Shown: piece by piece, positions 1-64,000 of the stretch
Numbering within the stretch: position 1 is the stretch's first letter
How the letters are laid out: each line of letters starts with the position of its first letter
DNA from: Shigella phage Henu12
DNA length: 64,000 nt
Direction: 5' to 3' (one strand)
Sequence record: OQ834936
Made by a program: the position numbers and the translations under genes
The notes under the pieces: generated by a model
The model's input: only the letters and a program-made list of their open reading frames with translations
Told to the model about the DNA's origin: nothing
Database searches by the model: none

Positions 1-229
1 CTTCGGTCTCGCTGTCCAGCTTAAGGGTAACATCAAAGGACACTTTAAATTTCTTCGTGATAGCCATAATAATTTCTCCTATAGAATTAGTGACATACGG
101 CCCAATTAGGCCCCATCTTACAGCAGATTCTTTTCCGTTGTCAACCACTTTACCATTTAGTTTTTTAGCAGTTGCGCGAGCGTCATCACGAGATTTTGCA
201 GATACAATGATGTTTTTGATAGTAGCCAT
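1..229 (-). CDS. hypothetical early protein, 3'-truncated by window edge (starts MATIKNIIVSAKSRDDARATAKKLNGKVV...)
   Basis: Minus-strand ATG at 227-229 preceded by GGAG RBS inside a conserved leader; frame stays open to position 1. Not in the ORF track because it runs off the window. Confidence 0.4.
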   Translation of the reverse strand, partial: MATIKNIIVSAKSRDDARATAKKLNGKVVDNGKESAVRWGLIGPYVTNSIGEIIMAITKKFKVSFDVTLKLDSETE

Positions 230-319
230 TTTGATACTCCAGTTTAGGTTGATTGTTGGTAAAGCTCTTTATCTGGGGCTTATCTTATCTAACTATAAAC
301 CCCATGTAAAGGACTTTAT
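230..319 (-). promoter_or_regulatory. repeated intergenic cassette copy A1: sigma70-like promoter (-35 TTTACA 310-305, 17-nt spacer, -10 TAAGAT 287-282), stem-loop, conserved leader with GGAG RBS
   Basis: Near-identical element recurs at 701-784 and partly at 1166-1200; hairpin GGGGUUUAU/AUAAGCCCC shows a compensatory base-pair change relative to copy A2. Confidence 0.5.
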
Positions 320-700
320 TTAATTAATTTTGAAAACTGTAACGTAGCCGTCACTACCAATAGTTTGGGATACTCCAGCTTTCTCTACATCATACCCCAT
401 TTTATCAAGATGATACATTGCATCTTCATATCCATATTTTCCGCCTTGATAGCGTCTTTTTTCGCATCGTATCACAGTTTTACCACGTCCTGCAATAGCA
501 TTTATGATAGCTTTTTCACCGGATAATGTACCGTCAAGCATAGTAGCTTTGTAGTGGTTGATACGGTTACCATTAACATCATACTTAAAATTGTAAGCGT
601 GAACAACAATTATTTTTCCTTTGAAGTTTTCTTTCATAGTTTCCTCTAAGATACTACGAAAGTTTTCTTTGTTGATAAATTTAGGCGCACGATATTTCAT
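320..700 (-). CDS. hypothetical protein (126 aa)
   Basis: ORF track; start directly preceded by conserved leader and GGAG RBS; co-oriented with neighbours. Confidence 0.55.
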   Translation of the reverse strand: MKYRAPKFINKENFRSILEETMKENFKGKIIVVHAYNFKYDVNGNRINHYKATMLDGTLSGEKAIINAIAGRGKTVIRCEKRRYQGGKYGYEDAMYHLDKMGYDVEKAGVSQTIGSDGYVTVFKIN

Positions 701-784
701 TTCAGATTCTCCAGTTTAGGATTGTTGGTAAAGCTCTTTATCTGGGGCTTAAGATACTAGCTTTTAAACCCCATGTAAAGTACT
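701..784 (-). promoter_or_regulatory. repeated intergenic cassette copy A2: promoter (-35 TTTACA 779-774, -10 TATCTT 756-751), stem-loop 745-772, conserved leader/RBS
   Basis: Direct repeat of the 230-319 element; conserved tail CCAACAATCCTAAACTGGAGAATCTGAA immediately before the ATG. Confidence 0.5.
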
Positions 785-946
785 TTATGCAATAATTTTT
801 ATAAAATCTTTCATGGTTATTTTATCGCCATTTGTAAGGGCTACACAATTATTACCCATAGCAGATTTATAGAGATAGAAGACTTTACCAATTTTTGGGT
901 ATCCGTCTAAATCTTTGTATTGTATTACATCGTTTTCTTTAATCAT
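785..946 (-). CDS. small hypothetical protein (53 aa, MIKENDVIQYKDLDGYPKIGKVFYLYKSAMGNNCVALTNGDKITMKDFIKIIA)
   Basis: Hand translation of minus strand; ATG 944-946 with GAAGG RBS; stop 785-787 abuts cassette A2. Below the track's 60-aa cutoff. Confidence 0.4.
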   Translation of the reverse strand: MIKENDVIQYKDLDGYPKIGKVFYLYKSAMGNNCVALTNGDKITMKDFIKIIA

Positions 947-958
947 TGTCAAGCCTTC

Positions 959-1165
959 TTAAACGTTGTAATAATAAATTGCTGTATGTCTTGTAAACTG
1001 TCTTGTATGATTTGTCAAGTAACAATCTGACCTGATTGACGTATTAACATATTTATCAAAATCTTTTTCTGAGATACGTTGCCAAACATCACAAATTAGC
1101 ATATAGAAACGACGTTTATTTGTTTTGTTGTTGTCAACAATCATTAACTCACGTTGATATAACAT
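959..1165 (-). CDS. hypothetical protein (68 aa)
   Basis: ORF track; preceded by the conserved leader/RBS (copy A3). Confidence 0.5.
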   Translation of the reverse strand: MLYQRELMIVDNNKTNKRRFYMLICDVWQRISEKDFDKYVNTSIRSDCYLTNHTRQFTRHTAIYYYNV

Positions 1166-1200
1166 TTTCAGATTCTCCAGTTTAGGATTGTTGGGATGTT
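1166..1200 (-). promoter_or_regulatory. partial copy A3 of conserved leader/RBS (CCAACAATCCTAAACTGGAGAATCTGAAA-ATG)
   Basis: Third occurrence of the leader, with a different upstream region. Confidence 0.45.
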
Positions 1201-1214
1201 TCCCGTTGATGCAA

Positions 1215-1243
1215 ATACTATAAGACTGGATTTATGAAGTCAA
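1215..1243 (-). promoter_or_regulatory. sigma70-like promoter (TTGACT-N17-TAGTAT) heading the small early gene block
   Basis: Read on minus strand: -35 at 1243-1238, -10 at 1220-1215; lies about 50 nt upstream of the 1165 start. Confidence 0.4.
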
Positions 1244-1412
1244 CAAAATTTTTAAAAATATTTTTGATGTTTCGTGAATAGAACGCACGTATGCGGATAC
1301 ACTAAAACAGGAATCTAGTCAAGAATTATTTTTGAGTTCTCTACAAATTTTTATCTTGACTTTTGGGAGGAAGGGGAGTAAGAGGGGATGGTGGGGCTGG
1401 TTTCCTACAGCT

Positions 1413-1650
1413 ACCTACCTGCACAAACTGAAAATGAATTTTCCCTTTGGAGTCCAACTGCATCTGCACAGATTGAAAATGAAAAACCCCTTTGGAGTCT
1501 AAACCTGCACAAATTTGAAATGAATTTTCCCTTTGGAGTTCAGCTAAAGAAATCTGTCCAGAGTTCTATGCAACTATACCTGCACAAATTTAAAATGAAA
1601 AAGCCCTCCTTACCTGAGATTTTAAACTCAAACTTTGGAGGGCTTGTCTA
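1413..1650. repeat. tandem array of four imperfect direct repeats of about 45 bp (core CTGCACAAAtTtGAAAATGAAttTTCCCTTTGGAGT), last unit ending in an inverted repeat
   Basis: Units start near 1418, 1463, 1504 and 1578; intergenic between the 959-1165 gene and the macro-domain gene. Confidence 0.7.
1590..1650 (-). terminator. putative intrinsic terminator downstream of macro-domain gene (stem AAGCCCUCC/GGAGGGCUU then U-rich run)
   Basis: Inverted repeat 1602-1610/1635-1643 followed on the minus-strand RNA by UUUUCAUUUUAAAUUU; the loop is large so efficiency is uncertain. Confidence 0.35.
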
Positions 1651-1669
1651 TGTTTATCTGGGTAACTTA

Positions 1670-2464
1670 TTAGTTACGTGCTTCAACATAGTTTACGTTT
1701 TCATGTGTGATATAATCTTCTGCAAACTCTTCTGTAGTCGCATTGATATATACACTTGCATCATCGCCAAACGTTACCGCTCTGTGGTGGTGGCCTTGTA
1801 ACGGGTGGGTAACTTGAGCGTTACTTCGATTGTACTTCTCAACCGGAGGGTAACTGGTGTGTACCTTGCCATTACGCTTCACCTTGAGGGTAACTTTATC
1901 CTTGCCTACCACAGCAACACCATCAAAGTATTGAGGCTCACTGAAGTTCTCCCAACCAGTAACAGGACTAGTCAACTGACTGTACATCTTATCTTCATAG
2001 ACATACATATAAACGTCAACATCCTTCATAGTCTGGTTGATAATGGACAGTACAGCCATGCTATCAAGACCACCAATCCCTGCACCAATCATCGGAAGCC
2101 CAACTTTCTTAAGTTGATTAACTTTACAGTAGTTGTTAAGACGCTGTAAAGCTGCTTCTAAGGCGTTGTATCGTGCATCTTTGCCAGTGATAACCTGAGT
2201 GTAAAGGTTAGCAATTCGACCCTGCTTAAAACGTGCTACAGAGATGTTACCAAGCATTAGATGCTTAGGGTTATGATTTTCACCACCTACTGTAGCATAA
2301 ACTTCAGCGTCAGTTTCATAAGCTTTTGGGTAGCGTTTAGCAATTGTTGCTGCGATACCTGCTGGCATCAAGTTCATGCAGTTACAACCGTGACCAATGA
2401 TATCAAACTTCTTACCATCAAAATCTTTAAAGATATCACCTTTAATAATTTTTACGATACCCAT
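1670..2464 (-). CDS. macro-domain protein, TARG1/DarG-like (putative ADP-ribose glycohydrolase) with C-terminal extension
   Basis: Motifs GHGCNCMNLMPAGIAATIAKRYP and GLPMIGAGIGGLD resemble the TARG1 HCISEDCRMGAGIA and PRIGCGLD signatures. Start moved to internal Met (MGIVKIIKGDIF) with GGGAG RBS and ATGA overlap with the upstream stop; the track ORF extends to 2521. Confidence 0.6.
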   Translation of the reverse strand: MGIVKIIKGDIFKDFDGKKFDIIGHGCNCMNLMPAGIAATIAKRYPKAYETDAEVYATVGGENHNPKHLMLGNISVARFKQGRIANLYTQVITGKDARYNALEAALQRLNNYCKVNQLKKVGLPMIGAGIGGLDSMAVLSIINQTMKDVDVYMYVYEDKMYSQLTSPVTGWENFSEPQYFDGVAVVGKDKVTLKVKRNGKVHTSYPPVEKYNRSNAQVTHPLQGHHHRAVTFGDDASVYINATTEEFAEDYITHENVNYVEARN

Positions 2465-2465
2465 A

Positions 2466-2666
2466 TTAGTAATGCTCCCAACGTTCGTTATCTTCAGATG
2501 GTTTAACTCGGTTACCTTCATGGTCTACCCATAAAGCACCGCAACCTTCACAGATTACTGGCATTGCTGAACCAGCTTTAAATTCTGCCTTTGTAAAGAG
2601 ACCTTTTAAGTCTCCTGTATCTTTTCCAAACATCTCAACAGAACACTTAGTGCAGAAATCAGCCAT
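2466..2666 (-). CDS. small zinc-ribbon protein (CxxC...CxxC)
   Basis: ORF track; two Cys pairs (CTKC, CEGC). Confidence 0.5.
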   Translation of the reverse strand: MADFCTKCSVEMFGKDTGDLKGLFTKAEFKAGSAMPVICEGCGALWVDHEGNRVKPSEDNERWEHY

Positions 2667-2880
2667 TTGATATTACCTCTTGGAAGTATGTATGATTACT
2701 GGTGAAAGTCTGTTTAAAACTTTCAACGTTTGAACGTAAGAAGCCTTCATCTAAATAATATTTGAAGGTTTCTTTATGTGAGAAAACCTCGGTAAACGGG
2801 ATTACTTCACTTCTCCCTACATAGATACCAGATGCTATAATTTGCCGTGTCTTTTTATTTCTGACGATTAGAACTTTCAT
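2659..2880 (-). CDS. hypothetical protein (73 aa)
   Basis: ORF track; co-oriented and tightly packed. Confidence 0.45.
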   Translation of the reverse strand: MKVLIVRNKKTRQIIASGIYVGRSEVIPFTEVFSHKETFKYYLDEGFLRSNVESFKQTFTSNHTYFQEVISNG

Positions 2881-3181
2881 ACATTACCTTTTCAGTTAGT
2901 TGATATAAGTCTACATGTTCAATGCCAACAATGTCAATACCAATTTTAGCGTAACGCTCTTTGATATCATTGTCGTTCATCCAAACGAGACACCAATGAT
3001 TTCTAACAGACTCTTCGAGCTTATGTACACAATCTTGGAATGTTGGGGTATCGCCTCTTGTACCAATCATGGCGATTACACCATATAGAAACTCACCATT
3101 GCCATATGTCACTTGGGCTACACCAATATCTTTCTCATTATCTGAGAAGACGGCTACAATGGTTTTACCATTAAGTTCCAT
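2855..3181 (-). CDS. hypothetical protein (108 aa)
   Basis: ORF track. Confidence 0.5.
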   Translation of the reverse strand: MELNGKTIVAVFSDNEKDIGVAQVTYGNGEFLYGVIAMIGTRGDTPTFQDCVHKLEESVRNHWCLVWMNDNDIKERYAKIGIDIVGIEHVDLYQLTEKVMYESSNRQK

Positions 3182-3337
3182 TATAGATTACCTCTTTAAT
3201 TTGTTGTAAGATTGCTTCTGAAGCTTCTTCCCATAAGGTAGAGTTTTCAATTGAATCTTTAACCTGTGCAATACCAATATTAAAACGGGTATCACCATAC
3301 TCTTCAATCAAGTTAAGAAGCTTCTGTTTGTCCACAA

Positions 3338-3607
3338 TCACTTCCTCGTTTTAAGGACTGCATAGATTTCTTTAGACTCTTCTCCGAACCATGTGTAGTG
3401 ATTCTCGTTGATTTCAGGATGGTTGTCAACACGTATTTTGCAATCTCTTCCAACATGTTTAAGTTGTGCAGAAACACCCTGCATAAAGATGTGACAAGTT
3501 ACATCATCCATAACCGTTGGCATAATGTCAAATCTCATGTAAGTGTTATTTGGTCTTGGTAACAGAAGATAACCTTCCACAAAAAATGTTTCATTCTTCT
3601 CTGTCAT
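3338..3607 (-). CDS. hypothetical protein (89 aa)
   Basis: ORF track; overlaps the downstream gene start by 4 nt. Confidence 0.5.
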   Translation of the reverse strand: MTEKNETFFVEGYLLLPRPNNTYMRFDIMPTVMDDVTCHIFMQGVSAQLKHVGRDCKIRVDNHPEINENHYTWFGEESKEIYAVLKTRK

Positions 3608-3873
3608 TGCTGCCTATTCCCTAACAAAATCATATCAATTAAATTGTTTGCCTTAATAGTACATTCATAGTAACCATCACGATAAAACTCAAGAGCACTT
3701 GCAAGGTCTTCACCTTTAGTGCCTTTAACCTCATATCGTGCTTCTTCTTGAGTGTACTTGTCACTCTCACTTACTTGGGAGTTTTTGAAGGTACTGTTCA
3801 CTTTGTTCGTTGAACACCCTGACATAAGGCTCAGTAGCACAATCATTAATAAAGACTGTCTTAGTTTTTTCAT
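3604..3873 (-). CDS. putative o-spanin (outer-membrane lipoprotein; signal peptide ending LMSGC)
   Basis: Lipobox-like signal; gene starts inside the 3' end of the upstream TM/coiled-coil gene in another frame, as in Rz/Rz1. Confidence 0.5.
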   Translation of the reverse strand: MKKLRQSLLMIVLLSLMSGCSTNKVNSTFKNSQVSESDKYTQEEARYEVKGTKGEDLASALEFYRDGYYECTIKANNLIDMILLGNRQQ

Positions 3874-4114
3874 AGTTCAATACCTCTTTGGTGTGTTTGT
3901 TTTTAGCAAGCACATCTTTCAAATCATTTTTGTAATTGGAGCTAAGATTTGATAAACCTTCTTGATAAGCATCTTTAGCAACACTTACAAGTCTCTGGTT
4001 AGTTAACTCCTTTTCATTAACTTGACTGGTCTTGTAAGTGTAACCTCCCCAAGCACCAACACCTATTAAGAAAATGATTACAAAAGCTGCTTGACAAAAT
4101 TCTTTAAACGTCAT
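3767..4114 (-). CDS. putative i-spanin (N-terminal TM helix plus periplasmic domain)
   Basis: N-terminal hydrophobic helix FVIIFLIGVGAWGG; overlaps the lipoprotein gene by about 107 nt. Confidence 0.5.
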   Translation of the reverse strand: MTFKEFCQAAFVIIFLIGVGAWGGYTYKTSQVNEKELTNQRLVSVAKDAYQEGLSNLSSNYKNDLKDVLAKNKHTKEVLNYEKTKTVFINDCATEPYVRVFNEQSEQYLQKLPSK

Positions 4115-4130
4115 TTAACTTCTCCTAGAA

Positions 4131-4156
4131 ATGAAAAAGGCTCCCGAAGGAGCCTC
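4131..4156 (-). terminator. intrinsic terminator GGCUCC-UUCG-GGAGCC plus U5
   Basis: Perfect hairpin with UUCG tetraloop and U-tract on the minus-strand RNA, just downstream of the 4167-4631 gene. Confidence 0.7.
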
Positions 4157-4166
4157 TATAATAACT

Positions 4167-4631
4167 TTAACCAAGAACTTTCGCAAGGACATTTGCTGCC
4201 ATTGTTGAGGCTTTTGAAGCAGCAGCTACGCCAGCCTTAATGGTATTATCCTTAATCGCAGAAACCGTTGCAGTATCTGTGAAGAGGTAAGTGGTAGTCT
4301 GAGAACCACTTGTAAAGGAAAGCATAAGAGCAGTTTCCAGATTGAAAGAACGGTAAGGAGCACCGGATTGTACAATCCCTTTTGCACCTAACTCTGAAGC
4401 CATACCCATATCATAGATAGTCATCAGATTTTCTTTATGAGCAGTAGTTGAACCAACACCTTTAACGTGTTTTGTGACATTCAACATTGCACGATACTCA
4501 CGAATGTTACCATCAGCTTTCACGTTTACTGCACGAAAGATTTTACCATCGAAATTACTTTTGATAATCTCACGAACTATCTGTGATTTGTTACCGGAAG
4601 CATCGATAGCTACTGTAATAATATTTTGCAT
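4167..4631 (-). CDS. hypothetical protein (154 aa)
   Basis: ORF track; followed by a terminator. Confidence 0.5.
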   Translation of the reverse strand: MQNIITVAIDASGNKSQIVREIIKSNFDGKIFRAVNVKADGNIREYRAMLNVTKHVKGVGSTTAHKENLMTIYDMGMASELGAKGIVQSGAPYRSFNLETALMLSFTSGSQTTTYLFTDTATVSAIKDNTIKAGVAAASKASTMAANVLAKVLG

Positions 4632-4642
4632 GGTTTACTCTC

Positions 4643-5338
4643 TCAGTTTTTAACAAGCATTGTTTTGATGTGTGGTAAGATTCTTTCAACCTTTGCCACG
4701 TTCTTCACTGTATCTTCTATAAAGCATACTACATCATAGTAAGGTAGAATGCAAGACTGAAGCATACGAACTTTCAAACTTTCTGCACTAATCTCATTGT
4801 CACCAAATCCACGCATAAACAGTAGGAAATCACTGTCTACATTCTCATTCAGGAAAAGATGTGTGACAACTCTTTGTGATTCTCCACGAGCAGTTAAGAA
4901 TCCTATATCAGCATTTCTTGATATACCACACAGGATGTTAAAAACATATGTTGGTTTAGCTCTGCGAGAGTCTACCAAGTTAGTATACTGTGAGTAAGTA
5001 CCATCATCTAACAAAGTTGCATTAAGCTCCTTATTAAAGCTTGTAAGAACACCGTCAATGTCTGCTAAGACCATTTTACGTTTTTCTTCCAAGTTCTTTG
5101 CAACCAAGATAAGGCTGTTACGACCAACATCTACAGTTTTACCTGTTAGCAAATCCTGACAAGGAATCTGTGTCTTTGTTGAGTGGAAGTCTTCAAATCT
5201 ACACACAACATTTCTTGCTGTATCTGCAAAGTCAGCTTTAGCAATATCTGACCAACTTGCAGAACTGATATCTAAATCAAGTGGCTTAATATCATAAGCA
5301 TGACACAGAACCATATCAAATTGTTTTGATTCGCTCAT
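4643..5338 (-). CDS. HAD-superfamily phosphatase-like protein
   Basis: Motif LADIDGVLT (DxDGxL/T), the HAD motif I. Confidence 0.45.
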   Translation of the reverse strand: MSESKQFDMVLCHAYDIKPLDLDISSASWSDIAKADFADTARNVVCRFEDFHSTKTQIPCQDLLTGKTVDVGRNSLILVAKNLEEKRKMVLADIDGVLTSFNKELNATLLDDGTYSQYTNLVDSRRAKPTYVFNILCGISRNADIGFLTARGESQRVVTHLFLNENVDSDFLLFMRGFGDNEISAESLKVRMLQSCILPYYDVVCFIEDTVKNVAKVERILPHIKTMLVKN

Positions 5339-5864
5339 ATTTTACCTTTTTAATGTTTGTTGCAAACTCACATTGAGCAAGCAGTTTCATGTTATTGTAC
5401 ACATCTTGAGAGTATTGTCTAGCCTTTGGAATCTTGTATTTGTAACCAGCATTATAAGAAGCTAGGACACGCTTCATAGAGTACTTTCCATCTGGGTTAC
5501 CATGAACCTTAGTCCAGAATAATAGCTCCTTATGAGCCTCTTTCGCTGAGTAATGGAAGTCACTTACTAGCTTCTTCTTAGCAACCTTTGGAGATACCTT
5601 GTTACGCTTTACAACAGTCTTCAAGTGATTTTGGAAAACACCATAATCATGAGTCTTTTTATTTTCTAACATGACACCTAATTGTGACTCTTGTAAGGCT
5701 ATAGCTGCTAAAGGGATTCCCCAACCTTTTCCCATCTGTCCTTCGCCATAGTTATATGCTTTTAACATATTAACTTTCTGGCTGATTGTAAGCTCTGGAC
5801 AGTCAGACGCTGTAGCTAAATGTGCTGTAAAGAATAAGCACAAACCTAAAACAAATTTCTTCAT
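5316..5864 (-). CDS. secreted lytic transglycosylase (SLT domain), candidate endolysin
   Basis: Signal peptide MKKFVLGLCLFFTAHLATA; SLT-like motifs ES, YGVFQ and YNAGY; start set at Met9 with AGGAG RBS (track start 5888). Confidence 0.55.
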   Translation of the reverse strand: MKKFVLGLCLFFTAHLATASDCPELTISQKVNMLKAYNYGEGQMGKGWGIPLAAIALQESQLGVMLENKKTHDYGVFQNHLKTVVKRNKVSPKVAKKKLVSDFHYSAKEAHKELLFWTKVHGNPDGKYSMKRVLASYNAGYKYKIPKARQYSQDVYNNMKLLAQCEFATNIKKVKYERIKTI

Positions 5865-5920
5865 TTGCACTCCTATTTTGTTAAACATGCAGATAATTAT
5901 ACACTAACCTGCACATTTTT

Positions 5921-5950
5921 CAAATAAAAAAGGCTGCCGAAGCAGCCCCT
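5921..5950 (-). terminator. intrinsic terminator GGCUGC-UUCG-GCAGCC plus U6
   Basis: Hairpin and U-tract on minus-strand RNA downstream of rIIB. Confidence 0.7.
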
Positions 5951-5965
5951 TTAGGAATTTACTTA

Positions 5966-7087
5966 TTAAACTTCACGTTTACGCTGAGAAATCAGTTCAC
6001 CAGCAGTACCTACAACTACGTGAAGTGCTTCTGAACCATCCCACTCTTTGATGATTTCACGGCGACTATTTACAATCGCTGCAACTTCATAACGGGAAGC
6101 TCGCATTTTCATGTCGTTGTAGTCAGTTGGTACTGAAACAACATCACGAGGATGAACACGAACTTTCAGGATAGTGTCACCAGAGAAGCTAGTTACATAA
6201 TCCCAAGCACCAACGTGCAGACCCTGAGAGCAGGTTACATGGCGGTTATTATCAACCATCCAACGTGGCATCTCTACAATGTTACCCAAATCATTTGGAA
6301 CTTTGCAGGTACGAGAGTCAAACAGTTTACCACCACGAGTTGTGACTTTCTTCCAACCGATGATATAACCTTCTTCATCAATTTCAACATCGAGGTGTGA
6401 TACGAAGCCCCAAAGTTGTTCTACAGAGTCTTTTGATGGGTTTTCCATCAGTTTTTCAAAGAATGCAATCAGTCGAACAAAGCCATTATCACCTTTCTTC
6501 ATCATATCCAGAATACGGTCTACCAGAGTTGAGCGCATCTGAACAGCACCGTAATACAGGTTGTCACCTTTGATGGTTACAGCACCTTGAGTGAAGTTCT
6601 CAATAGACTTGCGAATGTTCATCAGTTCAAAAGCTTTCTTGTACTCACCTGAAACAACAGCCATTACAATATCAGTGTAGTTAGGGTGAGTTGACTCAAC
6701 AATCTCAGACTCTGCACCGAAAGTCATGATAACAGAATCACCAGTAATCATGTATTCAATCTGGCTGTTATTCTGCATTGCTTCATGCAGAGCATTTACA
6801 GGTTCTGCTTTGACTGCTTCTTTAACAGCTTTTGCAACAGGTTTCTGCTTAGATACCTTCTTGGTCGCTTTAACTTTCTTAGCACTCTTTGCAATATCTT
6901 TCAGAGTCTTTGCAGGTTTTGCTTTGGTTTTCCCTGACAGCAGCGTTGCTTCATGGCGCTCTACAGCACGACCTACCGAACGGGTTGAAGTGTTATACTT
7001 CAGAGCGATTGCAGTTTTGGTCAGTTTACCTTCTTTAACCAGTGCATAGATTTCTGCGTCGATTTGTGCTTTAGTCTTAGTAGTCAT
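5966..7087 (-). CDS. rIIB: rIIB-like protein
   Basis: C-terminal half matches remembered T4 rIIB blocks (LVDRILD, ENPS, KVHPRDVVS-P-DYND-KMR); lies directly downstream of rIIA as in T4. Confidence 0.8.
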   Translation of the reverse strand: MTTKTKAQIDAEIYALVKEGKLTKTAIALKYNTSTRSVGRAVERHEATLLSGKTKAKPAKTLKDIAKSAKKVKATKKVSKQKPVAKAVKEAVKAEPVNALHEAMQNNSQIEYMITGDSVIMTFGAESEIVESTHPNYTDIVMAVVSGEYKKAFELMNIRKSIENFTQGAVTIKGDNLYYGAVQMRSTLVDRILDMMKKGDNGFVRLIAFFEKLMENPSKDSVEQLWGFVSHLDVEIDEEGYIIGWKKVTTRGGKLFDSRTCKVPNDLGNIVEMPRWMVDNNRHVTCSQGLHVGAWDYVTSFSGDTILKVRVHPRDVVSVPTDYNDMKMRASRYEVAAIVNSRREIIKEWDGSEALHVVVGTAGELISQRKREV

Positions 7088-7130
7088 TTCAATATCTCTC
7101 TTTGTTGTTTAAAATTACTTAGTGGTTCGT

Positions 7131-7159
7131 ATTCTAAGGGGCTTTTCAGCCCCTGTCAA
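7131..7159 (-). promoter_or_regulatory. sigma70-like promoter TTGACA-N17-TAGAAT upstream of rIIB, with the GGGGCUGAAAAGCCCC palindrome in the spacer
   Basis: -35 at 7159-7154, -10 at 7136-7131; 16-nt palindrome at 7138-7153. Confidence 0.45.
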
Positions 7160-7167
7160 ACTATTTT

Positions 7168-9540
7168 TTAATCCCAGCATACAGTATCTTCTGGAATGCT
7201 CTTAGTGTCAAAACCTAAAAACTTACCAACTTCGACGGGTGATACTTTATTCCAATCCAGATTAGAAAGCAAGAAGTTTTCTTTACGGCGTTTCTCAAAG
7301 TAATCTTTGAACTTACTTTCAAGACGCTTCTTAGCGTTATCCAGAACCTTTCTTGGCTTACAAGAGCCTCTCATATTCCTGCGAATGGTATCAAGAGTGC
7401 TGGTAATATCTTTGTAAGCAACTGGTGCAGCAGTGTATGCCAAGCGTCCAAACATTGCTTCTATAGCCTCTTCATTCCCCTCTAAGAAAATAGTCTTCTT
7501 AAAGTCTTTACTGTAAATGTGGCCTCTGGACTTACGCTTATCAGCAAACATAAAGTTTCGAGAAATCACATTACAATCAGTAATATCATGATTATTAGTC
7601 ATATATTGGTGAGTCAAGAAACGATGATACTCAATCCAATGTGTAGCATCAATGAAATCTTTCATCACTTGTTCATTGACTTCTGTCCAGTCTTCAGGAA
7701 TCTTTTTCCAGTTGGCTTTACGGAAGACATAAACTGACTGTCCAGTTAACTCTGTCATCAACGTTGCAGCACGTTCTGGTGAACATGAGAAGATTCCACC
7801 AATCACTTCATCACTCTGTGCTTTGATATACAGTTGTGGTTCTTCAATCTCATCAAAGTTCTCTTTAACCTCTGTATAACGAATCATGTAAGTATTTGGA
7901 CATATAAATGCTTTATACAGTTTTACAACACCACGTACAATAGTACGTTTTTCATAGTGGTGCTCTTTAGATGACATTGTATGCACACTTAACAGACTCT
8001 TGTCAAGCATATGCAAAGCTACAAACTCATCAAATTGCTGCTGACTGCTGAACAAGAAAGCAATACCATTGTAGCGACGGAAGTTAGAGTCTTCCTGTTC
8101 ACGGTCACGGCAAGCTCCACGGATAATCTGGTTTTTACCAGTTGTCTTCTCAGACCCGTTCTTGTTTCGACGGTCATTAATAAGGAACAAATAGTTGCTC
8201 AACTTGTCTTTACTCATTGCACCAAAGATACTAAACATTGCTGCATCTTGTGAATAAGTTGCTGAAGTTGCTCGAATACGGTTCTCCAGACTGCTGTACT
8301 TGTAGTATGCTACAGGTTCATACAGATTACCAATATTAGGAACTGGATTACCATCTTTGTCAAGCCTCAAGTTACCTGCATCATCTTTCAAGAATGACGG
8401 AGAACCATCTGCTTCAGTTAACTGACCACGACGGATACCTAACAGTTTTTGTTCAAGCTTTTTCAAGTTCTGGCCTTGCCATTCCAGAGAATCTTGGACG
8501 TGAATAAAGATTTCACGAGCCTCCTTCCTCATGGTATCATAGGCTTGAGCAGCATCAATCAGAGTTGGCTTGTTAGCAATCTCTTTTACCACATCTTCTA
8601 CGATTGTCTTAGTGATTTTCTTCACAGCTTCAACAATCTTGGTCTTAGTGGTCTCATTCATCTGCAATGCTTCACGAGATGCAGCAATAGCCACTGAACC
8701 AATTGGCATGTAGATGTTAACAAGGTCTACAGCACTACGGAAGAACTGAGGCAGAATGTTTGTAAACTCTGAGCCAAGCAACTCACCCATTTCAACCGGA
8801 TAAGCAATGTTACCCATGATTACATTGAAATGGACGCTGTTACTATTTGAGCGCCAGTTCTCTTTGTACTTCATTGCATCATAGACACCATCTTCACGAG
8901 AAATGGAAGTCATTGCTTCAAGAATGTCATAGTACTCAACATTACACTCTGGCTTAACTTTAAAGTACGAGTATACATTGCTCGCTTCTTCATGAAACTT
9001 GTTGATACGGTTATCGGATACCGCTACTCGAACAGCTAAACCATTTGGCTCTGTAGTTGGGTTAGTAGTCAACTTAGTTACTTGAGGGATACCATTCTCA
9101 AGGTAAACTGAGTATTTGTTAACTACACCATCAACATAGCTTGATACAGTGAATGACTGAGCAATTGCAAATGGGGACTTTGAACCGATACCCATAGCAC
9201 CAATGTAGTCGTTTGAATCGTTCTTTGTAGATTCTCCATAGGTCATGTAAAGTTTCATAACTTTATCATGAGTCAGTCCTGTACCAAAGTCACGAACTTC
9301 AAAGAATGGCTCGAAACGAGTTGGTAAGTGAACCAAGAAAGGTTTATCAACGTTACCAGAATCAATGTGAGCATCTACTGCGTTACATGACAATTCACGA
9401 ATTACAGCACGTTCTTTATATGTGTAAACACCTGAGCTTAGAAGACTGAACATTTCAGGTGTCATCTTAATCTGAGCCTGAGAGGTTTCCAGTGTACTTG
9501 AGCTTTTAATTACCGTTGCGTGGTCATTTACCATGCGCAT
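7168..9540 (-). CDS. rIIA: rIIA-like protein (GHKL ATPase-like N-terminus)
   Basis: N-terminus PEMFSLLSS...AVIRELSCNAVDAH...RDFGTGL...IGAMGIGSKSPF matches the T4 rIIA pattern as I recall it. Confidence 0.85.
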   Translation of the reverse strand: MRMVNDHATVIKSSSTLETSQAQIKMTPEMFSLLSSGVYTYKERAVIRELSCNAVDAHIDSGNVDKPFLVHLPTRFEPFFEVRDFGTGLTHDKVMKLYMTYGESTKNDSNDYIGAMGIGSKSPFAIAQSFTVSSYVDGVVNKYSVYLENGIPQVTKLTTNPTTEPNGLAVRVAVSDNRINKFHEEASNVYSYFKVKPECNVEYYDILEAMTSISREDGVYDAMKYKENWRSNSNSVHFNVIMGNIAYPVEMGELLGSEFTNILPQFFRSAVDLVNIYMPIGSVAIAASREALQMNETTKTKIVEAVKKITKTIVEDVVKEIANKPTLIDAAQAYDTMRKEAREIFIHVQDSLEWQGQNLKKLEQKLLGIRRGQLTEADGSPSFLKDDAGNLRLDKDGNPVPNIGNLYEPVAYYKYSSLENRIRATSATYSQDAAMFSIFGAMSKDKLSNYLFLINDRRNKNGSEKTTGKNQIIRGACRDREQEDSNFRRYNGIAFLFSSQQQFDEFVALHMLDKSLLSVHTMSSKEHHYEKRTIVRGVVKLYKAFICPNTYMIRYTEVKENFDEIEEPQLYIKAQSDEVIGGIFSCSPERAATLMTELTGQSVYVFRKANWKKIPEDWTEVNEQVMKDFIDATHWIEYHRFLTHQYMTNNHDITDCNVISRNFMFADKRKSRGHIYSKDFKKTIFLEGNEEAIEAMFGRLAYTAAPVAYKDITSTLDTIRRNMRGSCKPRKVLDNAKKRLESKFKDYFEKRRKENFLLSNLDWNKVSPVEVGKFLGFDTKSIPEDTVCWD

Positions 9541-9573
9541 AAGAATATCTCCTTAGTTGTCGATGTGGCAAAC

Positions 9574-9601
9574 TATATAATTTTATAGATGCCACTGTCA
9601 A
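9574..9601 (-). promoter_or_regulatory. sigma70-like promoter TTGACA-N16-TATATA for rIIA
   Basis: -35 at 9601-9596, -10 at 9579-9574, then AGGAGA RBS and the rIIA ATG at 9540. Confidence 0.55.
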
Positions 9602-9602
9602 G

Positions 9603-9782
9603 TTACTTTTTAAATTTCTTTCCAGTTCCATTACAGTAAGGGCAACAATGACCTATACCAACTACCCCAGAACCTTCACACTCATCACAAGGTTCAGTCT
9701 CTGAGAAGTACTTGCATAGTAACATTGCAATAGCAACTATACAACCGAGTGAAAGAACAATTTCTAACCAATAACCTTGCAT
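9603..9782 (-). CDS. small membrane-anchored protein with two CxxCxGxG (DnaJ-type) zinc-finger motifs (59 aa)
   Basis: Hand translation MQGYWLEIVLSLGCIVAIAMLLCKYFSETEPCDECEGSGVVGIGHCCPYCNGTGKKFKK; AGGAGA RBS 6 nt before the ATG; just under the track cutoff. Confidence 0.45.
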   Translation of the reverse strand: MQGYWLEIVLSLGCIVAIAMLLCKYFSETEPCDECEGSGVVGIGHCCPYCNGTGKKFKK

Positions 9783-10111
9783 ACCTTATCTCCTATAGTT
9801 CTGAATAGGACAAAACTTCTGTCATGAACAATACTCGAAGATACTGCAAAACTATTCTCAAGTATCTTTTTGTTTGGATTGTAAAATTCTTCTTGAAACA
9901 AATCAAGAGCTTCTTGATGGTTCTGTGGAAGACCTTTGATATAGACCTTCAAAGTAACCGTTGTATAAATCTCAGAAGCTAACTCTGATTGTGCTGCTTG
10001 AAACAGTTCATTGATAAACTTATGACCATCTTCAGGACGCTTAATGTTTTCCCAACGTTCTTCAATGATTAAATTAACATTCATCTGTTTAATTTTCATA
10101 GTAATCTCCAC
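9764..10111 (-). CDS. hypothetical protein (115 aa)
   Basis: ORF track; GGAG RBS after the upstream terminator. Confidence 0.5.
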   Translation of the reverse strand: MEITMKIKQMNVNLIIEERWENIKRPEDGHKFINELFQAAQSELASEIYTTVTLKVYIKGLPQNHQEALDLFQEEFYNPNKKILENSFAVSSSIVHDRSFVLFRTIGDKVCKVIG

Positions 10112-10113
10112 AA

Positions 10114-10140
10114 ATTAAAAAGGCTCCCGTAGGAGCCTCT
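10114..10140 (-). terminator. intrinsic terminator GGCUCC-UACG-GGAGCC plus U5
   Basis: Hairpin and U-tract downstream of the Nampt-like gene. Confidence 0.7.
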
Positions 10141-10152
10141 TATCATACTGTT

Positions 10153-11979
10153 TTAAAGTTGCTTGTCAATAGTATTTCGAACATCACGCAGGTTAACGTA
10201 ACCATAAGGTTGCGAGTTACTAAATACCAGTTTCAAAGCACTATGACAGTTGTCAATTGCACCTTCAAACTCTGCAAAGCCAAAACCATCTACAGCTACC
10301 AGCTTGTCACCATCCCACATAGGGACAACTCCACCAAAAGCAGACTTCTTAAGACCGCTGTCAGTTTTAGGGTCTTTAGCCAGCATAATTTCTTGACCAT
10401 CCATCTGTGCAAGAGTTGCTTTAACAGCAAATGCAAAGGTGTCACGAGTCAGGTACTGATAGGTGTATGAGCCTACACCAAACACTACGTTAGAACTTGC
10501 AAAACCTTTATCAGCAAGACGTGACAGAATCTCATTAGCCCTTTCCAGAGTGATAGAATCACCGTAGATTAGCCCAATGTGCTCATCCAGTACTTTGTAC
10601 CCTTTGGAGTTAACAGTGCCACCAAAGATGTTATACAGCGTGTGTATAGCTCCATCAATTTCTGCTGTTAACATACGCTTCACAGTAAACTGTCCAGTTT
10701 TCTGAGCGGTAATCAGGTTGATTGTGTCAATATAATCAAAATCTTCATTTTCAACAACCATCTCATAACCTTCAGAGATTAACCAAGCAGAGAACCCAAA
10801 ACCAATATCAGACATTTCACAATTCAAGATTGTGTCATGCAGATGGGTATTATCTGGTGCAAGACCTTTCATGTGCTTGTAGAACATTGACTTAGCAGTT
10901 TCCCATTCAACGGCTTTGTAACCTGTAACAATGTGAACAGGGTCTCCAGAGTCTGGACGAATTACCAACTTACCATCACGATTCAGAATTACATTACGTA
11001 GCTCTGGCAGAATCTGTGTAACAGTACGCCAGAAGTTGTAAGTATCTGATACGGCACTTGCAATACCAGTTGGGTAAACTTCTGTCAGAAGGCGATGGAA
11101 AGTTTCTACCTCACCACGCCAACGTTTGGCATCTAGTAATCCTTCAGACTGCATAATGTACTGTGAGTGAATATCCTCTTCTGTCAGGTCTTTCATATTC
11201 CATGAAATGTTTGCACACATCACAGAGTGTTCAGTTGCTGGTACAGAGTTGCCAATATCACTGATTGTCATAAACTGACCATAAGCACGTTTAGCAGTAT
11301 ACACAGCAGGGAAGCTGTCAGTACCTTTAAAGCTGGTCAAGTGACCTACAGCATTAAAAGCATCATCTGTGAAGCCAGACATACCACGCATTGCAAAATC
11401 ATGACACTGCCAAGGTAAATGGAAGTCATTGTCACAGGTCTTGTCAGCCCATTGTTTACAGATACGTTTGTAATGCAGTGCAATAGTTGCAATCGTACAA
11501 GCCTTCCAGATTTCAGCAGAGAAAGCATCTTCAAGGTAACCAGCTACCCAATGGAATCCCTCTACAGTGTTTTTAAAGACAATCATCGGGACACGCATAG
11601 GGACAATTGTACCTTCCTCTACAGAGTAGACTTCAACAGGTAGGTAACCCAAGTCATGAAGTTCTTCCCAATGTTGACGACCAATAGCATCTGCACCAAG
11701 GACACCATTCATGATTTCCAAGATTTCGTCAATGGCTTCTTTCTTATCACGTTCAAAGAACGTTGCATTCCAGTGGTCTACCAGATAGTCTTTTACAAAA
11801 CGCTGAATACCAAAGGCTACAACACCATCAATCTCTAACGGAGAGTTAAACCATTTATCTCCACGAGGTGTTAAGTTCAGCATAAGATACTGTGTAGCAT
11901 CTGGATACTGGTAGAAATGGCCAGATTTGTAGGCATCTGCATTAAGTGCTGCTGGTACTGCATAAAGTGATTTAGTCAT
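10153..11979 (-). CDS. nadV: nicotinamide phosphoribosyltransferase (Nampt/NadV)-like protein
   Basis: 608-aa protein with Nampt-family character (by my recognition of the translation); adjacent to the Prs-like gene. Confidence 0.8.
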   Translation of the reverse strand: MTKSLYAVPAALNADAYKSGHFYQYPDATQYLMLNLTPRGDKWFNSPLEIDGVVAFGIQRFVKDYLVDHWNATFFERDKKEAIDEILEIMNGVLGADAIGRQHWEELHDLGYLPVEVYSVEEGTIVPMRVPMIVFKNTVEGFHWVAGYLEDAFSAEIWKACTIATIALHYKRICKQWADKTCDNDFHLPWQCHDFAMRGMSGFTDDAFNAVGHLTSFKGTDSFPAVYTAKRAYGQFMTISDIGNSVPATEHSVMCANISWNMKDLTEEDIHSQYIMQSEGLLDAKRWRGEVETFHRLLTEVYPTGIASAVSDTYNFWRTVTQILPELRNVILNRDGKLVIRPDSGDPVHIVTGYKAVEWETAKSMFYKHMKGLAPDNTHLHDTILNCEMSDIGFGFSAWLISEGYEMVVENEDFDYIDTINLITAQKTGQFTVKRMLTAEIDGAIHTLYNIFGGTVNSKGYKVLDEHIGLIYGDSITLERANEILSRLADKGFASSNVVFGVGSYTYQYLTRDTFAFAVKATLAQMDGQEIMLAKDPKTDSGLKKSAFGGVVPMWDGDKLVAVDGFGFAEFEGAIDNCHSALKLVFSNSQPYGYVNLRDVRNTIDKQL

Positions 11980-11999
11980 CTTTTTATCTCTCTCAAAGT

Positions 12000-12015
12000 G
12001 GGGCTTTTCAGCCCC
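12000..12015 (-). other. conserved stem-loop GGGGCU-GAAA-AGCCCC between Prs-like and Nampt-like genes
   Basis: Perfect 6-bp stem with GNRA-type loop; same 16-mer at 7138-7153 and a variant at 45251-45266. Confidence 0.55.
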
Positions 12016-12023
12016 TAAAGTTG

Positions 12024-12923
12024 TTATTCAATATTTGCTACGGTCACTTGTGAGAAGTGGGAAAGACCACGGTCTTTTTCATCCCCTAGTGAGTTTGTAG
12101 TGTAGATATGGTCGATACCATTGTCAAGGAGATTTTCAACACCTTTAGAGAAAATCCCATGAGTGACATACAGTTCCACACGTTCTGCTCCAGCTTCACG
12201 AAGATACTTTGCAGCCTCGATAAAGGTTCGACCACCGTCACAGATATCATCCAGAATCATGACAGTCTTACCTGTCAAGTCTACATCATCAAGGATTCGC
12301 ATACCAGTGATTTCACCAGTTTTCAGGTTTCGTACCTTAGCCATTGTAATATAAGGTTTATCAACCTCTTTAGCAGCCTCTTCAGTCTTCTTAGCTGCAC
12401 CTGCATCTGGAGCCACTAAGTAATCAATGCGTGGGTCACTTGCAAAGTGGACTGCTGCCTCTTTTTGAGGGAGGTTGTAGAAGCTCTTAAACAAATTCTC
12501 TGCAACATTACTGTGAGTATCCAGAGCACATACTGCATCGAACTCCATAGCATTTACAAGATTTGCAAAGACTTTAAGTGCTGCTGCATCACCTTTAAAC
12601 ATGTGACGGTCATAGCGAGCATTTGGTAAGAATCCAAAGACAACAGTTTTCAGAGTTGCTTTCTGAGGAATCAAACGGTCAATTGCTTCTTTAGCCATAG
12701 CTAATGCAAAGAGTGTGTCTTTGTCATAACCTTGTACTGTGAAGACTACGTTTTCAATCTTACCAGCAGCATGTTCAGCAAAGTCTACTAAGTCTTCTGA
12801 GAAGTTACCACCAATCTCCCCAGAAGGGAACTGGATAATGTTGAAGGTCTCTTGATGAGAACCTTTGGAATTTGAATTAAGTAGAACTCGAATAGTAGTT
12901 TTCATAATATTTCTCTCAGTCAA
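12024..12923 (-). CDS. ribose-phosphate pyrophosphokinase (Prs)-like protein
   Basis: PRPP-binding loop VMILDDICDGGRT; 299 aa. Confidence 0.8.
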   Translation of the reverse strand: MTERNIMKTTIRVLLNSNSKGSHQETFNIIQFPSGEIGGNFSEDLVDFAEHAAGKIENVVFTVQGYDKDTLFALAMAKEAIDRLIPQKATLKTVVFGFLPNARYDRHMFKGDAAALKVFANLVNAMEFDAVCALDTHSNVAENLFKSFYNLPQKEAAVHFASDPRIDYLVAPDAGAAKKTEEAAKEVDKPYITMAKVRNLKTGEITGMRILDDVDLTGKTVMILDDICDGGRTFIEAAKYLREAGAERVELYVTHGIFSKGVENLLDNGIDHIYTTNSLGDEKDRGLSHFSQVTVANIE

Positions 12924-13221
12924 AAGTTACAAATGTTACAGCCATAGCTGATTTACATTTCTTTGGGTCTACAATGTGGTAGATAACTGAACAGTTTCCT
13001 GTTCCGTCTGGTACTGGTTTTGTCCAAGTACGTTCAATATTTGGCTCTCCAAACTCTTTATAGAATCCGTTGGAATAGTGGTTTACCATCTCAATAGCAA
13101 GTGCATCTGGAACGTGACCACGTATCATATACATCTCACAACCATTTCCACCATCACTCACTAGTGGTATAATATCCCATTGTTCTCTAGCCATGATAAG
13201 TTGCCTCATAAACTGTCTCAA
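12916..13221 (-). CDS. hypothetical protein (101 aa)
   Basis: ORF track. Confidence 0.45.
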   Translation of the reverse strand: MRQFMRQLIMAREQWDIIPLVSDGGNGCEMYMIRGHVPDALAIEMVNHYSNGFYKEFGEPNIERTWTKPVPDGTGNCSVIYHIVDPKKCKSAMAVTFVTFD

Positions 13222-13702
13222 GCTTCAACAAGAGAGATATTGCCAGAAATGCGTATTCCCTGTCAAGCATTGGTGGCATATTATTTATAAGATATGCTTC
13301 CTGTTCTTCCCAAGTCATCTTAGGAGCTTCTGGAAGCTTCTCTCCCTGCTTCTGGTTATCTTCTTGAGTCTGGATAAACCAGTTCGAGCAATGGTGCTCT
13401 CCACCTTTTGTCACGGGCTTATGGTGGCCTAATGTGAAAGCTTTCTTTCCAGAATATCTACAAAGCTTATTAAGAGTTGCAATAGTGTTCTTGACAACAC
13501 AGTATTCATAGAGGTTGTCAATAGTATAGTGAGGGTAGTACTGGAACAAGGCACTATCACGAAACTTACCACGGTTCCAAAGTACCATGTGGTTAGAATT
13601 TGAAGGGTCATACTGATGTGAATCGATGAACTCTTGACGCTCATCAAAATCAAGACGAAGAACAGACATTGCAGCAGCACGTTTCAGATTTGAATGGTAC
13701 AT
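13187..13702 (-). CDS. HNH endonuclease-like protein
   Basis: Motif GHHKPVTKGGEHHCSNW (His-His...Asn...His). Confidence 0.55.
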   Translation of the reverse strand: MYHSNLKRAAAMSVLRLDFDERQEFIDSHQYDPSNSNHMVLWNRGKFRDSALFQYYPHYTIDNLYEYCVVKNTIATLNKLCRYSGKKAFTLGHHKPVTKGGEHHCSNWFIQTQEDNQKQGEKLPEAPKMTWEEQEAYLINNMPPMLDREYAFLAISLLLKLETVYEATYHG

Positions 13703-13711
13703 GATTTCTCC

Positions 13712-13742
13712 AAAATAAAAAGGGAACCTTTTACAGTTCCCT
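13712..13742 (-). terminator. intrinsic terminator AGGGAAC-loop-GUUCCCU plus U-tract
   Basis: Hairpin followed by UUUUUAUUUU on minus RNA, then GGAG RBS of the HNH gene. Confidence 0.6.
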
Positions 13743-13754
13743 AATCATATACGT

Positions 13755-14066
13755 TTACTGAGCTATTTTCAAGACTTTTAAGAAACCTTCCTCACCAATT
13801 GCATCATAAACGTTTTCAGTTGGCTTGATAAGGTTATTCAAGCATACAATTTTCTTACGCTTCTTGTCATAAGTAAGCTTCAGTTGTTTCAACTCTTTGT
13901 CATCTTCAGGGTGCTCATTGTACATCTTCACAGCTTCTTTAAAGCTAATGTAGCCACCACCTAGAGTAAGGAAACCTGTACCACAATAGTGGGAGTTGTG
14001 TTTATCAGCCATAAACTGGCACAGGATAGAAATCTGAATTTTACGAGTGTTATAAACCTTTTCCAT
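13755..14066 (-). CDS. hypothetical protein (103 aa)
   Basis: ORF track. Confidence 0.5.
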   Translation of the reverse strand: MEKVYNTRKIQISILCQFMADKHNSHYCGTGFLTLGGGYISFKEAVKMYNEHPEDDKELKQLKLTYDKKRKKIVCLNNLIKPTENVYDAIGEEGFLKVLKIAQ

Positions 14067-14077
14067 TTTAATAATCC

Positions 14078-14335
14078 TTACTTGCTACGTTTACGGTTGC
14101 GAGCTTTTTTAGCTGCACGTTTAATTGCTGCTGCACCAGTTTGGCGATGAGCTTGCTTCTTACCACCTTTACCACGTCCAACATGGATGTAAGGTTGCTG
14201 TTCAATCTGGCTTGCAAGAACCTGTGCAACTGCTGAAGCGTCTACTCCAACCTGCTTACCAGTCATTGAAACGATAGCTGCTGCTTTTGCCAGAGCTGCT
14301 AAGAAACCTGCTTTCATGTTTGAAAAAATTCCCAT
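14078..14335 (-). CDS. hypothetical protein with basic C-terminus (85 aa)
   Basis: ORF track; Lys/Arg-rich tail. Confidence 0.5.
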   Translation of the reverse strand: MGIFSNMKAGFLAALAKAAAIVSMTGKQVGVDASAVAQVLASQIEQQPYIHVGRGKGGKKQAHRQTGAAAIKRAAKKARNRKRSK

Positions 14336-14350
14336 TTTAATATCTCTCTG

Positions 14351-14671
14351 TTAAAGTTTAATACAGAACTGCTTCAGTTCTTCTTCTGTTACTGCGACAA
14401 CTTTATCATCAACTCTCAAGTTTGTCGCGTAAAAGTTTGAGAAATGTGCTTTGTATTTTACTTTAAATACTCCGGCGTCCTCAATCTGCTTCAAGGCTGT
14501 CATTCCAGTGGAATCAAATAGGCTTTTTGTGTAGTTTCTCCACTCTTCAAGAGTTTCTGGATTGACTTTATAGCTACCAAACAGTGACATGTTACAAGCT
14601 ACCATAACAATCTCACCACGTTTGAATCCACCATTACTCTGTACGCCATTGACAGTCGCCTTGCCAGCCAT
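14351..14671 (-). CDS. hypothetical protein (about 106 aa)
   Basis: Start set at internal Met (MAGKATV) preceded by GGAGAAAAG RBS; track ORF extends to 14752 over nrdG. Confidence 0.45.
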   Translation of the reverse strand: MAGKATVNGVQSNGGFKRGEIVMVACNMSLFGSYKVNPETLEEWRNYTKSLFDSTGMTALKQIEDAGVFKVKYKAHFSNFYATNLRVDDKVVAVTEEELKQFCIKL

Positions 14672-15125
14672 ATTCTTTTCTCCACAAGTTTTGGTTATCT
14701 GAACCACGATATGGTTTGTTCGTTGGTTTAGAAGCATCATACTTACCATCAATCACTACGTCAACATATTTCATCACTTCTTTGTTAATTTTTTCATGAA
14801 GCTGAAATCCTGTCCACAGCCAGATAGTCTTGTCTGGATAGATAGACTTAACCTTCTGACAAATCTTGGTGACTTCCTCAATATTACGGTCATCAAGTGG
14901 TTCTCCACCAAGAATTGACAGACCACTTATAGAGTCATCTTCCAAGAGTCTTATAATGCCATAAAGGTTTGCATAAGTAAACTCTTTACCAGCATTAAAC
15001 TTCCAAGATTCCTTGTTAAAACAACCTTCACAGTGATGTTTGCAGCCAGCTACAAAAAGACTGACACGAGCACCTTCACCGTTCGCTGTATCGAATTTTC
15101 GTATTTCCATGTAGTTCATTAGCAC
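14634..15125 (-). CDS. nrdG: anaerobic ribonucleotide reductase activating protein (radical SAM)
   Basis: CxxxCxxC cluster (CKHHCEGC), about 160 aa, adjacent to nrdD. Confidence 0.8.
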   Translation of the reverse strand: MLMNYMEIRKFDTANGEGARVSLFVAGCKHHCEGCFNKESWKFNAGKEFTYANLYGIIRLLEDDSISGLSILGGEPLDDRNIEEVTKICQKVKSIYPDKTIWLWTGFQLHEKINKEVMKYVDVVIDGKYDASKPTNKPYRGSDNQNLWRKEYGWQGDCQWRTE

Positions 15126-15511
15126 ACCTCAACTTCAAAACTTACATGTTTTGTGACGTACTCTTCACAATGCTCTTTAATAAATTCCTGAAGCAGTTCA
15201 TCTTCCTGAGCACGAGTCATCAAAGCAACATACTTTGGATTTATTGTTTGCTGAATACTGTAGAAAGACATGTCACCAATTTCTGTACCATATGAATCTG
15301 ACCATGTTCCAGTTACTACTAAGACTTTATCACTCAACTCCGTAGGGAGTTCAATGTCATCATCCTTTGCGTCATCAATAACAGAGTCAGTTATTAAAAG
15401 AGTACATGCTATGTAAAACTCTGAGTATTTTCTGTGAGTTTTCTCACAAGAGCCACACTCTAAAGCATAGTCTTTAAGCCAGTTCATTTGATTTTTATTT
15501 AATTTAGTCAT
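15119..15511 (-). CDS. hypothetical protein (130 aa)
   Basis: ORF track. Confidence 0.5.
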   Translation of the reverse strand: MTKLNKNQMNWLKDYALECGSCEKTHRKYSEFYIACTLLITDSVIDDAKDDDIELPTELSDKVLVVTGTWSDSYGTEIGDMSFYSIQQTINPKYVALMTRAQEDELLQEFIKEHCEEYVTKHVSFEVEVC

Positions 15512-15608
15512 TTCTCTTTCCTTTCAATGTGTTGTATAAAAGCCCTAACAAGAAACCTAGTAAGACAGAGCCTACTAAGGTGACTAACAAGAATGTCTTA
15601 ATCATCAT
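15504..15608 (-). CDS. small hydrophobic single-TM peptide (34 aa, MMIKTFLLVTLVGSVLLGFLLGLLYNTLKGKRND)
   Basis: Hand translation; start overlaps the upstream TGA (TGATG) and stop overlaps the downstream ATG, so it is translationally coupled on both sides. Confidence 0.4.
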   Translation of the reverse strand: MMIKTFLLVTLVGSVLLGFLLGLLYNTLKGKRND

Positions 15609-15865
15609 CAATACCACCATATTGTTTGGTTGTTATCACAAACATACAGGTACTCTGTCCCGATTTGTGGGACGATGATTGTAGTGTTGCCTGATATGAC
15701 TGTCATATAGTATATGTATTCCCTGCTTTGTGATGTTTGCTGACAATTGTTTGCATTCATCCAAATTCTTGTTTGATAAGTGTCATATATTAGTAACCCT
15801 ACTAGTATTGCTAATGCAATTCCAAGGAACCATAACCAGAATTTAGGCCAAAAGTCATAACTCAT
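15608..15865 (-). CDS. hypothetical membrane protein
   Basis: Hydrophobic segment FWLWFLGIALAILVGLLIY; start set at Met10 (track start 15892). Confidence 0.45.
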   Translation of the reverse strand: MSYDFWPKFWLWFLGIALAILVGLLIYDTYQTRIWMNANNCQQTSQSREYIYYMTVISGNTTIIVPQIGTEYLYVCDNNQTIWWY

Positions 15866-16044
15866 ACTGTGACCTCTTGATAAACTTTCCAAACATTCTT
15901 TGTAAACTCTTCATCGTACCAAACACCGTTAGCAGCTTGCCAAGACACAGTGTATTTGTCTTCAGACACATGCTTGAGAACAGCCTCAAAAGTTCGATTA
16001 GATTTTCCTGCAACGAAAAGATAGACCTTACCAATTTCCAGCAT
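15862..16044 (-). CDS. hypothetical protein (60 aa)
   Basis: ORF track; preferred over the overlapping 15855-16058 frame on composition. Confidence 0.4.
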   Translation of the reverse strand: MLEIGKVYLFVAGKSNRTFEAVLKHVSEDKYTVSWQAANGVWYDEEFTKNVWKVYQEVTV

Positions 16045-16108
16045 TGTGGTATCTTCAATAAAAAAGGTGATGCAAGCCTATCAAGACCTACACCACCTTG
16101 TCAACTAC

Positions 16109-18249
16109 TTACATAGATTTTCTATCCTGAATCTCAGCAATTTTTGCATCGTTCATTCTGGAAGTGCCTTTAATCTTAGTCCAGCCAAGATAACCACAAA
16201 CACGGTTAATCACAGAGATATCATGTGAGTTGCACTTAGGACATAATTCAACATCTGCACTTGGACGGTGACCACAATTTTCACAGATTGCTAAATCAAA
16301 GTTAACACCTTGGTAGAAACCTTTACCCATACCTCTTGTCACACAAGCTCTGATAGCTTTATGGTTCTCTGGGTTAGCAATACGAACATATTGGATATGA
16401 CCACCATTACAAGAGTGGAAGAAAGGTTCTTCTAGGTCTTGCTTTTCAAATGGTGTAATATCTGCACCAACATTCATATGGAAGCTGTTTGTGAAGTATT
16501 CTTTATCAGAAACACCTTTAACAACCCCGAACATATTTCTAAACTGCTTCAATTGCGTACCACAAAGACTCTCAGCAGGTGTACCATAAAGTGCATACAG
16601 GAAGCCGTCTTCCTGCTTAAACTGCTCCAGCTTGCTATTCAGATAGCTTAAAACCTTGCTTGCAATATCACCATCAGACTCATGCAATCTTCTACCTTGA
16701 GCAAGCACTGTTAATTCATCTAATGCGGTCACACCAAAAGATGCTGTAAAAGACTTAACAGTGTCCCAACCAATCTTATCAGTTGGCTTCTTATGACCTT
16801 TATACAATCCACCTTGTGTAAATGCTAAAGGGTTAGAACTTGCTGGCATATTAGCAATCATCTCATAACGCTTCTTATGGAAGCTTCGAATCATTTCAAG
16901 GTATTTGTCAAGCTCTTTCCAGAAGTCTAAATCATTCTCTTCAGAGTACTTGTAAATCATCGGCAGATTAAGAGATACTGCACCAATGTTTGCTCTACCT
17001 GTGTAGAACTCTTTACCTTCCTCATCATAGTAAGGAGATAAGAAAGCCCTACAACCCATTGGAGAGATAACTGCACCTGAACGTTCAAAAGCTTCTGCAA
17101 CAGAACCATGACCAGACACACTTAAGAAGTCTGGATACATAGCTTTAGAGCAACACTCAATAGCCTTATCATAAAGCTGCCCCTGCCAAGGGTCTAACAT
17201 ATGTCTTGTTTCATCATAGATATAAACCAGTTTAGGGAACACAACAGGCTTCTTAGATTTACCTTGACCATTCATCCTAACATCTAGAATAGTCTTAGCA
17301 ACCATAAATTGCAAACGGTTATCTTCACTAGCCATGTCTGGTTCAAGTAAACCAAATGTTAATGTTGTGAATGCAAAGTCACCACGACTGCAAGGAACAG
17401 TGTTCAGTTTCATTTCCAAAGATTGGAATCCTTGAGTTAGTTCAATCTGGAGTTGCTCTTTAGCGTAGTGGTATACTTCCTTGCTTGGAATATTATATTG
17501 CTTTGCTTTTTCCAGATGATACTCAAAAGACTTCTTAGCATATGGCACAAGAACCTTGTCAATCTCTGGGATGGTGAATCCTCCAAACTGCTGTGCAGTT
17601 GCTGAAAGTACAACATCACCGATAACCTGTAAAGCTGAGAGTACAGACTTAGGTTCACAGTACTCAATGCCGGACATTTCAAAGCCACCTTTCAGGACAC
17701 TTCCAATGTCAAACAAGCAGCAGTTAATACCCCCGAAGATTAAATCTCTTAAGTCATGGATATAAATAAATCCATCCTCAATAGCTCTTGTTTCTTCTGG
17801 TGTTAAGTGGTACTGCTTAAAGATTTCTTTTGTCAGATACCCACGAATGATTGAACCTTTTGTAGAGATTAAGCTGCTGTCAAAGTTAGCATTCTCACGG
17901 TCACCTAAGAAGAGTGTGTCTTTAGTTTTCTGGTAAAGTTCATCCCAATTCTGTGCAACCTCTTTACGATAGTTTCTGTAGGTTGAGTATGACTCATAGA
18001 TTTCATGGTTTACCTCTGCCAGAGTTCCCTCTACAATACTGTGAACATCATCTACAGAGATGAGCATAGCATTCTGATTAGTTGCTCTGACAAGCAATCT
18101 CATAAAGGCTGATTCAAGAGCGTGAATAACTTCTAGTGGTAACTCTTTGTAGCCAACTCTATTAGCTGACTTGGTAACTGCTTCGACGATTTTATTTACA
18201 TTTGGTTTTTCCAGTGAACCGTCTTTCTTAATAATTTGTACTTTAACCA
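16109..18249 (-). CDS. nrdD: anaerobic ribonucleoside-triphosphate reductase
   Basis: C-terminal glycyl-radical motif RVCGYLG; start set at MVKVQIIKKDG with AGGAG RBS (track start 18319). Confidence 0.9.
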
Positions 18250-18263
18250 TTCTGACTCCTAAT

Positions 18264-18290
18264 GCAAAAAAGGTCTCCGAAGAGACCCTT
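18264..18290 (-). terminator. intrinsic terminator GGGUCUC-UUCG-GAGACC plus U6
   Basis: Hairpin and U-tract immediately upstream of the nrdD RBS. Confidence 0.7.
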
Positions 18291-18299
18291 ATATTAATT

Positions 18300-18500
18300 C
18301 TACTTAGAAAACTTTTCAATAAGCTTTTTAAGCTTTCCGCTCAAATCATGTTTGATATCTAATATCTCAAAGATAACCCATACTAACATAGCTCCAAACA
18401 GAGCACCTTGTTTTAAATCAGTAAATAGGCTAGTAACCATGAATGCCAGAGCAATCATCGGAGCATCTTCAACAAAACCATCCCATAAACGTTTAAGCAT
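18300..18500 (-). CDS. small membrane protein (66 aa)
   Basis: ORF track; two hydrophobic segments. Confidence 0.45.
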   Translation of the reverse strand: MLKRLWDGFVEDAPMIALAFMVTSLFTDLKQGALFGAMLVWVIFEILDIKHDLSGKLKKLIEKFSK

Positions 18501-18735
18501 TATTCACCTCTGCCATAAAGTTTTGTAGTGTTCCAACAGGTTTCATTTCATTATCTTCAACCTTCATAATGAAAGGCATCTGACGAACAGGTATCTTTGC
18601 AATATCCATCAGGTCACTTAGCTCATAATCTTTCCCAAGCATTCTAACAACATGGTCTAAGCCACGAGCCTGAGCAAAGTTCTTAGCAGTCACACACTGT
18701 GGGCATCCATCTTTTGAGTAAATTACATAAGTCAT
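18493..18735 (-). CDS. nrdH: glutaredoxin-like protein (NrdH-like)
   Basis: CPQC active-site motif near the N-terminus; 80 aa; next to nrdB. Confidence 0.7.
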   Translation of the reverse strand: MTYVIYSKDGCPQCVTAKNFAQARGLDHVVRMLGKDYELSDLMDIAKIPVRQMPFIMKVEDNEMKPVGTLQNFMAEVNNA

Positions 18736-19808
18736 TAAGGAACCTCTAAAAATCCTGAATTTAAATCATCAACAACAGTATTCAAAAGATACGCACCATT
18801 TTGTTGTTCTTGGTTAGCGTTTTGCTCTTTATCAATTTCCATCTTCTTAATCATATATTTCAAAGGTGGTTCTTTAGGAGCTACGAAGTCTCTTGGAATA
18901 CCAAACATATCATACAATGGAGCAGCGTTGTAGTAAACCCATTCGTGAAGAAGTTTTGTATTTAAACCTACAACAGCACGTCCTTCAGAGAAAATATAAT
19001 AAGACCATTTCTCTTCACTTTCAACTACCTCATCCAGAATTACTTTAATTTCTGGGAGTACTTGACGGAAAGCTTCTTGCCACTCTTCATCTTTCAAAGT
19101 TTCTTTTAATGCTTCGATATCAATCTTTGTGTGAATGATTTCGTCAAGCATAATTTTCTGTACTGCTTGTGCAATCCCTTGGAACTTATCTTGTGCATCA
19201 AGTGCAAAGGTACATGCAAAGGATGCCATGAAGGAAATACCCTCAAGTGCTGTTACTGCAAAGAGACCTTTTAAGATTACTTTGTGGAAGTGTAAAGGGT
19301 CTTTCTCCATTAGCTCTTGACGAACATATCTTAAACGATAGTTAATACCTTCGTCAAGAAGTTCTGCCAGTGCTCTGTTCACAGTCTTCAATCTGTCCTG
19401 AACAGCAGCGTTCTGGTTAATCTCATCAAGGATTGTTTCAGGGTTCTTGATACACTGACGAACAATCTCTGAATAAGTTAGTGCATGAAGGTTCTCAATT
19501 TCTGATTGCTTCATGATAGCAGTTGCATAGATATCATCAGAGATGAATGGTGCAAATGCAAAAGCTAAACTCTTAGCAACCTGTGTATCTGCTTCCCATT
19601 GCCATTTCAGAATCTCAAGCATTACACCAGACATTGATTGAGGGACACTCTCAAAGTCTAAACGTGACTGTTCAAATGGGAACTCATCTTCAGACCAGTC
19701 TTGTGCTTTCTGCTGCTTATACAGTTCAAAGATTTTTGGATAGTGTTTATTCAGTGAGTCGAAAGTTTTTCGTTCACCGCCTAAGAAAATTGGATGTGGA
19801 TTAATCAT
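18735..19808 (-). CDS. nrdB: ribonucleotide reductase class Ia beta subunit
   Basis: 357-aa protein with R2-family character by my recognition; directly downstream of nrdA. Confidence 0.88.
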   Translation of the reverse strand: MINPHPIFLGGERKTFDSLNKHYPKIFELYKQQKAQDWSEDEFPFEQSRLDFESVPQSMSGVMLEILKWQWEADTQVAKSLAFAFAPFISDDIYATAIMKQSEIENLHALTYSEIVRQCIKNPETILDEINQNAAVQDRLKTVNRALAELLDEGINYRLRYVRQELMEKDPLHFHKVILKGLFAVTALEGISFMASFACTFALDAQDKFQGIAQAVQKIMLDEIIHTKIDIEALKETLKDEEWQEAFRQVLPEIKVILDEVVESEEKWSYYIFSEGRAVVGLNTKLLHEWVYYNAAPLYDMFGIPRDFVAPKEPPLKYMIKKMEIDKEQNANQEQQNGAYLLNTVVDDLNSGFLEVP

Positions 19809-20080
19809 TCTGGTAAGATTCCTGTATCTAGAAAGTTTCTGGCTTCAGTTGTTGTCATAACAACCCATTTGTCCTTGTTGAACATATCAAGTGGTCTTGC
19901 ATATGTTTGCTTTGGATTAAAACAATCAACATATCGTATATGTTCTTTCCAAGAACCATCTGGCATCTTAACTTTTAAGTCTAAGTCTGCAATATAATAC
20001 AAAGACCGTCTTGGAATATAAAATAAATATAGTGAGTTATCTTTGCTACGTATTCTCGCATTGCGAATTAAATCTAGCAT
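19805..20080 (-). CDS. hypothetical protein between nrdA and nrdB
   Basis: Start set at internal Met with GGAGAAAGG RBS (track start 20188 overlaps nrdA). Confidence 0.45.
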   Translation of the reverse strand: MLDLIRNARIRSKDNSLYLFYIPRRSLYYIADLDLKVKMPDGSWKEHIRYVDCFNPKQTYARPLDMFNKDKWVVMTTTEARNFLDTGILPE

Positions 20081-20103
20081 ACCTTTCTCCAAGTTAATTT
20101 TAG

Positions 20104-20123
20104 AGGGTCTTTTACGACCCTCA
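20104..20123 (-). other. stem-loop GAGGGUC-loop-GACCCUC between nrdA and the downstream gene
   Basis: 7-bp perfect inverted repeat; no clear U-tract. Confidence 0.35.
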
Positions 20124-20135
20124 TAGTTATTCAAA

Positions 20136-22370
20136 CTAAACGCCACAACCCTCACAGTAGGCATCTTGTAGTGCTGATTTACCAACACCGATACGACTGT
20201 TAAGGTAGTACATAGTTTTCAAACCAACAAGGTTTGCATAAATCATGTACTTCAAAGCTTGCTCTAATGATACCTTCTTAGACTTCGAGTAGTCAACATA
20301 GAAATCTGAAGAGATAGCTTGACCAGTGAATTTTTGAACAATTGCATAGCAATCAATCATATCAAATGTGTCAATACCCCAAGCAATTTCATATACATAC
20401 TTCAACTCTTCATAATCAGGTACAATAAACAGAACGTTACCAGTTGCAGACTTCTTAGTTAAGATGAAGTCACGAATAGGGTACAGACCGTTTGTTGTGT
20501 TAGTTGCCAGAGAAGAACTCTCATTAGGCATGTAAGCCTCTAACACAGAGTTACGGATTCCTCCATTTTCTTTGATTCGCTGTGACAGGTCGTCCCAATC
20601 ATAACGAAGTTTTGCATCGTGCTTTTCATCAATTTTCTTGTTAGCAGTCTTAGGTGGAACCCAACCATCAGGGTACTTAGTAAACTGCATGTACTCTGGT
20701 ACACCACGCTCTTTTGCGAGTCTTAAAGATGCTTCATGCAAGAAGTAAGAGTGCATCTCAGCCAACTCATGAAGTTTAGTTTTACCAGCCCTTGATGAGT
20801 AGTTCACATAGTTCTTCGCAAGGTAGTGAGCCACATTAGTAAGGCCAATACCAACAGAACGACGCTTCTGAACATGGTTACGCATCGACGGATACGGATA
20901 ATCCATAAGGTCAATAACGGAGTCAACCATTGCCAGAGCATAATAAGCAACGTCAGCGTATTCATCTTCTGAGATTCTCCCTGCAACCAAACTAGCTAGG
21001 AAGCAAAGAGCAACTTCACCGTCTTCTTTCTTGGCTGTGTAGCTATACAGGTCTCTTTCATCCTCAAAACCGTGAACTGGTAAGACAATCTCCATACACA
21101 GGTTTGACATTTTCAAAGGCTCTTTGAAAGGTGTATGATAGTTTGCGTTGTTAGTAAAGAACGGGTAAACACGTCCTGTAGCATAACGTTGTTGAATAAA
21201 CAACTTGGCAACTTCACGAGCCTTTACACGTTTATGTTTAACACCTGTATGAACTGCGTGACCTACTGCCATAGCAAATTCATCAGCACTTGCTGTGTAG
21301 AACATGTCATACAGTCTTGGTGCATCTTTGTAAGAGAATAGCAACCAATCTGTATCGTACTGTACACATTGCCAGAAGTAATCATTTGCACCAAATGAGT
21401 AATCCATTTCATTAATACGCTTTGCAGGAACCGTTGTAGGGTGCTTCAAGCGTAGCAAATCCTCAATCTGTGGGTCTAATGCAGTGAAGAAGTTATTAGC
21501 TGAACCACCACGACTCTTCTGCTTATTAGCCTCTACAGCAGCACGTACAAGCTTATAATAAGGGAGTTTTCCCATATGCTCAATAGTGTTTTGTCGGATT
21601 CCATCACCAATTGTTCTGGTCTCCATCAGCATACCAATACCTGCTTGCTTAGTGGTCATGTCATAAGCTACTTTTGTAGCAATGCCAAGAGATTCAGCAG
21701 TATCATTTGCTTTAATTAGGCAGCAAGAAGCATAGCCAGATTTTGTAGCTCTCAGACCGTTCAGGTACGGTGTAGGAGCATTAATCTTCAGGTCAGATAG
21801 ATATGTGTAGAGCTTAATAACATCATCTAAACGACGCTGTTTAGGCTGTCTTTCAAAGGCTTTCATAGCCATACCCATGAACATAAACTGTGGAGACTCA
21901 AACAGTTTACCACTTTTAATATCACGAATGCCGTATTTATCACGGAACTGTTTCAGTACTGCATAACCGTATGAGATATCTTTTGAGTGAACGATGTGAC
22001 CTTGTAAATAGTCAATTTCTTCAGGTGTATAATCCATGTGCTCCCAAAGTCCCATCTGTTCCATCTTCATCACGAATGGAAGTAGCTGAGGAACCTTTGT
22101 AAATCCACCAAAAGCTTCTTTGTAGATAATGCCAAGAAGTAGTCTCCCAGCCATATCAGAGTACTCTTGAGTTTGTTTATCAATACAAACGTCAATCATA
22201 GCTTGGTGCATTTCTTTTGTTGTGCAACCTTCATAGACACGCTTCATAGCTTCCATTACAACCTCTGACCAGATAATTCCTCTCTTGTCAGCCCATGAAG
22301 CCCATTTATTTAAACGTTCTGGTTCGAATGGTACGATTGTACCGTCTGATTTGCGAATAGTAGTAATCAT
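20136..22370 (-). CDS. nrdA: ribonucleotide reductase class Ia alpha subunit
   Basis: 744 aa; C-terminal CxxC (YCEGCGV); N-terminal ATP-cone-like region. Confidence 0.92.
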   Translation of the reverse strand: MITTIRKSDGTIVPFEPERLNKWASWADKRGIIWSEVVMEAMKRVYEGCTTKEMHQAMIDVCIDKQTQEYSDMAGRLLLGIIYKEAFGGFTKVPQLLPFVMKMEQMGLWEHMDYTPEEIDYLQGHIVHSKDISYGYAVLKQFRDKYGIRDIKSGKLFESPQFMFMGMAMKAFERQPKQRRLDDVIKLYTYLSDLKINAPTPYLNGLRATKSGYASCCLIKANDTAESLGIATKVAYDMTTKQAGIGMLMETRTIGDGIRQNTIEHMGKLPYYKLVRAAVEANKQKSRGGSANNFFTALDPQIEDLLRLKHPTTVPAKRINEMDYSFGANDYFWQCVQYDTDWLLFSYKDAPRLYDMFYTASADEFAMAVGHAVHTGVKHKRVKAREVAKLFIQQRYATGRVYPFFTNNANYHTPFKEPLKMSNLCMEIVLPVHGFEDERDLYSYTAKKEDGEVALCFLASLVAGRISEDEYADVAYYALAMVDSVIDLMDYPYPSMRNHVQKRRSVGIGLTNVAHYLAKNYVNYSSRAGKTKLHELAEMHSYFLHEASLRLAKERGVPEYMQFTKYPDGWVPPKTANKKIDEKHDAKLRYDWDDLSQRIKENGGIRNSVLEAYMPNESSSLATNTTNGLYPIRDFILTKKSATGNVLFIVPDYEELKYVYEIAWGIDTFDMIDCYAIVQKFTGQAISSDFYVDYSKSKKVSLEQALKYMIYANLVGLKTMYYLNSRIGVGKSALQDAYCEGCGV

Positions 22371-22389
22371 TATATTAAATCCTACAGGT

Positions 22390-22416
22390 GAAAAAGGGTC
22401 TCCGAAGAGACCCCTT
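22390..22416 (-). terminator. intrinsic terminator GGGGUCUC-UUCG-GAGACCC plus U5
   Basis: Hairpin and U-tract upstream of nrdA. Confidence 0.7.
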
Positions 22417-22421
22417 AGAGA

Positions 22422-22757
22422 TTAAATGCTAAAAATCTTTTTACTTACCCAGAGTTCAACGAACTTCTGTGATACTTTTGTCAGTGAACCTTTAGACATT
22501 GCATTCATGTACCAGTAACGTTTACCTTCATCGAATGCCATGTCAAGTTTTTCACTAACATCATCTTCAAGTCGTGCAATTGAGAAGTTGCCACGTACTT
22601 TGCAGACAACACGACCAAATTTGATATCACTGCGACCTTTGCAATCTTCAGTGTACATTACAAAGTCACCATGACGGAGTGTCTCACCAAACTTATCAGT
22701 GCCTAATTCTTCGCCAGATTTAATTTCTTCTTTAGTTAACTTTTTAGCTTTAGACAT
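22422..22757 (-). CDS. hypothetical protein (111 aa)
   Basis: ORF track. Confidence 0.5.
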   Translation of the reverse strand: MSKAKKLTKEEIKSGEELGTDKFGETLRHGDFVMYTEDCKGRSDIKFGRVVCKVRGNFSIARLEDDVSEKLDMAFDEGKRYWYMNAMSKGSLTKVSQKFVELWVSKKIFSI

Positions 22758-23076
22758 GGTATCTATCCAAGTTTCGTTTCAAGTAAATCCACTGGTCATC
22801 TGTGCGCTCTACACCCATGAACAGGGGGGCTACAACAACTTTACCAAAAGTATTTCTGTGCTGGCAAATCTCGTAAGAGTACGGTTTATCAATATTCAGC
22901 CCATACTTATACAACACTGCTGCTAATACTTGTTCATTATCCAGAATCGTTTCTGGCTTCTCTCCGTACTTGTCTAACAGTGAATCATTCATAAACACTG
23001 TCATAGAGAGGTTGTAGTTGGAGAAGTGGCTTTTTGCCACCACTTCTTCACCTTTATTAATGTTCTGTGAATCCAT
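22750..23076 (-). CDS. hypothetical protein (108 aa)
   Basis: ORF track. Confidence 0.45.
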   Translation of the reverse strand: MDSQNINKGEEVVAKSHFSNYNLSMTVFMNDSLLDKYGEKPETILDNEQVLAAVLYKYGLNIDKPYSYEICQHRNTFGKVVVAPLFMGVERTDDQWIYLKRNLDRYHV

Positions 23077-23812
23077 TATAACCGACTCCTTTCAACCACT
23101 GCTTGAGGTTGATTGCATCATAATTCAATTTCGGATATGAGGTTACATGGAACTTCTCACCATCATAGTACACAATATCCGCAAGCCATAATCCATTCTC
23201 ACGGCAGAAATCTTTATCTGCTTTTGAAGAGATTGGTTCAACTTTAGAAAAGTTTTTAATGCCAAGACTACCAAGACTTCCAATCAGTCCTTGGCAGATA
23301 ACGCATGTGTCAGATGTTACCACAAATAATTCTTTTGCGTCAACTTCTGCAATAAAACTTTCAAGTTGAACTTTTGGAAGATTAGACTGTTTCATAATCT
23401 TACCATCAGACTTGCGAATAATTGCAAACCACTCTTTACCTTCAATAATTGATTGACGCAGGTAACATTCATCACCAGTACGTTTTTCAATATCAAACAT
23501 TCGCTGTACAGCTTCTTGATAGTCGTCTGTGTATTTGAGGTTGTTGTTTTCACAAACAGCCTTAATAGCACCATCATGGTCATGCTGTGTCAGGAAAATT
23601 AAACCGTCAAGTACATACTGCAAATCAGCTTGAGCATCAAGGGTCTCAACAGGGTCTTTGGCTTCTACTGCTGCGACTAACTCTCTAGCTTCTTCAAGCA
23701 TACACAGGGATTGACTTTTCAGTGATTCCCAATACTCTGTGCTGTATGGCTCTTTTGGATTATTGCCACAACGTAGATTCCAATCTCTTACGGATTCTCT
23801 GGAATTAAACAT
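23057..23812 (-). CDS. hypothetical protein, N-terminal region weakly MazG/NTP-pyrophosphohydrolase-like
   Basis: Helical acidic segment YWESLKSQSLCMLEEARELVAAVEA; weak call. Confidence 0.35.
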   Translation of the reverse strand: MFNSRESVRDWNLRCGNNPKEPYSTEYWESLKSQSLCMLEEARELVAAVEAKDPVETLDAQADLQYVLDGLIFLTQHDHDGAIKAVCENNNLKYTDDYQEAVQRMFDIEKRTGDECYLRQSIIEGKEWFAIIRKSDGKIMKQSNLPKVQLESFIAEVDAKELFVVTSDTCVICQGLIGSLGSLGIKNFSKVEPISSKADKDFCRENGLWLADIVYYDGEKFHVTSYPKLNYDAINLKQWLKGVGYNGFTEH

Positions 23813-24042
23813 TAAGCCTCCTTATCTTCAAACAACTTTTGTTGAGACTCAATATAGTCCATTCGTTCTTTGAGTTCAACACGTTTGCTTAACAGATGTT
23901 GAATTTGTGATTCCAGAGCATCCATCTCAGCTTCTGTAGCTGACTTAGCTTTATTGATAGTCTCCTTCAGTGCTGCTACGCCGCTCTGGATTTTAGAAAC
24001 ATGGTCATTTTTGATTTTATTAAACATTTTAAACTCTCTCAT
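23812..24042 (-). CDS. small coiled-coil protein (76 aa)
   Basis: ORF track; heptad-like charged sequence. Confidence 0.45.
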   Translation of the reverse strand: MREFKMFNKIKNDHVSKIQSGVAALKETINKAKSATEAEMDALESQIQHLLSKRVELKERMDYIESQQKLFEDKEA

Positions 24043-24529
24043 TAAGTTTCATGATTTTAGTGATTCTCTTCTCAGCTTCATCATAAGTCTCTTTTGTAAG
24101 AAACTTGATTGCTGCAATGTTTGCATTGTAGAAGAGTCGAAGCTTAGAGTCAATCCTTTTTGTCATGACGTCAAACTTATGTTGTAGGTTAGCTTCGCCG
24201 TAAACTAAGCCACCTCGCGTATAGTAAGTCTGGATAATGTAGAAGTCAAATTCTTTTTCACCAAATGCTTCAATATCTTTCTTGATGTACTCAGAAGAAG
24301 TTTGGTAGACCATCCAATCACTTTCTTTTGTCACTACTTTACGTCTGGTCTTTCCAGCAACCTTCTTCTTAGTGATACTGTTAAACTGCTTTTTACCCAA
24401 ATAATATTGACCAGTCTTTTTACAGTATACTAAGTAGACAAATCCGAAGTACTTAGCGGGGTCAATCTCCCCGCATAGTGAAATCCAGTGACCATAAGTA
24501 GGGCAATTGCCAAAACCTTTAATCTTCAT
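24029..24529 (-). CDS. GIY-YIG-like nuclease domain protein (possible homing endonuclease)
   Basis: Segment FGFVYLVYCKKTGQYYLGKK resembles the GIY-(10 aa)-YIG motif. Confidence 0.4.
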   Translation of the reverse strand: MKIKGFGNCPTYGHWISLCGEIDPAKYFGFVYLVYCKKTGQYYLGKKQFNSITKKKVAGKTRRKVVTKESDWMVYQTSSEYIKKDIEAFGEKEFDFYIIQTYYTRGGLVYGEANLQHKFDVMTKRIDSKLRLFYNANIAAIKFLTKETYDEAEKRITKIMKLNERV

Positions 24530-25026
24530 TCATAAGTTTCTCCGTGATTTGCAAACTCTCTGTGGAGTTCTTCTCTTTTCTTTCTAATTGCTTCTTTGGC
24601 ATCATCAACGTTATCAAACAGACCAAGGAAATGTGTTACACCGTGAACCATAATCCTTGCTCTCCACTTCTGTGAAGCTTTGTTGAATGATACACCTTTT
24701 ACACCAGATGTATTGTTGGAGTGTATTTTTCTATTCCAACAATTTTCAGCTTGAGTGCAAACTCTCAAGTTCATTCTTCGGTTGTCATCAGTAATTCCGT
24801 TACGATGGTCTACACGGTCTGGTAAGAACCCCTCTGTGTAAAGAATGGCTAAATCATGAGCCATGTATGATTTTCTCTTTATGGTAATCCTGATATAACC
24901 CCTTTTATGGGGTGTTCCAGCAACTGAACCAATGACTGTCCTATTAGCCGATTTCTTCAACCAAGTAAAGACCCCTGTTTCGGGGTCATAGTGTAGATAT
25001 TCTTTAAGAATCTGCCGAGTTAACAT
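24526..25026 (-). CDS. HNH homing endonuclease with AP2-like DNA-binding domain
   Basis: Motifs YDPETGVFTW, VDHRNGITDDNRRMNLRVCTQAENCWN and a C-terminal AP2-like block; paralogue of the 34605-35120 gene. Start set at internal Met (track 25062). Confidence 0.65.
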   Translation of the reverse strand: MLTRQILKEYLHYDPETGVFTWLKKSANRTVIGSVAGTPHKRGYIRITIKRKSYMAHDLAILYTEGFLPDRVDHRNGITDDNRRMNLRVCTQAENCWNRKIHSNNTSGVKGVSFNKASQKWRARIMVHGVTHFLGLFDNVDDAKEAIRKKREELHREFANHGETYE

Positions 25027-26077
25027 TTGGTGTCCACCCATACTTATCAAAAGTGAAATCATCTTTCTTATTTCTTTCCTGATAAGCTAAGAAAAAGTGT
25101 TGCTGCATTAACTCTAAAGGTGTTCTGGTAATTGTCTGACCATCCCATGAAACATAAGTGTAAGAGTCTTTCTTAGCATACAGTTCATAAATTGCATCAA
25201 GACATTCTTTGTAAGTAGTTTTACCTTCAAGAGCTTTCATTACTGCAACTTTACCAGCACCCTTTAAACCGAAGTAGTTATCTGCGTTATCACCAGCTAC
25301 GGCTTGGTAGCAGAGGAATTTAAATCCTACTCCAACTGTCTTCTTAGCTTTTGGTGTAGATTTTATTGGGCAATCCCAAATTTCACCAACGTTATTATCA
25401 GCGATAAAAATCAATGGGGCTTTCTCATAAGTCATATCAATGCAGTAAGTACCTTCAGCTTGTCGAAGGTCTTTGTCAATACTCATGAGGGCAGCTTTTT
25501 TACCCATCTTTTCAGCTTTTGCAATAACGATAGAGTCAGCTTCAAACCCATCAAGAATCAGCTTAAACTCTGGTCGTGACAGAAGATACTCACGACAAGC
25601 AACTAGGTGTGTAGGTGTTACAGCTTCTTTTCTGTTACCTTGGTATTGGTGTTCAAGACCTTTGATATCCTTGTGTTTGTGAACACCTTTCTCAGTAAGG
25701 TAACCCATCCATTTGCGTTCTTTACCAACGACTTTCAACCACTCCTGAAGAACTTGCTGTGTAGCCATAATTGCTTCAGCTTCACTTTTAGCTTCTTTCC
25801 AAGTCTGTCTTTCCCATTCATCTTCATCAAAGTCAAGTCCTAACTCTTCAGTTAAAACTCTTTGGTCAGACAACCATTGTGCTGCCAGTTTTGCACTATC
25901 AAAAGCATCGGATTCTTCAGCAGTGATTTTATTCACATACTTGTACTTTGCTTTTTCAACTACACAAGCACCTTTGTAAGCAATGCTATCAGAGTCAATA
26001 AAGACGTGTGTAACGCTCTCTGGGAGCTTTGTTAAGGTGTATTGTTCCATTGTACTCTCCATACGAAAAAGCCCCAT
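25004..26077 (-). CDS. 5'-3' exonuclease / flap endonuclease (RNase H-like)
   Basis: Motif AVAGDNADNYFGLKGAGKVAVMKALEG resembles the 5'-nuclease helix-3-turn-helix signature. Confidence 0.65.
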   Translation of the reverse strand: MGLFRMESTMEQYTLTKLPESVTHVFIDSDSIAYKGACVVEKAKYKYVNKITAEESDAFDSAKLAAQWLSDQRVLTEELGLDFDEDEWERQTWKEAKSEAEAIMATQQVLQEWLKVVGKERKWMGYLTEKGVHKHKDIKGLEHQYQGNRKEAVTPTHLVACREYLLSRPEFKLILDGFEADSIVIAKAEKMGKKAALMSIDKDLRQAEGTYCIDMTYEKAPLIFIADNNVGEIWDCPIKSTPKAKKTVGVGFKFLCYQAVAGDNADNYFGLKGAGKVAVMKALEGKTTYKECLDAIYELYAKKDSYTYVSWDGQTITRTPLELMQQHFFLAYQERNKKDDFTFDKYGWTPNVNSADS

Positions 26078-26096
26078 ACGTCTGTACAGGGCTTTG
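26066..26096 (-). terminator. putative intrinsic terminator (AAGCCC...GGGCUU plus U5)
   Basis: Hairpin with 14-nt loop and U-tract downstream of the SSB candidate. Confidence 0.45.
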
Positions 26097-26112
26097 TAGT
26101 AGTTACTGACTA

Positions 26113-26973
26113 TTACTCGTCGTCAGTTTCGAAATCATCTTCGTCGTCATCATCTGGGTTTGGCAGGTCGTCGTCATCGTCATCACCACCTTTACCTTCA
26201 TCACCAGAATCTTTTGCATCTTCTTCAGTGATTTCACCGTTGTCTTCAACACCTGCAAGACCAAGCATTGCCAGTTCATCTTCATCCAGTTCAGTCTCAG
26301 TAGCACCACCAGTACCACCAGTGTAAGGAACCAGAGTATCAATGATAAATTGTTCCTGAATTGGCTTGGTCAGAACGTTACCTTCAAATGTGTAGAAGTG
26401 AGTCGCCAGAATCACACTACCAAATGAACCGTTACCAACTGCAATATCTGGATGAATTACATCGTAAGTCTTATCATCATCGTGCTTATCAGATTTTGCT
26501 GCCTTGATTTTCTTCATAGGCTGCTTAACTGCAACACGCTTACCGTTGATTTCTTCAACCAGCATTACAGGGAAACTCTGTTTTGCTGACCACACAGCAC
26601 CGTCTTTATATGCTGCTGAACGGCTAACCTTCAGGATGTGATAGGTGTCAGCTTCAAACGGAGGCTCACAACCAAACTTCTCTTCGAAGTCATCTGCATC
26701 AACAGCCTCTGTAGTAACTTTATCCCAACCTTCAGGACTCTTTTTAGACTTGGTGAACTCTTTAAAGAGCTTGTTACCATCTTTTGCCAGAATTGAAACG
26801 CTGTAGTTACAATCTTTGCCCGGAAAATGCTTATCCACAGATTTACCCTTTTGAGGACGTGGAATAGTGTTCAGGTAATAGAACCAAACATCTTTCAGCA
26901 GGTAACGAAGAGTCTCACGTTCTTGACCATTGTACTTCTCTACCGGAGCTTTCATTTTAACAACTTTAGACAT
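26113..26973 (-). CDS. putative single-stranded DNA-binding protein (T7 gp2.5-like, acidic C-terminal tail)
   Basis: C-terminus GDDDDDDLPNPDDDDEDDFETDDE; sits among T7-type replication genes. Confidence 0.5.
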   Translation of the reverse strand: MSKVVKMKAPVEKYNGQERETLRYLLKDVWFYYLNTIPRPQKGKSVDKHFPGKDCNYSVSILAKDGNKLFKEFTKSKKSPEGWDKVTTEAVDADDFEEKFGCEPPFEADTYHILKVSRSAAYKDGAVWSAKQSFPVMLVEEINGKRVAVKQPMKKIKAAKSDKHDDDKTYDVIHPDIAVGNGSFGSVILATHFYTFEGNVLTKPIQEQFIIDTLVPYTGGTGGATETELDEDELAMLGLAGVEDNGEITEEDAKDSGDEGKGGDDDDDDLPNPDDDDEDDFETDDE

Positions 26974-27024
26974 TTTAATACCTCTTTCTCAAATTAACTT
27001 TCAACTCAACTATCAAGGAGTACA

Positions 27025-27053
27025 ATCTTACAGACTTCGTACTCCCTTGTCAA
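27025..27053 (-). promoter_or_regulatory. sigma70-like promoter TTGACAAGG-N-TAAGAT upstream of the SSB candidate
   Basis: -35 at 27053-27048, 17-nt spacer, -10 at 27030-27025. Confidence 0.45.
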
Positions 27054-27058
27054 ACACT

Positions 27059-27196
27059 TTAAGCAGATTTCTTAGCTGCTTTACGAGCCGTCTTACCTGT
27101 ACGAACTCGCTTCTGTACATAGTGTTCAGCAGATTTACCAGCAGTTGCTTTCATGGAATCGCCAAATACTTTCTCGAATGCTTTAGAATGTTTCAT
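27059..27196 (-). CDS. small basic protein (45 aa, MKHSKAFEKVFGDSMKATAGKSAEHYVQKRVRTGKTARKAAKKSA)
   Basis: Hand translation; GGAGAG RBS; ATGA overlap with the upstream stop at 27193. Confidence 0.4.
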   Translation of the reverse strand: MKHSKAFEKVFGDSMKATAGKSAEHYVQKRVRTGKTARKAAKKSA

Positions 27197-27474
27197 GAAT
27201 CTCTCCGATATATTTCATATTCAAAATGTTTATTAGTCAAGGTAAAGGTGTAAACTGTAGATAACCCATCAATCGCTAATGCAAATTGCTCAACATTATC
27301 TTTTGATAAGTGTTCAAACTTTACTTCATGTCCCTTGTTGATGAGTACTTTACCGAACTGCTCTATCTTAGTCAAGCACTCTTTTACAAATTTTTCTCTG
27401 CTTTTTTCTGAATAGAAGGGTTCAAAACCCTCCTTCAGATAACTATCAATCAGTTTCGAACGGACAGTCATCAT
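27193..27474 (-). CDS. hypothetical protein (93 aa)
   Basis: ORF track. Confidence 0.5.
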   Translation of the reverse strand: MMTVRSKLIDSYLKEGFEPFYSEKSREKFVKECLTKIEQFGKVLINKGHEVKFEHLSKDNVEQFALAIDGLSTVYTFTLTNKHFEYEIYRRDS

Positions 27475-29437
27475 TATCCTCGTTAATCACAGGTGGAATG
27501 GTGGAACTTTCACGTTGTTCTTGTGTGTAAATCTCTCCAGATTCACGGTCAAAATCAACATCTTCATAGTGTGGCATAGAGTCATCGTAATGGTCTTCAG
27601 CCTCACCAATACCAAACTGCTGACGAATATTCTCTGCTGCACCATCAATATCAACACCACATCCAGCAGCCTTTACAAGACGACCTGTATCTGGATTATA
27701 CCAAGTGTGACCAGCAATACCAGTTGACTTACCATGACGGCGACATTTTGTTAGCTTGATTTTTGTCAAGTTCTTTTTAACAGGGTCTGGGTCAACCTTG
27801 TTACGCATAAGCAAAATGTTGTTCATGGAAATCTGGAAGTATGCACCAGAACCCTTGATATCTTCTTCAGAAATATCACCACCTTCAGAGTTGGCCTTTT
27901 GACCACCTGCACTCTTACGAACGTGACATACGTTTACCTGAGCATACTGATAACGCTTACAGCGACGAAGTAACTCAGACAGAACTTCTTCTTCATCTGT
28001 ATCAGAGCGTGACAGTGCCAATGTAATAGGGTCAAGGATGATAATCTTACAATCGAGACTGTTAACCAGATAGTCAACAAACTCCAGCAGGTTATCTTGG
28101 TCAATTGCCCCTTGGTGGTCTACGATGTGAATACGACGACCTTTTGACAACTCAGCATGTGCAACCTTAATCTCATCCCAATTACGCTCATCGTAAGGAA
28201 TCTCTGAAATCTGCTTACTAAGATGGATTGCACAGAGCATTTCCATAAGTTCTTCGTAAGTATCTTCTACAGGAATTACACCGATGTTGTACTCAGTATC
28301 TTTCCATGCTTTGTAAATCATCTCACGAGTATATGCAGATTTACCTACAGATGAAGGTGCAGCAAGGGTTGTAATCTCACCTAAACCATACCCGCCATAA
28401 GTCAGCTTATTCAAATCCCCGAAAGAATCTGGGAAAGGAATTAAAGGAATCTGACCACGATTCTTCATAGCATCGAAACCATCTGCAAAGTTCTTGATAC
28501 CAGCAGGGCAGTAACGAGGTGCATTGTAGATTCGTTGTTTAAATCCTTCTAAGACTGTATCTTTGTCTTTGAAGAACTTAGTCCACCACTCACTAAGGTC
28601 TTTAATACCTTCAGGATACTGGAATAGTCTTACTTTCTCAATAGGTAAGATACCAGCAGCTTCCTTAGTTGCTTTAGCCCCTGCTTCATCATTATCAAAG
28701 CATAGGTAAATCTCATCAAAGGAAGTAATATACTGATAGTTCTCTTTGATAGACTTAACATTAGCACCAGATGGTACAGAAACGTGGCAGTAATTCTTAC
28801 GTCTAGACTTATCTTTAATTGCTAAAGAAGTCATGTAGATTGCTGTAGCACATTCCATCTCACCTTCCCAGATGAAAAGACGGTTACCACCTTCTGGAGC
28901 AATCCATGAACCGAACATAGCCAGTTCACCTTTAATATCTCCGACACCACCAGAAAAGTCTTTCAACTTCCCACGTAAGTGCTCTTTGTGATAGTCATCT
29001 GGATATTTGTGACGAACACGATAACCTACATGTTGCAACTTACCATCTTCATCCTTTTTGTATGTTGGATAGAAATGTGCATCAATATCACCGTTATCAT
29101 CAATATCAACTTTAATACCGAGACGCTCAAGGACTTTTGCAGGAATCTTCCTATCTTTTAAATCCATTGCTTCTAGGTTTTCTTTCACATCATCCAAATC
29201 CATACCACGAAATGTACGGTTTTTATTCTCTGAACCTGAAGTATGAGTACTCACAATCTGCCCTTTATCAAAATCCCACTCTGGAAAACCTTTTCCACAA
29301 CTGAAACATGTCATTGAATATGAACCGTCATCATGACGATATATAGAACCTGCATCTGAAGATAAACATTGAGGGCGTGGACATGCACAGTGGCCTACAA
29401 ATGTTCCAGCATCTTTCAGTTTTCTCTGTTTAGCCAT
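27446..29437 (-). CDS. DNA primase-helicase (T7 gp4-like)
   Basis: N-terminal zinc-binding CxxC...CxxC; C-terminal Walker A (SSVGKSAYT) helicase domain. Confidence 0.85.
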   Translation of the reverse strand: MAKQRKLKDAGTFVGHCACPRPQCLSSDAGSIYRHDDGSYSMTCFSCGKGFPEWDFDKGQIVSTHTSGSENKNRTFRGMDLDDVKENLEAMDLKDRKIPAKVLERLGIKVDIDDNGDIDAHFYPTYKKDEDGKLQHVGYRVRHKYPDDYHKEHLRGKLKDFSGGVGDIKGELAMFGSWIAPEGGNRLFIWEGEMECATAIYMTSLAIKDKSRRKNYCHVSVPSGANVKSIKENYQYITSFDEIYLCFDNDEAGAKATKEAAGILPIEKVRLFQYPEGIKDLSEWWTKFFKDKDTVLEGFKQRIYNAPRYCPAGIKNFADGFDAMKNRGQIPLIPFPDSFGDLNKLTYGGYGLGEITTLAAPSSVGKSAYTREMIYKAWKDTEYNIGVIPVEDTYEELMEMLCAIHLSKQISEIPYDERNWDEIKVAHAELSKGRRIHIVDHQGAIDQDNLLEFVDYLVNSLDCKIIILDPITLALSRSDTDEEEVLSELLRRCKRYQYAQVNVCHVRKSAGGQKANSEGGDISEEDIKGSGAYFQISMNNILLMRNKVDPDPVKKNLTKIKLTKCRRHGKSTGIAGHTWYNPDTGRLVKAAGCGVDIDGAAENIRQQFGIGEAEDHYDDSMPHYEDVDFDRESGEIYTQEQRESSTIPPVINEDNDDCPFETD

Positions 29438-29630
29438 TCACACCTCTTCGTTGTAGTTCTGCCTTAAGACCGTTTTCAATCTTATCAAGCTCATGGATTT
29501 CTTCTGCAATCTCTTTCCTTCTTGAAGCGACCCTTTCAAGTCGCTCCATCATAACTTCTTTGGAAAGAGATGAGAGTTCCACTGTACGGTGGTCAATTAC
29601 TTTAAAGTTATTATCTCTCATCTTCAACAC
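29430..29630 (-). CDS. small coiled-coil protein (66 aa)
   Basis: ORF track. Confidence 0.4.
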   Translation of the reverse strand: MLKMRDNNFKVIDHRTVELSSLSKEVMMERLERVASRRKEIAEEIHELDKIENGLKAELQRRGVNG

Positions 29631-29633
29631 CTT

Positions 29634-30374
29634 TTATAGATTGATAATGGTTTTAAGTTTACTCTCTAACTCTTCCATCGTTCCGTTATTCTGGATAATA
29701 TCACGGGAGAAGTTAGTGGAGATACCTTTTTCAGAACTGTGTGACGCAACCTGAATAGCATTGTTTCTGGTCACCTCAATTATCTGACTATCATAACTCT
29801 GAAGAAACTCTGCTTCAAGGTCAAATCGTAAATCACATATTAGAGCAATACCTATATGAGACTTGTTATGACATTCTCCAAAGAATGATTCCATTCTCTC
29901 AGCAAGGTCTCTTATCCAGAACTTCTCACCTAACACTTTACGGACAACTTCACTACCCCATATCTGCTGGATTTGGCGTGATGAGAATATGTACTCTTCT
30001 TTTAAACCGAGCCTTGTTTTGAAAGTCGGTTTAGCCACCTTCTTAATTTCAGTGATAAGTTTATCTGCAATTTCACCACACAATTTATCATCACTGTGGA
30101 TACCTTTGTCTTTCATAATTTTGTAGAAAGCCCACTTAACTTTTTGTAATACTTCTGAGAATGTCAAGTCAAACTTTTTAGGAGTTTCCTTTGTTGCCCC
30201 ATACAGGTCTTGCCAATCCAAATCAAAGATGAATCCAGCAGTTGCTTTTAAGTTGTCTGCAAACGCAAAAACTTTAACAGTATAGCCAGAGTCAATCAAG
30301 AGGTTTTTCACAAGTGTGCATGATGTATCTTTTCCAGAGCGAGCCTTTCCAGTGAATGCAATTACTGATTTCAT
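29634..30374 (-). CDS. deoxynucleoside monophosphate kinase (T4 gene 1-like)
   Basis: P-loop AFTGKARSGKDT and C-terminal NNGTMEELESKLKTI resemble T4 dNMP kinase. Confidence 0.7.
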   Translation of the reverse strand: MKSVIAFTGKARSGKDTSCTLVKNLLIDSGYTVKVFAFADNLKATAGFIFDLDWQDLYGATKETPKKFDLTFSEVLQKVKWAFYKIMKDKGIHSDDKLCGEIADKLITEIKKVAKPTFKTRLGLKEEYIFSSRQIQQIWGSEVVRKVLGEKFWIRDLAERMESFFGECHNKSHIGIALICDLRFDLEAEFLQSYDSQIIEVTRNNAIQVASHSSEKGISTNFSRDIIQNNGTMEELESKLKTIINL

Positions 30375-30384
30375 TGTGTATCTC

Positions 30385-30418
30385 CATAATAAAAAGCCCC
30401 CAATTAAGGAGGCTTAAA
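30385..30418 (-). terminator. putative intrinsic terminator (AGCCUCC...GGGGGCU plus U-tract)
   Basis: 7-bp stem with one G-U pair, followed by UUUUAUUAU. Confidence 0.45.
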
Positions 30419-30430
30419 AGTTAATAACTG

Positions 30431-31225
30431 TTACTGCAAGCGAGCACCAGACAGTTCACGTTCAGCCATGCTGTCTAACTGTTCAACAAACTCATCACCA
30501 AAGTTGATTGCCAGCTTAGTACTCAGTACTGCTGCACCAGTTTGCGTGAAGACTTCGTTAAGTGCTTTTGAGTGAGCACCTTGAGAGATTTCTTCAACAA
30601 ACGCAGGGTCTGCTTCAAGCATCTTAGAAACCTCTAAGAGAGCATGGATACCCATAATGCTGAAGATTGCATTGAGCATTGAAGTTAATTGAACCTGAAC
30701 AGGATTCATTTCAATATCTTCACTAATCTCAACAAGACGCTTCATAGTCTCTTCAGTGAGAGTCAGAACTCGTTCAGAGATTTCTTCAAAGCCCCAATCC
30801 AGTTTTGCATAACGTGGAGCTTGGTCACTCATACGTTTTTCAAGTGAAGCCATTACAGATGCAACAGATGCACAGATACACTTCATGATTTCTGCATCAG
30901 ACATGTTATCAAGTTCTTTGATACCAGCTTCAGTCATCTGGATATAACCACCAGAATACATCTCTGCAAATACGTATGCAGCAAAGGCATCAACACCAAT
31001 TGCAATGGTTTTCAAAGCAACTGTCTGGTTACTCAGAAGATATTCAACCTCTTTACGGAAATCTTCGTCATTCTCTACAGCGTTTTTTACAACACGCAGA
31101 GATTCAGGGATAAATTTTCCTGACAGTGAGTTGCTACGCATAATGATAGCAAGAGTCTCAACAGTGTTCAGCATGAATGCTTCGTCAATACCTTTTTCTT
31201 CCAGAATCTCATTTACAGTTTTCAT
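30431..31225 (-). CDS. hypothetical protein (264 aa)
   Basis: ORF track. Confidence 0.5.
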   Translation of the reverse strand: MKTVNEILEEKGIDEAFMLNTVETLAIIMRSNSLSGKFIPESLRVVKNAVENDEDFRKEVEYLLSNQTVALKTIAIGVDAFAAYVFAEMYSGGYIQMTEAGIKELDNMSDAEIMKCICASVASVMASLEKRMSDQAPRYAKLDWGFEEISERVLTLTEETMKRLVEISEDIEMNPVQVQLTSMLNAIFSIMGIHALLEVSKMLEADPAFVEEISQGAHSKALNEVFTQTGAAVLSTKLAINFGDEFVEQLDSMAERELSGARLQ

Positions 31226-31649
31226 CTTTAATCTCTCTCATTTTGTTAATAGTAAGTCGTGATAATCTTAAGCTTTCTTGTGAAGAGAAGTCAAGTCCTT
31301 TTTCAGACCGTGGGAAGTAATTTCTGTCCCACGTATTCTCTGCATCCTGAAGCAGTTGGGATAGACTATCTAAGTCCGTTCCATTTTGCAACTTATTTTT
31401 TAAGGTATCTATCAAAAAGATTGTGTCTTTCGCTTTACGTCTTTCTGAAGATATCTCTTTCATGTGCTCAAATACAGAACACTTTAAACCTTCGTCGTAT
31501 CCACTTGATAGTTCTATCTCATGCTGAACATCAACCATTCGACGATGTTGATAAGCATACTCCTTCTGAGCCTCGATGTAAAGTGCTTCAACTCTTTCTA
31601 AAGCTTGGACAAGGTTATTGATATCTGGGTGAACGTACATCCTCTGCAT
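31209..31649 (-). CDS. hypothetical protein (146 aa)
   Basis: ORF track; first gene of the minus block after the divergent region. Confidence 0.5.
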   Translation of the reverse strand: MQRMYVHPDINNLVQALERVEALYIEAQKEYAYQHRRMVDVQHEIELSSGYDEGLKCSVFEHMKEISSERRKAKDTIFLIDTLKNKLQNGTDLDSLSQLLQDAENTWDRNYFPRSEKGLDFSSQESLRLSRLTINKMREIKDENCK

Positions 31650-31908
31650 GATTGCCTCTGTTAAGTATCTATAAAGATTTTAATCTCTTATCTTTATGTA
31701 TGTTATACATATAACTTTAAAGCTTTTTAAAAGCTATTAAAAATCTTTTAAGACTTTTAAAGAAACTGTATAGTTAATCTATAAAGGGAGTCTATTAAGA
31801 TAAAACCCACTTCGAAAAGACTAACACCTTGTCAAGTAGTTTGTCAACTTGCTTTTTGCAGAAAATTGCTGTAGGGTATTATCCAGAATGATTTGAGAGG
31901 GAGTAAAA
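31650..31908. promoter_or_regulatory. AT-rich divergent intergenic region with short repeats and two TTGTCAA copies
   Basis: Strand-switch point between the minus and plus blocks; near-palindrome AGCTTTTTAAAAGCT. Confidence 0.5.
31855..31882 (+). promoter_or_regulatory. candidate sigma70-like promoter TTTGCA-N16-TATTAT for the DNA polymerase gene
   Basis: Read on plus strand; followed by GAGGGAG RBS and ATG at 31909. Confidence 0.4.
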
Positions 31909-34608
31909 ATGGACAATGTAGATTTCGAAAAATTACATTTGGTTGGTGATACAGAAACTGATGGGTTGCTCCTTGAGTTTACAAAAGCACACGTAATGGC
32001 TTTCGCAGACTATAAAGATGACAGTGATGAACCTGCTGTGTGGGTTTTCACTGATGAGCCTATTCTTGGTCACAAGTATACAAAATACATCAAAGGTGGT
32101 CTGCGTGAAGGTGTTGAGTTTGCACTGAAAGCTAAACGTCTTTGTATCCACAATGGTCTTGGTTATGACTGGTGGGTGTTTAATCACATTGCACCTGACC
32201 TGTGGAACTTTGAGAATCCTAAGTGTAAGCCTTGGAGTGACTTCTTTCAGGATTCACTTATCCAATCTCGCGTACAGTGGATGGATAGACCTACACCAAA
32301 AGGTTACAAAGGTGCTCATGGTTTGGCTGCATGGGGTGCTCGTGTTGGTGTTCGTAAACCAGAGATTGAAGAGTGGGGTGTATGGAATGCAGAGATTCTT
32401 ACTCGTGTTGTAGAAGATATTAAGATTAACGCCAAAACTAAACGTGCTCTTGATAATGAGTACCTTAAGCTTAAGAAGTGTGGTGTTGACACTTATGAAA
32501 CCTATATGCGAGCTAAAGAAACATCTTTCTGGATGAGCCAGCAAGCTATCAACGGTTGGAAAGCTGATGTAGAACTTATGCAGTTCCATGTTAAAGAACT
32601 TGACAAGTTAACTAATGAGTTAGCTGCTGAGGTTGAGCCACACCTGCCACCAACTATCAAGACAAAAGGTAAGGTCACAGGTGAAGAGTTTGCTAAGTCT
32701 TGGAATGAGTATGTGGATACATTTGGTCACGTTGACGGCTTAAAAAGGATTACCAAGTACCCTAAGACAAAGTATCGTGAACAGATGCGTGAAGGTGAGT
32801 TGAAGCAATACCCTATCAAGCCATATGGAAAGCCAACTACAAAGATTTTTAACGTTGAGAAACGTAACTGCTACACACCAACTAATACGGTTACCAAAGA
32901 AGAGTACCCTGAAGGTTTCGTAGCAATGAAAGATGCTCGTGCAGTTTGTAATGAACTGAATGAGAAGATTGGGAAGAAGTGTAAAGATTGGAAACCAGTT
33001 AAGACTGTGAAGATTGTGAAGTACTATAATGTGCATGTTGTAAATCACTTCGAGTTGGAGTCAAGTCGCTACACTGGTTTGATTGATGCACCATTCACAC
33101 CAATTGAGTTTGAAGTTTCACGAATGACTCAGGTAGCTGTGGTGAAGGATTACTTAAAATCTGTTGGTTGGATTCCTGATGATTGGAACTACAAAAAAGA
33201 TTCTGATGGTCGTCCGGTTAAGGTTTGCAGATTCAAAGACAACAAAAAGATGATTCGCAAACATCCTAAGTGGGATGAGATGGTTGAGCGTTGTGGGTTG
33301 AACTATATTGAGCATGAAGGTGTCTATTACATCGAGCATAACTGGTCTGTTAAGAAGTACACAGATGTGCTTGAGCCTTGCTTGATTAGGACTTCACCAA
33401 AGCTTACAGAGTCTTCTTATGATACAATCGAAGGTGAGCTTGGACAGAAGATTGCGAAGTACTATACTTTGATGCACCGACGCAGGACTATTGAGAACTC
33501 AAAGGATGATGAGAAAGGTTGGCTGAACCAGATTCGTCCAGATGGTCGTTTGAGTGCAGGTGCAATGGTGTTTGGTACTTCTACTGGACGTATGACTCAG
33601 TATGGTATTGTAAACGTACCTTCTGGTGCTGCTGTTTACGGTGAGCCAATGAGGGCAGTGTGGATTTGTGAAGAGGGAACCAACGTAGTATCTGTTGATA
33701 TGAACTCTGCACAGCTTGTACTACTCTGTAACTTCATGGGTGATAAAGACTTCACCAAAGCGGTAACAGAGGGTAAAGAAGAGATTGAGTTTGTTCGTCA
33801 AGAGGATGGAAGATACTACTGCAAACACTTTGACCAGTATCTGAATCCAGAGATTGACAAGTATCTGCGTTATGACTCTGAAAACGATTTGTACGTAGTT
33901 TACTCAGGGACTGATGCTCACACTCTGAACAGTATCTACTTCAGCCTTAATGATGAGCAAGATATCTTGACTTGTCGTGCTACTCAGGATGAGAATCTTC
34001 TTCATGAGATTAGCAAGGGACGTAAGAAAGCTAAGAATGGTATCTATGCCCTGTTGTTCGGTGCAGGTGATGAGAAGTTTGCTAAAACAATTAAAGCAGC
34101 AACTACTCAGGAAGGTGCATTGACTAAGCAGACTTACTTTGTGCGCTTGCCGAAGATTAAGAAACTGTTAGACAACTTGGAAGCTGATTTCAAAGCAACT
34201 AAGAAAGCACTTGAAGAGGTGTTTGGTAAAACTGCTGCGATAGCTAAAGGTGGTTTTGTGAAGGTTGCTGGAGCTTGGCTGTGGTGTAAGTCTCCACACA
34301 AGCTGTTAAATTACCTTTTGATGGGTTCAGAAAGTCAAGTCCAGAATGAAGCAATTAACCTTGCATGTCGTCGTATGATTGATGAAGGTTTGATGAAGTT
34401 GAATGGTCGTAAACCAGCTATTGGCGCTCGCTTACTCTGTGCTTACCACGACGAAACAAGTTGGGAATGTCCAGAGCACATGACAGCAGATGTGAAAGCA
34501 GTAACTGACTGGTATTATGGTCAAGCATCTAAGAACCTTGGACTAAGGAAAGAAACCTTGGTAACAGGTACTGGTAAAGTTGGTAAGAGCTGGTATGAGG
34601 TACATTGA
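31909..34608 (+). CDS. DNA polymerase, family A (T7 gp5-like) with 3'-5' exonuclease domain
   Basis: DTETDG exo motif; HGLAAWGARVG, YALLFGAGDEK and HDE blocks resemble T7 DNA polymerase. Confidence 0.9.
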   Translation: MDNVDFEKLHLVGDTETDGLLLEFTKAHVMAFADYKDDSDEPAVWVFTDEPILGHKYTKYIKGGLREGVEFALKAKRLCIHNGLGYDWWVFNHIAPDLWNFENPKCKPWSDFFQDSLIQSRVQWMDRPTPKGYKGAHGLAAWGARVGVRKPEIEEWGVWNAEILTRVVEDIKINAKTKRALDNEYLKLKKCGVDTYETYMRAKETSFWMSQQAINGWKADVELMQFHVKELDKLTNELAAEVEPHLPPTIKTKGKVTGEEFAKSWNEYVDTFGHVDGLKRITKYPKTKYREQMREGELKQYPIKPYGKPTTKIFNVEKRNCYTPTNTVTKEEYPEGFVAMKDARAVCNELNEKIGKKCKDWKPVKTVKIVKYYNVHVVNHFELESSRYTGLIDAPFTPIEFEVSRMTQVAVVKDYLKSVGWIPDDWNYKKDSDGRPVKVCRFKDNKKMIRKHPKWDEMVERCGLNYIEHEGVYYIEHNWSVKKYTDVLEPCLIRTSPKLTESSYDTIEGELGQKIAKYYTLMHRRRTIENSKDDEKGWLNQIRPDGRLSAGAMVFGTSTGRMTQYGIVNVPSGAAVYGEPMRAVWICEEGTNVVSVDMNSAQLVLLCNFMGDKDFTKAVTEGKEEIEFVRQEDGRYYCKHFDQYLNPEIDKYLRYDSENDLYVVYSGTDAHTLNSIYFSLNDEQDILTCRATQDENLLHEISKGRKKAKNGIYALLFGAGDEKFAKTIKAATTQEGALTKQTYFVRLPKIKKLLDNLEADFKATKKALEEVFGKTAAIAKGGFVKVAGAWLWCKSPHKLLNYLLMGSESQVQNEAINLACRRMIDEGLMKLNGRKPAIGARLLCAYHDETSWECPEHMTADVKAVTDWYYGQASKNLGLRKETLVTGTGKVGKSWYEVH

Positions 34609-35120
34609 TGCGAGATTGTGGATTCACACATGAACAGTTAAAGTCTTGGTTAAACTATGACCCCGAAACAGGGGTCTTAACGTGGATTGGCAGGCCTCCA
34701 CATAGTAGTAGGGTGGTTATTGGGAGCCAAGCCGGAGCAATCAAGCGCACAAGGTCTGGTGTGTATATGCACACACAGATTTTAGGATACAGGACAGGCA
34801 ATCACCGAATTGCTTGGTTCTGGATGACAGGCAAGTGGCCTGATAAACACATTGACCACAAAGATGGAGATGGTTTGAATAACGCTTGGGACAATCTCAG
34901 GGAGGCCACAAAAGAACAGAACATGTCTAATAGGAGACAACCCAGAACATCAAAAAACTTAAAAGGTACAAGTAGAAGCAAGTCTGGTAAGTGGATAGCC
35001 CAGATTAACCATAATGGCAAGACTATACATATAGGTACATACACAACAGAAGAAGAAGCCCATAAAGCTTACTGTGAAGCTGCTATTAAACTCCACGGAG
35101 AGTTTGCAAAACTAAGTTGA
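34605..35120 (+). CDS. HNH homing endonuclease with AP2-like domain
   Basis: YDPETGVLTW, IDHKDGDGLNNAWDNLREATKEQN and AP2-like C-terminus; ATGA overlap with the polymerase stop. Confidence 0.7.
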   Translation: MMRDCGFTHEQLKSWLNYDPETGVLTWIGRPPHSSRVVIGSQAGAIKRTRSGVYMHTQILGYRTGNHRIAWFWMTGKWPDKHIDHKDGDGLNNAWDNLREATKEQNMSNRRQPRTSKNLKGTSRSKSGKWIAQINHNGKTIHIGTYTTEEEAHKAYCEAAIKLHGEFAKLS

Positions 35121-35171
35121 CAAGGTGCTCATGGAAGAGTACCTTATACTATATCTTGTATAGGAGGTTAC

Positions 35172-35390
35172 ATGACACTTTCAGACGTTATCCAACAACT
35201 TCAGGTAAGTGGTTACACTCAAGAGCAAATTGATGAGCTAAACATCATATCCATGCCAAACCGTTTTGTTAAAGCTTTTGGGTTAGAAGTTGTAAGGATG
35301 GCACATATACTCATTGTGGATGGTCTTCTTATCAAAGACAGAACTGGTGCTTTGAAAGGTAAGAGAATCGATATCACGGAGATATTATGA
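35172..35390 (+). CDS. hypothetical protein (72 aa)
   Basis: ORF track; AGGAGG RBS. Confidence 0.45.
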   Translation: MTLSDVIQQLQVSGYTQEQIDELNIISMPNRFVKAFGLEVVRMAHILIVDGLLIKDRTGALKGKRIDITEIL

Positions 35391-35596
35391 GTCACCGTGG
35401 TAGAACTCATCTTGCCATGATGCAAGGGGCTTCAAAAGAGACTATCAAGAATCGTAAGAAAACTCTTTTTGACAGAATGAATAGACTCATTGACAATGCA
35501 AGTCTACCTAACTCTGAAAAGGTTTTCTTGAAAGGGAATCTGAAGAGTATTGCACAGGAACTTATTGACATTGAATTTTGGAGACACCAAAAATGA
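35387..35596 (+). CDS. hypothetical protein (69 aa)
   Basis: ORF track. Confidence 0.45.
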   Translation: MSHRGRTHLAMMQGASKETIKNRKKTLFDRMNRLIDNASLPNSEKVFLKGNLKSIAQELIDIEFWRHQK

Positions 35597-35796
35597 CTTA
35601 TGAAGAAGCTATTGAAGCCATGAAGAGTGGTCACAAAGTACGTAATGAAAATTTCACATCTGATGAGTTCTTCGAAATGAAAGATGGGAAGATTGTCTGT
35701 GAAATGGGTTACCCAATGGCTACATGGTATAAGGGAGAACCTTGGCAGAAAACTGGATGGAGTATCTTTAATGAAATTTTACACCATTTGGGGTAG
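35578..35796 (+). CDS. hypothetical protein (72 aa)
   Basis: ORF track; preferred over the overlapping 35684-35914 frame. Confidence 0.4.
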   Translation: METPKMTYEEAIEAMKSGHKVRNENFTSDEFFEMKDGKIVCEMGYPMATWYKGEPWQKTGWSIFNEILHHLG

Positions 35797-35903
35797 AGTC
35801 GGTAAAGGTTATGACTGGATTCTCCTTAAAACAAATGTTAAAAGTAATGAGATAGTTTACTACAAAGTCTATTACCATAAAACTTTTAGAGAGGTAGAGT
35901 ATC

Positions 35904-36155
35904 GTGAGCAGTAGAGAAGAAGAAGCTTTAGCAATCTTCAAGAATGAAGATAAATCAATATCTTTTGTATCAGAGGCTTGGTGCAGGGGCTTAGGTTATG
36001 ATTGGTATCTCTTCTTATGTGCTAAGAAAGATGTTAAACCAGTTGATGAAACCCGATTCAAAGAACTGTATACTGTCTGCCAAGAGGGTTATGAAGAACA
36101 CTACGAAGGCTCTTTGAATCCTGTAAATTCAAAAGCTTCAGATTTATTTTATTGA
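35904..36155 (+). CDS. hypothetical protein (83 aa)
   Basis: ORF track. Confidence 0.45.
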   Translation: MSSREEEALAIFKNEDKSISFVSEAWCRGLGYDWYLFLCAKKDVKPVDETRFKELYTVCQEGYEEHYEGSLNPVNSKASDLFY

Positions 36156-36165
36156 GAGGTCTAAA

Positions 36166-36402
36166 ATGTTAAAATTATTGATACCAGCTTTAGTAGTTCT
36201 ACTAGTTGGGTGTAACCCTTCTTACGAGAATAAGGATGCTTCTTACAGACTTCCTCCAGAAATGCAAGACTGCAAGATTTATAAGCTTAATGGTGATGCA
36301 ACTAGCAGGGATGTTATTGTAGTTCGCTGTCCAAATTCTCAGACGACTACTTCTTACAAGTATGGAAAGAATAGTCAGTCACATACTACTGTTTTTGATT
36401 GA
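36166..36402 (+). CDS. putative lipoprotein (signal peptide ending LLVGC)
   Basis: Lipobox-like LVGC after a hydrophobic signal. Confidence 0.5.
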   Translation: MLKLLIPALVVLLVGCNPSYENKDASYRLPPEMQDCKIYKLNGDATSRDVIVVRCPNSQTTTSYKYGKNSQSHTTVFD

Positions 36403-36412
36403 GGATATTAAT

Positions 36413-36619
36413 ATGCAGGTTCTGGTAAATTTTATCTATAAGTATGAAAACATCTTCAGCACCATGACTGAAGGTCAACGCAATCCAGTTATCCCACGGG
36501 AAGGGGAGATTGTTGAGATTAATGACTGGAACCACAGAGTTGCAGAGGTCAAGCATAAACTTAAAGATGGTTATGACCACCAAGTTGTAAATGTGTATTT
36601 AGAAGGTAAGTGGCAATGA
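36413..36619 (+). CDS. hypothetical protein (68 aa)
   Basis: Start set at internal Met with GAGGA RBS (track start 36362). Confidence 0.4.
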   Translation: MQVLVNFIYKYENIFSTMTEGQRNPVIPREGEIVEINDWNHRVAEVKHKLKDGYDHQVVNVYLEGKWQ

Positions 36620-36710
36620 GCATCTTACATATCATCTCTGAAGATTTTGGAGGGTGCTCTTGGCACTCATTTTTCACAAAAGGTTGTCTAGCTTGTGAGG
36701 CACGTAAAAA

Positions 36711-37811
36711 ATGACAATTCTGTACAAACAAAACAAAGATGGTTCTTTCAACGTTTGGTCATGTGTTGCTGTAGGTGATAAAGTTGTTACAACCTACGGT
36801 AAAGAAAATGGCAAGATGATGTTCGAAGAGTACACAGCAGAACCAAAGAACATTGGTAAGAAGAATGAGCGTAATGCTGAACAGCAAGCTCTCTTTGAAG
36901 TTGCTGCTAAGTACAAGAAGCAGGTTGACCGTAAAGGGTATGCTTACACAAAGTCTGAAGCAGAGAATGTTGAGAAGGTTGGTGTACAGCTTGCTCAGGA
37001 TGCTTCCAAGATAAGTCACAAGAAGTATCTGGTATTCCCTGCCGATGCTCAACCTAAACTTGATGGTGTTCGTTGCAGGATTTCAAGAGATGCTGACTCA
37101 GAAAGTTTTACGGCATATTCTCGTGAGAACACGGTATACAACATTCCTGTAGAGTTGATTCCTGATGTTCTTCTTATGCTGAAACTGCACAAAGATGTTG
37201 AGGATTTCGATGGTGAGATTTATGCTCATGGTTGGGACTTGGAAGATATTGTATCTATGATTAAGAATGCTGACAATCCAGACCGTCACCTTCTTAAGTT
37301 CTACTGGTATGATATCTGTGACAAGACTAAATCTTGGCCTGAGCGTCGTGAAGTTATTGAGACTTCACCTTTAAATGACCTGAGAAATGGCTGTAGAGTT
37401 GTCCCTGTTAAATCTCGTCGTGTTAACTCTTGGGAAGAATTTGACACTGCTCATGATAAGTGGGTTGAAGCGAAGTTTGAAGGGGCAATGTACCGTTCAA
37501 TCTCCCCAGATTCATTCTATGAGTGTGGTCACCGTTCATACTTCTTGATTAAACATAAGAAGATGCACACCAAAGAGTTCACAGTAACGGGTGTGAAGAC
37601 TGATAAGCGTGGTCATGGCAAGTTCGTTGTAGAGACTCTTCCTAACGTCTTTGTAGATGTTTCATGGAAAACTACACACGAGAAGAAAAAGTATCTTGCT
37701 GAACATCCTGAAGAGTTTATCGGGAAGCCTTTAACGGTTCAGTTCCAGAAGATGACTCGTAAGGGTTCTTTACAGTTCCCTGTTGGGCTAGTAATTCGAG
37801 ACTATGAATAG
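36711..37811 (+). CDS. ATP-dependent DNA ligase
   Basis: Adenylation motif I KLDGVR and overall size (366 aa) typical of phage ligases. Confidence 0.75.
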   Translation: MTILYKQNKDGSFNVWSCVAVGDKVVTTYGKENGKMMFEEYTAEPKNIGKKNERNAEQQALFEVAAKYKKQVDRKGYAYTKSEAENVEKVGVQLAQDASKISHKKYLVFPADAQPKLDGVRCRISRDADSESFTAYSRENTVYNIPVELIPDVLLMLKLHKDVEDFDGEIYAHGWDLEDIVSMIKNADNPDRHLLKFYWYDICDKTKSWPERREVIETSPLNDLRNGCRVVPVKSRRVNSWEEFDTAHDKWVEAKFEGAMYRSISPDSFYECGHRSYFLIKHKKMHTKEFTVTGVKTDKRGHGKFVVETLPNVFVDVSWKTTHEKKKYLAEHPEEFIGKPLTVQFQKMTRKGSLQFPVGLVIRDYE

Positions 37812-37819
37812 AGGCCAGT

Positions 37820-37969
37820 ATGTTTAGTGCAATTGTTCTGTTTATATTTGTTGTTTTATCATTGGCTTACTTCACAAGTAAACTCTTAAGTATAACATAC
37901 AAAGCAGCCTTAGCCCTTACTCTGTTGTCATTTGCAGTAAATGCAGCAGTTAGAATGTATTTAGTATAA
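37820..37969 (+). CDS. small hydrophobic membrane protein (49 aa)
   Basis: Hand translation MFSAIVLFIFVVLSLAYFTSKLLSITYKAALALTLLSFAVNAAVRMYLV; GAGG RBS 5 nt upstream. Confidence 0.35.
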   Translation: MFSAIVLFIFVVLSLAYFTSKLLSITYKAALALTLLSFAVNAAVRMYLV

Positions 37970-37974
37970 AATTG

Positions 37975-38003
37975 TTGACATGAGTAACCTGACGGGTATA
38001 CTA
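37975..38003 (+). promoter_or_regulatory. sigma70-like promoter TTGACA-N16/17-TATACT
   Basis: Good -35 and -10 about 40 nt upstream of the secreted-protein gene. Confidence 0.55.
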
Positions 38004-38046
38004 CCTATATAGAAAATTATATAGGAACCCGTCAGAAACCTCGGGG

Positions 38047-38433
38047 GTGTTTATGAAAAAGTTACTTGTTGGTGTCATTGCTCTTGGTATGAGTTTTAGT
38101 GCAGCAGCTATGAAGATGCCTGAAGCAAACTTTAATGGTATCGCTTTAGAATCTTGTAAGATTGTACAGAAAATCGCTTCAAATGCTGGAGAGTTGACTA
38201 AACCGTTGTCTGCTCAGACTGTTCAAGAAATGACTGATAAGATGGTTGACTACAACTACCATTTTATGGGAGATTACTATGACAGATTAGCAGATGAGAT
38301 GGTCACTCAGAACGTTGACCTTCTTGATAGCAAAGGTATTGAGACTGTAGAAGATGTGAAAGACAACTTTATGCGTGAGTCTTTCAAAGGTGTTCAATAC
38401 TTTATTGAAAATCGTCACTGCATGGGTTTATAA
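38047..38433 (+). CDS. secreted/periplasmic hypothetical protein (signal peptide)
   Basis: N-terminal signal MKKLLVGVIALGMSFSAAA. Confidence 0.5.
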   Translation: MFMKKLLVGVIALGMSFSAAAMKMPEANFNGIALESCKIVQKIASNAGELTKPLSAQTVQEMTDKMVDYNYHFMGDYYDRLADEMVTQNVDLLDSKGIETVEDVKDNFMRESFKGVQYFIENRHCMGL

Positions 38434-38435
38434 TC

Positions 38436-38639
38436 ATGAAGAAGAACATCTGTAGAACAGACTATGGTGAAGTGGTCGATGATGACGGAGTAGTTATTTA
38501 CAGAGTTTGGGCTAATGATTTTGCAACCGTTGTAGAATCTTTAGATAACTACATTAATGGGACTCGTGAAAACGTCAGAGCAACTAATCTTGATTCGTTA
38601 ATAGACACTTCTCGAAAACGGAGAAAGAAAGATGAATGA
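38436..38639 (+). CDS. hypothetical protein (67 aa)
   Basis: ORF track. Confidence 0.45.
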   Translation: MKKNICRTDYGEVVDDDGVVIYRVWANDFATVVESLDNYINGTRENVRATNLDSLIDTSRKRRKKDE

Positions 38640-38931
38640 AGTCTTTGACCCATATGCACCTCAAGATTCTTGGGAGGCTGATAGAGAGGCTGAAATGGAG
38701 AGTTATGTCTGTCCAATGGATATAGAAGAGATGAAAGACTTTGTATCTTTCAGATTCTTTAAAGAGATTGAGAAGCTAAAACTTTCTCAGGCTCAAGTAG
38801 CAACTGTTTGTGAAATCTCGCAGAGTCGTGTGTCAAATATCATTAACGACCCTCAAAAGATTTCTTTAGAGTACATGCTTAATGCTTGTACAAAACTTGG
38901 TGTAAATTTTAACTTAAGGCTGGCAGATTAA
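38632..38931 (+). CDS. helix-turn-helix DNA-binding protein
   Basis: HTH-like segment LSQAQVATVCEISQSRVSNI. Confidence 0.5.
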   Translation: MNEVFDPYAPQDSWEADREAEMESYVCPMDIEEMKDFVSFRFFKEIEKLKLSQAQVATVCEISQSRVSNIINDPQKISLEYMLNACTKLGVNFNLRLAD

Positions 38932-38932
38932 T

Positions 38933-39292
38933 ATGAAACGTGAAAATGCAATCTTTAATGATAACTTTGCAATTGGCTTCTATGGTAAACCAACTCCAGC
39001 AGAGAAACTTTATGGTAATGCAATTCTGGAGACCTTGAAAGAGGTTTACACAACTGGTGGTATGAAGCATACTGAAGCAAACCGTGTAAGAGGTTATATG
39101 GCAATTGGCTCTGCAATCTCTAACATCAAACTTGAAACTACAAGTGCTAAAAAGGTACGAGACCACTTCATCAAAGAGTTGTCAGATAACCTAGATGGTG
39201 TTGAAGTCAAGGCTGTCTGGTTAGATGTTGATGGTCACAACTACACAACTTTTGTGTTTAAAAATGAGGATATCAAATGTCTCTTCCCTTAA
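38933..39292 (+). CDS. hypothetical protein (119 aa)
   Basis: ORF track. Confidence 0.5.
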   Translation: MKRENAIFNDNFAIGFYGKPTPAEKLYGNAILETLKEVYTTGGMKHTEANRVRGYMAIGSAISNIKLETTSAKKVRDHFIKELSDNLDGVEVKAVWLDVDGHNYTTFVFKNEDIKCLFP

Positions 39293-39780
39293 AACTCGAT
39301 TTATACTTTGGGTACAGTGTATTGCAAGGCAGCATACTATCACTACCAAAGTCAGATTATCGTTGTGATTTAGGTTCTGTGAAACGTGCATCACACTTTA
39401 ACAACAACATCTTAGGCTTGCAGACACTTCACAGGTGGCTTGAGGAAGATGGACGGTTGAATGAATATCTTCACCAACTAGAACTAGCCAAAGAAGAAGG
39501 GCATATGGGTTGGGATTTACTACCCCATCTGTACAAGCCTGCAAGCCCTATGGAGATACGCTATAACGAACAAGCAATTGATAGTTATAACAAATATAAT
39601 ATAACTATTGGCTCCAGAGCTTGGAAGGAGTATATGAAACTCCGTGAAATCATCATACAGACTATTGGAAAGCGTGTAGCAAAAGGTCTTGCTTATGATG
39701 AAAAGGTTGACTGGAATACACAAAAGTGTATAAAATTCTTCAAGTACGATAATGACAAGGATACTTTTGTAGAGGTTTAA
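39277..39780 (+). CDS. hypothetical protein (167 aa)
   Basis: ORF track. Confidence 0.5.
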   Translation: MSLPLKLDLYFGYSVLQGSILSLPKSDYRCDLGSVKRASHFNNNILGLQTLHRWLEEDGRLNEYLHQLELAKEEGHMGWDLLPHLYKPASPMEIRYNEQAIDSYNKYNITIGSRAWKEYMKLREIIIQTIGKRVAKGLAYDEKVDWNTQKCIKFFKYDNDKDTFVEV

Positions 39781-39781
39781 C

Positions 39782-40297
39782 ATGAAAATTGGAATTACCT
39801 TTTGCCAGCCTGAAGCAGAGTTCTTGAAATCAATGTTGTCTGAGCATATGAAAGCTACAAATCATACTGAGAAGACATTCTTGATTGACACTAACTATGA
39901 TGCAGGAACTATTGAGTTCATTGATGAAGACACTGCTGACTCTCTGTGTGTTCTTCCTGCTCACTTATTTACTCCAGAGCTACGTGACAGTCGTTCTATT
40001 GAAGTTAATCTGGAGCCAAGTATTGAACTCTACTCAGACATACAGTATCCAAGAAGCTTTAAAGCATTGCTAAACATCTTCATAGCTGATATTGTAGAGA
40101 TTGTTAAGCAGACCGAAGGTGGTCATGTAGTAACTGCTGAGTATGAACAAGGGACTATCAAACTGACAGGTGACTTTGGTTCTATGAGTTTCTTAGACTT
40201 TGTTCCAAAACACTTTGAAGATTTCCTGTCAAGTGAAGTTGATGACCTTGATTTCATACTAAAATTTGAACGCACTTTTAAGGTAAACAAAAAATGA
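39782..40297 (+). CDS. hypothetical protein (171 aa)
   Basis: ORF track. Confidence 0.5.
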   Translation: MKIGITFCQPEAEFLKSMLSEHMKATNHTEKTFLIDTNYDAGTIEFIDEDTADSLCVLPAHLFTPELRDSRSIEVNLEPSIELYSDIQYPRSFKALLNIFIADIVEIVKQTEGGHVVTAEYEQGTIKLTGDFGSMSFLDFVPKHFEDFLSSEVDDLDFILKFERTFKVNKK

Positions 40298-40566
40298 AAA
40301 TCTTAAGCGGAGTATCACAGTGTTACATGAATGATGGTGAGCCAGTTAAATGCTGCCATTGTGGAGGTGAGAACTTCCAAGGTGAAGTTTCAGAGATTGT
40401 CTCTGGCAACATCGCTGAAGAGTACACCCGTTGCTGTGGATGTGGAAAGATTTTATCTTTTTGGGCTTATGGAAGTTATGAACCACAACCTCACCTTATT
40501 TACCATCCGAACAGGATTGTGAAGCGTGTTCTGAACTGGTTCATTATCAAAGGATTTACAAAATGA
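40294..40566 (+). CDS. zinc-ribbon protein (CxxC...CxxC)
   Basis: CCHCGG and CCGCG cysteine clusters. Confidence 0.45.
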   Translation: MKILSGVSQCYMNDGEPVKCCHCGGENFQGEVSEIVSGNIAEEYTRCCGCGKILSFWAYGSYEPQPHLIYHPNRIVKRVLNWFIIKGFTK

Positions 40567-41108
40567 TTAAGCTAATTTTTGCAAGTGGTATTAACGGGGA
40601 ATTTGGCACAGCTACTGGAATGCCTTGGCCTCGTAATAAACAAGATATGGCAGAGTTTAAGAAGCAGACTATTAACCAGTTAGTCTTGGTGGGTAGCGAA
40701 ACTTGGAAGACTCTTGGGAGCAAACCTTTGCCAAACCGTGAGAACCTTGTCTTGACAAACTCTCTTGACTTTTATGGTCTGGACTTTAAAGATGATTCTC
40801 ATTGCAAAGCAAAAGTTAAGTCTGAAGCTTTTGGGGCTTTCCTAAAGTATATTGATAGTTCTATTGATGAAGATGTTTTAGTAATCGGTGGAGCCAATAT
40901 CTTAATCTCAGCTTTGCCGTATGCTGACGTAGTTTTCCACAGTGTTATTAAGGAAGTTACTGAAGAGGCTACTGTCAAGCTACCTTATGAGGGTTTCTTC
41001 CAGTACTTGTATGACACAGAGTTATTTGCTAAAGTACAGTCCAAACCCTCAGAAGATAAGTCTGTGGTGTTTGATACCTATGTTCCACAAGTAAGAGGAC
41101 GTTTCTAA
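40563..41108 (+). CDS. frd: dihydrofolate reductase
   Basis: DHFR-like N-terminus (GMPWP...F) and VIGGANI glycine motif; directly upstream of thymidylate synthase. Confidence 0.75.
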   Translation: MIKLIFASGINGEFGTATGMPWPRNKQDMAEFKKQTINQLVLVGSETWKTLGSKPLPNRENLVLTNSLDFYGLDFKDDSHCKAKVKSEAFGAFLKYIDSSIDEDVLVIGGANILISALPYADVVFHSVIKEVTEEATVKLPYEGFFQYLYDTELFAKVQSKPSEDKSVVFDTYVPQVRGRF

Positions 41109-41109
41109 T

Positions 41110-42009
41110 ATGTCACAAGCAGATGTAAGCTACAAAGCTATTTTAAACCATGTTTTATCAGTTGGTGAGTTGCGTAAAACCCGAACTGGCTCAGTGATTT
41201 CGACCTTTGCTCCACCTGAGTTCCGTTTTGATATGCGTAGTGGATTCCCATTAATCACCTCAAAACAAACATTTATGCGTCAAGTCCTCGGTGAAGCATT
41301 ATGGTTTATGAACGGTGAAAACCAACTAGGCCATTTGCGTTACAGAACTTGGGGGGAGAACGACGGAGAGCGTTGGACTATCTGGACAGATGATTTTAAA
41401 CGTTGGTTGAAAACAACCTATGCTACAGAGAATGATTGGCTGGAGGACGCTGGAGGAAGAATCTACGGAGTACAATGGAGAGCCTACGAAGGTCATGGTG
41501 GCGTTGTTGTAGACCAGTTGAGTAATCTTGTAGAGAAGATGAGAAAGTCCCCTACAGACCGTTACATGCTCGTTAACGCATGGAATGCAGCAGATATCTC
41601 AAGTAACTCTATGGCATTAGCACCTTGTCATGTACTTTTTCAGATTTATATCTCGAACACTAATGAGGTGGATTTGAAATGGTATCAGCGTTCTTGTGAT
41701 ACGTTCTTAGGGTTACCGTTTAACATCGCTTCCTATGCCTTTATCTTGGAAGTGTTGTGTAAACTGACGGGATATACACCGCGATATCTGATAGGGACTT
41801 ATGGTGATACTCAAATATACCAGAACCATATGTCGCAGGTTTTTCAACTTCTTGGTAATGAAGAGTTTCCAGCACCTAAGTTTGAAATTCATCAAGATTT
41901 GAAGTCTCTTGAAGACTTGAGACATATGACAGCAGATGACTTTCTAGGTGGGTTGAAAGGGTATAAACATGCTGGTAAGATTGAAGCACCTTTATCAGTA
42001 GGTAAGTAG
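41110..42009 (+). CDS. thyA: thymidylate synthase
   Basis: Active-site block PCH-FQ and QRSCDTFLGLPFNIASYA. Confidence 0.92.
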   Translation: MSQADVSYKAILNHVLSVGELRKTRTGSVISTFAPPEFRFDMRSGFPLITSKQTFMRQVLGEALWFMNGENQLGHLRYRTWGENDGERWTIWTDDFKRWLKTTYATENDWLEDAGGRIYGVQWRAYEGHGGVVVDQLSNLVEKMRKSPTDRYMLVNAWNAADISSNSMALAPCHVLFQIYISNTNEVDLKWYQRSCDTFLGLPFNIASYAFILEVLCKLTGYTPRYLIGTYGDTQIYQNHMSQVFQLLGNEEFPAPKFEIHQDLKSLEDLRHMTADDFLGGLKGYKHAGKIEAPLSVGK

Positions 42010-42010
42010 A

Positions 42011-42050
42011 AACAAAAAAGGCTCCCGTAAAAAGGAGCCTTAGAATTATT
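42011..42050. terminator. bidirectional intrinsic terminator (GGCUCC-loop-GGAGCC flanked by A- and U-runs) at the convergence point
   Basis: Hairpin 42020-42039 with A6 upstream and U-rich downstream; sits between the thyA stop and the stop of the 42046-42420 gene. Confidence 0.6.
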
Positions 42051-42420
42051 TCTTTTTAGTGCTTTGGGTATTTTGTTCTGTAATTGCTTGCAAAGCTGAT
42101 ACAGATTGTGCTAAGTTGTTAACACTGTCAGAGAACTTATCAAGGGTCTTAGTCAACTTAGCGTTTTCTCCCTTAACATTCTCTAGCTGAACTTTCTGGT
42201 TCTCCATCCCTAATTGTAGGAGCTTCATATCAGACTGTAAATCACGAATAGCTGAATAGTTACCTTTTGAGTAACTATCCAACTGTTGTAACTTTGTGTT
42301 GATAGAAACTTCTTGCTTTCCATCAGAGACCTGCATCGTAGTGTACATGCCAATTACACTGAAAATACCTACAACAATTGCACCAATGTTGTTCTTAAAA
42401 GCCTCTTCAATCCACTTCAT
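42046..42420 (-). CDS. membrane protein with N-terminal TM helix and coiled-coil domain
   Basis: Hydrophobic helix IGAIVVGIFSVIGMY followed by heptad-like Q/L/K-rich sequence. Confidence 0.5.
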   Translation of the reverse strand: MKWIEEAFKNNIGAIVVGIFSVIGMYTTMQVSDGKQEVSINTKLQQLDSYSKGNYSAIRDLQSDMKLLQLGMENQKVQLENVKGENAKLTKTLDKFSDSVNNLAQSVSALQAITEQNTQSTKKK

Positions 42421-42614
42421 TATTTTTCACCCTTAAAAGCCTTTTCCAAGGTATCTACAAATTCATCATCGATAGGTGTGTCTGTTTTACTCGCAAGGTA
42501 TCTTGCAAGCTTAAAGAACACTTTTTCAATCATGTATTCGCTAAGAAGAGAAAGTAGAAGCTTCCAGAAGAATGCCCCAAGATTTTTCAAGAGGATTGCT
42601 AGAATGGTTGGCAT
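42420..42614 (-). CDS. small membrane protein (64 aa)
   Basis: Hydrophobic N-terminal half, charged C-terminus. Confidence 0.5.
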   Translation of the reverse strand: MPTILAILLKNLGAFFWKLLLSLLSEYMIEKVFFKLARYLASKTDTPIDDEFVDTLEKAFKGEK

Positions 42615-42663
42615 TTAATCACCTTACTTCTTGAGCCAAGATGGTGAGAATACCTACTAAGAA

Positions 42664-42692
42664 ATATTAACACCATCTTGACAGTTAGTCAA
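42664..42692 (-). promoter_or_regulatory. sigma70-like promoter TTGACT-N17-TAATAT bracketed by a perfect 10-bp inverted repeat (CAAGATGGTG, 42637-42646 and 42671-42680)
   Basis: -10 lies inside the 24-bp loop of the inverted repeat; operator-like arrangement. Confidence 0.45.
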
Positions 42693-42700
42693 CAAGGTAA

Positions 42701-45232
42701 TTATGCAGTTCTTACCCAAGCCATTAGTTTAATGTAAGTGTTAAGAACACTGAATGCTGCACCAGAACCAGTTGCCCCAGTGTTACCACTTAATGTGTGG
42801 GCATGAGCACCAATTGTCACAGTGTGTGTATGGTTACCATCGCCAGCAGCACTACCAGAGAATCCGTGAGCGTGGTCACCTACAGCTTCTGTTGCTTGAT
42901 AACCTGCAACACCAGCCCATTGACCAGCAGCACCGACATAAGCAAACTGCTGAGAAGTGTTCAGGTAACGAACTGCAACATTATGGGCGTGACCACCCGC
43001 ACCAGCCGTTGAACCAGACACAGAGTGTCCATGCCAACCATTTAATGAAGTCCCAATCGTCCCGTGGTCATGTGTAGATGTTGTTGCAGAGAAACTATGT
43101 GTATGACTTGGAAGATGACCTACAGCAATACTCTTAGAGTCTGAGCCACCTACAGAACCAACATCCTCACCAGTTGAAGAGGCAATTCTAATAGTTCTGA
43201 ACTGACCATTTGATAGGTAAGCCCAAGTAGTTCCTGCAAATGCTGTATTAGGGTTTACATTCGATGCAAAGAACGTTACCATACCAACTGGATAGATTTT
43301 GTTAAGGTCTGTTGAGTTAGAAATAGCTGTTGCAATCTTCTGGTCAGTCTCTGCTTTAGTGTAAGCTCCAACATCTCCAGCAGAAGGTTTCTGGAAAGTG
43401 TTGTAATCAATTACCACATAACCATCAACCGCATTAGCTGGCTTAGTAGATGACACAGTAGGAGCAGAATGGACAGTAATAACTGCACCATTGACACCCT
43501 GAAACTCTACCAGAGTACCCATCGCATATGGCCCAACTTGTAAGTAAACATCATAGTTATCTCCACCAACTGAAACAGTACATACATCAACACCAACACC
43601 ACTATCTGTACTTCTGTAAAGAACAGCATTTAGACCCGATGGGTTTGCATTTCCACTTCTCAATACTAGTTCATTTTTACCACACTGATTAAATGAACCA
43701 ACGTTGAAACCTGTACCACCATAGAGTCTTAAAGTTGCTGTTGATGGTGTTTGTGGCATTGTTACAGTAGCAATTTTCACCCAACCACTGTCATAAGTTG
43801 TTGCATTCATAGCAGTAGCTCTTGAGAATACAGTATTAGCAACACTTTGTGTGTAGTACCTTGCATCAAAGTTAGATACATCTGTAGGGATAACTTGACC
43901 TTCAACTCTTAAAGGTTTATTGAGATAAGCTACATCCCTTAACTCTAGATATGTATTCACCTTATAGTTGTGAAAGCGAATAACATCAGAACTGTCGAAA
44001 TTACCAATAAACCATCTACCAGCACCAGTACTATCTTTTGCAATAACCCCGTTGCTATTCATTGGCTGGGTATTCTGAAGAACTAGTGGAACTCCATCTG
44101 CAAGAATAGTTTGAGCACCTGTGAAAGTGTTTGCAGAGTTATTTCTTGCAAGACTACTTAATGTTGCAGCCGGAATATATCTTGAGTCAAAGTTAGCAAA
44201 GTCAGATGGTTTAACCTGACCAGTCACATTCAGAGGCTTGCTGAAGAAGAACTCTGTAGAGAGTCTCATAGTTGCACCTGTCATCTGGTTAAACAAGTTA
44301 ACATCCTGCTTAGTCCCATCAGGTTGACCAAGATACCAAGACTCTGAACCAGAACCTGCGTAGGCTTGAACAAATACTGCACCGTTTGCTGTAGCTGGTT
44401 TCAATCTAAGCAAAGACCCATCAGAAATAATTGTCTGATAGTTTGTGAAGTTGTTTGCACCTGAGAAGGTATTATTTTCAGTTAGTCTTGCAAATCTTTG
44501 GTCAGCAGCATTCTGAGTGAAGTATCTAGCATCTAAGTTAGAGAAGTCAGAAGGTTGAACTTGACCAGTGATTCTTAGTGTTTTATTGATAGCAATATCA
44601 TTAGTGAGATTAACTAGGGAACCGGTCTTGTTGTTGTAGAAAATAACATCGTCACTTCCTGAATCATTACCTACATACCACCTATTAGCTCCAGTACTAT
44701 CCTGGCCTCTGATATACAACGGTGAGTTCTCAGAAGAGTTTTTTAACCTAATAGCTTCACCATTTGCTTGAATAACTTGTTGGGAGGTAAAGATGTTATT
44801 TGCAGCTAGTCTTGAGTATCTTGCATCATTTTCCTCATTTGTTCTCATACCCAAATCAGCAGGGCTTGGTTTATTTAGAGTATGGTAAACAAATGCTGTT
44901 CTTGTTGCATCAGAAACCTTCAAAGCTAACCCATTAGCGTTAATTTTAAAAGTCTTGGCAACATCCCCTAAAATAATCTCAGAAGAACCTGTTGGGTCTA
45001 ATAAATCTTTTCCACCGTAAGTTAACTTAACAATACCCAGATTACCTGTCATATTCCCGCCAGCTAATTGCAAGAATCTTTCAAGTCTGAATGAAGCTAA
45101 GAAGTTTGCATAGGTCATTTTACGGTCTTCATCACCTAGCATATCTGACCTTTTAATTACTCTCAAATGTAATAGGTCGTCTGAGCGAACTGTATCAATT
45201 GTGTTTAGTTCACTTAGTTTGTATTCAGCCAT
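42701..45232 (-). CDS. tail fibre protein with internal roughly 100-aa repeats and C-terminal His-x-His repeat domain
   Basis: Three tandem modules each ending (V/I)xGQVxPxDxxNFDxRY; C-terminal HxH motifs (HGHSV, HAHNV, HAHGF, HTHTV, HAHTL). Confidence 0.75.
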   Translation of the reverse strand: MAEYKLSELNTIDTVRSDDLLHLRVIKRSDMLGDEDRKMTYANFLASFRLERFLQLAGGNMTGNLGIVKLTYGGKDLLDPTGSSEIILGDVAKTFKINANGLALKVSDATRTAFVYHTLNKPSPADLGMRTNEENDARYSRLAANNIFTSQQVIQANGEAIRLKNSSENSPLYIRGQDSTGANRWYVGNDSGSDDVIFYNNKTGSLVNLTNDIAINKTLRITGQVQPSDFSNLDARYFTQNAADQRFARLTENNTFSGANNFTNYQTIISDGSLLRLKPATANGAVFVQAYAGSGSESWYLGQPDGTKQDVNLFNQMTGATMRLSTEFFFSKPLNVTGQVKPSDFANFDSRYIPAATLSSLARNNSANTFTGAQTILADGVPLVLQNTQPMNSNGVIAKDSTGAGRWFIGNFDSSDVIRFHNYKVNTYLELRDVAYLNKPLRVEGQVIPTDVSNFDARYYTQSVANTVFSRATAMNATTYDSGWVKIATVTMPQTPSTATLRLYGGTGFNVGSFNQCGKNELVLRSGNANPSGLNAVLYRSTDSGVGVDVCTVSVGGDNYDVYLQVGPYAMGTLVEFQGVNGAVITVHSAPTVSSTKPANAVDGYVVIDYNTFQKPSAGDVGAYTKAETDQKIATAISNSTDLNKIYPVGMVTFFASNVNPNTAFAGTTWAYLSNGQFRTIRIASSTGEDVGSVGGSDSKSIAVGHLPSHTHSFSATTSTHDHGTIGTSLNGWHGHSVSGSTAGAGGHAHNVAVRYLNTSQQFAYVGAAGQWAGVAGYQATEAVGDHAHGFSGSAAGDGNHTHTVTIGAHAHTLSGNTGATGSGAAFSVLNTYIKLMAWVRTA

Positions 45233-45250
45233 TTATCAATCCTCTTTATA

Positions 45251-45266
45251 GGGGCTGTGTAGCCCC
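45251..45266 (-). other. stem-loop GGGGCU-N4-AGCCCC between the two tail fibre genes
   Basis: Same arms as the 7138-7153 and 12000-12015 elements; 18 nt upstream of the fibre ATG. Confidence 0.5.
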
Positions 45267-45277
45267 TTTATAAATTT

Positions 45278-46486
45278 TTAAGCAACTCTCTTCCACACAT
45301 AAACAACATAAGATGGTTGTTCAACACTGAAAGCTTGTCCACCACCAGTGCTACCAGAAGTACCAGAGTGAGTGTGGTCAGCATTAGCAATGTTAACCGT
45401 AATGTTGTGTGAGTGAGCACCAATAGCTACAGAGTGGCTATGTGAGCCAATTGCTACAGAGTGAGCGTGAGCACCAACATACAAAGAGTGGTTGTGTGCT
45501 CCAATCGTCACAACGTGAGAGTGGTCACCTGCCCCATAAGTTGGTTGTGAAGTTGATGTTACACCACCATCACCACCTGCTGCAAAGTTGTTGTTACCAC
45601 GTCCACCAACGTTCTGTACAAGAGCTTGGTGAGTGTGATTGCCAGAGTTGTTTGTATTCCTTGAACCATAGTCAAAAGTACTGGTATACTTAGTTCCATA
45701 GTCAAAGTCACTTGTAGATTTTGTACCATAATCAAACACACTCGTTGTCTTATTTCCGTGGTCGAAACTTGAAGCTGACGCACTATTACCATGCGTGTGA
45801 GTTCCACCAGTTAAATAAATAGAGTGGGTGTGTGGTGGTAAGTTATTCTGAGAAAGTGCTACAGATGCACTACCAAAATTAGTTTCAACTGGTCTTGTGT
45901 CAGAATCATAACCAACTAATGCTCTACCTTTAGAGACAAGTTCCCAAGTCCCTCCGCACAGTAAATATGTAGCAGGGTTTGCAGGGTTAACTGACAAATG
46001 AATAGTACCAATTGGATAGCTATTCTGGATAGCTCTATATAAAGCATTCACAGCTTTTGCAGTAGCATACTTATCAGCATCTTCAGAGTAAGAGTTTGAA
46101 TATGTCCAGTTTTGAATATTAGACAAACCTACTTGAATCTTGTTAGTGTTGTGAGGGTTATTCTTGTCATTAATGTGATTTTGAATAAGGGCATTAACTT
46201 CATCACTTGAAAGGATTCCAAGGTTTAATCTAGCCTCAGCAACATTTACCACGTCTGACAAGTTATTAGCAGCCACTAATTGGAGTGCGTTAACAACATT
46301 ACCAAGTTCTACGTGAACCTTTGTAACACCGTGTGGGTTATTTCTTAAAGATGCGTGTGGAGCAAGTAATTGCTCAAGTGTGCATCGTTTATCCTCAATA
46401 CCTTGCTTAAGGTGAAAGATATCACTTAAATCAATAGGCAACGAGGCTTGAGGTAATGCACTAATTTGAATTTCACCTACTGGCAT
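45278..46486 (-). CDS. tail fibre protein with FDYGTK repeats and His-x-His repeats
   Basis: Repeats FDHGNKTTSV/FDYGTKSTSD/FDYGTKYTST/FDYGSRNTNN; C-terminus GAHNHS/GAHAHS/GSHSHS/GAHSHN similar to the C-terminus of the 843-aa fibre. Confidence 0.75.
   Translation of the reverse strand: MPVGEIQISALPQASLPIDLSDIFHLKQGIEDKRCTLEQLLAPHASLRNNPHGVTKVHVELGNVVNALQLVAANNLSDVVNVAEARLNLGILSSDEVNALIQNHINDKNNPHNTNKIQVGLSNIQNWTYSNSYSEDADKYATAKAVNALYRAIQNSYPIGTIHLSVNPANPATYLLCGGTWELVSKGRALVGYDSDTRPVETNFGSASVALSQNNLPPHTHSIYLTGGTHTHGNSASASSFDHGNKTTSVFDYGTKSTSDFDYGTKYTSTFDYGSRNTNNSGNHTHQALVQNVGGRGNNNFAAGGDGGVTSTSQPTYGAGDHSHVVTIGAHNHSLYVGAHAHSVAIGSHSHSVAIGAHSHNITVNIANADHTHSGTSGSTGGGQAFSVEQPSYVVYVWKRVA
45646..45772 (-). 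repeat. intragenic tandem repeat of about 27-30 bp encoding (F)DYGTKxTSx four times
   Basis: Direct DNA repeats visible on plus strand (ccatagtcaaa...); approximate coordinates. Confidence 0.5.
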
Positions 46487-46488
46487 TA

Positions 46489-46788
46489 TTAGCTCCCTTT
46501 ATATTCGTATGTGTAAAGGTTAGTCGTGCTAGTGGGTGCAGTTCCTGTTACTGTGTCAATTAATTCCCAACCATTGGAAACTAAATCAGGTTGCTCTGTA
46601 GCAAATGAACGAACCTCTCCAACCGTACCATTTACTTTGTTAAGCAAATAGTTGATAATATAGTTAAACCACTGACGACCCATAGGCTCACCCCTTAATA
46701 GGCCAGTGGCTTGAATTTCTGGAGGTGGTAAAACTTTAAGCTGGTTACCATCAGCATCAACTGTGTCTGTAGACCATGAAAGAGACAT
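46489..46788 (-). CDS. hypothetical tail/fibre-associated protein (99 aa)
   Basis: ORF track; located between baseplate and fibre genes. Confidence 0.45.
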
Positions 46789-47684
46789 TATGAACTTCCT
46801 TCTTGTTGAGATTTATCTTTTCTGCCTTTGACGATTTGGGCGACTTCTGCCATAATCCCATAATCACCACCTGCTACTGTTTCTTTACCAGCAATGAAAT
46901 AGTCGTTGCTATTGTTTGTTTTGCTGACTTTTAAATAATCTTTACTGGTACTTCCACCAGTTTTATCCACTCTTACATAACCATCTCTTACACCTGCATC
47001 TGCAAAACTACCTAATTTATTTGCTTCTAGAGAGCCACCTGTGTTGTTCGTAATAAGACCCTTGTTAGTGTTTGTTACAAACCAGTTATTGTTCTCATCA
47101 GTAATTGCCAGAGATGAATCAGCAACCTCTACAGGAGTCCAAGCAGTACCATTTAAGGTAACATCTCTAAGGATAACTGCTGAACCAATAGTTGTTGCAG
47201 CAATCTTAGAAAGTGTGTATGCTGTATCTAACACGTTATTACGAGTGTTTACACGGATAACAATTCCACCAGTCATTGGTGTGATATGTTCAAAGATTTG
47301 ACTAAACGTTGCATTGTAAAGGGTCATAACAGCCCTTTGTAAGAAGCTTGGTGTGGTATCAGAACGTCTTAAGAAAATTTGAATGTAGAGGATAGCTCTG
47401 TAAGTGTCATCATCAGCACCAATAGGTCTAGGGACTTTAATCAAAGCCCCAATGTTATCAAGTTGTGTGCCAACACCTACACGAATATTTCTTTCAGTAT
47501 ATAACTGATTACTGATATCCTCTAATAATTGTAACTCATCTGTGATAGATTTCAATAGACTCGTGTAAATAAACTTATCTTTGAATTGAGTTACAGTTCT
47601 TTCGTCCAATGTTTTCTCATAAAAGTTTTCAATCTTTTTAAACATTGTTACTCCTTGGTAATTGTATACTGTGAGCTTTCCCAA
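46788..47684 (-). CDS. baseplate/fibre-attachment protein (P2 gpI-like position)
   Basis: Synteny: follows a J-like gene and precedes the fibres. Confidence 0.45.
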
Positions 47685-49117
47685 ACAGTGTACTGGTCAC
47701 CATCAATAGTGATTCTTGAAGTTGTGTACTGCCCCTCAGCAGGTGGAATTGCTTGGTTATTTGAAAGTGCTACTTTGATTTCATTAATCTCGATACCTTG
47801 AATCACATCATAGATATGTCCATAGATTCTGTTAGGGATTACATCGTTACCAACTTTCAAAGTTCTACCGTAGGCATTAATACCTTGAACAATTCTGTCA
47901 TGAATATCCTGTTCAGGGATGTTAAGAGTTTCTTCATCGTAAAGAGAGTAAGTAACCTTGACAAAAACGTATTTAGGCATTGGTCTACTAAAGTAAACGT
48001 CGTGAGGTAATGAACCTAAGTCATATGCAGTACCAAAGATAGTACCAAATGCACGAATACCAGCAGGTTTCGTGTCCCAGATTGCCTGTGCAATATTATC
48101 ATTCTGACCACCAACTACAACAATCTTAAAAGACTTCGGAGGAAGACCATCAGCGTTTGTTGTCTCAGTATCATTTTCTACACCAGAAGCATCAGACACA
48201 CCTTGAACCCTCTTGACAGCAGCCACAATAGCGTCTAAAGTACCTACACCAGTAACGGCTAAGGATTCTAGGTAACGCTGTCTAAGCTCTGTGTCAGTTT
48301 CTTCGTTACGACCAGTTACTAAATCATATCTGTTGAATACACTATCAAGACCATCTACAGTTGTCTCAATTTCAATAAGTGTCCCTGCTAAGGTCTGGAT
48401 AGCTCCAGTTTCTTCAGCTACAACGTCACTAATTGACACAATCTTTGTAAATGTTAGGAAGGTTGTTGCAGTTACAACCATAGGGTTTGTTCTTGCAATG
48501 ATATCTCCAGTATCTTTGTAGATTCTTAATAGGGAGCCATCATTAATAACTTCAGCCTTTGCAACAATACCACCATTAATAGCATCTGCTAAGTTTTGTA
48601 GCAGGGTTGTGATGGTGTCGGAACTTGTAGGGTGATAAGAGTACTCAACGTTATCAATGATAATAACATAGTTTGCATCAGTACGTAAAGAGTTAACTTC
48701 CAAATTTGCTTCAACACAGTAAGAAGGTGTCAATGTAAATGTATTCACAGGGTAAAAGATATTACCTGCTGTGCTTCTTAATCTTGTAGTGGCTGGTACA
48801 GGAGCACCAGAATTACCAGTGAACTCAGCTTGGCCTCTTGTAGCCTGTGCCACATATCTGTATACAGCATTCAAAGCTGTTACATCATCTAAACTGAATC
48901 CTTCAGCTTTGTCAATAGTACCACCGTCATAAATTTCTGACAAGATTTCATGAACGTCTGCAAGACCCCGGCAAACAGAAGCTAAGAATAACCCAAGTTC
49001 GCTATCTTCAGAAACATCAAGGTTTGGTGAGATATCTCTATACAGACTTGCTTTAACATCATCCAAGATTTCTTGATATCTTTTTGTTTGTAAACCTGTA
49101 GTTGTTAATCCAGCCAT
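47648..49117 (-). CDS. baseplate J-like protein
   Basis: Size (489 aa) and position in a V-W-J-I-fibre order. Confidence 0.55.
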
Positions 49118-49532
49118 TAAATGTTTACCTCTGTATTAATTTCAACATCGTCAGCAGTTGTCGTTGCATTAAATCTTACTGACACTTTCCTCATTGCATT
49201 ATCCATTGTTGAAGAGTAGTTGTAGATGTTTGTTACATCTCTCGTTTCAACAAGGTAACCTTTCATATAATTATCAAAAATAGAGGTCTTCTGCTTGAAC
49301 TTAGCAAGCTGTAAATAAGGGAATCCAGCAGATGTATTAAAGAATACCTCTCCAGCCCTTAGAAGACACCTAATATGTAATCTTTGAGCTACCTGAGTAG
49401 CTTTATCGTCTTCTGGGATAATTCTAATCTGATTACCCGTAATTTTTAAATCTCCGTGAGCAACGTATACAGAATCATTTCCTAATTTAGCTACGTAGTC
49501 ACCACCAAGATTAATTGCAAAATCTGTTTTCA

Positions 49533-49533
<1 letters not shown>
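49117..49533 (-). CDS. baseplate protein (gpW/gp25-like position)
   Basis: 138 aa, between V-like and J-like genes. Confidence 0.45.
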
Positions 49534-52294
<2,761 letters not shown>

Positions 52295-52295
<1 letters not shown>

Positions 52296-54532
52296 TATTC
52301 ATCCTCTGGGTAGCTAGAGTTTAACAGAATATCTTCCTGACTCTTATCAGTGATATCCACCATCTTAGTAGCAATCTGCTTACCATCCAGATTAAAGGAA
52401 ACGTTAAGCGTCTGCTTAGTTTGCAATGGTAGTCCAGAGGGAGTCATCATCATAGGTGTCTGGTTAAACTTGTTTGCAAAGTTATTTAGAGACTCAGACA
52501 GGTTGTTCATGATAATATCCCAATTTGACAAACCATTATCAACCCTCTGAATATTTCCAGAAGTGTCTGTGGTATATTGTGCAAACTGAAGTTGCCCATT
52601 CTGGTCAAAGAACATTGGACGTTTTGGATTAGTGATTCCTGAGATAGCTTCATTGAAAGGATTAGGTGTGTTAACCTCGTTAAATCTCTTTCCAGCATTC
52701 TTGTCAACTGAACCAGATAACATTAATGCAGAACCACCTACACCAAGAGCCATTCTGGTTGCTGATACACCAGCCGTTGTAGCTGCTGTTTCTGCTGCTG
52801 TAGTTAATCCAAACTTCTGTGCAATCTTAGCTAAGATACCTTCTTCAAAGATACTCTTGACAAATGCTACAGTACCACCAAAGATTTTAGCGACTTTTGT
52901 AATAGCTGCAATTGAGACACCAATAGCGGTGAACGTAGCAACTAACTCAGCAGAATCCTTGATTAGTTTCTGTTGACTAGCATCTAATTCCTTGAAATAG
53001 CCCATTGAGGTATAGTACAATGAAGAAATGCGGTACATGATATCTGTCACGAAGTCTAGAAGGTTACTAGCACCTTTTAAAAGGTAACCAATACCTGTAC
53101 CAAGTGCTTCAGATGTACCAAGGGAACCTTGCAAGAACATTGCAACTGAGTTAGAGAGTTGTGAGATACCTTCGCTAGAGTTGTTAAACAAAGCTACAAG
53201 GGTGTTATCCCACATTGCCTTTGCTTGACCCATAGAGGTAGCTGTCTGCTTAGAAACTGCATTCATACCACCTGCTGCTTCAACAAGCTCTCTCATTTTT
53301 TCTGAGACTTTTGGTAGAACGTCTTTTGCAAGAAGCTGACCATCTTTCATCATCTTGTCAAGTTCTTGTGGAGTTTTACCAATAGCATCAGCAAATAACT
53401 GAACCGCACCTGCCAAACGGTCACCTAACTGACCACGAAGTTCTTCAGCCTGAATCTTACCTTTAGATGCCATTTGCTGGAAAGCAACCATGATACCTTT
53501 CAAGTCTTCATCAGAAGCACCACGAATACGTGAGAACATAGCAGCATTTTTATAGAACTCTTGAGTTCCTTTAAAACCTAACTCTGGTTGAGCACCAGCA
53601 GCGAAGTTTGAGTACTGCTTCATAGTGTCTGTGTAGTTCTGACCAATCTGGTGAGAGAACGTAGCAGCGAACATTCTAGCTTGCTGTGTATCCCCTCCAA
53701 AGATAGCTGTTGAGGCTAACTGTGCAGACTGTCTCTTTACACCTGCATCAATAGTCTTCTGAGCTAATTCCAGCATAGCATACGCTGAAACAAAACCACC
53801 TACAAGCTGTCTTAGTGAAGAGTTTGCTCTGTCTTGTAACCAAGCTGACTCTCTGACTGCCTTAAGTCTAGCATTTTCTGCAATAACCCAACGTTTGGTA
53901 GTGTCAATGAGTTTCTTGACTTCCATCTCATACTCACCAACTTTACCACTACCTTTGTACTTATTATAGATTCCTTGTAAGCTTCCTCTGAAGGAAGTAG
54001 CCATTTGGTTACCTTGTCCACCAATTGTTTCAAGACGACGAGTCAAACCAGAATAGAAGTTGTTGTTAAACATTCTTTCCATCTGTCTTTGAGCAATATC
54101 AGGTCTAACTCTAGGTGAACCACCACCTCCAACCGGAGGGATAGTGTTACCACGGCCTCTACCAACTCCACCACGAACATTGACTTTACCTTCAACATTC
54201 ATAGCTTGTCTTAGAGCCTTATTAATTTCTTTGGCTGTTTTCTTACCCTGTGTTTCTAATCTACGAAGTGATTTTACACCTTGTGAATCTAAATTCATAG
54301 CATTGTTTAGGGATTTATTGATTCTGCCTGAAGCAGTCTGAGCGTTTTTTACAAGTCTGTTTAGAGCGTCTTGTGAACTTCTATTAGGCTTCACATCAAA
54401 GGCTTTATTGATATTGCGTTCAATACGTTGAGCAGACTGCATAGCCATTTTCTCAACTCTTTGCAAACCCTTAATAACCTTTTCACTGAATCCAAGTTCA
54501 ACAATAAAACTATCAACTGTATATTGTGCCAT
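52295..54532 (-). CDS. tail tape measure protein
   Basis: 745 aa, helical repetitive composition, G-rich segment, glycine-zipper-like hydrophobic stretch; positioned after the chaperones. Confidence 0.75.
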
Positions 54533-54821
54533 TAAATTTTACCTGCTTTTCTGAGTTCGTTGTAAGCCATTTCTTCTTTATATGACTTCTGGATTTCTAA
54601 ATATTGACGTAGAGATAATAAATCAACGAAGGTCATATCAAAAAGTTGGTTGAGTGTTTCTTTACACCCATCCATACCATAAATAGCAAGCACAAATTTC
54701 ATCTCATCTGCTTCATCATAAGTTGCCTTTACAGCCCCGTCAGTCAGCGGGGTCTGCATAGAATAACTTAAGCTTCCTGTTGAGAAGTTAGGCTTTTGAA
54801 AATGCTTGCCTCGAAAAAACT
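54532..54821 (-). CDS. tail assembly chaperone -1 frameshift extension (fusion with the 54768-55169 product)
   Basis: The -1 frame is open from 54855 to the stop at 54532 and passes through slippery heptamer U UUU UUC (54819-54813). Confidence 0.5.
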
Positions 54822-55169
54822 TCCGAAGTTTGCCTCCAAAGCAAAAGCTAAAAAGTCAATAAATTCACCGTAGTTCGCTTGGAAGTAACTATCAATTTTC
54901 AGTGGGAAGTCATTAACTGTTGCCCCCTGAAATAGTGTCTCTGCCATTGCATCAATATCTAGTTCATCAACCTTTTCAAAGCAAGCTTCAACGAGTTCTT
55001 TAAATGGGATTTTAGATTCCCCATCTTTAGAGGTTAAACCAGAGAACATCTGTGCAAATGCTGGTACAACTGCTTTACCAAGTTTCATAGAGATACGGAT
55101 ACCATCTCTTGCTCCAAGAAGAATAATAGTTACCTTCTTGCCATTAATCATTTTAGTTTCAGTCTTCAT
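54768..55169 (-). CDS. tail assembly chaperone
   Basis: 133-aa acidic protein between tail tube and tape measure; followed by the frameshift-accessible ORF. Confidence 0.6.
   Translation of the reverse strand: MKTETKMINGKKVTIILLGARDGIRISMKLGKAVVPAFAQMFSGLTSKDGESKIPFKELVEACFEKVDELDIDAMAETLFQGATVNDFPLKIDSYFQANYGEFIDFLAFALEANFGSFFEASIFKSLTSQQEA
54813..54819 (-). other. slippery heptanucleotide UUUUUUC (X XXY YYZ) for programmed -1 ribosomal frameshift
   Basis: In the upstream gene's frame reads AGU UUU UUC GAG; the -1 frame reads UUU UUU CGA. Confidence 0.5.
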
Positions 55170-55192
55170 TGTGATTCCTTAAAAGTTATGCT

Positions 55193-55233
55193 ATAAAAAC
55201 ACAAAAGGGGAAGACCTTTTACAGTCTCCCCCT
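55193..55233 (-). terminator. intrinsic terminator (GGGGGAGAC-loop-GUCUUCCCC plus U-rich run) after the tail tube gene
   Basis: 9-bp stem and UUUUGUGUUUUU on minus RNA. Confidence 0.6.
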
Positions 55234-55245
55234 TATTAGGATTTG

Positions 55246-55692
55246 TTAAACGCTTGACGCAGGGATTGTTGAAGTGTAGTCTAACTTCTCACAACCGAAA
55301 ATCCAAGTTTTCGAGTTCTGGTCACGACCTAATTCAATCTGTGGAAGCTCTTGCAACCAAGCATTAATACCTGTTGCCAGAACTGAACCAGATGGGTCGT
55401 AAATTACAAAGTTAGATGAGATATCTTCTTCAAGTTCCATGTCATCTTGTTTAGCTTGAATTGCAGAAAGCATCTGGTTTGATAGAGAAGTCTGCATTAG
55501 CTCAATCTCAATCGTACCTGTCTTGTCTGCATTTCTTGTCAGAGCTACTTGACCACCTGCACCTACAACTGGCGTAACAAGTGGAGAAGTTCTCTGAAGA
55601 CGCAAGAATGAGTCTGGTGCAAAACCTTCAATGGCAATGCCATTCCAGCTACAAACTACATCTTTAGGGGAATATTGCTGATACATAGCCAT
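55246..55692 (-). CDS. tail tube protein
   Basis: 148 aa, immediately downstream of the sheath gene. Confidence 0.6.
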   Translation of the reverse strand: MAMYQQYSPKDVVCSWNGIAIEGFAPDSFLRLQRTSPLVTPVVGAGGQVALTRNADKTGTIEIELMQTSLSNQMLSAIQAKQDDMELEEDISSNFVIYDPSGSVLATGINAWLQELPQIELGRDQNSKTWIFGCEKLDYTSTIPASSV

Positions 55693-55706
55693 TCCTAATT
55701 ACTCCT

Positions 55707-57059
55707 TTATTCGTAAGCCACTGTGCCTTTCAAGTCAACATCCAAGATAGCCCCTGCAAGAATACCGTGGAAGGTAACGTCTTTCAGGATACGTGCTTTC
55801 TTATCTGCCAATGCAACTTGTGAGGCTTTAGGAACAGTAACGGTGTAAGTTGACAAAAAGTTTCTGTTAACTGCTCGCTGAAGAGATGTTTCAATGACCT
55901 GACGAATACGGGTAATACCAGTATCATCATAAGTAATCTTACCACCCTTCTGATTAATTAGCAAGTCTCTCAGAGATGTTTTCAAATCAGATTCAAGCCA
56001 ATCAACACCACGTACAATATCAATCCATTCACCACCAGAAGTGATACCTCTACGCACTACAGGAACCCCACCATCGAGGTCAATGAAATTACAGCTACGG
56101 GTATCCAAAGCTGACTTCTGAATGCTTGTCAGTGGTCTCTGGTTAGCAGGTTGTAGAGATGCTGCAACACCAGTTAATTGAGCGTTACCCCAAGCAATTG
56201 AACCTGCATCATATGGAGAACCATATGCGATGTAAGCCATTTCTGGGTAGTCATACTCGGCTGTGTGATGCCACAAGCAAACTGTACGAGTGTACTTGCT
56301 CTTAGCTAACTGTGCCGGAACGTCAGTAGCAGAAGCCAGTTCAGTTCCTTGCAGAGCTTTCACGTCATTGCTTGCTGTGAAGAAAATCTTTCTGCGAGCC
56401 TGAATCTCAGAAGCCATTGCAGTAACGAACTGTGAAGTTCTGTCTTCAGTTGCAATAAAGTACCAATCAGTTGAGTACGTTTCAATTGCAGCCAGAGCTA
56501 CAGAAGCACTATCAGCAGTTGTTGCAGAGATTGAAAGAGTCTGTGCAGTTGTTGTAACTTTTACGAAATCATTCTCTCCAGCTTTTGTGATAATCATCGT
56601 AGCAGAACCAGCAGAACCGGAAACGCTAACTGTTACATTATCCTTCAAAGCAGGGTTTGCTTCAATCTGTGTCTTAAACTGAGTCAGTACAACTTCAGCA
56701 GTGTCATCAGACTGAGCAGTGTACTGGAACGGTTGAGAAACACCGCCACCTACAGCAACTGTCAGAGAGTAATCTGTACTTTCAGTAACTTCGTCAGGAA
56801 TAGAAACAGTATATTGCATAGTTCTTCTACCAATATACAGTTGAGTTACTTTTGGAGTTTGGCTCCATAGCTGTTTTGCAGCTTTATACGCAGCAGTACT
56901 TTCATCAAAGTCTTCAGCTACTTCTGTTAATGAAGTATAACCACGGATTCTTTCTTCAAAGTTATCTGTTGAAGCAAGGAATAATGGTAAACCAAAACCT
57001 TCTCTTGTAGTTCCTGCTGTGTTCAATGTAATATCTACATTAACAATTGGATTCCACAT
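55707..57059 (-). CDS. contractile tail sheath protein
   Basis: 450 aa; position and general character of sheath proteins. Confidence 0.7.
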   Translation of the reverse strand: MWNPIVNVDITLNTAGTTREGFGLPLFLASTDNFEERIRGYTSLTEVAEDFDESTAAYKAAKQLWSQTPKVTQLYIGRRTMQYTVSIPDEVTESTDYSLTVAVGGGVSQPFQYTAQSDDTAEVVLTQFKTQIEANPALKDNVTVSVSGSAGSATMIITKAGENDFVKVTTTAQTLSISATTADSASVALAAIETYSTDWYFIATEDRTSQFVTAMASEIQARRKIFFTASNDVKALQGTELASATDVPAQLAKSKYTRTVCLWHHTAEYDYPEMAYIAYGSPYDAGSIAWGNAQLTGVAASLQPANQRPLTSIQKSALDTRSCNFIDLDGGVPVVRRGITSGGEWIDIVRGVDWLESDLKTSLRDLLINQKGGKITYDDTGITRIRQVIETSLQRAVNRNFLSTYTVTVPKASQVALADKKARILKDVTFHGILAGAILDVDLKGTVAYE

Positions 57060-57659
57060 TTATTTTACCCCTTTGGAGTCTACATCTAGATGGATAGTAT
57101 ATTCTGGTGGCTCCTGTCCTTCCTCGTAAACCAATTCACCATCCACAATGACACGTTCAATAATACTTCCACGTTCATCTTTTAATACTGAATTTTTTAC
57201 AAGGGTTACAACAAGAGGTGCAGAATTTTCAAAATCTGTGTTGAGATAAGTATAATCATTTGGGATAGCCCCTGTATCAAGTACTGAAGCACCTGTCATG
57301 TCAGCTAGATAATCTCTTGTAGTACTCATCTCTAATCTTTGTTTTAGCTCAAGCATAATACTGTGAGCACCTTTACCATTTACAGTAATCAGTACAGGAA
57401 TCTGAAAAGCAATTCTATAACAAACTACATCATCTTCCACGAACTTATCAAGAACCCAACCATAAGGTGTGGTAGCATCTTGACAGTATACTGTAATAAA
57501 AGGCTGGTCTGGTTTTAGACCTTTATCATTGGAATTATCTGAAGGGTAAGCCCTAATAACATTTGGTCTGTTATTCTTGTCTCTCGCTAAACGGTGACCA
57601 ATAACATCAACCAAAACTCGGACAATACCTTTCTCAAGTTCTGCTGTTTCTAACTGCAT
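57060..57659 (-). CDS. neck/tail completion protein (putative)
   Basis: Synteny between capsid and sheath. Confidence 0.4.
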   Translation of the reverse strand: MQLETAELEKGIVRVLVDVIGHRLARDKNNRPNVIRAYPSDNSNDKGLKPDQPFITVYCQDATTPYGWVLDKFVEDDVVCYRIAFQIPVLITVNGKGAHSIMLELKQRLEMSTTRDYLADMTGASVLDTGAIPNDYTYLNTDFENSAPLVVTLVKNSVLKDERGSIIERVIVDGELVYEEGQEPPEYTIHLDVDSKGVK

Positions 57660-58035
57660 TCATCTTATCCCTTCTAATAATGATATACTCATAATGGGAT
57701 GTGTGAGCTAATTGTTCAGACCAATCCATTGTCATAAAGACTTCGTATTCGTGTCCCTTAATCATGACAATATCCGCTTCAGTCCAATCAACATCATCAG
57801 ACGTTCTTAACTCAGCTACAGTGAAAAGGATTCTTGTATCTGTCAATCTGATACCTTCAGGTAAAACAATCTGTGTACCATTCTTTACAGAACCCTTAAT
57901 ATAAGGTTGAATATTACCTTTACAGTTAATTGATACAATATCCTGTGAAGCTACCCAATCACCATCTTCATTGTAATAACCATCTTCAGATACCTTCCTT
58001 TTAACTACAAAGCTGTGTCTATTTAAGAGTCTCAT
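57634..58035 (-). CDS. head-tail joining protein (putative)
   Basis: Synteny. Confidence 0.4.
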   Translation of the reverse strand: MRLLNRHSFVVKRKVSEDGYYNEDGDWVASQDIVSINCKGNIQPYIKGSVKNGTQIVLPEGIRLTDTRILFTVAELRTSDDVDWTEADIVMIKGHEYEVFMTMDWSEQLAHTSHYEYIIIRRDKMNAVRNSRT

Positions 58036-58514
58036 TTTTTAATACCTTTCTTAGTAGAGATTTTATAAACAAGGTTATCTCGTAAATCTCCAGTTTCCAC
58101 AAGAGGGGCATTGAAACCTTTCTTTTTAACTGTAGATGGAGCGTTAGGAGGCAATATAGCCGTATTACCAAAACCTCTTTTAATTGCTTTCTGAGCACTC
58201 TTTGCAAATGCTTCTAAAGTATCTGAGGGGTCAGTATTAAGACTGTTTAATTGCTTATAGAGATTCTTCTTAGTCTGCTCTAACAAGGCCTGTCTGTGTA
58301 ACATCATAGTAATTTCAAACAACCTACGATATACTTTGCCTGAAGCTGCTGGTACACCAATAACTTCATGCAAGTACATTAAAGCAGAGTAAGAAAAACC
58401 AGAGCTATGTTGACCTTGTTCCTGAAAATACCCAACTTGAGCATTAGCCGTATGCAAGTTCTTCATAGCCCCGACTAATTTAGCTCTAGCGGGGTGAATA
58501 ACCCTTTTAACCAT
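58032..58514 (-). CDS. head-tail adaptor / virion morphogenesis protein (putative)
   Basis: Synteny. Confidence 0.4.
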   Translation of the reverse strand: MVKRVIHPARAKLVGAMKNLHTANAQVGYFQEQGQHSSGFSYSALMYLHEVIGVPAASGKVYRRLFEITMMLHRQALLEQTKKNLYKQLNSLNTDPSDTLEAFAKSAQKAIKRGFGNTAILPPNAPSTVKKKGFNAPLVETGDLRDNLVYKISTKKGIKK

Positions 58515-58963
58515 TATTCATCTCGCTCGATAATAAATACACCGTTGACACGTTCACAGTAATCTCTACCATAGTATCTAACAGCATCGCCATATTCAGT
58601 ATATTTCTTGACAGAGCAAGGATTTTGACGACGCATGTCAATATCACACTGGTTAATACCACCCGCATAAGGGAGGCCACTAACAGAGCTTTTAACTAGG
58701 TCGTCATAGACAGCTTTCAGAGATTTGAATCTGGAAGAGTTTCGTAAATAAACACCACCAACTTTCTCATCTCCCATCTTGGCTACTTGAAAGAGTAAAT
58801 ATTTAAGAGCTTTGATGGCTGCTTTCTTTTCATCCTTTCCAGATTCTTGGTAGAACCACTCTAGCACCGATTGGTCAATGAGGATTTCATTGTTGTCAGT
58901 ATCGGTGCAGAGGATTCGAACTCTATCAAGAGGGTTATTAGCGGGGTCGCCTGTATAACACAT
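58514..58963 (-). CDS. head completion protein (putative)
   Basis: Synteny directly downstream of the major capsid gene. Confidence 0.4.
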   Translation of the reverse strand: MCYTGDPANNPLDRVRILCTDTDNNEILIDQSVLEWFYQESGKDEKKAAIKALKYLLFQVAKMGDEKVGGVYLRNSSRFKSLKAVYDDLVKSSVSGLPYAGGINQCDIDMRRQNPCSVKKYTEYGDAVRYYGRDYCERVNGVFIIERDE

Positions 58964-58985
58964 TTATAACCCTCCTTTCAAGTTA

Positions 58986-60089
58986 TTACTCAGCGTCTGA
59001 ACGAACGTCAACAAGCAGTTGAGGACGTGTGCAGTATGGCAGCATGTAAGAGTGGGCTTCGAAGTCAATACCTTCGTCACGGTCTTTCTCATATTCGAAC
59101 ACATACAGTTCCTGACCCAGAGTGTTTGCATAACCCATCTTAGGACATGGAGCGTAAGCAACTTCGAAGATGTTGTTAGCTTCACCCAACATTGCTACGT
59201 TAGGGAATGCGTGACCTACACCAACATTAGTATCAGATACACCGTCAATGCTAACCAGAGTATGAGTCTTACCACGCTTATCTTTGAACTTACCGTTGTA
59301 CTGTACGAATACAACACCACCGTAGTAGAAGCGGTTCATGTGAGCCTGAACACCATCAGTACCACCAGTTCTCAGAGAACCAGTAATCTGTTGCCAAGCC
59401 AGCGGAGTCTGCTGTGCAAGGTATGCGTCACGAATCTTAGGATGCTTGATAAGCTTGCTGAAGAAAGTTCTGTCAACAACGATGTGAATTTCTTCACCGT
59501 TGATTACAGTACCTGTCTTAGCTTCATCTTCCATGTGCATACGCAGGTCTTCAATGTGCGCATCGATATCAGAGTTCGGGTTGTCCAAGTCGAAGTAGAT
59601 AGTCTTCTTAGTTACATCGAACTGCTTGTACAGGTCTGCGTACAGAACACCGTTAGCGTCGATAACTTTACCCTTCAGGGCTTGCATAAACAAGAACTCA
59701 CGAGTAATATCAAACTTGGTACGAATCTTCATCAGCTTCTTAGCACGTACAACTGCTTCAGTAGTCAGTTCATTTGCAGTGCCTGGCTGACGAACACCCT
59801 GAATCTCATCAGGAGTGATGCTCTCAACTTCCTTGAAGTACATCATCGGGAAGCTAATCTGACGAACACGCTCAGGAGCGCTAGTCTCAGCTTTACGGCT
59901 GGTACGGTCTACCGCATCCAGTAAGCTGATATCCCAATCAGTCAAGTCCATCAGGAAAGTAGTCTGTGTTTGTGGAGCAGAACGGAACAGTCCCAGACCA
60001 GAGATATATCCGTAAGTATTTGGAATAGACTGGACTTCACCAGTTAAGTCAGCAAGGAAAAATCTGCTTTTTTCAGAATTAGTCAACAT
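58986..60089 (-). CDS. major capsid protein
   Basis: 367 aa, downstream of protease/scaffold and decoration genes. Confidence 0.7.
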   Translation of the reverse strand: MLTNSEKSRFFLADLTGEVQSIPNTYGYISGLGLFRSAPQTQTTFLMDLTDWDISLLDAVDRTSRKAETSAPERVRQISFPMMYFKEVESITPDEIQGVRQPGTANELTTEAVVRAKKLMKIRTKFDITREFLFMQALKGKVIDANGVLYADLYKQFDVTKKTIYFDLDNPNSDIDAHIEDLRMHMEDEAKTGTVINGEEIHIVVDRTFFSKLIKHPKIRDAYLAQQTPLAWQQITGSLRTGGTDGVQAHMNRFYYGGVVFVQYNGKFKDKRGKTHTLVSIDGVSDTNVGVGHAFPNVAMLGEANNIFEVAYAPCPKMGYANTLGQELYVFEYEKDRDEGIDFEAHSYMLPYCTRPQLLVDVRSDAE

Positions 60090-60120
60090 TGTAAAATTCT
60101 CCAGAATGTCTTATTATTAA

Positions 60121-60498
60121 TTACAGGCCAGTTGGGACGAAATCAATACCTTTCGCCTTAAGAGCAGACTTGACAGCAGCAGCATCAACACTATCTGCCA
60201 GAGTTAGCATGTCTTTCAGTTCAGCGTCACGGTAAATACCAACAACTTTTAACTGACCGTGGTAAGACAGTTGTAGGTCTGCGTAGAAGTTAACGATACA
60301 TACAGAATCTGCCTGAGCTTCTTCACCTGCTGCAACTTTAGTACCATCAGCTTTCAGAACTTCACCTACACGATACTCAGTGCTGGCTACTGGAGCGTAC
60401 TCTTTACGAGAGTGACCAGTTGGTGTAATCTGTTCCCAAAGGATGATATCGTTCAGAGGTTCTCTGTTACCTAATTTAGTAAAACCTTGATATGCCAT
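60121..60498 (-). CDS. head decoration protein (putative)
   Basis: 125 aa, between protease/scaffold and capsid genes (lambda gpD-like position). Confidence 0.5.
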   Translation of the reverse strand: MAYQGFTKLGNREPLNDIILWEQITPTGHSRKEYAPVASTEYRVGEVLKADGTKVAAGEEAQADSVCIVNFYADLQLSYHGQLKVVGIYRDAELKDMLTLADSVDAAAVKSALKAKGIDFVPTGL

Positions 60499-60510
60499 TA
60501 TTTGTGTTCC

Positions 60511-61857
60511 TTATTTGATAAGAGTTTTCAAAGCATTCTGGAGAGCCAGTTTGCGTTGGTCAGCGTTAGCATTAGCATTTGCTTCTGGAGCGGTGTCTTT
60601 ACCGTCATCCACTTCTGCTTCGCCGTCATTGCCAAGTTCTTCCATAGCGTTTGAGTGTTCCAGAACAGCACCAGCAGTTTCTTTCAGCTTAGTGATTTCA
60701 GAATCCTTCTCAGACATGGCAGAAGCATGGGACGCGATAGTTTCATTAAGTTTCTGGTTAGCACCTTCCATAGCATTCATAAACAGAACACTCAGAGGGT
60801 TGTCAAGACCAGCACCTAAAATAGCTGTTGCAGCTTCTTTTGCATCAAACCCAAAAGCTTCAGCAGATGCAGAAATCTTACCAGTTAAATCTGTAAGAAC
60901 TGTTTCCTGTTCCTTAGCTTTCATTTGAGCAACCTGAAGACGCAGAGCTTCTAGTTCTTGCTTTTCTTGTTCAGTCATTTCTTCACCTGAATTGTTTGTG
61001 TTTAAACTTACAGGAGCTTCTTCAGAACCTTGTAAGTAATTTAAGAAATCATCTTGAGACATGATAGAGTTAATTAAACCAAGTTCAAGAGCTTCCTGAG
61101 CAGAATAAACATTCGCCTCAGTATTCTTTACAGCTTCTTCAGAGATATTACGTGAGTCTGCAACAAAACTAGTAAAAGTCTTGTAAGTGTCATCAATTCT
61201 CTTTTGAAGTCTATTCTTGCTTTCTTCTGATAATGCTTGGAATGGGGAACCCATACCTTTAAATTCACCAGCTTTAATAACGTTAATAGTTACGCCATTC
61301 TTTTCAAATGCTTTAGTTAATTCTTGGTGAACCATAATCACACCAATTGAACCAACATCTGCATCTGGTGATGCAATAATTTCTTCAGCGGAAGATGCAA
61401 GAGCGTATGCAGCAGAGCAAGCAAACTCATCTACATAAGCAATAATTTTCTTTTGGCCTCTTGAAGCCATGATGTGACGTGCCAACTCAAAACAACCTGA
61501 CGCTTCACCACCACCTGAATCAACGTGCAGCACGATAGTCTTAATAGACTCATCTGCTAGGGCTTCGTCAAAGCCTCTGCGTAAACCTTCATAAGAACTT
61601 AGTCCACCAGTACACATTGCATCCATGAAGGTCATACGATGTGTTAGGCCACCCATAATAGGGATGATAGCAATGTCTTCTTTAACTTTTAAAAGACTTC
61701 TTGCTTCACCTTTTGGCTTATCGAAGTTTACTGCTGCTTGTACCTCACCTAACAAGCGGTTATTAACATAAGTCGCTGCTGAGTGGGCTAATGATTCTGT
61801 AGCTAGTAAAGGTTGGTTGAATAATCTGTCAGCAAGTCTGAAGATATTCGAACTCAT
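60511..61857 (-). CDS. prohead protease (S49/ClpP-like) fused to scaffold-like C-terminal domain
   Basis: S49-like core with G-rich turn before the nucleophile region (VDSGGGEASG...AYVDEFACSAAY); C-terminal half coiled-coil and Ala/Glu-rich. Confidence 0.7.
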   Translation of the reverse strand: MSSNIFRLADRLFNQPLLATESLAHSAATYVNNRLLGEVQAAVNFDKPKGEARSLLKVKEDIAIIPIMGGLTHRMTFMDAMCTGGLSSYEGLRRGFDEALADESIKTIVLHVDSGGGEASGCFELARHIMASRGQKKIIAYVDEFACSAAYALASSAEEIIASPDADVGSIGVIMVHQELTKAFEKNGVTINVIKAGEFKGMGSPFQALSEESKNRLQKRIDDTYKTFTSFVADSRNISEEAVKNTEANVYSAQEALELGLINSIMSQDDFLNYLQGSEEAPVSLNTNNSGEEMTEQEKQELEALRLQVAQMKAKEQETVLTDLTGKISASAEAFGFDAKEAATAILGAGLDNPLSVLFMNAMEGANQKLNETIASHASAMSEKDSEITKLKETAGAVLEHSNAMEELGNDGEAEVDDGKDTAPEANANANADQRKLALQNALKTLIK

Positions 61858-61868
61858 TTTTACTCACC

Positions 61869-62201
61869 CTATTTATTTAAGTCAATGGATACTGAAGAGA
61901 TAACATAAATTCCTTCTTCAGCAAAGAACTGAGGGCTACTTAGAGCACCTGTTGCCACGCACTTAGAGTTGTCATCCCATAAACTAAAATGAGAAACTGT
62001 AGCAGAAGCCGGAACAGTAATATTAACTGTGTCTTCTGAGGCAATTAATCCATTGTTAGGTTCTGAGAAGAAGATAGCCACTGGCTGAGTAACCTTGTTT
62101 GCTGTAGGGTCTGCCGTTGGGTCTACATTGTGTAATACAATAGTTGTCGGGGTTAGTGTGGCTAGGATTTTATTCTTACCATCAATCGTTAATGTTCCCA
62201 T
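61869..62201 (-). CDS. hypothetical head protein (110 aa)
   Basis: ORF track. Confidence 0.4.
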   Translation of the reverse strand: MGTLTIDGKNKILATLTPTTIVLHNVDPTADPTANKVTQPVAIFFSEPNNGLIASEDTVNITVPASATVSHFSLWDDNSKCVATGALSSPQFFAEEGIYVISSVSIDLNK

Positions 62202-62701
62202 TAATTAAACCTTACTTTTTGTTTAAGGATTGTTGAATGGTTACCAGATTCATCTACCACATTTACAATCATATCATAAACTTTACCTTTGACAAGTACT
62301 TTGTAATCATTTTGTGAAAAAATGTACTCAAGTCTGTTAGACTCTTTATTTACTGTCATTGGAGATTGAAATGCTGTATCAATGGTAATGAATGCAGCTT
62401 CAACACTATTAACGTTAACACGTTTATTCTCACAGTTATATAACTTTACACCCAAAAGGCATGAACTGTCAAATGGAATTTTAACAATTTCGTTACAATT
62501 GTTTGAAATAAACTGTTTTCCGCTCATTGGAGCATCAAGTAACCTGCAAATAGTGAAAACGTCAGAGGTTCCACCATCACTAACATACCCTGAAAGGCTG
62601 ACCCTTGAGCCAGCCTCTACAGTTAATTCATCAGTGATAATTAAGACACCTCTATAAGAATGCACTCGCGTAGCATTGGAAATAGAGATAACTTCTGCCA
62701 T
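62201..62701 (-). CDS. hypothetical head protein (166 aa)
   Basis: ORF track. Confidence 0.4.
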   Translation of the reverse strand: MAEVISISNATRVHSYRGVLIITDELTVEAGSRVSLSGYVSDGGTSDVFTICRLLDAPMSGKQFISNNCNEIVKIPFDSSCLLGVKLYNCENKRVNVNSVEAAFITIDTAFQSPMTVNKESNRLEYIFSQNDYKVLVKGKVYDMIVNVVDESGNHSTILKQKVRFN

Positions 62702-64000
62702 TATTTGTTTGCCTTATTAGCCGTACTTGGGTCTTTAGCTGAAGGAGTTTTAGCAGTCCCTTCTCCAGCAGTTTGATAACCATCACCAGAACGACTTTGA
62801 GTGTTTGGAGATAGCTTCTCAGATACTGGTTTAGACTCATCAGCAGGTTCAAGGTCAAGATATTCTCTAAGCTTGTTAGACAATGGTTTGTCAACTTCCA
62901 GAGCACCAACTGCAACGGTCTTCTGAATAAAGGATGCAATAGCTTCCAAATCTGGAGTCTCAATATCATCATACACAATTTCTACGTGTTCTTCATCATC
63001 CCACATATTCAGTGCATAAGTCTGAGCAACCAAATCACGGTTAATTACATTCTTCACTTGCTTCAGAAGAATATCAACTGACATTGCCAGTAAGCTTGTC
63101 TTAGAATCTGCCAGAGAGAATGAGCCATACTTTGACTGTCCCATAGCAAGAACATCAGACATAAACGCCATCATAATTTGCTTAGAGTATCTATCAATGA
63201 TAGAACCTGTATCATAAGCTTTAGCACCCTGTCGAGAAACTAATGAGAACTCAAAGATATCTTCTTTAGTTTCTGGGTCGATAAATCTAGGCCAAATTAA
63301 ACCTGCTCTGTCATTAGCAATTAAATCATTTACTACTTCTTGGCAGTATTTAACAAAAGCTTTCTTTTCAGGTTCTGCATCTTCACCTAAGTAATCAGGT
63401 GGAAGACCAATCTTTGGCATACCTACTAAGTCTCTGGAAACACCAACTGCTTCAAACTCTTCAATTTGAACTTTGTATTTCCAAGGAACATAAGCATTAA
63501 GTAATGGTGAACGTCCCTCTGGGTTACCATATTCATCGTCATACTTGAACAATAAGAATTTACTTCTAGGAAGCTTTCTTGTCAATGGTTGTTCACCAAG
63601 ATTAATTGCTCCTGCAATATGGGAAACATTACGCAGGTTCTGTCTAACACCAATGACTTTTCTATAGTCAGAGTCAAAGTACCATTTGTCTAATGTAGTC
63701 TGATTACGGATTGGTAATTTAGCCCAACCAATTAAACCATCATTATATTTTGAAGGGTACTTACCTTTCTTGCCTTGACGTTTCTTATAAACTTTCTCGT
63801 TTACACAGAAACCGTAAGTACAGAATGACATTACAGAGTTAATAAAGTCAGCCCAATCGTGCTCCATGTCATTCATTAGTGAGTTAAAGAAATTAGCCCT
63901 TTCAATCATCTTGGCATCTTTCTCTTTTCCCTTCGGTGGTACGAATCTCCAGTTAACCTTTCTGACAAACATCTTAATAATATTTACAGAGGCTGCTACT
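62701..64000 (-). CDS. portal protein (5' end probably beyond the window)
   Basis: Large ORF at the head of the head module upstream of the protease; track begins at Met 63972 but the frame may continue upstream. Confidence 0.55.
   Translation of the reverse strand, partial: VAASVNIIKMFVRKVNWRFVPPKGKEKDAKMIERANFFNSLMNDMEHDWADFINSVMSFCTYGFCVNEKVYKKRQGKKGKYPSKYNDGLIGWAKLPIRNQTTLDKWYFDSDYRKVIGVRQNLRNVSHIAGAINLGEQPLTRKLPRSKFLLFKYDDEYGNPEGRSPLLNAYVPWKYKVQIEEFEAVGVSRDLVGMPKIGLPPDYLGEDAEPEKKAFVKYCQEVVNDLIANDRAGLIWPRFIDPETKEDIFEFSLVSRQGAKAYDTGSIIDRYSKQIMMAFMSDVLAMGQSKYGSFSLADSKTSLLAMSVDILLKQVKNVINRDLVAQTYALNMWDDEEHVEIVYDDIETPDLEAIASFIQKTVAVGALEVDKPLSNKLREYLDLEPADESKPVSEKLSPNTQSRSGDGYQTAGEGTAKTPSAKDPSTANKANK

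What the first reader, a model, noticed from the sequence alone, without database searches (positions are those of the whole stretch)
230..1200. Repeated promoter/stem-loop/leader cassettes separating small early genes, with compensatory base changes in the stem
Seen: elements at 230-319 and 701-784 (partial third copy 1166-1200) share, on the minus strand, a -35 TTTACA, a stem-loop overlapping the promoter spacer, and an almost identical leader CCAACAATC...CTAAACTGGAG(A/T)ATC..AAA-ATG. The stems are GGGGUUUAU/AUAAGCCCC in copy 1 and GGGGUUUAA/UUAAGCCCC in copy 2, so pairing is kept by a compensatory change, arguing for selection on RNA structure. Established (from memory): T4-type phages carry repeated promoter-early-stem-loop cassettes in hyperplastic regions that promote modular gene shuffling. 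Inference: these are analogous mobile regulatory cassettes.
Basis: partly seen in the sequence, partly recalled or inferred. Interest (0 to 1): 0.6.

Follow-up and report, generated by a model that had tools for sequence, protein, structure and literature searches.

The report
Repeated promoter-hairpin-leader cassettes, Felix O1-type phage
The short repeats between small early genes of this Felix O1-like phage are composite promoter + RNA-hairpin + ribosome-binding-leader cassettes, built like the "PeSL" cassettes of T4-like phages, that mark the points where gene modules are swapped, duplicated or lost, which extends a known design to a second phage group.

Summary
On the minus strand, window 790-698 and 320-227 are two copies of an about 90-nt cassette. 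A third copy (1243-1163) shares only the leader and belongs to a second cassette class. The window is a Mooglevirus (Ounavirinae; 100% identical to Shigella phage Henu11) and it cuts the cluster. Henu11 has six full copies, and blastn finds 1,456 places in 287 Ounavirinae genomes. In all 57 copies from 10 genomes in four genera, TTTACA, a 17-nt spacer and TAnnnT are present. The -10 lies inside the loop and 3' arm of a 9-bp hairpin. That hairpin is 99% paired, shows double-sided changes at 4 of 9 pairs, and folds better on the sense strand (U.G pairs). An unstructured GGAG leader follows. This matches the published PeSL anatomy, which I checked directly on RB49, but there is no detectable sequence homology. 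Unrelated ORFs occupy one slot between conserved cassettes, and some indels are flanked by leader repeats. Promoter and attenuator activity are inferred; no transcript maps were found. The Felix O1 genome paper listed the core only as an uninterpreted 57-bp direct repeat. Verdict: a new member of a known kind, of moderate interest.

The parts
698..790 (-). Class-1 cassette, copy upstream of the 126-aa gene (320-700): the whole unit from the upstream stop/A-rich box to the ATG
   Evidence: Sequence read; nhmmer profile hit (equivalent Henu11 copy L001 3680-3594, E 5.7e-26); folds at -22.2 kcal/mol, z -3.7
780..788 (-). A-rich upstream box ATAAAGTAC. It contains the stop codon TAA (787-785) of the upstream 53-aa gene. 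Read as an UP-element-like region, and possibly the 5' strand of an outer RNA helix
   Evidence: column conservation; outer-helix counts
774..779 (-). -35 hexamer TTTACA
   Evidence: Invariant in 57/57 copies; listed by the promoter scan
751..756 (-). -10 hexamer TATCTT (TAnnnT), 17 nt after the -35; lies in the loop and the 3' arm of the hairpin
   Evidence: T-12, A-11, T-7 at 2.0 bits each
764..772 (-). Hairpin 5' arm GGGGTTTAA (in the promoter spacer)
744..752 (-). Hairpin 3' arm TTAAGCCCC (end of the -10 plus a GC-rich discriminator)
743..743 (-). Inferred transcription start (the A after the C-run, 7 nt after the -10)
   Evidence: Inference from geometry. A (53 copies) or T (4 copies) lies 6-8 nt after the -10 in 57 copies. 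Not mapped experimentally
727..742 (-). Nearly invariant downstream box GATAAAGAGCTTTACC (first transcribed bases). It can pair with the -35/upstream box in read-through RNA
701..726 (-). Shared leader AACAATCCTAAACTGGAGAATCTGAA with SD GGAG (712-709); ATG at 700-698
   Evidence: (D10); unstructured 5' UTR
227..320 (-). Class-1 cassette, copy upstream of the MATIKN gene. Sub-parts: -35 310-305; -10 TAAGAT 287-282; arms 303-295 and 283-275; inferred +1 at 274; box 273-258; leader 257-230; SD 240-237; ATG 229-227
   Evidence: -21.1 kcal/mol, z -5.4
1163..1243 (-). Class-2 cassette. Sub-parts: TTGACT 1243-1238; 17-nt spacer; TAGTAT 1220-1215; small 5'-UTR hairpin GGGA 1204-1201 / TCCC 1196-1193; the same leader 1192-1166; SD 1178-1175; ATG 1165-1163 of the 68-aa gene
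   Evidence: 36 copies of this class in the 10 loci
7131..7159 (-). A sequence-unrelated promoter-hairpin composite in the rIIA/rIIB gap: TTGACA-GGGGCTgaaaAGCCCCt-TAGAAT, with the hairpin filling the spacer as in RB49 PeSLs
9572..9601 (-). Intergenic promoter TTGACA-18-TATAGT with embedded hairpin GTGGCA/TGCCAC (same layout as class 1)
27025..27053 (-). Intergenic promoter TTGACA-17-TAAGAT with embedded hairpin AGGGAGTAC/GTACTCCTT (same layout as class 1)
5896..5923 (-). Intergenic promoter TTGAAA-16-TATAAT with embedded hairpin (TGCAG/CTGCA), directly after a canonical terminator

Best explanation
These are the intergenic regulatory cassettes of the early, hyperplastic small-gene cluster of Felix O1-type phages (Ounavirinae). 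They are built like the PeSL (promoter-early stem-loop) cassettes of T4-like phages.

A class-1 cassette packs four things into about 90 nt:

1. A host sigma-70 promoter of the T4-early type: an A-rich upstream box that also holds the upstream gene's stop codon, TTTACA, exactly 17 bp, TAnnnT (often preceded by G at -14), a GC-rich discriminator, and a start at the A after CCCC.

2. A 9-10-bp hairpin. Its 5' arm is the first half of the spacer. Its 3' arm is the end of the -10 plus the discriminator.

3. A nearly invariant initial transcribed box, AGATAAAGAGCTTTACC.

4. A shared, unstructured A/C-rich leader with GGAG placed 7-9 nt before the ATG.

The hairpin lies upstream of the cassette's own inferred start, so it can exist as RNA only in transcripts that arrive from the cassette upstream. 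There it sits just after the upstream gene's stop codon. Its most likely action is to attenuate read-through, or to cap and stabilise the upstream message. That would make each small gene its own insulated unit.

Many near-identical cassettes lie in tandem, so they are also substrates for homologous recombination. This deletes, duplicates or replaces gene modules and partly homogenises the cassettes.

Shown here: the motif conservation, selection on pairing, the strand bias, the cassette-bounded module changes, and the architectural identity with RB49 PeSLs. Inferred: promoter activity, the start site, the hairpin's action on RNA, and recombination as the cause of the module changes.
For: Distribution. 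There are 1,456 places in 287 Ounavirinae records. Six full copies lie within 3.4 kb of Henu11. I collected 57 full copies from 10 genomes in four genera.

Promoter. TTTACA-17-TAnnnT is the only promoter-like arrangement present in 57/57 copies. T-12, A-11 and T-7 carry 2.0 bits, flanked by 0.2-0.6-bit loop positions. G at -14 occurs in 48/57, and A or T lies 6-8 nt after the -10. The same -35 and spacer form the published T4/PST PeSL consensus TTTACW-N17-TAYWAT (PMC4122927). In Felix O1, ORF16 and ORF20, which sit directly behind two cassettes, are maximal at 5 min after infection (PMC3185647 Table 3).

Hairpin. 99.0% of cells are paired. Four of nine pairs show changes on both sides. Sliding the partners gives 31-57% paired. 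RNAalifold recovers the structure independently. There are 10 stem haplotypes with 8-9 of 9 pairs. U.G at pair 5 occurs in 42/53 copies, and the sense strand is more stable in 42/47 (-13.8 against -10.7 kcal/mol).

Leader. It is unstructured (-3.5 and -5.0 kcal/mol, z about 0 to 1).

General design. 9 of 23 intergenic promoter-like sites in the window hold an embedded hairpin, against 3% of 120 coding-region sites (Fisher p = 2.5e-6).

PeSL anatomy. It is stated in PMC2839356 and visible in RB49 itself.

Shuffling. Three unrelated 82-aa ORFs occupy one slot between conserved cassettes. A deletion is flanked by the leader repeat (HP1 against SUSP1). Michonne has a 430-bp cassette-plus-gene tandem duplication, 425/430 identical. 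75% of 92 breakpoints lie within 30 nt of a cassette, against 25% for random positions. Some cassettes are 100% identical to a paralog in their own genome but only 70-83% identical to orthologs in other genera.
Against: - No transcript 5' or 3' ends are available for any Ounavirinae phage in the searchable literature.
- The hexamers match the sigma-70 consensus at only 9 of 12 positions.
- The invariance of CTTTA could owe something to RNA pairing rather than to -35 function (helix 2).
- The hairpin is not followed by a U-tract, and the terminator scan does not call it on the sense strand. It is therefore not a canonical intrinsic terminator. The RB49 211/210 stem-loop, reported to terminate well, also lacks a U-tract.
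- Felix O1 ORF17, which sits behind a cassette, peaks at 25 min rather than 5 min.
- The null in the breakpoint test is generous, because almost every intergenic gap in the cluster holds a cassette, and the genome pairs compared are not independent.
- Several covarying sequences share descent. All Erwinia copies carry the same G-C to U-A change, so independent events are fewer than the cell counts suggest.
- In class-2 cassettes a similar G4/C4 hairpin lies downstream of the promoter. The hairpin's role may therefore not be tied to the upstream message.
Confidence: 0.72

Rival explanations
1. RNA-processing site. In read-through transcripts the hairpin extends through CTTTA/TAAAG and TAAAG/CTTTA into an irregular helix of about 21 bp with small internal loops. 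RNase III, or another double-strand-specific nuclease, cuts it, as at the T7 early R-sites. This would chop the nested early transcripts into monocistronic mRNAs that end in a protective hairpin.
For: RNAalifold predicts the three-helix fold on its own. Single copies fold that way at -21 to -25 kcal/mol. The outer helix shows G-C to U-A changes in 7 sequences from at least two cassette positions, and is 94% paired. The sense strand is favoured for the extended fold as well (41/47). No U-tract follows the hairpin. A macro-domain gene lies directly upstream of the cluster; I recall that the E. coli macro-domain protein YmdB modulates RNase III (from memory, not tested).
Against: The middle helix never varies, so it is uninformative, and it coincides with the -35. 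The base before GGGG varies among T, A, G and C without compensation. 11 of 53 copies break the outermost pair. Class-2 cassettes and the other promoter-hairpin sites lack the extension. The upstream box is equally well explained as an A-rich UP-like element, which RB49 PeSLs also have (AAAGTTG-TTGACA).
Confidence: 0.15
2. DNA-level control element. The inverted repeat (as a cruciform or a protein-bound palindrome) together with the two TAAAGnnCTTTA palindromes, which lie over the -35 and around +10, are operators for a phage or host protein that switches the early promoters off or on.
For: The repeat lies entirely within the promoter core. Two similar palindromes sit at about -38 and +10, which are typical repressor positions. 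The box around +10 is more conserved than the stem.
Against: Stems of different sequence coexist within one genome while pairing is kept: five haplotypes in Mooglevirus. That argues for nucleic-acid pairing rather than recognition of one sequence. U.G pairs become A.C mismatches on the other strand, so a symmetric cruciform or palindrome is disfavoured. Class-2 cassettes lack the +10 box.
Confidence: 0.1
3. Passive repeats. The copies are only leftovers of recent tandem duplications of gene-plus-upstream-region, with no selection on the stem or the promoter.
For: Tandem duplication does occur (Michonne, 425/430 identical). Some copies are identical within a genome.
Against: The cassettes precede unrelated genes. 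They persist across four genera, where flanking sequence falls to about 70% identity or is unalignable. They show compensatory changes and position-specific conservation.
Confidence: 0.03

Closest known systems
PeSL (promoter-early stem-loop) cassettes of T4-like phages RB49/phi1, T4/PST and KVP40/nt-1 (Arbiol et al. 2010, PMC2839356; Comeau et al. 2014, PMC4122927)
   Same: - Intergenic position between small ORFans of a variable early region.
- The upstream stop codon sits in an A/T-rich box.
- A sigma-70-type promoter with a 17-nt spacer (the T4/PST type is TTTACW-N17-TAYWAT).
[quoted passage not shown]
- SD plus ATG at the 3' end.
- Several positional subclasses.
- Association with module indels and replacements between close relatives.
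   Different: - The host phage is an Ounavirinae myovirus, not a T4-like phage (Straboviridae).
- There is no detectable sequence homology (nhmmer E >= 0.05 in both directions, the same as controls).
- These cassettes carry an extra invariant 17-nt box after the start site and a much longer conserved leader.
- The copies are more uniform than in RB49.
- Promoter activity, terminator activity and mini-circles were shown experimentally for RB49 and phi1, but not here.
'57-bp direct repeats' of phage Felix O1 (Whichard et al. 2010, PMC3185647)
   Same: The same sequence family. The repeat printed in that paper, CTTTACATGGGGCTTAAAAGTCTGTAAAGTAAGCCCCAGATAAAGAGCTTTACCACT, is the core of the Felix O1 class-1 cassettes at L003 8625 and 10294.
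   Different: The paper lists them only as direct repeats between genes 15/16 and 19/20. It gives no promoter, structure or recombination interpretation, and it states that secondary promoters and temporal control are unknown. The third Felix O1 copy, the family-wide distribution and the covariation were not noted.
[quoted passage not shown] 2015, PMC4309531)
   Same: A repeated intergenic motif containing TTGACA-N17-TAgAAT, 5-6 copies, in a variable, putatively early region of myoviruses that paper grouped with Felix O1-like phages. There is unusual conservation around the hexamers.
   Different: No stem-loop or shared leader is described, and the sequences are unrelated.
T7 early RNase III processing sites (R0.3-R1.3)
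   Same: Irregular hairpins between consecutive early genes. They would leave a 3' hairpin on the upstream message (from memory).
   Different: T7 sites are not fused to promoters. Cleavage is not shown here, and covariation supports only part of the extended helix.

Membership tests
PeSL cassettes (T4-like phages) | A sigma-70-like early promoter (-35, about 17 nt, -10) in every copy | tested here: met
   TTTACA-17-TAnnnT in 57/57 copies; T-12, A-11 and T-7 at 2.0 bits. The same -35 and spacer as the T4/PST PeSL consensus. This is sequence evidence only; activity was not assayed.
PeSL cassettes (T4-like phages) | [quoted passage not shown] | tested here: met
   The ATAAAGTnC box precedes the -35. 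Stop codons lie at window 787-785 and 322-320. Compare RB49 taaAAAGTTG-TTGACA.
PeSL cassettes (T4-like phages) | A stable stem-loop, often G-run/C-run with G-T pairs, between the -35 and -10 or overlapping the -10 | tested here: met
   GGGG.../...CCCC 9-bp stem; 5' arm in the spacer, -10 in the loop and 3' arm; 99% paired with 4 covarying pairs; U.G in 42/53 copies.
PeSL cassettes (T4-like phages) | Shine-Dalgarno sequence and start codon of the downstream gene at the 3' end | tested here: met
   GGAG lies 7-9 nt before the ATG in all Escherichia, Shigella, Salmonella and Citrobacter phage copies; AAGGA in most Erwinia phage copies.
PeSL cassettes (T4-like phages) | Preferential location between small ORFans of a hyperplastic (variable) region | tested here: met
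   All copies lie in one 4-8-kb cluster downstream of the macro-domain gene. The window genes have PHROG families of unknown function and no Pfam hit. Gene content differs between relatives.
PeSL cassettes (T4-like phages) | Insertions, deletions and replacements between close relatives are bounded by the cassettes | tested here: met
   Three unrelated ORFs in one slot with conserved flanks. Deletions flanked by 21-31-nt leader repeats. Felix O1 lacks two modules between cassettes. 75% against 25% of breakpoints lie near cassettes, but the null is generous.
PeSL cassettes (T4-like phages) | The stem-loop acts as a transcription terminator or attenuator | not testable with these tools
   No U-tract follows the stem, and the terminator scan does not call it. 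The RB49 211/210 stem-loop, reported to terminate efficiently, also lacks a U-tract.
PeSL cassettes (T4-like phages) | Recombination between neighbouring cassettes yields mini-circles | not testable with these tools
   Requires inverse PCR on infected cells or virions.
PeSL cassettes (T4-like phages) | Membership of the described sequence families, or residence in a T4-like genome | tested here: not met
   The phage is Ounavirinae. nhmmer of either profile against the other group gives E = 0.04-6, the same as a control region. It therefore works like a PeSL but is a separate sequence family.
Canonical intrinsic (Rho-independent) terminator | A GC-rich hairpin followed directly by a U-tract | tested here: not met
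   The stem is followed by AGAUAAAGAG. The cassettes are not listed on the minus strand by the scan, while true terminators in the window are, for example 4157-4136.
RNase III processing site (T7 R-site type) | About two turns of irregular dsRNA between cistrons, supported by covariation | tested here: inconclusive
   A three-helix fold is predicted. The outer helix covaries partly, the middle helix is invariant, and the junction positions do not covary.
Rfam RNA families | A match to any curated covariance model | tested here: not met
   No meaningful hit in window 1-2600 at E <= 1.

The most novel reading that the evidence does not exclude
The cassette carries two codes in one stretch of sequence. 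As DNA it is a sigma-70 promoter. As RNA in transcripts arriving from upstream, it folds with its flanking TAAAG/CTTTA boxes into a helix of about 21 bp, which would be a specific processing signal (RNase III-type). Initiation of one message and 3'-end formation of the previous one would then be encoded by the same about 65 nucleotides. The promoter hexamers themselves would be constrained by RNA pairing: CTTTA of the -35 pairs with TAAAG at about +4 to +8 (window 740-736), and T(-7) pairs within the stem.
Probability: 0.15. Interest if true: 0.65.

Novelty: new member of a known kind. Interest (0 to 1): 0.45.

Why it matters
Felix O1-type phages are classic Salmonella diagnostic phages and are common candidates for therapy and biocontrol. 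Their own genome paper states that their early transcription signals and temporal control are unknown.

The finding does four things:
- It assigns promoters, likely start sites and translation leaders to about 10-18 small early genes per genome in roughly 290 sequenced phages.
- It shows that the PeSL design (promoter, embedded hairpin and leader, doubling as recombination linkers) is not peculiar to T4-like phages. The design recurs, without sequence homology, in a second myovirus lineage. This supports the view that it is a general solution for plug-and-play early gene modules such as host-takeover or anti-defence ORFans.
- It offers a clean, many-copy natural experiment on a hairpin constrained at once by promoter function and by pairing.
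- The cassettes are ready-made insertion points and expression signals for engineering these phages.

Tried and rejected
- **Alternative promoter.** I tested the upstream TAAAGT box as the -10, which would put the hairpin in the 5' UTR as in class 2. No conserved -35 lies upstream (mostly 2-3 of 6 matches). Rejected as the main promoter.
- **A second promoter in the downstream box.** TTTACC-17-GAATCT matches only 2 of 6 positions in the -10, and the transcript would start at or after the ATG. Rejected by inspection.
- **Homology to RB49 PeSLs.** nhmmer in both directions was not significant.
- **Rfam.** No match.
- **Canonical terminator.** No U-tract.
- **N4-type hairpin promoters.** From memory these need a 3-nt loop and the phage's own RNA polymerase. 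Here the loop is 10-11 nt, and the Felix O1 paper reports no phage RNA polymerase. Not pursued.
- **Literature.** Searches for transcript maps of Felix O1-like phages, or for an earlier PeSL-type description in them, found nothing. A 2026 preprint on promoter-terminator coupling could not be read.
- **MAFFT register.** MAFFT put the one-base length difference inside the 3' arm, which would have broken the pairing register. I removed one central loop base from the longer class instead.
- **Orthology against paralogy.** The result was mixed. Family 7 and 13 cassettes track orthology, while family 5, 20 and 22 cassettes match paralogs. I therefore claim only partial homogenisation.
- **T7-like/Mooglevirus junction.** I searched for it in viral and genome contig collections and found no match.
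Full report
**What the window is.** Megablast of window 1-6000 finds Ounavirinae phages. Shigella phage Henu11 (Mooglevirus) is 100% identical from about position 110 onward, and Sf17/Sf18, Michonne, Mordin, SUSP1 and others are 85-98% identical. The far end of the window is also 100% Henu11. Genes in the first 8 kb run on the minus strand. Going down the coordinates they are rIIA, rIIB, a lysozyme-like gene, polynucleotide kinase, spanins, several small genes, a macro-domain gene (1670-2521) and then the small-gene cluster that holds the finding.

**Checking the observation.** On the minus strand the copy at 790-698 reads ATAAAGTAC-TTTACA-T-GGGGTTTAA-aagctagtatc-TTAAGCCCC-A-GATAAAGAGCTTTACC-AACAATCCTAAACTGGAGAATCTGAA-ATG. 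The copy at 320-227 reads the same way, with stem GGGGTTTAT/ATAAGCCCC and a 3-nt insertion in the leader. The promoter scan lists TTTACA-17-TATCTT (779-751) and TTTACA-17-TAAGAT (310-282). The leader also occurs at 1194-1166, 29/29 identical to 728-700 (family D10). Chance is excluded: the leader pattern is expected 0.01 times, and the two copies fold at -22.2 and -21.1 kcal/mol with z = -3.7 and -5.4.

**The element is a family, and the window cuts the cluster.** blastn with the 93-nt cassette finds 1,456 places in 287 phage records, about five per genome and up to eleven. They include Felixounavirus, Mooglevirus, Suspvirus and the Erwinia Kolesnikvirus phages. In Henu11 the 3 kb beyond window position 1 hold four more full copies and two more leader-only copies. 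I fetched the cluster from ten genomes. A profile built from the six Henu11 copies finds 57 full copies.

**Anatomy from 57 copies.**
- TTTACA is invariant. The spacer is always 17 nt. The hexamer after it is always TAnnnT (TAAGAT, TATCTT, TAGTAT, TAAAGT, TAATCT, TATATT, TAATAT, TAGGAT).
- Anchored on TTTACA, positions -12 T, -11 A and -7 T carry 2.0 bits, while the three bases between them carry 0.2-0.6 bits. No other -35/-10 arrangement is shared by more than 5 copies.
- G at -14 occurs in 48/57 copies. An A (53 copies) or T (4) follows the C-run 6-8 nt after the -10. This is the geometry expected of a start site, so window 743 and 274 are the inferred +1 positions.
- The upstream A-rich box contains or abuts the stop codon of the upstream gene (787-785 and 322-320).
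- The RNA from the inferred start through the first codons is unstructured (-3.5 and -5.0 kcal/mol, z about 0 to 1), as a good translation-initiation region should be.

**The stem is under selection for pairing, on the sense strand.** I aligned 53 distinct copies in register, removing one central loop base from the 66-nt class.
- The 9-bp stem is paired in 99.0% of cells.
- Four pairs change on both sides: G-C to U-A at pair 3 in all Erwinia phage copies, U-A/A-U at pairs 7 and 8, and five pair types at pair 9.
- Sliding the 3' partners by 1-3 columns drops pairing of the whole structure from 97.9% to 31-57%.
- There are ten stem haplotypes. Eight are paired at 9 of 9 positions and two at 8 of 9.
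- Pair 5 is U.G in 42 copies and C-G in 11. On the opposite strand U.G becomes an A.C mismatch. Accordingly the sense strand folds better in 42 of 47 distinct copies, -13.8 against -10.7 kcal/mol.

This asymmetry, and the coexistence of different stems in one genome, argue for an RNA (or sense-strand) structure rather than a protein-recognised palindrome or a symmetric cruciform. Two cautions apply. Copies are related by descent, so the number of independent events is smaller than the cell counts. The shuffle control is also not a probability.

**Consequence of the geometry.** The 5' arm lies directly after the -35, and the 3' arm ends one base before the inferred start. The hairpin is therefore not in the transcript made from its own cassette. 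It can only be transcribed by polymerases coming from upstream, and then it lies a few bases after the upstream stop codon. It is not followed by a U-tract and the scan does not call it a terminator, whereas canonical terminators elsewhere in the window are called. RNAalifold extends the fold through CTTTA (the -35 region) paired with TAAAG (window 740-736, about +4 to +8), and through the upstream TAAAG paired with the downstream CTTTA. The middle helix never varies, so it says nothing either way. The outer helix shows G-C to U-A in seven sequences but is broken in others. The extended fold is therefore possible, not established.

**A second class, and a general design.** The 'partial third copy' belongs to a class of 36 copies in the ten loci. 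Its layout is TTGACA/TTGCAA/TTGACT-17-TAAAGT/TAGTAT, then ACTCATCAAC, then a small GGGG...CCCC hairpin that here lies in the 5' UTR, then the same leader. The window's copy spans 1243-1163.

Elsewhere in the window, five intergenic minus-strand promoters of unrelated sequence carry an embedded hairpin, at 5923, 7159, 9601, 16104 and 27053. Those at 5923, 9601 and 27053 have the class-1 geometry. The one in the rIIA/rIIB gap is TTGACA-GGGGCTgaaaAGCCCCt-TAGAAT. The one at 16104 is followed by T6 and so is a true terminator overlapping a promoter-like match. Overall, 9 of 23 intergenic promoter-like sites have an embedded hairpin of -7 kcal/mol or better, against 3% of 120 coding-region sites (Fisher p = 2.5e-6).

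**Comparison with PeSLs, checked rather than recalled.** Arbiol et al. 2010 define PeSLs by these features:
- Repeated intergenic motifs of the hyperplastic regions of RB49 and phi1.
- A sigma-70 promoter with an AT-rich region that holds the upstream stop codon.
- A stem-loop, often polyG...polyC with G-T pairs, most commonly placed between the -35 and -10 or overlapping the -10.
- The SD and ATG at the 3' end.

They showed promoter and terminator activity in reporters, and mini-circles formed by recombination between neighbouring PeSLs. Comeau et al. 2014 give TTTACW-N17-TAYWAT as the T4/PST PeSL promoter consensus, and claim PeSLs only for T4-like phages.

I printed the RB49 intergenic regions. 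The 206/205 region is taaagttg-TTGACA-ggggatcggtgatcccc-TATAAT-...ggagaatcaaaaatg. Regions 193/192, 199/198, 205/204 and 186/185 have the 5' arm in the spacer, the -10 in the loop and the 3' arm before the start, exactly as here. The RB49 211/210 stem-loop that the authors found to terminate efficiently also lacks a U-tract. Profile searches in both directions show no significant sequence similarity between the two families (E = 0.04-6, like the control). The resemblance is therefore architectural, not a matter of shared sequence family.

**Shuffling.** Gene order in the cluster is broadly syntenic, but it differs by modules.
- Felix O1 lacks two cassette-plus-gene modules that Meda and LTH02 have. 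The junction falls within a cassette.
- Michonne carries a 430-bp tandem duplication of cassette plus gene, 425/430 identical, joined at ...AAAATG|CTTTACA.
- HP1 has lost one gene together with the promoter and hairpin part of the next cassette, by an event whose ends lie in the shared leader.
- One slot, between a class-2 leader and the next class-1 cassette, holds three mutually unrelated 82-aa ORFs in different phages, with conserved flanks.
- In the Erwinia phages the modules F5, F20 and F8 keep their cassettes but stand in a different order.

Of 92 breakpoints from nine genome pairs (not independent), 75% lie within 30 nt of a cassette or leader, against 25% for random positions. That null is generous because almost every intergenic gap holds a cassette. 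Some cassettes are identical to a paralog in their own genome while 70-83% identical to the orthologous cassette in another genus. Others follow orthology. Homogenisation is therefore partial.

**Experimental hints and prior description.** The Felix O1 genome paper printed the core as 'two 57 bp direct repeats' between genes 15/16 and 19/20, without interpretation. It did not list them among its predicted promoters, and it said that secondary promoters and temporal control were unknown. Its RT-PCR table puts ORF16 and ORF20, the genes directly behind those repeats, among the genes maximal at 5 min. ORF17, behind the third cassette, is maximal at 25 min. I found no transcriptome or start-site data for this phage group, and no paper linking PeSLs to it. 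PAK_P1-like Pseudomonas phages have an analogous repeated 41-nt promoter motif without a described hairpin.

**Verdict.** The elements are PeSL-type composite cassettes of Felix O1-like phages. They form a separate sequence family in a phage lineage where such cassettes had not been recognised. Sequence evidence is strong for a sigma-70 promoter and for selection on a sense-strand hairpin. Comparative evidence is clear that they bound gene-module changes. Activity as promoter and attenuator, the exact start site, and the hairpin's mode of action (attenuation, 3' protection or processing) remain inferences.

**Scores.** Best-explanation confidence is 0.72. Interest is 0.45. Novelty is 'new member of a known kind'.

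Noticed in passing
window 1-121: The first 121 bases are not Ounavirinae. They are 99.2% identical to T7-like phages (N30, C5, phiA1122) and cover the end of the gene 5 DNA polymerase and the start of the gene 5.5 H-NS inhibitor. Mooglevirus identity begins at about 110-111, so the two share about 11 nt. The junction lies inside the 85-aa ORF driven by cassette copy 1, creating an in-frame chimera. No record in the phage collection carries both parts, and the junction is absent from the viral and genome contig collections. A read-length chimeric contig end from a mixed lysate seems most likely; a real capture of a T7-type gene is not excluded.
   Followed up: partly
window 1417-1620 (minus strand; between the macro-domain gene and the first cassette): An array of four units of about 43-45 nt (TRF: period 45, 2.9 copies, 75% matches). 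Each unit has a small hairpin ACTCC-AAA-GGGGT, a T-run, and a TTTTCA-N17-TATAGT-like segment containing TTGTGCAGGT. The first unit follows the real terminator of the macro-domain gene. The same TGTGCAGGT motif sits in the promoter-hairpin site at 5923-5896. The units look like degenerate, gene-less terminator/promoter modules, but an origin or iteron function is not excluded.
   Followed up: partly
window 1360-1395 (minus strand): A pyrimidine-rich, G-free tract, CCCCACCATCCCCTCTTACTCCCCTTCCTCCC, in the non-coding gap upstream of the class-2 cassette. This is unusual for a phage of this group (Felix O1 is 39% G+C). It might be a Rho-utilisation-like site or a protein-binding site.
   Followed up: no
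L002 (Citrobacter phage Michonne) 6997-7856: A 430-bp tandem duplication of cassette plus the 85-aa gene (425/430 identical). It leaves two cassettes back to back with no gene between them, joined at the ATG of one leader and the CTTTACA of the next.
   Followed up: yes
window 16060-16104 (minus strand): A canonical terminator (a long GC-rich hairpin plus T6) directly after the stop codon of the upstream gene. It overlaps a TTGACA-18-TAGGCT promoter-like match, so it is a terminator-promoter overlap of the ordinary kind.
   Followed up: partly
window 1670-2521 (minus strand): A macro-domain protein (Pfam Macro, E 8e-7; PHROG 'phosphatase') is encoded directly upstream of the cassette cluster in all genera examined. 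One relative's annotation calls it a possible RNase III inhibitor, which is of interest only if the RNA-processing rival is true.
   Followed up: no

Follow-up and report, generated by a model that had tools for sequence, protein, structure and literature searches.

A conserved 53-codon accessory gene bounded by a promoter-hairpin cassette in a Mooglevirus-type phage

The minus-strand open reading frame at positions 785–946 (orf53) of the window, i.e., of the whole stretch of DNA analysed (64,000 nucleotides), is almost certainly a real protein-coding gene. It is an accessory gene of Mooglevirus and Suspvirus phages and is dispensable. The full account, in which a genuine, translated accessory gene is expressed early and bicistronically, has a host-binding role and owes its mobility to the cassettes that bound it, is favoured on balance. 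Judged by sequence comparison, the window is a Mooglevirus-type phage (Ounavirinae): positions 1–3000 match 320 phage records, the best of which are Mooglevirus members of the Ounavirinae (Felix O1-like myoviruses), and the nearest record is Shigella phage Henu11, with ~100% identity over window positions 110–2693. All genes in this part of the window are carried on the minus strand. The features of the locus are as follows.

230–318, minus strand: cassette A1, class A, with an A2-like architecture (−23.9 kcal/mol, z −4.6)
320–700, minus strand: orf126, the next cassette-bounded early gene (PHROG 4495, function unknown)
701–787, minus strand: cassette A2, class A, comprising hairpin, promoter and leader before the orf126 ATG
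785–946, minus strand: orf53, a 53-aa gene, stop codon included (PHROG 14219 member, predicted SH3/Tudor-like beta-barrel)
954–958, minus strand: Shine-Dalgarno-like GAAGG, 7 nt before the orf53 ATG, beginning right after the orf68 TAA (961–959)
959–1165, minus strand: orf68, the 68-aa upstream cistron, 12 nt from orf53 (PHROG 5293, function unknown)
1166–1243, minus strand: class-B cassette with promoter, hairpin and leader (promoter scan, fold), the candidate driver of orf68–orf53
1596–1655, minus strand: intrinsic terminator after the macro-domain gene, GCCCUCC...GGAGGGC followed by UUUUUCAUUUU (−25 kcal/mol, z −3.4)

Regarding the reading frame, orf53 runs from an ATG at 946–944 to a TAA at 787–785 and encodes the 53-aa product MIKENDVIQYKDLDGYPKIGKVFYLYKSAMGNNCVALTNGDKITMKDFIKIIA. 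The first-pass annotation had described this frame together with its GAAGG element, and both can be read directly from the sequence; a purine-rich AAGG/AGGG element is found at an equal distance from the ATG in all ten relatives compared. The TTG at 952, from which the ORF tool derived a 55-aa frame, was rejected as the start because it lies only 1 nt after GAAGG, too close to a ribosome-binding site, and because the relatives that annotate the gene start at the ATG. The stop codon of orf53 supplies the first three bases of the A2 hairpin, so the end of the gene does coincide with the start of the cassette as had been claimed, and the mirrored layout described for gene 320–700 is likewise present, as that gene stops 1–2 bases ahead of A1. 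The GC content of orf53 (27.8%) and orf68 (29.0%) is low compared with that of the window (39.2%), orf126 (34.6%) and the macro-domain gene (41.2%). ORF length was discarded as coding evidence, as a frame of at least 53 aa appeared in 1,630 of 20,000 shuffles of the 258-nt gap (8%, p about 0.08).

The coding evidence comes from comparison with relatives. The orf53 protein matches PHROG 14219 with an E-value of 6.7e-39 (132.5 bits), and residues 1–53 align to profile positions 1–53 of 53. A tblastn search with orf53 found 65 phage records, 36 of which are Ounavirinae with 60–98% identity covering residues 1–53 or 1–51. Orthologous DNA was taken from ten relatives, giving 11 sequences together with the window; the relatives span 60–98% identity, nine of the ten have exactly 53 codons, and in Sf18 a 1-nt indel two codons before the stop leaves 52 codons. 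Compared pairwise with the window, they give dN/dS values between 0.06 and 0.41 at dS of 0.5–1.2, the variable columns are distributed 19/16/36 over codon positions 1/2/3, and the sense frame is the sole stop-free frame of the six in 11/11 sequences. The comparative check that the first-pass annotation had proposed thus bears out its claim of a real gene, with frame and length conserved, dN/dS well below 1 and a full-length family match. The exact protein has also been called on a 90,382-bp ENA contig (15-billion-protein collection), and its GenBank/RefSeq cluster mates are hypothetical proteins of Sf13, Sf14, Sf15, Sf16, Sf18, Sf19, ESh19, ESh20 and KMM2; the unannotated Henu11 copy differs by a single residue, P17L. 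That orf53 is a chance, untranslated open frame in an AT-rich spacer between two cassette-driven genes is hardly credible and is effectively refuted by the sequence comparisons, since the 8% of shuffles mentioned above and the missing annotation in Henu11, Moogle, SFPB and vB_SflM_004 are set against length and frame kept at dS up to 1.2, the third-position pattern of variation, the single open frame, protein-level homologues in unrelated podoviruses without DNA similarity, and the under-annotation of Henu11 throughout. Literature searches returned no transcriptome or proteome covering orf53.

The gene had been described as unannotated, which is accurate for Henu11, Moogle, SFPB, vB_SflM_004 and a few more records, but most relatives, including the RefSeq genomes of Sf13 and Sf14, do annotate it. 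It is listed as a hypothetical protein in Sf13, Sf14, Sf18, SUSP1, Mijalis and others (Sf18 gp72; Sf13/Sf14 RefSeq YP_009618665/YP_009612667; phiSUSP1 ALH46987; Mijalis gp116). The Henu11 record contains 117 features versus about 150–170 in most relatives, and its annotation also misses orf68 and several further conserved small ORFs. Since the Henu11 annotation is sparse, the missing call reflects one sparse annotation and not an unrecognised gene. orf53 belongs to a family already on record as hypothetical proteins; it is an ordinary accessory gene that was missed in the closest deposited genome. The result fills in a missing annotation in one or a few deposited records and enlarges a small phage family of unknown function by one confirmed member.

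The product of orf53 is a 6.0 kDa protein with a pI of 8.8 and a net charge of about +2. Members of PHROG 14219 share its length and its place after an orf68 homologue and before a class-A cassette, and residues E4, Y10, G15, G20, V22, Y26, S28 and C34 are the same in all 24 sequences aligned, the window protein among them. No family for orf53 was found in Pfam or NCBIfam and no sequence relative in the PDB; neither these two databases nor Rfam yielded anything informative on the gene or the region, and there is no paralogue within the 64-kb window. An exhaustive profile-free search of 1.84 billion representative proteins yielded only three true relatives; two further hits, one over 14 residues and the other to a repeat protein, were set aside as spurious. 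A profile search added homologues at 32–48% identity, and those that could be placed belong to Klebsiella and Salmonella podoviruses. The homologue in Kayfunavirus PRF-SP1 comes second behind gp0.3 (Ocr) and, like that of Klebsiella phage RCIP0089, is situated upstream of the RNA polymerase gene; both (36–48% identity) match PHROG 14219. No DNA-level cassette flanks the podovirus homologues.

The AlphaFold2 model built from the 24-sequence alignment has five strands with a pLDDT of 88.6, and its topology superposes on solved SH3/Tudor-like members, so that the predicted fold is a five-stranded SH3/Tudor-like beta-barrel without catalytic features. In a viral structure library, significant E-values were obtained only for the protein's own family and for uncharacterised proteins. 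Likeness to the Tudor/SH3/KOW five-stranded beta-barrels holds at the level of fold only, with 6–20% sequence identity and no family profile match, and this fold spans hundreds of unrelated functions. The modelled fold is therefore generic and points to no specific function or ligand. A Sushi/CCP domain was also considered and rejected. The PDB hits suggesting it are summed matches of 13–17-residue beta-hairpins, in which every shown stretch has an E-value of at least 91, and these summed matches explain the "Sushi domain" label carried by one homologue in UniRef. The Sushi Pfam model reaches at best an E-value of 0.026, in 6 of the 24 family members, and gives no hit for the window protein, and whereas a Sushi domain (~60 aa) is marked by four conserved cysteines and a conserved tryptophan, a single cysteine is conserved in the orf53 family.

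Regarding function, the most likely role of the small orf53 protein would be to bind a host macromolecule in stoichiometric fashion and thereby serve host takeover or counter-defence. This reading is the best supported because it accords with the early region, the tiny size, the binding-type fold, the dispensability of the gene, and the presence of homologues among T7-like class I early genes. T7 gp0.4, gp0.6 and gp2 are class I early inhibitors of host proteins, and small T7-like early proteins are typically stoichiometric binders. orf53 resembles these class I early proteins in size (about 50–60 aa) and dispensability, and its distant homologues lie between gp0.3 and the RNA polymerase gene; the analogy is one of position and size, as there is no sequence similarity to the characterised T7 early proteins. 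Drawn from genomic position and size, a role as host-macromolecule binder has about an even chance of being correct. As a dispensable early gene, orf53 is a candidate for host-takeover or anti-defence screens.

Two other roles are possible for orf53, each less likely than that of a host binder. In the first, the protein would be a nucleic-acid binder with a KOW/Sso7d-type SH3 barrel, regulating phage early transcripts through the cassette hairpin or leader, or binding host RNA or the ribosome. A mildly basic pI of 8.8 is in itself neither for nor against nucleic-acid binding; taken together with a net charge of only about +2, it counts against this role. Felix O1 and Mordin keep the cassettes and lack orf53, so that the cassettes work without it, and the Autographiviridae that have an orf53 homologue have no cassette, which makes a nucleic-acid-binding role unlikely. 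In the second, orf53 would pair functionally with orf68, as a two-component, toxin/antidote-like system or as a heterodimeric early factor. The two genes are separated by 9–13 nt in all examined Ounavirinae with orf53, and both have an unusually low GC content (28–29% versus 39% for the window), which speaks for such a partnership. Nevertheless, about 140 records, Felix O1 and Mordin among them, have orf68 but no orf53, and the podovirus homologues of orf53 have no adjacent orf68, so a functional pair is quite improbable.

As to expression, orf68 directly precedes orf53 in every examined relative that has orf53. Because orf53 has no cassette of its own and begins 12 nt after orf68, it is placed as the distal cistron of a two-gene unit. 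The class-B cassette ahead of orf68 contains a promoter, TTGACT (1243–1238)-N17-TAGTAT (1220–1215), recognised as a consensus match only, followed by a short 5′-proximal hairpin, GGGA-AACA-UCCC, at 1204–1193 (fold z −2.7) and the leader CCTAAACTGGAG at 1186–1175, ahead of the ATG at 1165. Upstream, the intrinsic terminator at 1596–1655 separates the orf68–orf53 unit from preceding transcription. Its counterpart in Felix O1 is terminator t13, with which it shares the 3′ half caggtaaggagggctttttcattt (PMC3185647). In Felix O1, RT-PCR showed that the neighbouring ORFs 13, 16 and 20–22 peak 5 min after infection (PMC3185647), which fits early expression of orf53. Early, bicistronic expression of orf53 with orf68 is thus probable. 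In the proposed scheme, host sigma70 RNA polymerase would transcribe orf68–orf53 early, with orf53 as the second cistron; the message would start at the TTGACT-N17-TAGTAT promoter (1243–1215) and have its 3′ end in, or be processed at, the long hairpin 787–729 of the next cassette, and ribosomes would be recruited to orf53 by an AAGG-type site of its own that begins directly behind the orf68 stop.

A perfect −35 hexamer, TTGACA, is situated directly before the orf53 ATG, with TGTAAT 17 nt later inside codons 6–8 (window 924–952, minus strand). The CTTGACA is kept in 10/10 relatives (as CTTGATA in mistaenkt), and the −10-like TGTAAT is not kept in SUSP2-type sequences. The bases before the ATG, TAA-AAGG-CTTGACA, resemble the start of a cassette, TAA-AGTA-CTTTACA. 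On this sequence likeness, CTTGACA may be a −35-only remnant of a cassette at the left junction and not a functional promoter; given how short the match is, it could also have arisen by chance.

The non-coding gap of 400 nt between the macro-domain gene and the orf68 promoter has an array of its own. In plus-strand coordinates, window 1417–1620 contains four copies of a 43-nt unit (ACCTGCACAAAnTGAAAATGAA...CCCTTTGGAG), 41–75 nt apart. When the array is read on the minus strand, the copy closest to the macro-domain gene makes up the 3′ half of a canonical terminator, and the remaining copies look like degenerate terminator halves, all ending in TTGTGCAGGT. A fifth, partial copy is located at 5907–5932, beside another terminator-like hairpin.

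The first-pass annotation had supported the reality of orf53 by its place in a gene-plus-cassette module. The layout of genes and cassettes does exist, but the cassette after orf53 belongs, as read from its sequence, to the next gene, for which it provides a sigma70-type promoter, a covarying hairpin and a leader, and orf53 has no cassette of its own. A2 consists of a 21-bp imperfect hairpin at 787–729 (−24.9 kcal/mol, z −3.6) that encloses the promoter TTTACA (779–774)-N17-TATCTT (756–751) found by the promoter scan, and of a leader, identical to that of the class-B cassette, at 720–709, after which comes the orf126 ATG. A1 has its promoter at 310–305 (TTTACA) and 287–282 (TAAGAT) and its leader at 248–237, and stands before a gene of 85 aa, which begins at 229 and is cut off by the window edge. 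The repetition of the cassettes, which had also been noted, is genuine: the 24-nt core of A1 and A2 has exactly two occurrences versus 0.00 expected, and the 20-nt leader exactly two versus 0.03 expected. A weaker similarity between A1 and A2 (83% over 41 nt, repeat family D6) reaches ~20 nt into the 3′ ends of both ORFs.

Beyond the edge of the window, Henu11 has 14 copies of the invariant 12-nt leader in 6.7 kb, each followed after 7–9 nt by an ATG and each before a small ORF. The early region contains at least 14 one- or two-gene modules (Henu11 36800–48800, positions 360–6760) with two classes of promoter and hairpin. Class A is TTTACA-N17-TAnnnT within a 21-bp imperfect hairpin, and class B is a TTGACn/TTGCAA-type promoter followed by a short transcribed hairpin. 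All 34 class-A copies from 12 phages contain TTTACA (TTCACA in one) and TAnnnT at 17–18 nt, again as consensus matches only. Five inner pairs of the class-A stem covary (T-A/A-T, A-T/T-A, A-T/T-A/C-G), and 118 of 120 cells of the upper stem are paired versus a shuffle mean of 88.7, a value that none of 2,000 shuffles reached. The full class-A hairpin can form only in read-through RNA, because a transcript from its own promoter would start inside the 3′ arm; in read-through RNA, the A2 hairpin would be the 3′-terminal structure of the orf53 message. A U-tract is missing, and a terminator scan of the coding strand gives no call. Since the U-tract is absent, terminator activity is doubtful; the hairpin might instead make the polymerase pause, be cut by RNase III or stabilise the 3′ end. 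In the genome paper of Felix O1, the class-A element figures only as a direct repeat of 57 bp, located between genes 15/16 and 19/20 (PMC3185647).

The presence and absence of genes between relatives follows these elements. orf68 was found in 180 phage records and orf53 in 36 Ounavirinae records. In Felix O1 and Mordin, a class-A cassette comes right after the orf68 stop and orf53 is absent exactly there, from which its dispensability follows. Similarly, mistaenkt is without orf126, Mijalis is without both orf126 and orf85, and ESh21 is without orf85. Mordin has two tandem class-A promoter-hairpins at about 1125–1243, between orf68 and orf126, i.e., in the place of orf53 in the window; the first hairpin, a truncated one, breaks off at ...TTTACCAA, where it is joined to CTTTACA of the second. 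In Sf18, the 1-nt insertion makes orf53 end in ...KIN*, and the last 19 bases of the gene plus the junction are identical to the end and junction of orf126 in the window (314–336, cf. 783–805). This identity suggests gene conversion between cassette copies that would have reached into the coding ends. The modules were probably gained and lost independently by recombination at the cassettes.

The arrangement recalls the promoter-early stem-loops (PeSLs) of T4-type phages (Arbiol et al. 2010, PMC2839356; Comeau et al. 2014, PMC4122927). Both PeSLs and the Ounavirinae cassettes are repeated intergenic elements made of a sigma70-like promoter, a stem-loop, and a Shine-Dalgarno sequence with a start codon at the 3′ end; both are clustered among early genes that are small and non-essential, and it is at these elements that relatives differ by indels. 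The promoter is TTTACA-N17-TAnnnT in class A versus TTTACW-N17-TAYWAT in the PST/T4 PeSLs (PMC2839356; PMC4122927). As in PeSLs, −35 and −10 elements with a spacer of ~17 nt are present in each copy (34/34 class-A copies), a Shine-Dalgarno sequence and start codon stand at the 3′ end (14/14 Henu11 copies), and indels map to the elements (presence or absence of orf53, orf126 and orf85; the truncated tandem cassette of Mordin; the possible −35-only remnant ahead of orf53). In contrast to the T4-type PeSL, in which the promoter is downstream of a terminator stem-loop, the class-A hairpin encloses the promoter, lacks a U-tract and is of doubtful terminator activity, and the lineage is Ounavirinae rather than T4-like. 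It is a tentative and rather doubtful proposal that the promoter-in-hairpin cassettes of Ounavirinae are the counterparts of PeSLs, serving as recombination hot-spots that move single early genes, and that orf53 is one such gene, shared with T7-like podoviruses, whose SH3-like product would neutralise some host factor, which may be part of a defence system. As cassettes that mark indel boundaries and have covarying hairpins, these elements might offer a second system for testing cassette-mediated gene shuffling, in therapy-relevant phages. The cassette architecture is a more interesting by-product than orf53 itself.

Some further observations concern the annotation of the neighbouring genes. 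Henu11 gp42, a plus-strand 137-aa ORF annotated at window 1388–1801, crosses the repeat array described above and overlaps the 3′ end of the opposite-strand macro-domain gene. It is probably a spurious call, since most relatives do not annotate it. The macro-domain/phosphatase gene at window 1670–2521 (minus strand) has 283 aa according to the ORF tool versus 264 aa (795 nt) in relatives, and its true start is probably the internal ATG at 2464–2462, after the stop of an upstream 66-aa ORF (2466–2666). A G-rich tract, GGGAGGAAGGGGAGTAAGAGGGGATGGTGGGGCTGG, is found on the plus strand at window 1366–1400, in surrounding DNA of 39% GC.

What the first reader, a model, noticed from the sequence alone, without database searches (positions are those of the whole stretch)
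1413..1650. Intergenic array of four ~45-bp tandem direct repeats ending in a hairpin
Seen: units starting near 1418, 1463, 1504 and 1578 share the core CTGCACAAAtTtGAAAATGAAttTTCCCTTTGGAGT; the last unit is replaced by the inverted repeat AAGCCCTCC...GGAGGGCTT followed by a T-rich run on the minus strand. The array sits in a roughly 500-bp non-coding gap that also holds a G-rich stretch (1360-1400) and a sigma70-like promoter (1215-1243). Inference: candidates are replication-origin iterons, a binding array for a phage regulator, or a cluster of small RNA/promoter units. The overlapping plus-strand ORF 1388-1801 is probably an artefact of the repeats.
Basis: seen in the sequence. Interest (0 to 1): 0.65.

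Follow-up and report, generated by a model that had tools for sequence, protein, structure and literature searches.

The report
Conserved four-copy repeat array behind a terminator
Just after a transcription stop signal, this Felix O1-type phage carries four same-direction copies of a ~26-base DNA motif that are kept in all relatives examined and look like docking sites for an unknown protein, though what they do is untested.

Summary
The window is a Mooglevirus (Ounavirinae), 100% identical here to Shigella phage Henu11. All nearby genes are on the minus strand, so the array should be read on that strand.

The 504-bp gap 1166-1669 holds, in order:
- the intrinsic terminator of the macro-domain gene
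- four oriented units with an almost invariant core, A5/T5-TCATTT-N7-GTGCAGGTA
- a G/C-rich tract, the only canonical G4 motif in the ~89-kb genome
- two back-to-back TTGACT boxes
- a strong sigma70 promoter

All 35 distinct arrays collected from three genera have three or four units with fixed spacing. A distant uncultured lineage has five units. The whole genome has only one further copy (5930-5905, minus strand). It is fused to another terminator and overlaps the -35/spacer of the next promoter.

Several readings fail:
- There is no conserved ORF, no Rfam hit and no RNA covariation.
- No DnaA or IHF consensus sites occur in the gap.
- The array is not at the genome termini.
- The inner units are not stable terminators.

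Best reading (about 0.4): iteron-like binding sites for an unidentified DNA-binding protein acting on transcription at an operon boundary. Replication-origin iterons (about 0.2) remain possible. The array was not described in the papers read.

The parts
1592..1645 (-). Intrinsic terminator closing the operon that ends with the macro-domain/'phosphatase' gene (2521..1670). Outer stem is 1645-1637 / 1609-1601, there is an inner stem, and the T-tract TTTTTCATTTT runs to 1592.
   Evidence: Sequence. The fold is -21.3 kcal/mol with z = -4.7. Relatives have different 5' arms but keep the pairing, at -17.5 to -23.6 kcal/mol. It is annotated as a terminator in the Tribble, KhF1 and ASO1A records and as t13 in Felix O1.
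1576..1620 (-). Unit 1 of the array. Its upstream box is the terminator's 3' arm GGTAAGGAGGGC, followed by a T5 tract and the core TCATTTT-AAATTT-GTGCAGGTA (GTGCA at 1585-1581).
   Evidence: Weight-matrix score 36.8 bits. Repeat family D1. Conserved in all 35 distinct arrays.
1546..1575 (-). Longer spacer between units 1 and 2. It carries a weakly -10-like CATAGA (TGTAGA or TATAGA in Felix-type phages) 15 nt after GTGCA.
   Evidence: Alignments. The promoter scan flags TTTTCA-17-TATAGT at 1601-1573 with 9 of 12 matches. This is not conserved in Kolesnikvirus.
1501..1545 (-). Unit 2, A-type: ACTCCAAAGGG-AAAAT-TCATTT-CAAATTT-GTGCAGGT (GTGCA at 1510-1506).
   Evidence: 31.5 bits.
1460..1500 (-). 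Unit 3, T-type: ACTCCAAAGGGG-TTTTT-CATTTT-CAATCT-GTGCAGAT (GTGCA at 1469-1465). It includes a weak mini-hairpin.
   Evidence: 32.3 bits. The scan flags it as terminator-like. Its hairpin is only -5.6 kcal/mol, z = -1.8, and the Felix O1 equivalent is -1.2 kcal/mol.
1415..1459 (-). Unit 4, A-type: ACTCCAAAGGG-AAAAT-TCATTTT-CAGTTT-GTGCAGGTAGG (GTGCA at 1424-1420).
   Evidence: 35.8 bits.
1362..1400 (.). Strand-asymmetric G/C tract, C-rich on the gene-sense strand. 1365-1396 on the plus strand is the only canonical G4 motif in the ~89-kb genome.
   Evidence: G4 regex over the window plus the rest of Henu11. The tract is conserved in Felix-type and Moogle-type phages. Tribble-type phages instead have G-runs on the other strand.
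1317..1361 (.). Inverted repeat AGTCAAGA (1317-1324) / TCTTGACT (1354-1361), giving two back-to-back TTGACT -35-like boxes around an A/T-rich core. The minus-strand box is TTGACT 1322-1317 + 17 nt + TATCCG 1299-1294. The plus-strand box is TTGACT 1356-1361 + 17 nt + TAAGAG 1379-1384 and points into the array.
   Evidence: The block AAAAGTCAAGA.AAAAATTTGTAG...AAAAATAATTCTTGA is almost invariant (nearly every column identical) in 25 aligned relatives. The plus-strand box has better -10 elements in Tribble-type phages (TAGCCT) and in Fifi318 (TATACT), read. Promoter activity is inferred, not shown.
1215..1270 (-). Strong sigma70-type promoter TTGACT-17-TAGTAT (1243-1215), with an A/T-rich UP-like block upstream. 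It serves the downstream early gene 1165..959.
   Evidence: Promoter scan. Conservation profile. Annotated as a promoter in ASO1A.
1166..1194 (-). Start-associated leader CCAACAATCCTAAACTGGAGAATCTGAAA with the ribosome-binding site, directly before ATG 1165. It is a separate repeat family, not part of the array.
   Evidence: Exact copies of the 21-nt core CAATCCTAAACTGGAGAATCT at 704-724 and 1170-1190. Described for phage Mordin (PMC4611695).
5896..5949 (-). Fifth, solitary copy of the motif. It comprises a terminator hairpin (5949-5931), then TTTTTATTTGAAAAATGTGCAGGTTA (5930-5905), then TATAAT (5901-5896). The motif covers the -35/spacer of the promoter of the operon that ends at the array.
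   Evidence: 24.4 bits, and the only other hit of at least 9 bits in the whole genome. Sequence. The orthologous site is present but weaker (13.2 bits) in Felix-type phages, and no site was found at 12 bits or more in several loci.
1388..1801 (+). Plus-strand ORF of 137 aa. It is an artefact of the repeats and is not a gene.
   Evidence: No Pfam hit. ORFs over the array differ in length, frame and strand in relatives, and indels between relatives are not multiples of 3. It overlaps the real macro-domain gene in antisense.

Best explanation
The four units are oriented, iteron-like DNA recognition sites for a sequence-specific protein that has not been identified. It could be phage-encoded or, less likely, a host protein. 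Each site has an A5 or T5 tract, an invariant TCATTT box, a 7-bp spacer and an invariant GTGCA(GGTA) box. That is two short boxes about one helical turn apart, with no dyad symmetry.

The sites sit directly behind the intrinsic terminator that closes the rIIB-to-macro-domain operon. They lie about 100-190 bp ahead of the promoters of the next early gene.

The most likely role is control of transcription at this operon boundary. A protein bound 7-16 bp past each U-rich tract could block or stall RNA polymerase. This would reinforce or time termination and read-through, and could set the activity of the neighbouring promoters. The fifth copy is fused in the same way to the terminator after rIIB and covers the -35/spacer of the promoter that starts the same operon. 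The operon would therefore be bracketed by the same site.

**Shown:** the anatomy, the orientation, the conservation, the genome-wide uniqueness and the lack of coding or RNA-structure signal.

**Inferred:** that a protein binds, which protein it is, and that the effect is on transcription.
For: 1. **Deep conservation.** All 35 distinct arrays from Felixounavirus, Mooglevirus and Kolesnikvirus have 3-4 units on the gene-sense strand. Spacing is fixed at 73-77/39-41/45, or 37/37/39 in Kolesnikvirus. A distant 88-kb uncultured lineage has five units after its own macro-domain gene. 258 phage records match the array region.

2. **Pattern within a unit.** TCATTT and GTGCA are almost invariant across 90 distinct units. 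The 7-bp spacer and the flanks vary, and the flank boxes are lineage-specific.

3. **DNA-level signature.** The tract before the core is either A4-5 or T4-5. These are equivalent as a DNA minor-groove shape but not as RNA.

4. **No other signal.** There is no conserved ORF and no Rfam hit. No compensatory pair is found on either strand in 14 diverse arrays.

5. **Genome-wide uniqueness.** Only five sites exist in about 89 kb, all in one orientation. Two of the five share the T-tract of a strong terminator. The fifth overlaps a consensus promoter.

6. **Regulatory context.** The gap is packed with other almost invariant regulatory blocks. The Felix O1 authors state that how transcription passes its many terminators, and how timing is controlled, is unknown (PMC3185647).

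7. **A possible binder exists.** The phage encodes at least one helix-turn-helix protein, Felix O1 ORF85 (HTH_3, E = 3e-9).
Against: - No binding protein is identified. The one recognisable phage HTH protein is Cro/C1-type, and such proteins normally bind palindromes. This site has no dyad symmetry.
- The fifth copy is weak (13 bits) in Felix-type phages. It was not found at 12 bits or more in Kolesnikvirus and some other loci. The promoter link is therefore not universal.
- The spacings (37-45 bp) are not multiples of a helical turn.
- Units in the distant lineage and in Kolesnikvirus are not tied to hairpins. The terminator association may be secondary.
- Unit 4 lies about 100 bp from the nearest -35 box, too far for simple steric repression.
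- Nothing here separates a transcriptional role from a replication role.
Confidence: 0.4

Rival explanations
1. Replication-origin iterons. The four repeats would bind an initiator or helicase-loading factor. The adjacent G/C tract, the A/T-rich block and the back-to-back promoters would then provide transcriptional activation or an R-loop primer for the T7-like replisome.
For: - Four same-orientation repeats of 22-26 bp lie next to a strand-asymmetric G/C tract, which is the only G4 motif in the genome.
- An almost invariant A/T-rich block with divergent TTGACT boxes follows.
- This is the largest non-coding gap of the early region.
- The replisome is T7-like: polymerase, primase/helicase and exonuclease. 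From established knowledge, T7 starts replication from promoters next to A/T-rich DNA without a dedicated initiator.
- In the distant lineage the array is followed by about 12 TTAACA repeats (8 within a 400-nt window).
Against: - No initiator gene is annotated, and the neighbouring genes have no known function.
- No DnaA or IHF consensus lies in the gap.
- GC skew shows no inflection at the array.
- Spacing is irregular rather than helically phased.
- The G4 tract is absent or strand-flipped in Tribble-type phages.
- The divergent DNA-polymerase/ORF97 region is at least as good a candidate, and the Felix O1 authors suggested it as the start of early transcription.
Confidence: 0.2
2. RNA-level element. 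The repeats would act in a transcript. One option is read-through or 3'-UTR RNA of the macro-domain operon. The other is an antisense RNA started at the conserved plus-strand TTGACT box (1356-1361). Either could provide repeated binding sites for an RNA-binding protein or a sponge.
For: - The plus-strand -35 box pointing into the array is conserved in three genera. It has good -10 elements in Tribble-type phages and Fifi318.
- RT-PCR of the since-removed 'ORF14' in this gap of Felix O1 gave a product, maximal at 25 min (PMC3185647).
- All copies share one orientation.
- In the distant lineage no hairpin separates the gene from the array.
Against: - There is no Rfam family.
- The plus-strand fold is no better than shuffles, z = -0.04.
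- No compensatory pair occurs on either strand.
- A5 and U5 tracts are not equivalent in RNA.
- A strong terminator precedes the array on the sense strand.
- No terminator is evident for an antisense transcript.
- The RT-PCR was not strand-specific.
Confidence: 0.12
3. Protein-free termination module or evolutionary relic. The units would be tandem duplications of the terminator's 3' half and its downstream sequence. They would be kept as back-up terminators, or as downstream elements that raise termination efficiency.
For: - T5-[C/T]-ATTT is the usual terminator tail in this phage.
- Unit 1 and the fifth copy are fused to strong terminators.
- Unit 3 is flagged as terminator-like.
- Unit 1 and the fifth site align through the -10 region, which suggests a common origin.
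Against: - Inner-unit hairpins are no better than shuffles: -1.2 to -5.6 kcal/mol, z from +0.3 to -1.8.
- Half of the units have A-tracts instead of T-tracts.
- Other terminators in the genome lack GTGCA.
- The most conserved part, GTGCA, lies outside any terminator.
- The five units of the distant lineage have no hairpins.
- Invariance across genera argues against a relic.
Confidence: 0.1
4. DNA-entry stop signal, like the injection stop signal of T5. The array would mark where genome transfer pauses after the first 7-9% of the DNA has entered. That segment carries many small genes with their own promoters.
For: - The array lies about 6.3-8 kb (7-9%) from the mapped genome end.
- The segment between array and end has lower G+C, 0.35 against 0.38-0.42.
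- That segment is made of small genes. The two that fall inside the window each have their own promoter-like hairpin element and leader.
- The T5 stop signal is a conserved non-coding repeat region at 7.9% of the genome, with a related element about 3 kb away (bioRxiv 10.1101/866236).
Against: - Two-step transfer has never been reported for Felix O1-type phages.
- There are no DnaA boxes.
- Which end enters first is unknown.
- The small genes are transcribed towards the end.
- The resemblance is positional only.
Confidence: 0.07
5. Packaging or terminal-repeat element (pac site or part of the direct terminal repeat).
For: Three GenBank records (KhF1, TH10, LMP34) begin or end inside this gap.
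Against: - Those record ends fall at four different positions. KhF1 shows low-quality duplicated sequence there, which points to an assembly break.
- In UAB_Phi87 the ends were mapped experimentally (PMC4837284).
- Only the 6,568-bp SpeI fragment (13,014-19,582) can yield the two terminal fragments of 4,322 and 2,819 bp with a repeat of about 600 bp. The array (22,156-22,313) lies in the 40,349-bp fragment.
- A unique YTAACA cluster marks the real terminal region.
Confidence: 0.01

Closest known systems
Iterons of plasmid and phage replication origins (lambda ori, P1 oriR, RK2 oriV); compared from general knowledge
   Same: Both have three to five direct repeats of about 20 bp in one orientation, in a non-coding region. 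Both lie next to A/T-rich and G/C-rich blocks. Extra copies at a promoter are known from iteron plasmids, where they give autoregulation.
   Different: No initiator gene is recognised. There are no DnaA or IHF sites. Spacing is 37-77 bp and irregular, not about 22 bp. The array is fused to a terminator. No origin activity is known. The replisome is T7-like, and T7 needs no iteron-binding initiator.
Binding-site array of regulator p4 in the phi29 early/late promoter region; compared from general knowledge
   Same: Several sites for one small phage protein are packed into about 200 bp of intergenic DNA. The sites contain A-tracts and lie between closely spaced, partly divergent promoters. The array is used to switch transcription timing.
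   Different: The p4 sites are inverted repeats that overlap the promoters themselves. Here the units are asymmetric and all point one way. They sit behind a terminator and, apart from the fifth copy, do not overlap strong promoters. No p4 homologue was seen.
Injection stop signal region of phage T5 (bioRxiv 10.1101/866236)
   Same: Both are highly conserved non-coding repeat regions at about 8% of the genome from one end. Both border a block of early genes, and both have a related element a few kb away.
   Different: The T5 region is about 1.2 kb of nested inverted and direct repeats with paired DnaA boxes inside a 10-kb terminal repeat. Here there are four simple direct repeats with no DnaA boxes, 6-8 kb from a terminal repeat of about 0.6 kb. 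Two-step entry is not known for this family.
Intrinsic (Rho-independent) terminators
   Same: Unit 1 and the fifth copy each include a bona fide G+C-rich hairpin plus U-tract after a stop codon. Pairing is kept across lineages.
   Different: The conserved GTGCA box lies 7 nt beyond the U-tract, outside the terminator. Units 2-4 have no stable hairpin, and half of the units have A-tracts.
Start-associated sequences (26-bp repeat noted in phage Mordin, after cluster K mycobacteriophages; PMC4611695)
   Same: Both are short conserved repeats in the same early region of the same phages.
   Different: This is a different sequence (CCAACAATCCTAAACTGGAGAATCT). It sits directly before start codons, one copy per gene. 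The array described here is not next to any start codon.

Membership tests
Replication-origin iterons | Three or more direct repeats of about 17-25 bp in the same orientation | tested here: met
   Four units have a 22-26 bp conserved core, all on one strand.
Replication-origin iterons | Regular, helically phased spacing | tested here: not met
   Spacings are 75/41/45 here, 73/39/45 in Felix O1 and 37/37/39 in Kolesnikvirus.
Replication-origin iterons | Adjacent A/T-rich unwinding element and host-factor sites (DnaA, IHF) | tested here: inconclusive
   Conserved A/T-rich blocks lie at 1325-1353 and 1244-1270, separated from the array by the G/C tract. No DnaA box (up to 1 mismatch) or IHF consensus is in the gap.
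Replication-origin iterons | Cognate initiator protein encoded by the element | tested here: inconclusive
   None is annotated in Felix O1, whose replisome genes are T7-like. The neighbouring genes belong to PHROGs of unknown function.
Replication-origin iterons | Origin activity | not testable with these tools
   GC skew shows no inflection at the array, but in this genome skew follows transcription direction.
Intrinsic terminator (hairpin 1645-1592) | G+C-rich stem-loop followed by a U-tract, downstream of a stop codon on the same strand | tested here: met
   -21.3 kcal/mol, z = -4.7, followed by UUUUUCAUUUU, 24 nt after the stop of 2521..1670.
Intrinsic terminator (hairpin 1645-1592) | Pairing maintained in relatives despite sequence change | tested here: met
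   Five lineages have different 5' arms, and finno also has a changed 3' arm. All fold at -17.5 to -23.6 kcal/mol.
Tandem intrinsic terminators (units 2-4) | Each unit has a stable hairpin plus U-tract | tested here: not met
   Hairpins are -1.2 to -5.6 kcal/mol and no better than shuffles. Units 2 and 4 have A-tracts.
Sigma70 promoter cluster | -35 and -10 hexamers at 16-18 bp in each unit, conserved in relatives | tested here: not met
   Only unit 1 scores 9 of 12 in this phage. -10-like TRTAGR follows units 1 and 4 only and is absent in Kolesnikvirus.
Structured non-coding RNA | Match to a known family, or a conserved structure with compensatory changes | tested here: not met
   No Rfam match was found. 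There are 0 compensatory pairs on either strand. The plus-strand z-score is -0.04.
CRISPR array | Repeats of 24-48 nt separated by unique spacers of similar length | tested here: not met
   The material between conserved cores is 4-38 nt and is itself conserved among phages.
Protein-coding tandem repeat | Conserved open reading frame with in-frame units | tested here: not met
   Unit spacings of 45, 41 and 75 are not all multiples of 3. ORFs differ among relatives and have no Pfam hit.
Terminal repeat / packaging site | Located at the physical genome ends | tested here: not met
   The mapped ends of UAB_Phi87 lie in the SpeI fragment 13,014-19,582. The array is at 22,156-22,313.
T5-type injection stop signal | Conserved non-coding repeats at the inner edge of the first-entering about 8% of the genome | tested here: inconclusive
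   The distance to the mapped end is 7-9% of the genome. Which end enters first is unknown.
T5-type injection stop signal | Paired DnaA boxes and nested inverted repeats | tested here: not met
   There are no DnaA boxes and only simple direct repeats.
T5-type injection stop signal | Two-step DNA transfer | not testable with these tools
   No report was found in the papers read.

The most novel reading that the evidence does not exclude
The array would be a cis-acting stop or checkpoint for DNA entry, a T5-like two-step transfer in a myovirus. Alternatively, and more generally, it would be a protein-dependent barrier that separates a first-expressed 7-9% terminal segment of small host-takeover genes from the rest of the genome. 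This would make Felix O1-type phages a second, independent example of staged genome delivery or expression.
Probability: 0.07. Interest if true: 0.85.

Novelty: new variant of a known kind. Interest (0 to 1): 0.5.

Why it matters
Felix O1-type phages are classic Salmonella typing phages and are widely used for biocontrol. Even so, how they time transcription, pass their many terminators or start replication is not known. The Felix O1 genome paper says this directly for transcription.

This array is one of the most conserved non-coding features of the subfamily. It is more conserved than many of the small neighbouring genes, and it is absent from the annotations and papers examined. The motif is short, unique in the genome and easy to mutate. 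It therefore gives a concrete handle for finding the regulator or initiator that binds it, and for testing whether the early gene block is insulated from the rII operon.

It also matters for annotation. Many GenBank records call spurious genes across it, and three assemblies break in this gap.

Tried and rejected
- **Coding repeat.** ORFs over the array are not conserved and have no Pfam hit.
- **tRNA or known RNA family.** ARAGORN and Rfam found nothing relevant.
- **Conserved RNA structure.** RNAalifold on both strands of 14 diverse arrays gave no compensatory pairs.
- **Genome end or pac site.** This was suggested by three record ends in the gap. It was rejected after mapping SpeI sites in UAB_Phi87 against the published terminal fragments. 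A separate YTAACA cluster marks the true terminal region. The "DTR" of phage KMM2 is only a 64-nt overlap, located in that same terminal region.
- **General promoter class.** A weight-matrix scan of the whole genome found only five sites, so this is not a middle or late promoter motif.
- **Host element.** A two-unit pattern scan of 185,579 species genomes gave 38 unrelated hits and none in Enterobacterales.
- **Host-factor sites.** No DnaA or IHF consensus was found. From memory, CRP, Fis, NtrC, marbox, EcoKI and Ter motifs did not fit.
- **GC skew as an origin signal.** This was uninformative, because skew follows gene direction.
- **Rho-utilisation role for the C-rich tract.** This is doubtful, because Tribble-type phages carry G-runs on the sense strand instead.
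- **Literature.** The Felix O1, Mordin, Michonne, UAB_Phi87, CRISPRi-ART (SUSP1) and PhageMaP (Bas63) papers do not describe the array.
- **First pattern search.** My first fixed-length search found nothing, because units differ by 1-nt indels.
Full report
**What the window is**

The region 1150-1700 is 100% identical to Shigella phage Henu11 (Mooglevirus, Ounavirinae). It is 90-99% identical to other Moogleviruses and about 75% identical to Felix O1-type phages. In total 255-258 phage records match it.

All credible genes around the finding are on the minus strand:
- 2521..1670 is a macro-domain protein, annotated 'phosphatase' in relatives (Pfam Macro, PHROG 335).
- 1165..959 is a 68-aa protein of unknown function.

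The 504-bp gap between these two genes is therefore best read on the minus strand.

- Tandem Repeats Finder reports 1417-1539 with period 45 and score 140, the best-scoring array in the window.
- The repeat finder gives four 43-nt copies at 1417-1459, 1462-1504, 1503-1545 and 1578-1620.
- A weight matrix built from relatives scores the four units at 31.5-36.8 bits. Shuffled windows give 0-2 hits even at 9 bits.
- The hairpin, the G-rich stretch and the promoter are all present at the stated places.

**Anatomy on the minus strand**

1. **Terminator.** After the stop codon at 1670 comes an intrinsic terminator (1645-1592; -21.3 kcal/mol, z = -4.7).
2. **Units.** Four units follow, with GTGCA at 1585, 1510, 1469 and 1424. 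Each reads, in order:
   - a lineage-specific box of about 11 nt
   - an A4-5 or T4-5 tract
   - TCATTT
   - seven variable bases
   - GTGCAGGTA

   The upstream box of unit 1 is the 3' arm of the terminator, and its T-tract is the terminator's U-tract.
3. **G/C tract.** A C-rich tract follows. On the plus strand, 1365-1396 is the only canonical G4 motif in the ~89-kb genome.
4. **Back-to-back -35 boxes.** An 8-bp inverted repeat, AGTCAAGA/TCTTGACT (1317-1361), forms two back-to-back TTGACT boxes around an A/T-rich core. The plus-strand box points into the array.
5. **Promoter and leader.** An UP-like A/T block and the strong promoter TTGACT-17-TAGTAT (1243-1215) come next. A start-associated leader then runs up to ATG 1165.

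**Comparative evidence**

I collected the homologous gap from nine annotated phages, and from 65 viral contigs found with a two-unit pattern. This gave 35 distinct arrays.

- **Copy number.** Every array has four units, except Si3/finno-type phages, which have three after loss of one 39-bp unit.
- **Orientation.** It always matches the flanking genes.
- **Spacing.** It is 73-77/39-41/45 in Felixounavirus and Mooglevirus, and 37/37/39 in Kolesnikvirus (Erwinia phages), where the flanking DNA no longer aligns.
- **Core.** Across 90 distinct units, TCATTT and GTGCA are almost invariant. The seven bases between them and the flanks vary.
- **Flank boxes.** CTCCAAAGRG, GGTCGGGCAAG and GGTCTGGCAAG are repeated within a lineage but differ between lineages. 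This suggests unit turnover with a constant core.
- **Distant lineage.** An 88-kb uncultured contig with no close isolate relative carries five units, AAAWTCATTTTAAAAACGTGCATAGG. They again lie right after its macro-domain gene and have no hairpins.
- **Host genomes.** No such array occurs in one-genome-per-species bacterial collections for Enterobacterales.

**A fifth copy**

Scanning the whole genome (the window plus the remaining 25 kb of Henu11) gives only one further site, at 5930-5905 on the minus strand, scoring 24.4 bits.

This site is fused to the terminator after the 373-aa gene 7087..5966, which corresponds to rIIB. Its T-tract is again the terminator tail. Its GTGCAGG lies in the spacer of a near-consensus promoter, TTGAAA-16-TATAAT, 13 nt upstream of the -10 element.

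That promoter starts the roughly ten-gene operon that ends at the array. The orthologous site exists in Felix-type phages but is weaker (13.2 bits). It was not detected at 12 bits or more in several other loci.

**What it is not**

- **Not coding.** ORFs across the array differ in length, frame and strand among relatives. The 137-aa plus-strand ORF has no Pfam hit.
- **Not a known or structured RNA.**
  - There is no tRNA and no Rfam match.
  - The plus-strand fold equals shuffles.
  - RNAalifold finds no compensatory pair on either strand.
- **Not a set of terminators.** The inner-unit hairpins (-1.2 to -5.6 kcal/mol) are no better than shuffles, and half the units carry A-tracts.
- **Not a promoter class.** Only five sites exist genome-wide. 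-10-like elements follow only units 1 and 4 and are missing in Kolesnikvirus.
- **Not the genome end.**
  - For UAB_Phi87 the ends were mapped by Bal31 digestion and run-off sequencing. The direct terminal repeat is 608 bp and the terminal SpeI fragments are 4,322 and 2,819 bp (PMC4837284).
  - In its sequence the SpeI fragments are 3,321, 8,559, 6,568, 40,349, 11,425 and 17,381 bp.
  - Only the 6,568-bp fragment (13,014-19,582) fits those terminal fragments.
  - The array (22,156-22,313) lies in the 40-kb fragment.
  - The terminal region carries a unique dense cluster of YTAACA repeats, which Henu11 has too.
  - The three GenBank records that end in this gap do so at different positions. One shows poor-quality duplicated sequence, so these are assembly breaks.

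**Most likely mechanism**

The conservation pattern has three features:
- two short invariant boxes about one helical turn apart
- no dyad symmetry
- an A-tract or T-tract in front, equivalent as DNA shape but not as RNA

This pattern is what is expected of a protein recognition site in DNA. The fixed orientation and copy number, the position behind a terminator, and the fifth copy over a promoter all point to transcription.

I therefore favour an array of binding sites for an unidentified protein that acts at the boundary between the rII-macro operon and the downstream early genes. One plausible action is as a barrier 7-16 bp past each U-rich tract. This would strengthen or time termination and shield or tune the nearby promoters. 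Only the anatomy and conservation are shown. Binding and its effect are inferred. I give this 0.4.

The Felix O1 paper states that passage of its many terminators and temporal control are unexplained. Its RT-PCR gave a product from a now-removed 'ORF14' in this gap, so the region is transcribed at some stage. The assay was not strand-specific.

**Rivals**

- **Origin iterons (0.2).** These fit the repeat architecture and the neighbouring G/C and A/T blocks. They also fit a T7-like replisome that might use promoters to start. However, there is no initiator, no host-factor site, no phasing and no skew signal.
- **RNA-level role (0.12).** It is supported mainly by the conserved plus-strand -35 box.
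- **Protein-free termination relic (0.1).** It is weakened by the fold results.
- **T5-like DNA-entry stop (0.07).** It rests on position alone. The array is 7-9% of the genome from the mapped end, at a drop in G+C from about 0.38-0.42 to 0.35, bordering a block of small genes.

**Comparison with known systems and novelty**

The closest known kinds are origin iterons, phage regulator site arrays such as phi29 p4, and the T5 stop-signal region. The array meets only some defining features of each, as set out in the membership table.

None of the papers read describes it. They mention only the terminator (t13 in Felix O1) and the unrelated 26-bp start-associated repeat. Several records annotate spurious genes across it.

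I rate it a new variant of a known kind, meaning oriented protein-site or iteron arrays, with moderate interest. It is deeply conserved, unannotated and readily testable, but its function cannot be settled by sequence analysis.

Noticed in passing
window 1365-1396 (+): GGGAGGAAGGGGAGTAAGAGGGGATGGTGGGG is the only canonical G-quadruplex motif on either strand of the whole ~89-kb, 39% G+C genome. Tribble-type relatives lack it and have G-runs on the opposite strand.
   Followed up: partly
window 1317-1361: Perfect 8-bp inverted repeat AGTCAAGA/TCTTGACT, forming two back-to-back TTGACT -35-like boxes around an A/T-rich core. The block is almost invariant in 25 aligned relatives, more conserved than the neighbouring genes. 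The plus-strand box points into the array and has better -10 elements in Tribble-type phages and Erwinia phage Fifi318.
   Followed up: partly
window 5896-5949 (-): A solitary fifth copy of the array motif is fused to the terminator after the 373-aa gene 7087..5966 (corresponds to rIIB). It overlaps the -35/spacer of a near-consensus promoter, TTGAAA-16-TATAAT, before gene 5888..5316, which has a weak SLT-domain hit.
   Followed up: yes
window 704-724 and 1170-1190 (-): Exact copies of CAATCCTAAACTGGAGAATCT lie directly before the start codons of two small early genes. This is the 'start-associated sequence'-like repeat reported for phage Mordin, and its role is unknown.
   Followed up: partly
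window 258-282 and 727-751 (-): Exact 25-nt repeats TAAGCCCCAGATAAAGAGCTTTACC are part of a hairpin embedded in promoter-like TTTACA-17-TATCTT elements upstream of small early genes. They correspond to the 57-bp direct repeat listed for Felix O1.
   Followed up: no
outside the window: Henu11 about 44.2-45.1 kb (L075 5900-6800); UAB_Phi87 14.6-15.9 kb; L042 about 600-760: A unique dense cluster of YTAACA repeats (up to 15 per 400 bp, all on one strand) coincides with the experimentally mapped terminal-repeat region of UAB_Phi87. In the distant lineage L042 a smaller TTAACA cluster lies directly after the five-unit array.
   Followed up: partly
L046 about 4420-4621 (IMG/VR contig 3300045988_004180): After unit 3, the phage sequence joins G+C-rich DNA that does not resemble phage sequence, at a GATC site. 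This is probably an assembly chimera.
   Followed up: no
KT184313 (KhF1) 1-400 and 87,950-88,356; MT446388 (TH10) end; MK482690 (LMP34) end: Three GenBank records start or stop inside this intergenic gap. KhF1 repeats about 400 nt at both ends, with many Ns. The G/C tract and the repeats appear to break assemblies.
   Followed up: yes
window 2466-2666 (-): This 66-aa conserved protein has two Cys-x-x-Cys pairs and looks zinc-ribbon-like by eye. It has no Pfam hit and falls in a PHROG of unknown function. It is encoded in the operon bracketed by the motif.
   Followed up: no
window around 1-1700 versus 1700-64000 (gene-sense coordinates 63-70 kb): G+C content drops from about 0.38-0.42 to 0.35 on the terminus side of the array. 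The array therefore sits at a compositional and gene-size boundary.
   Followed up: partly
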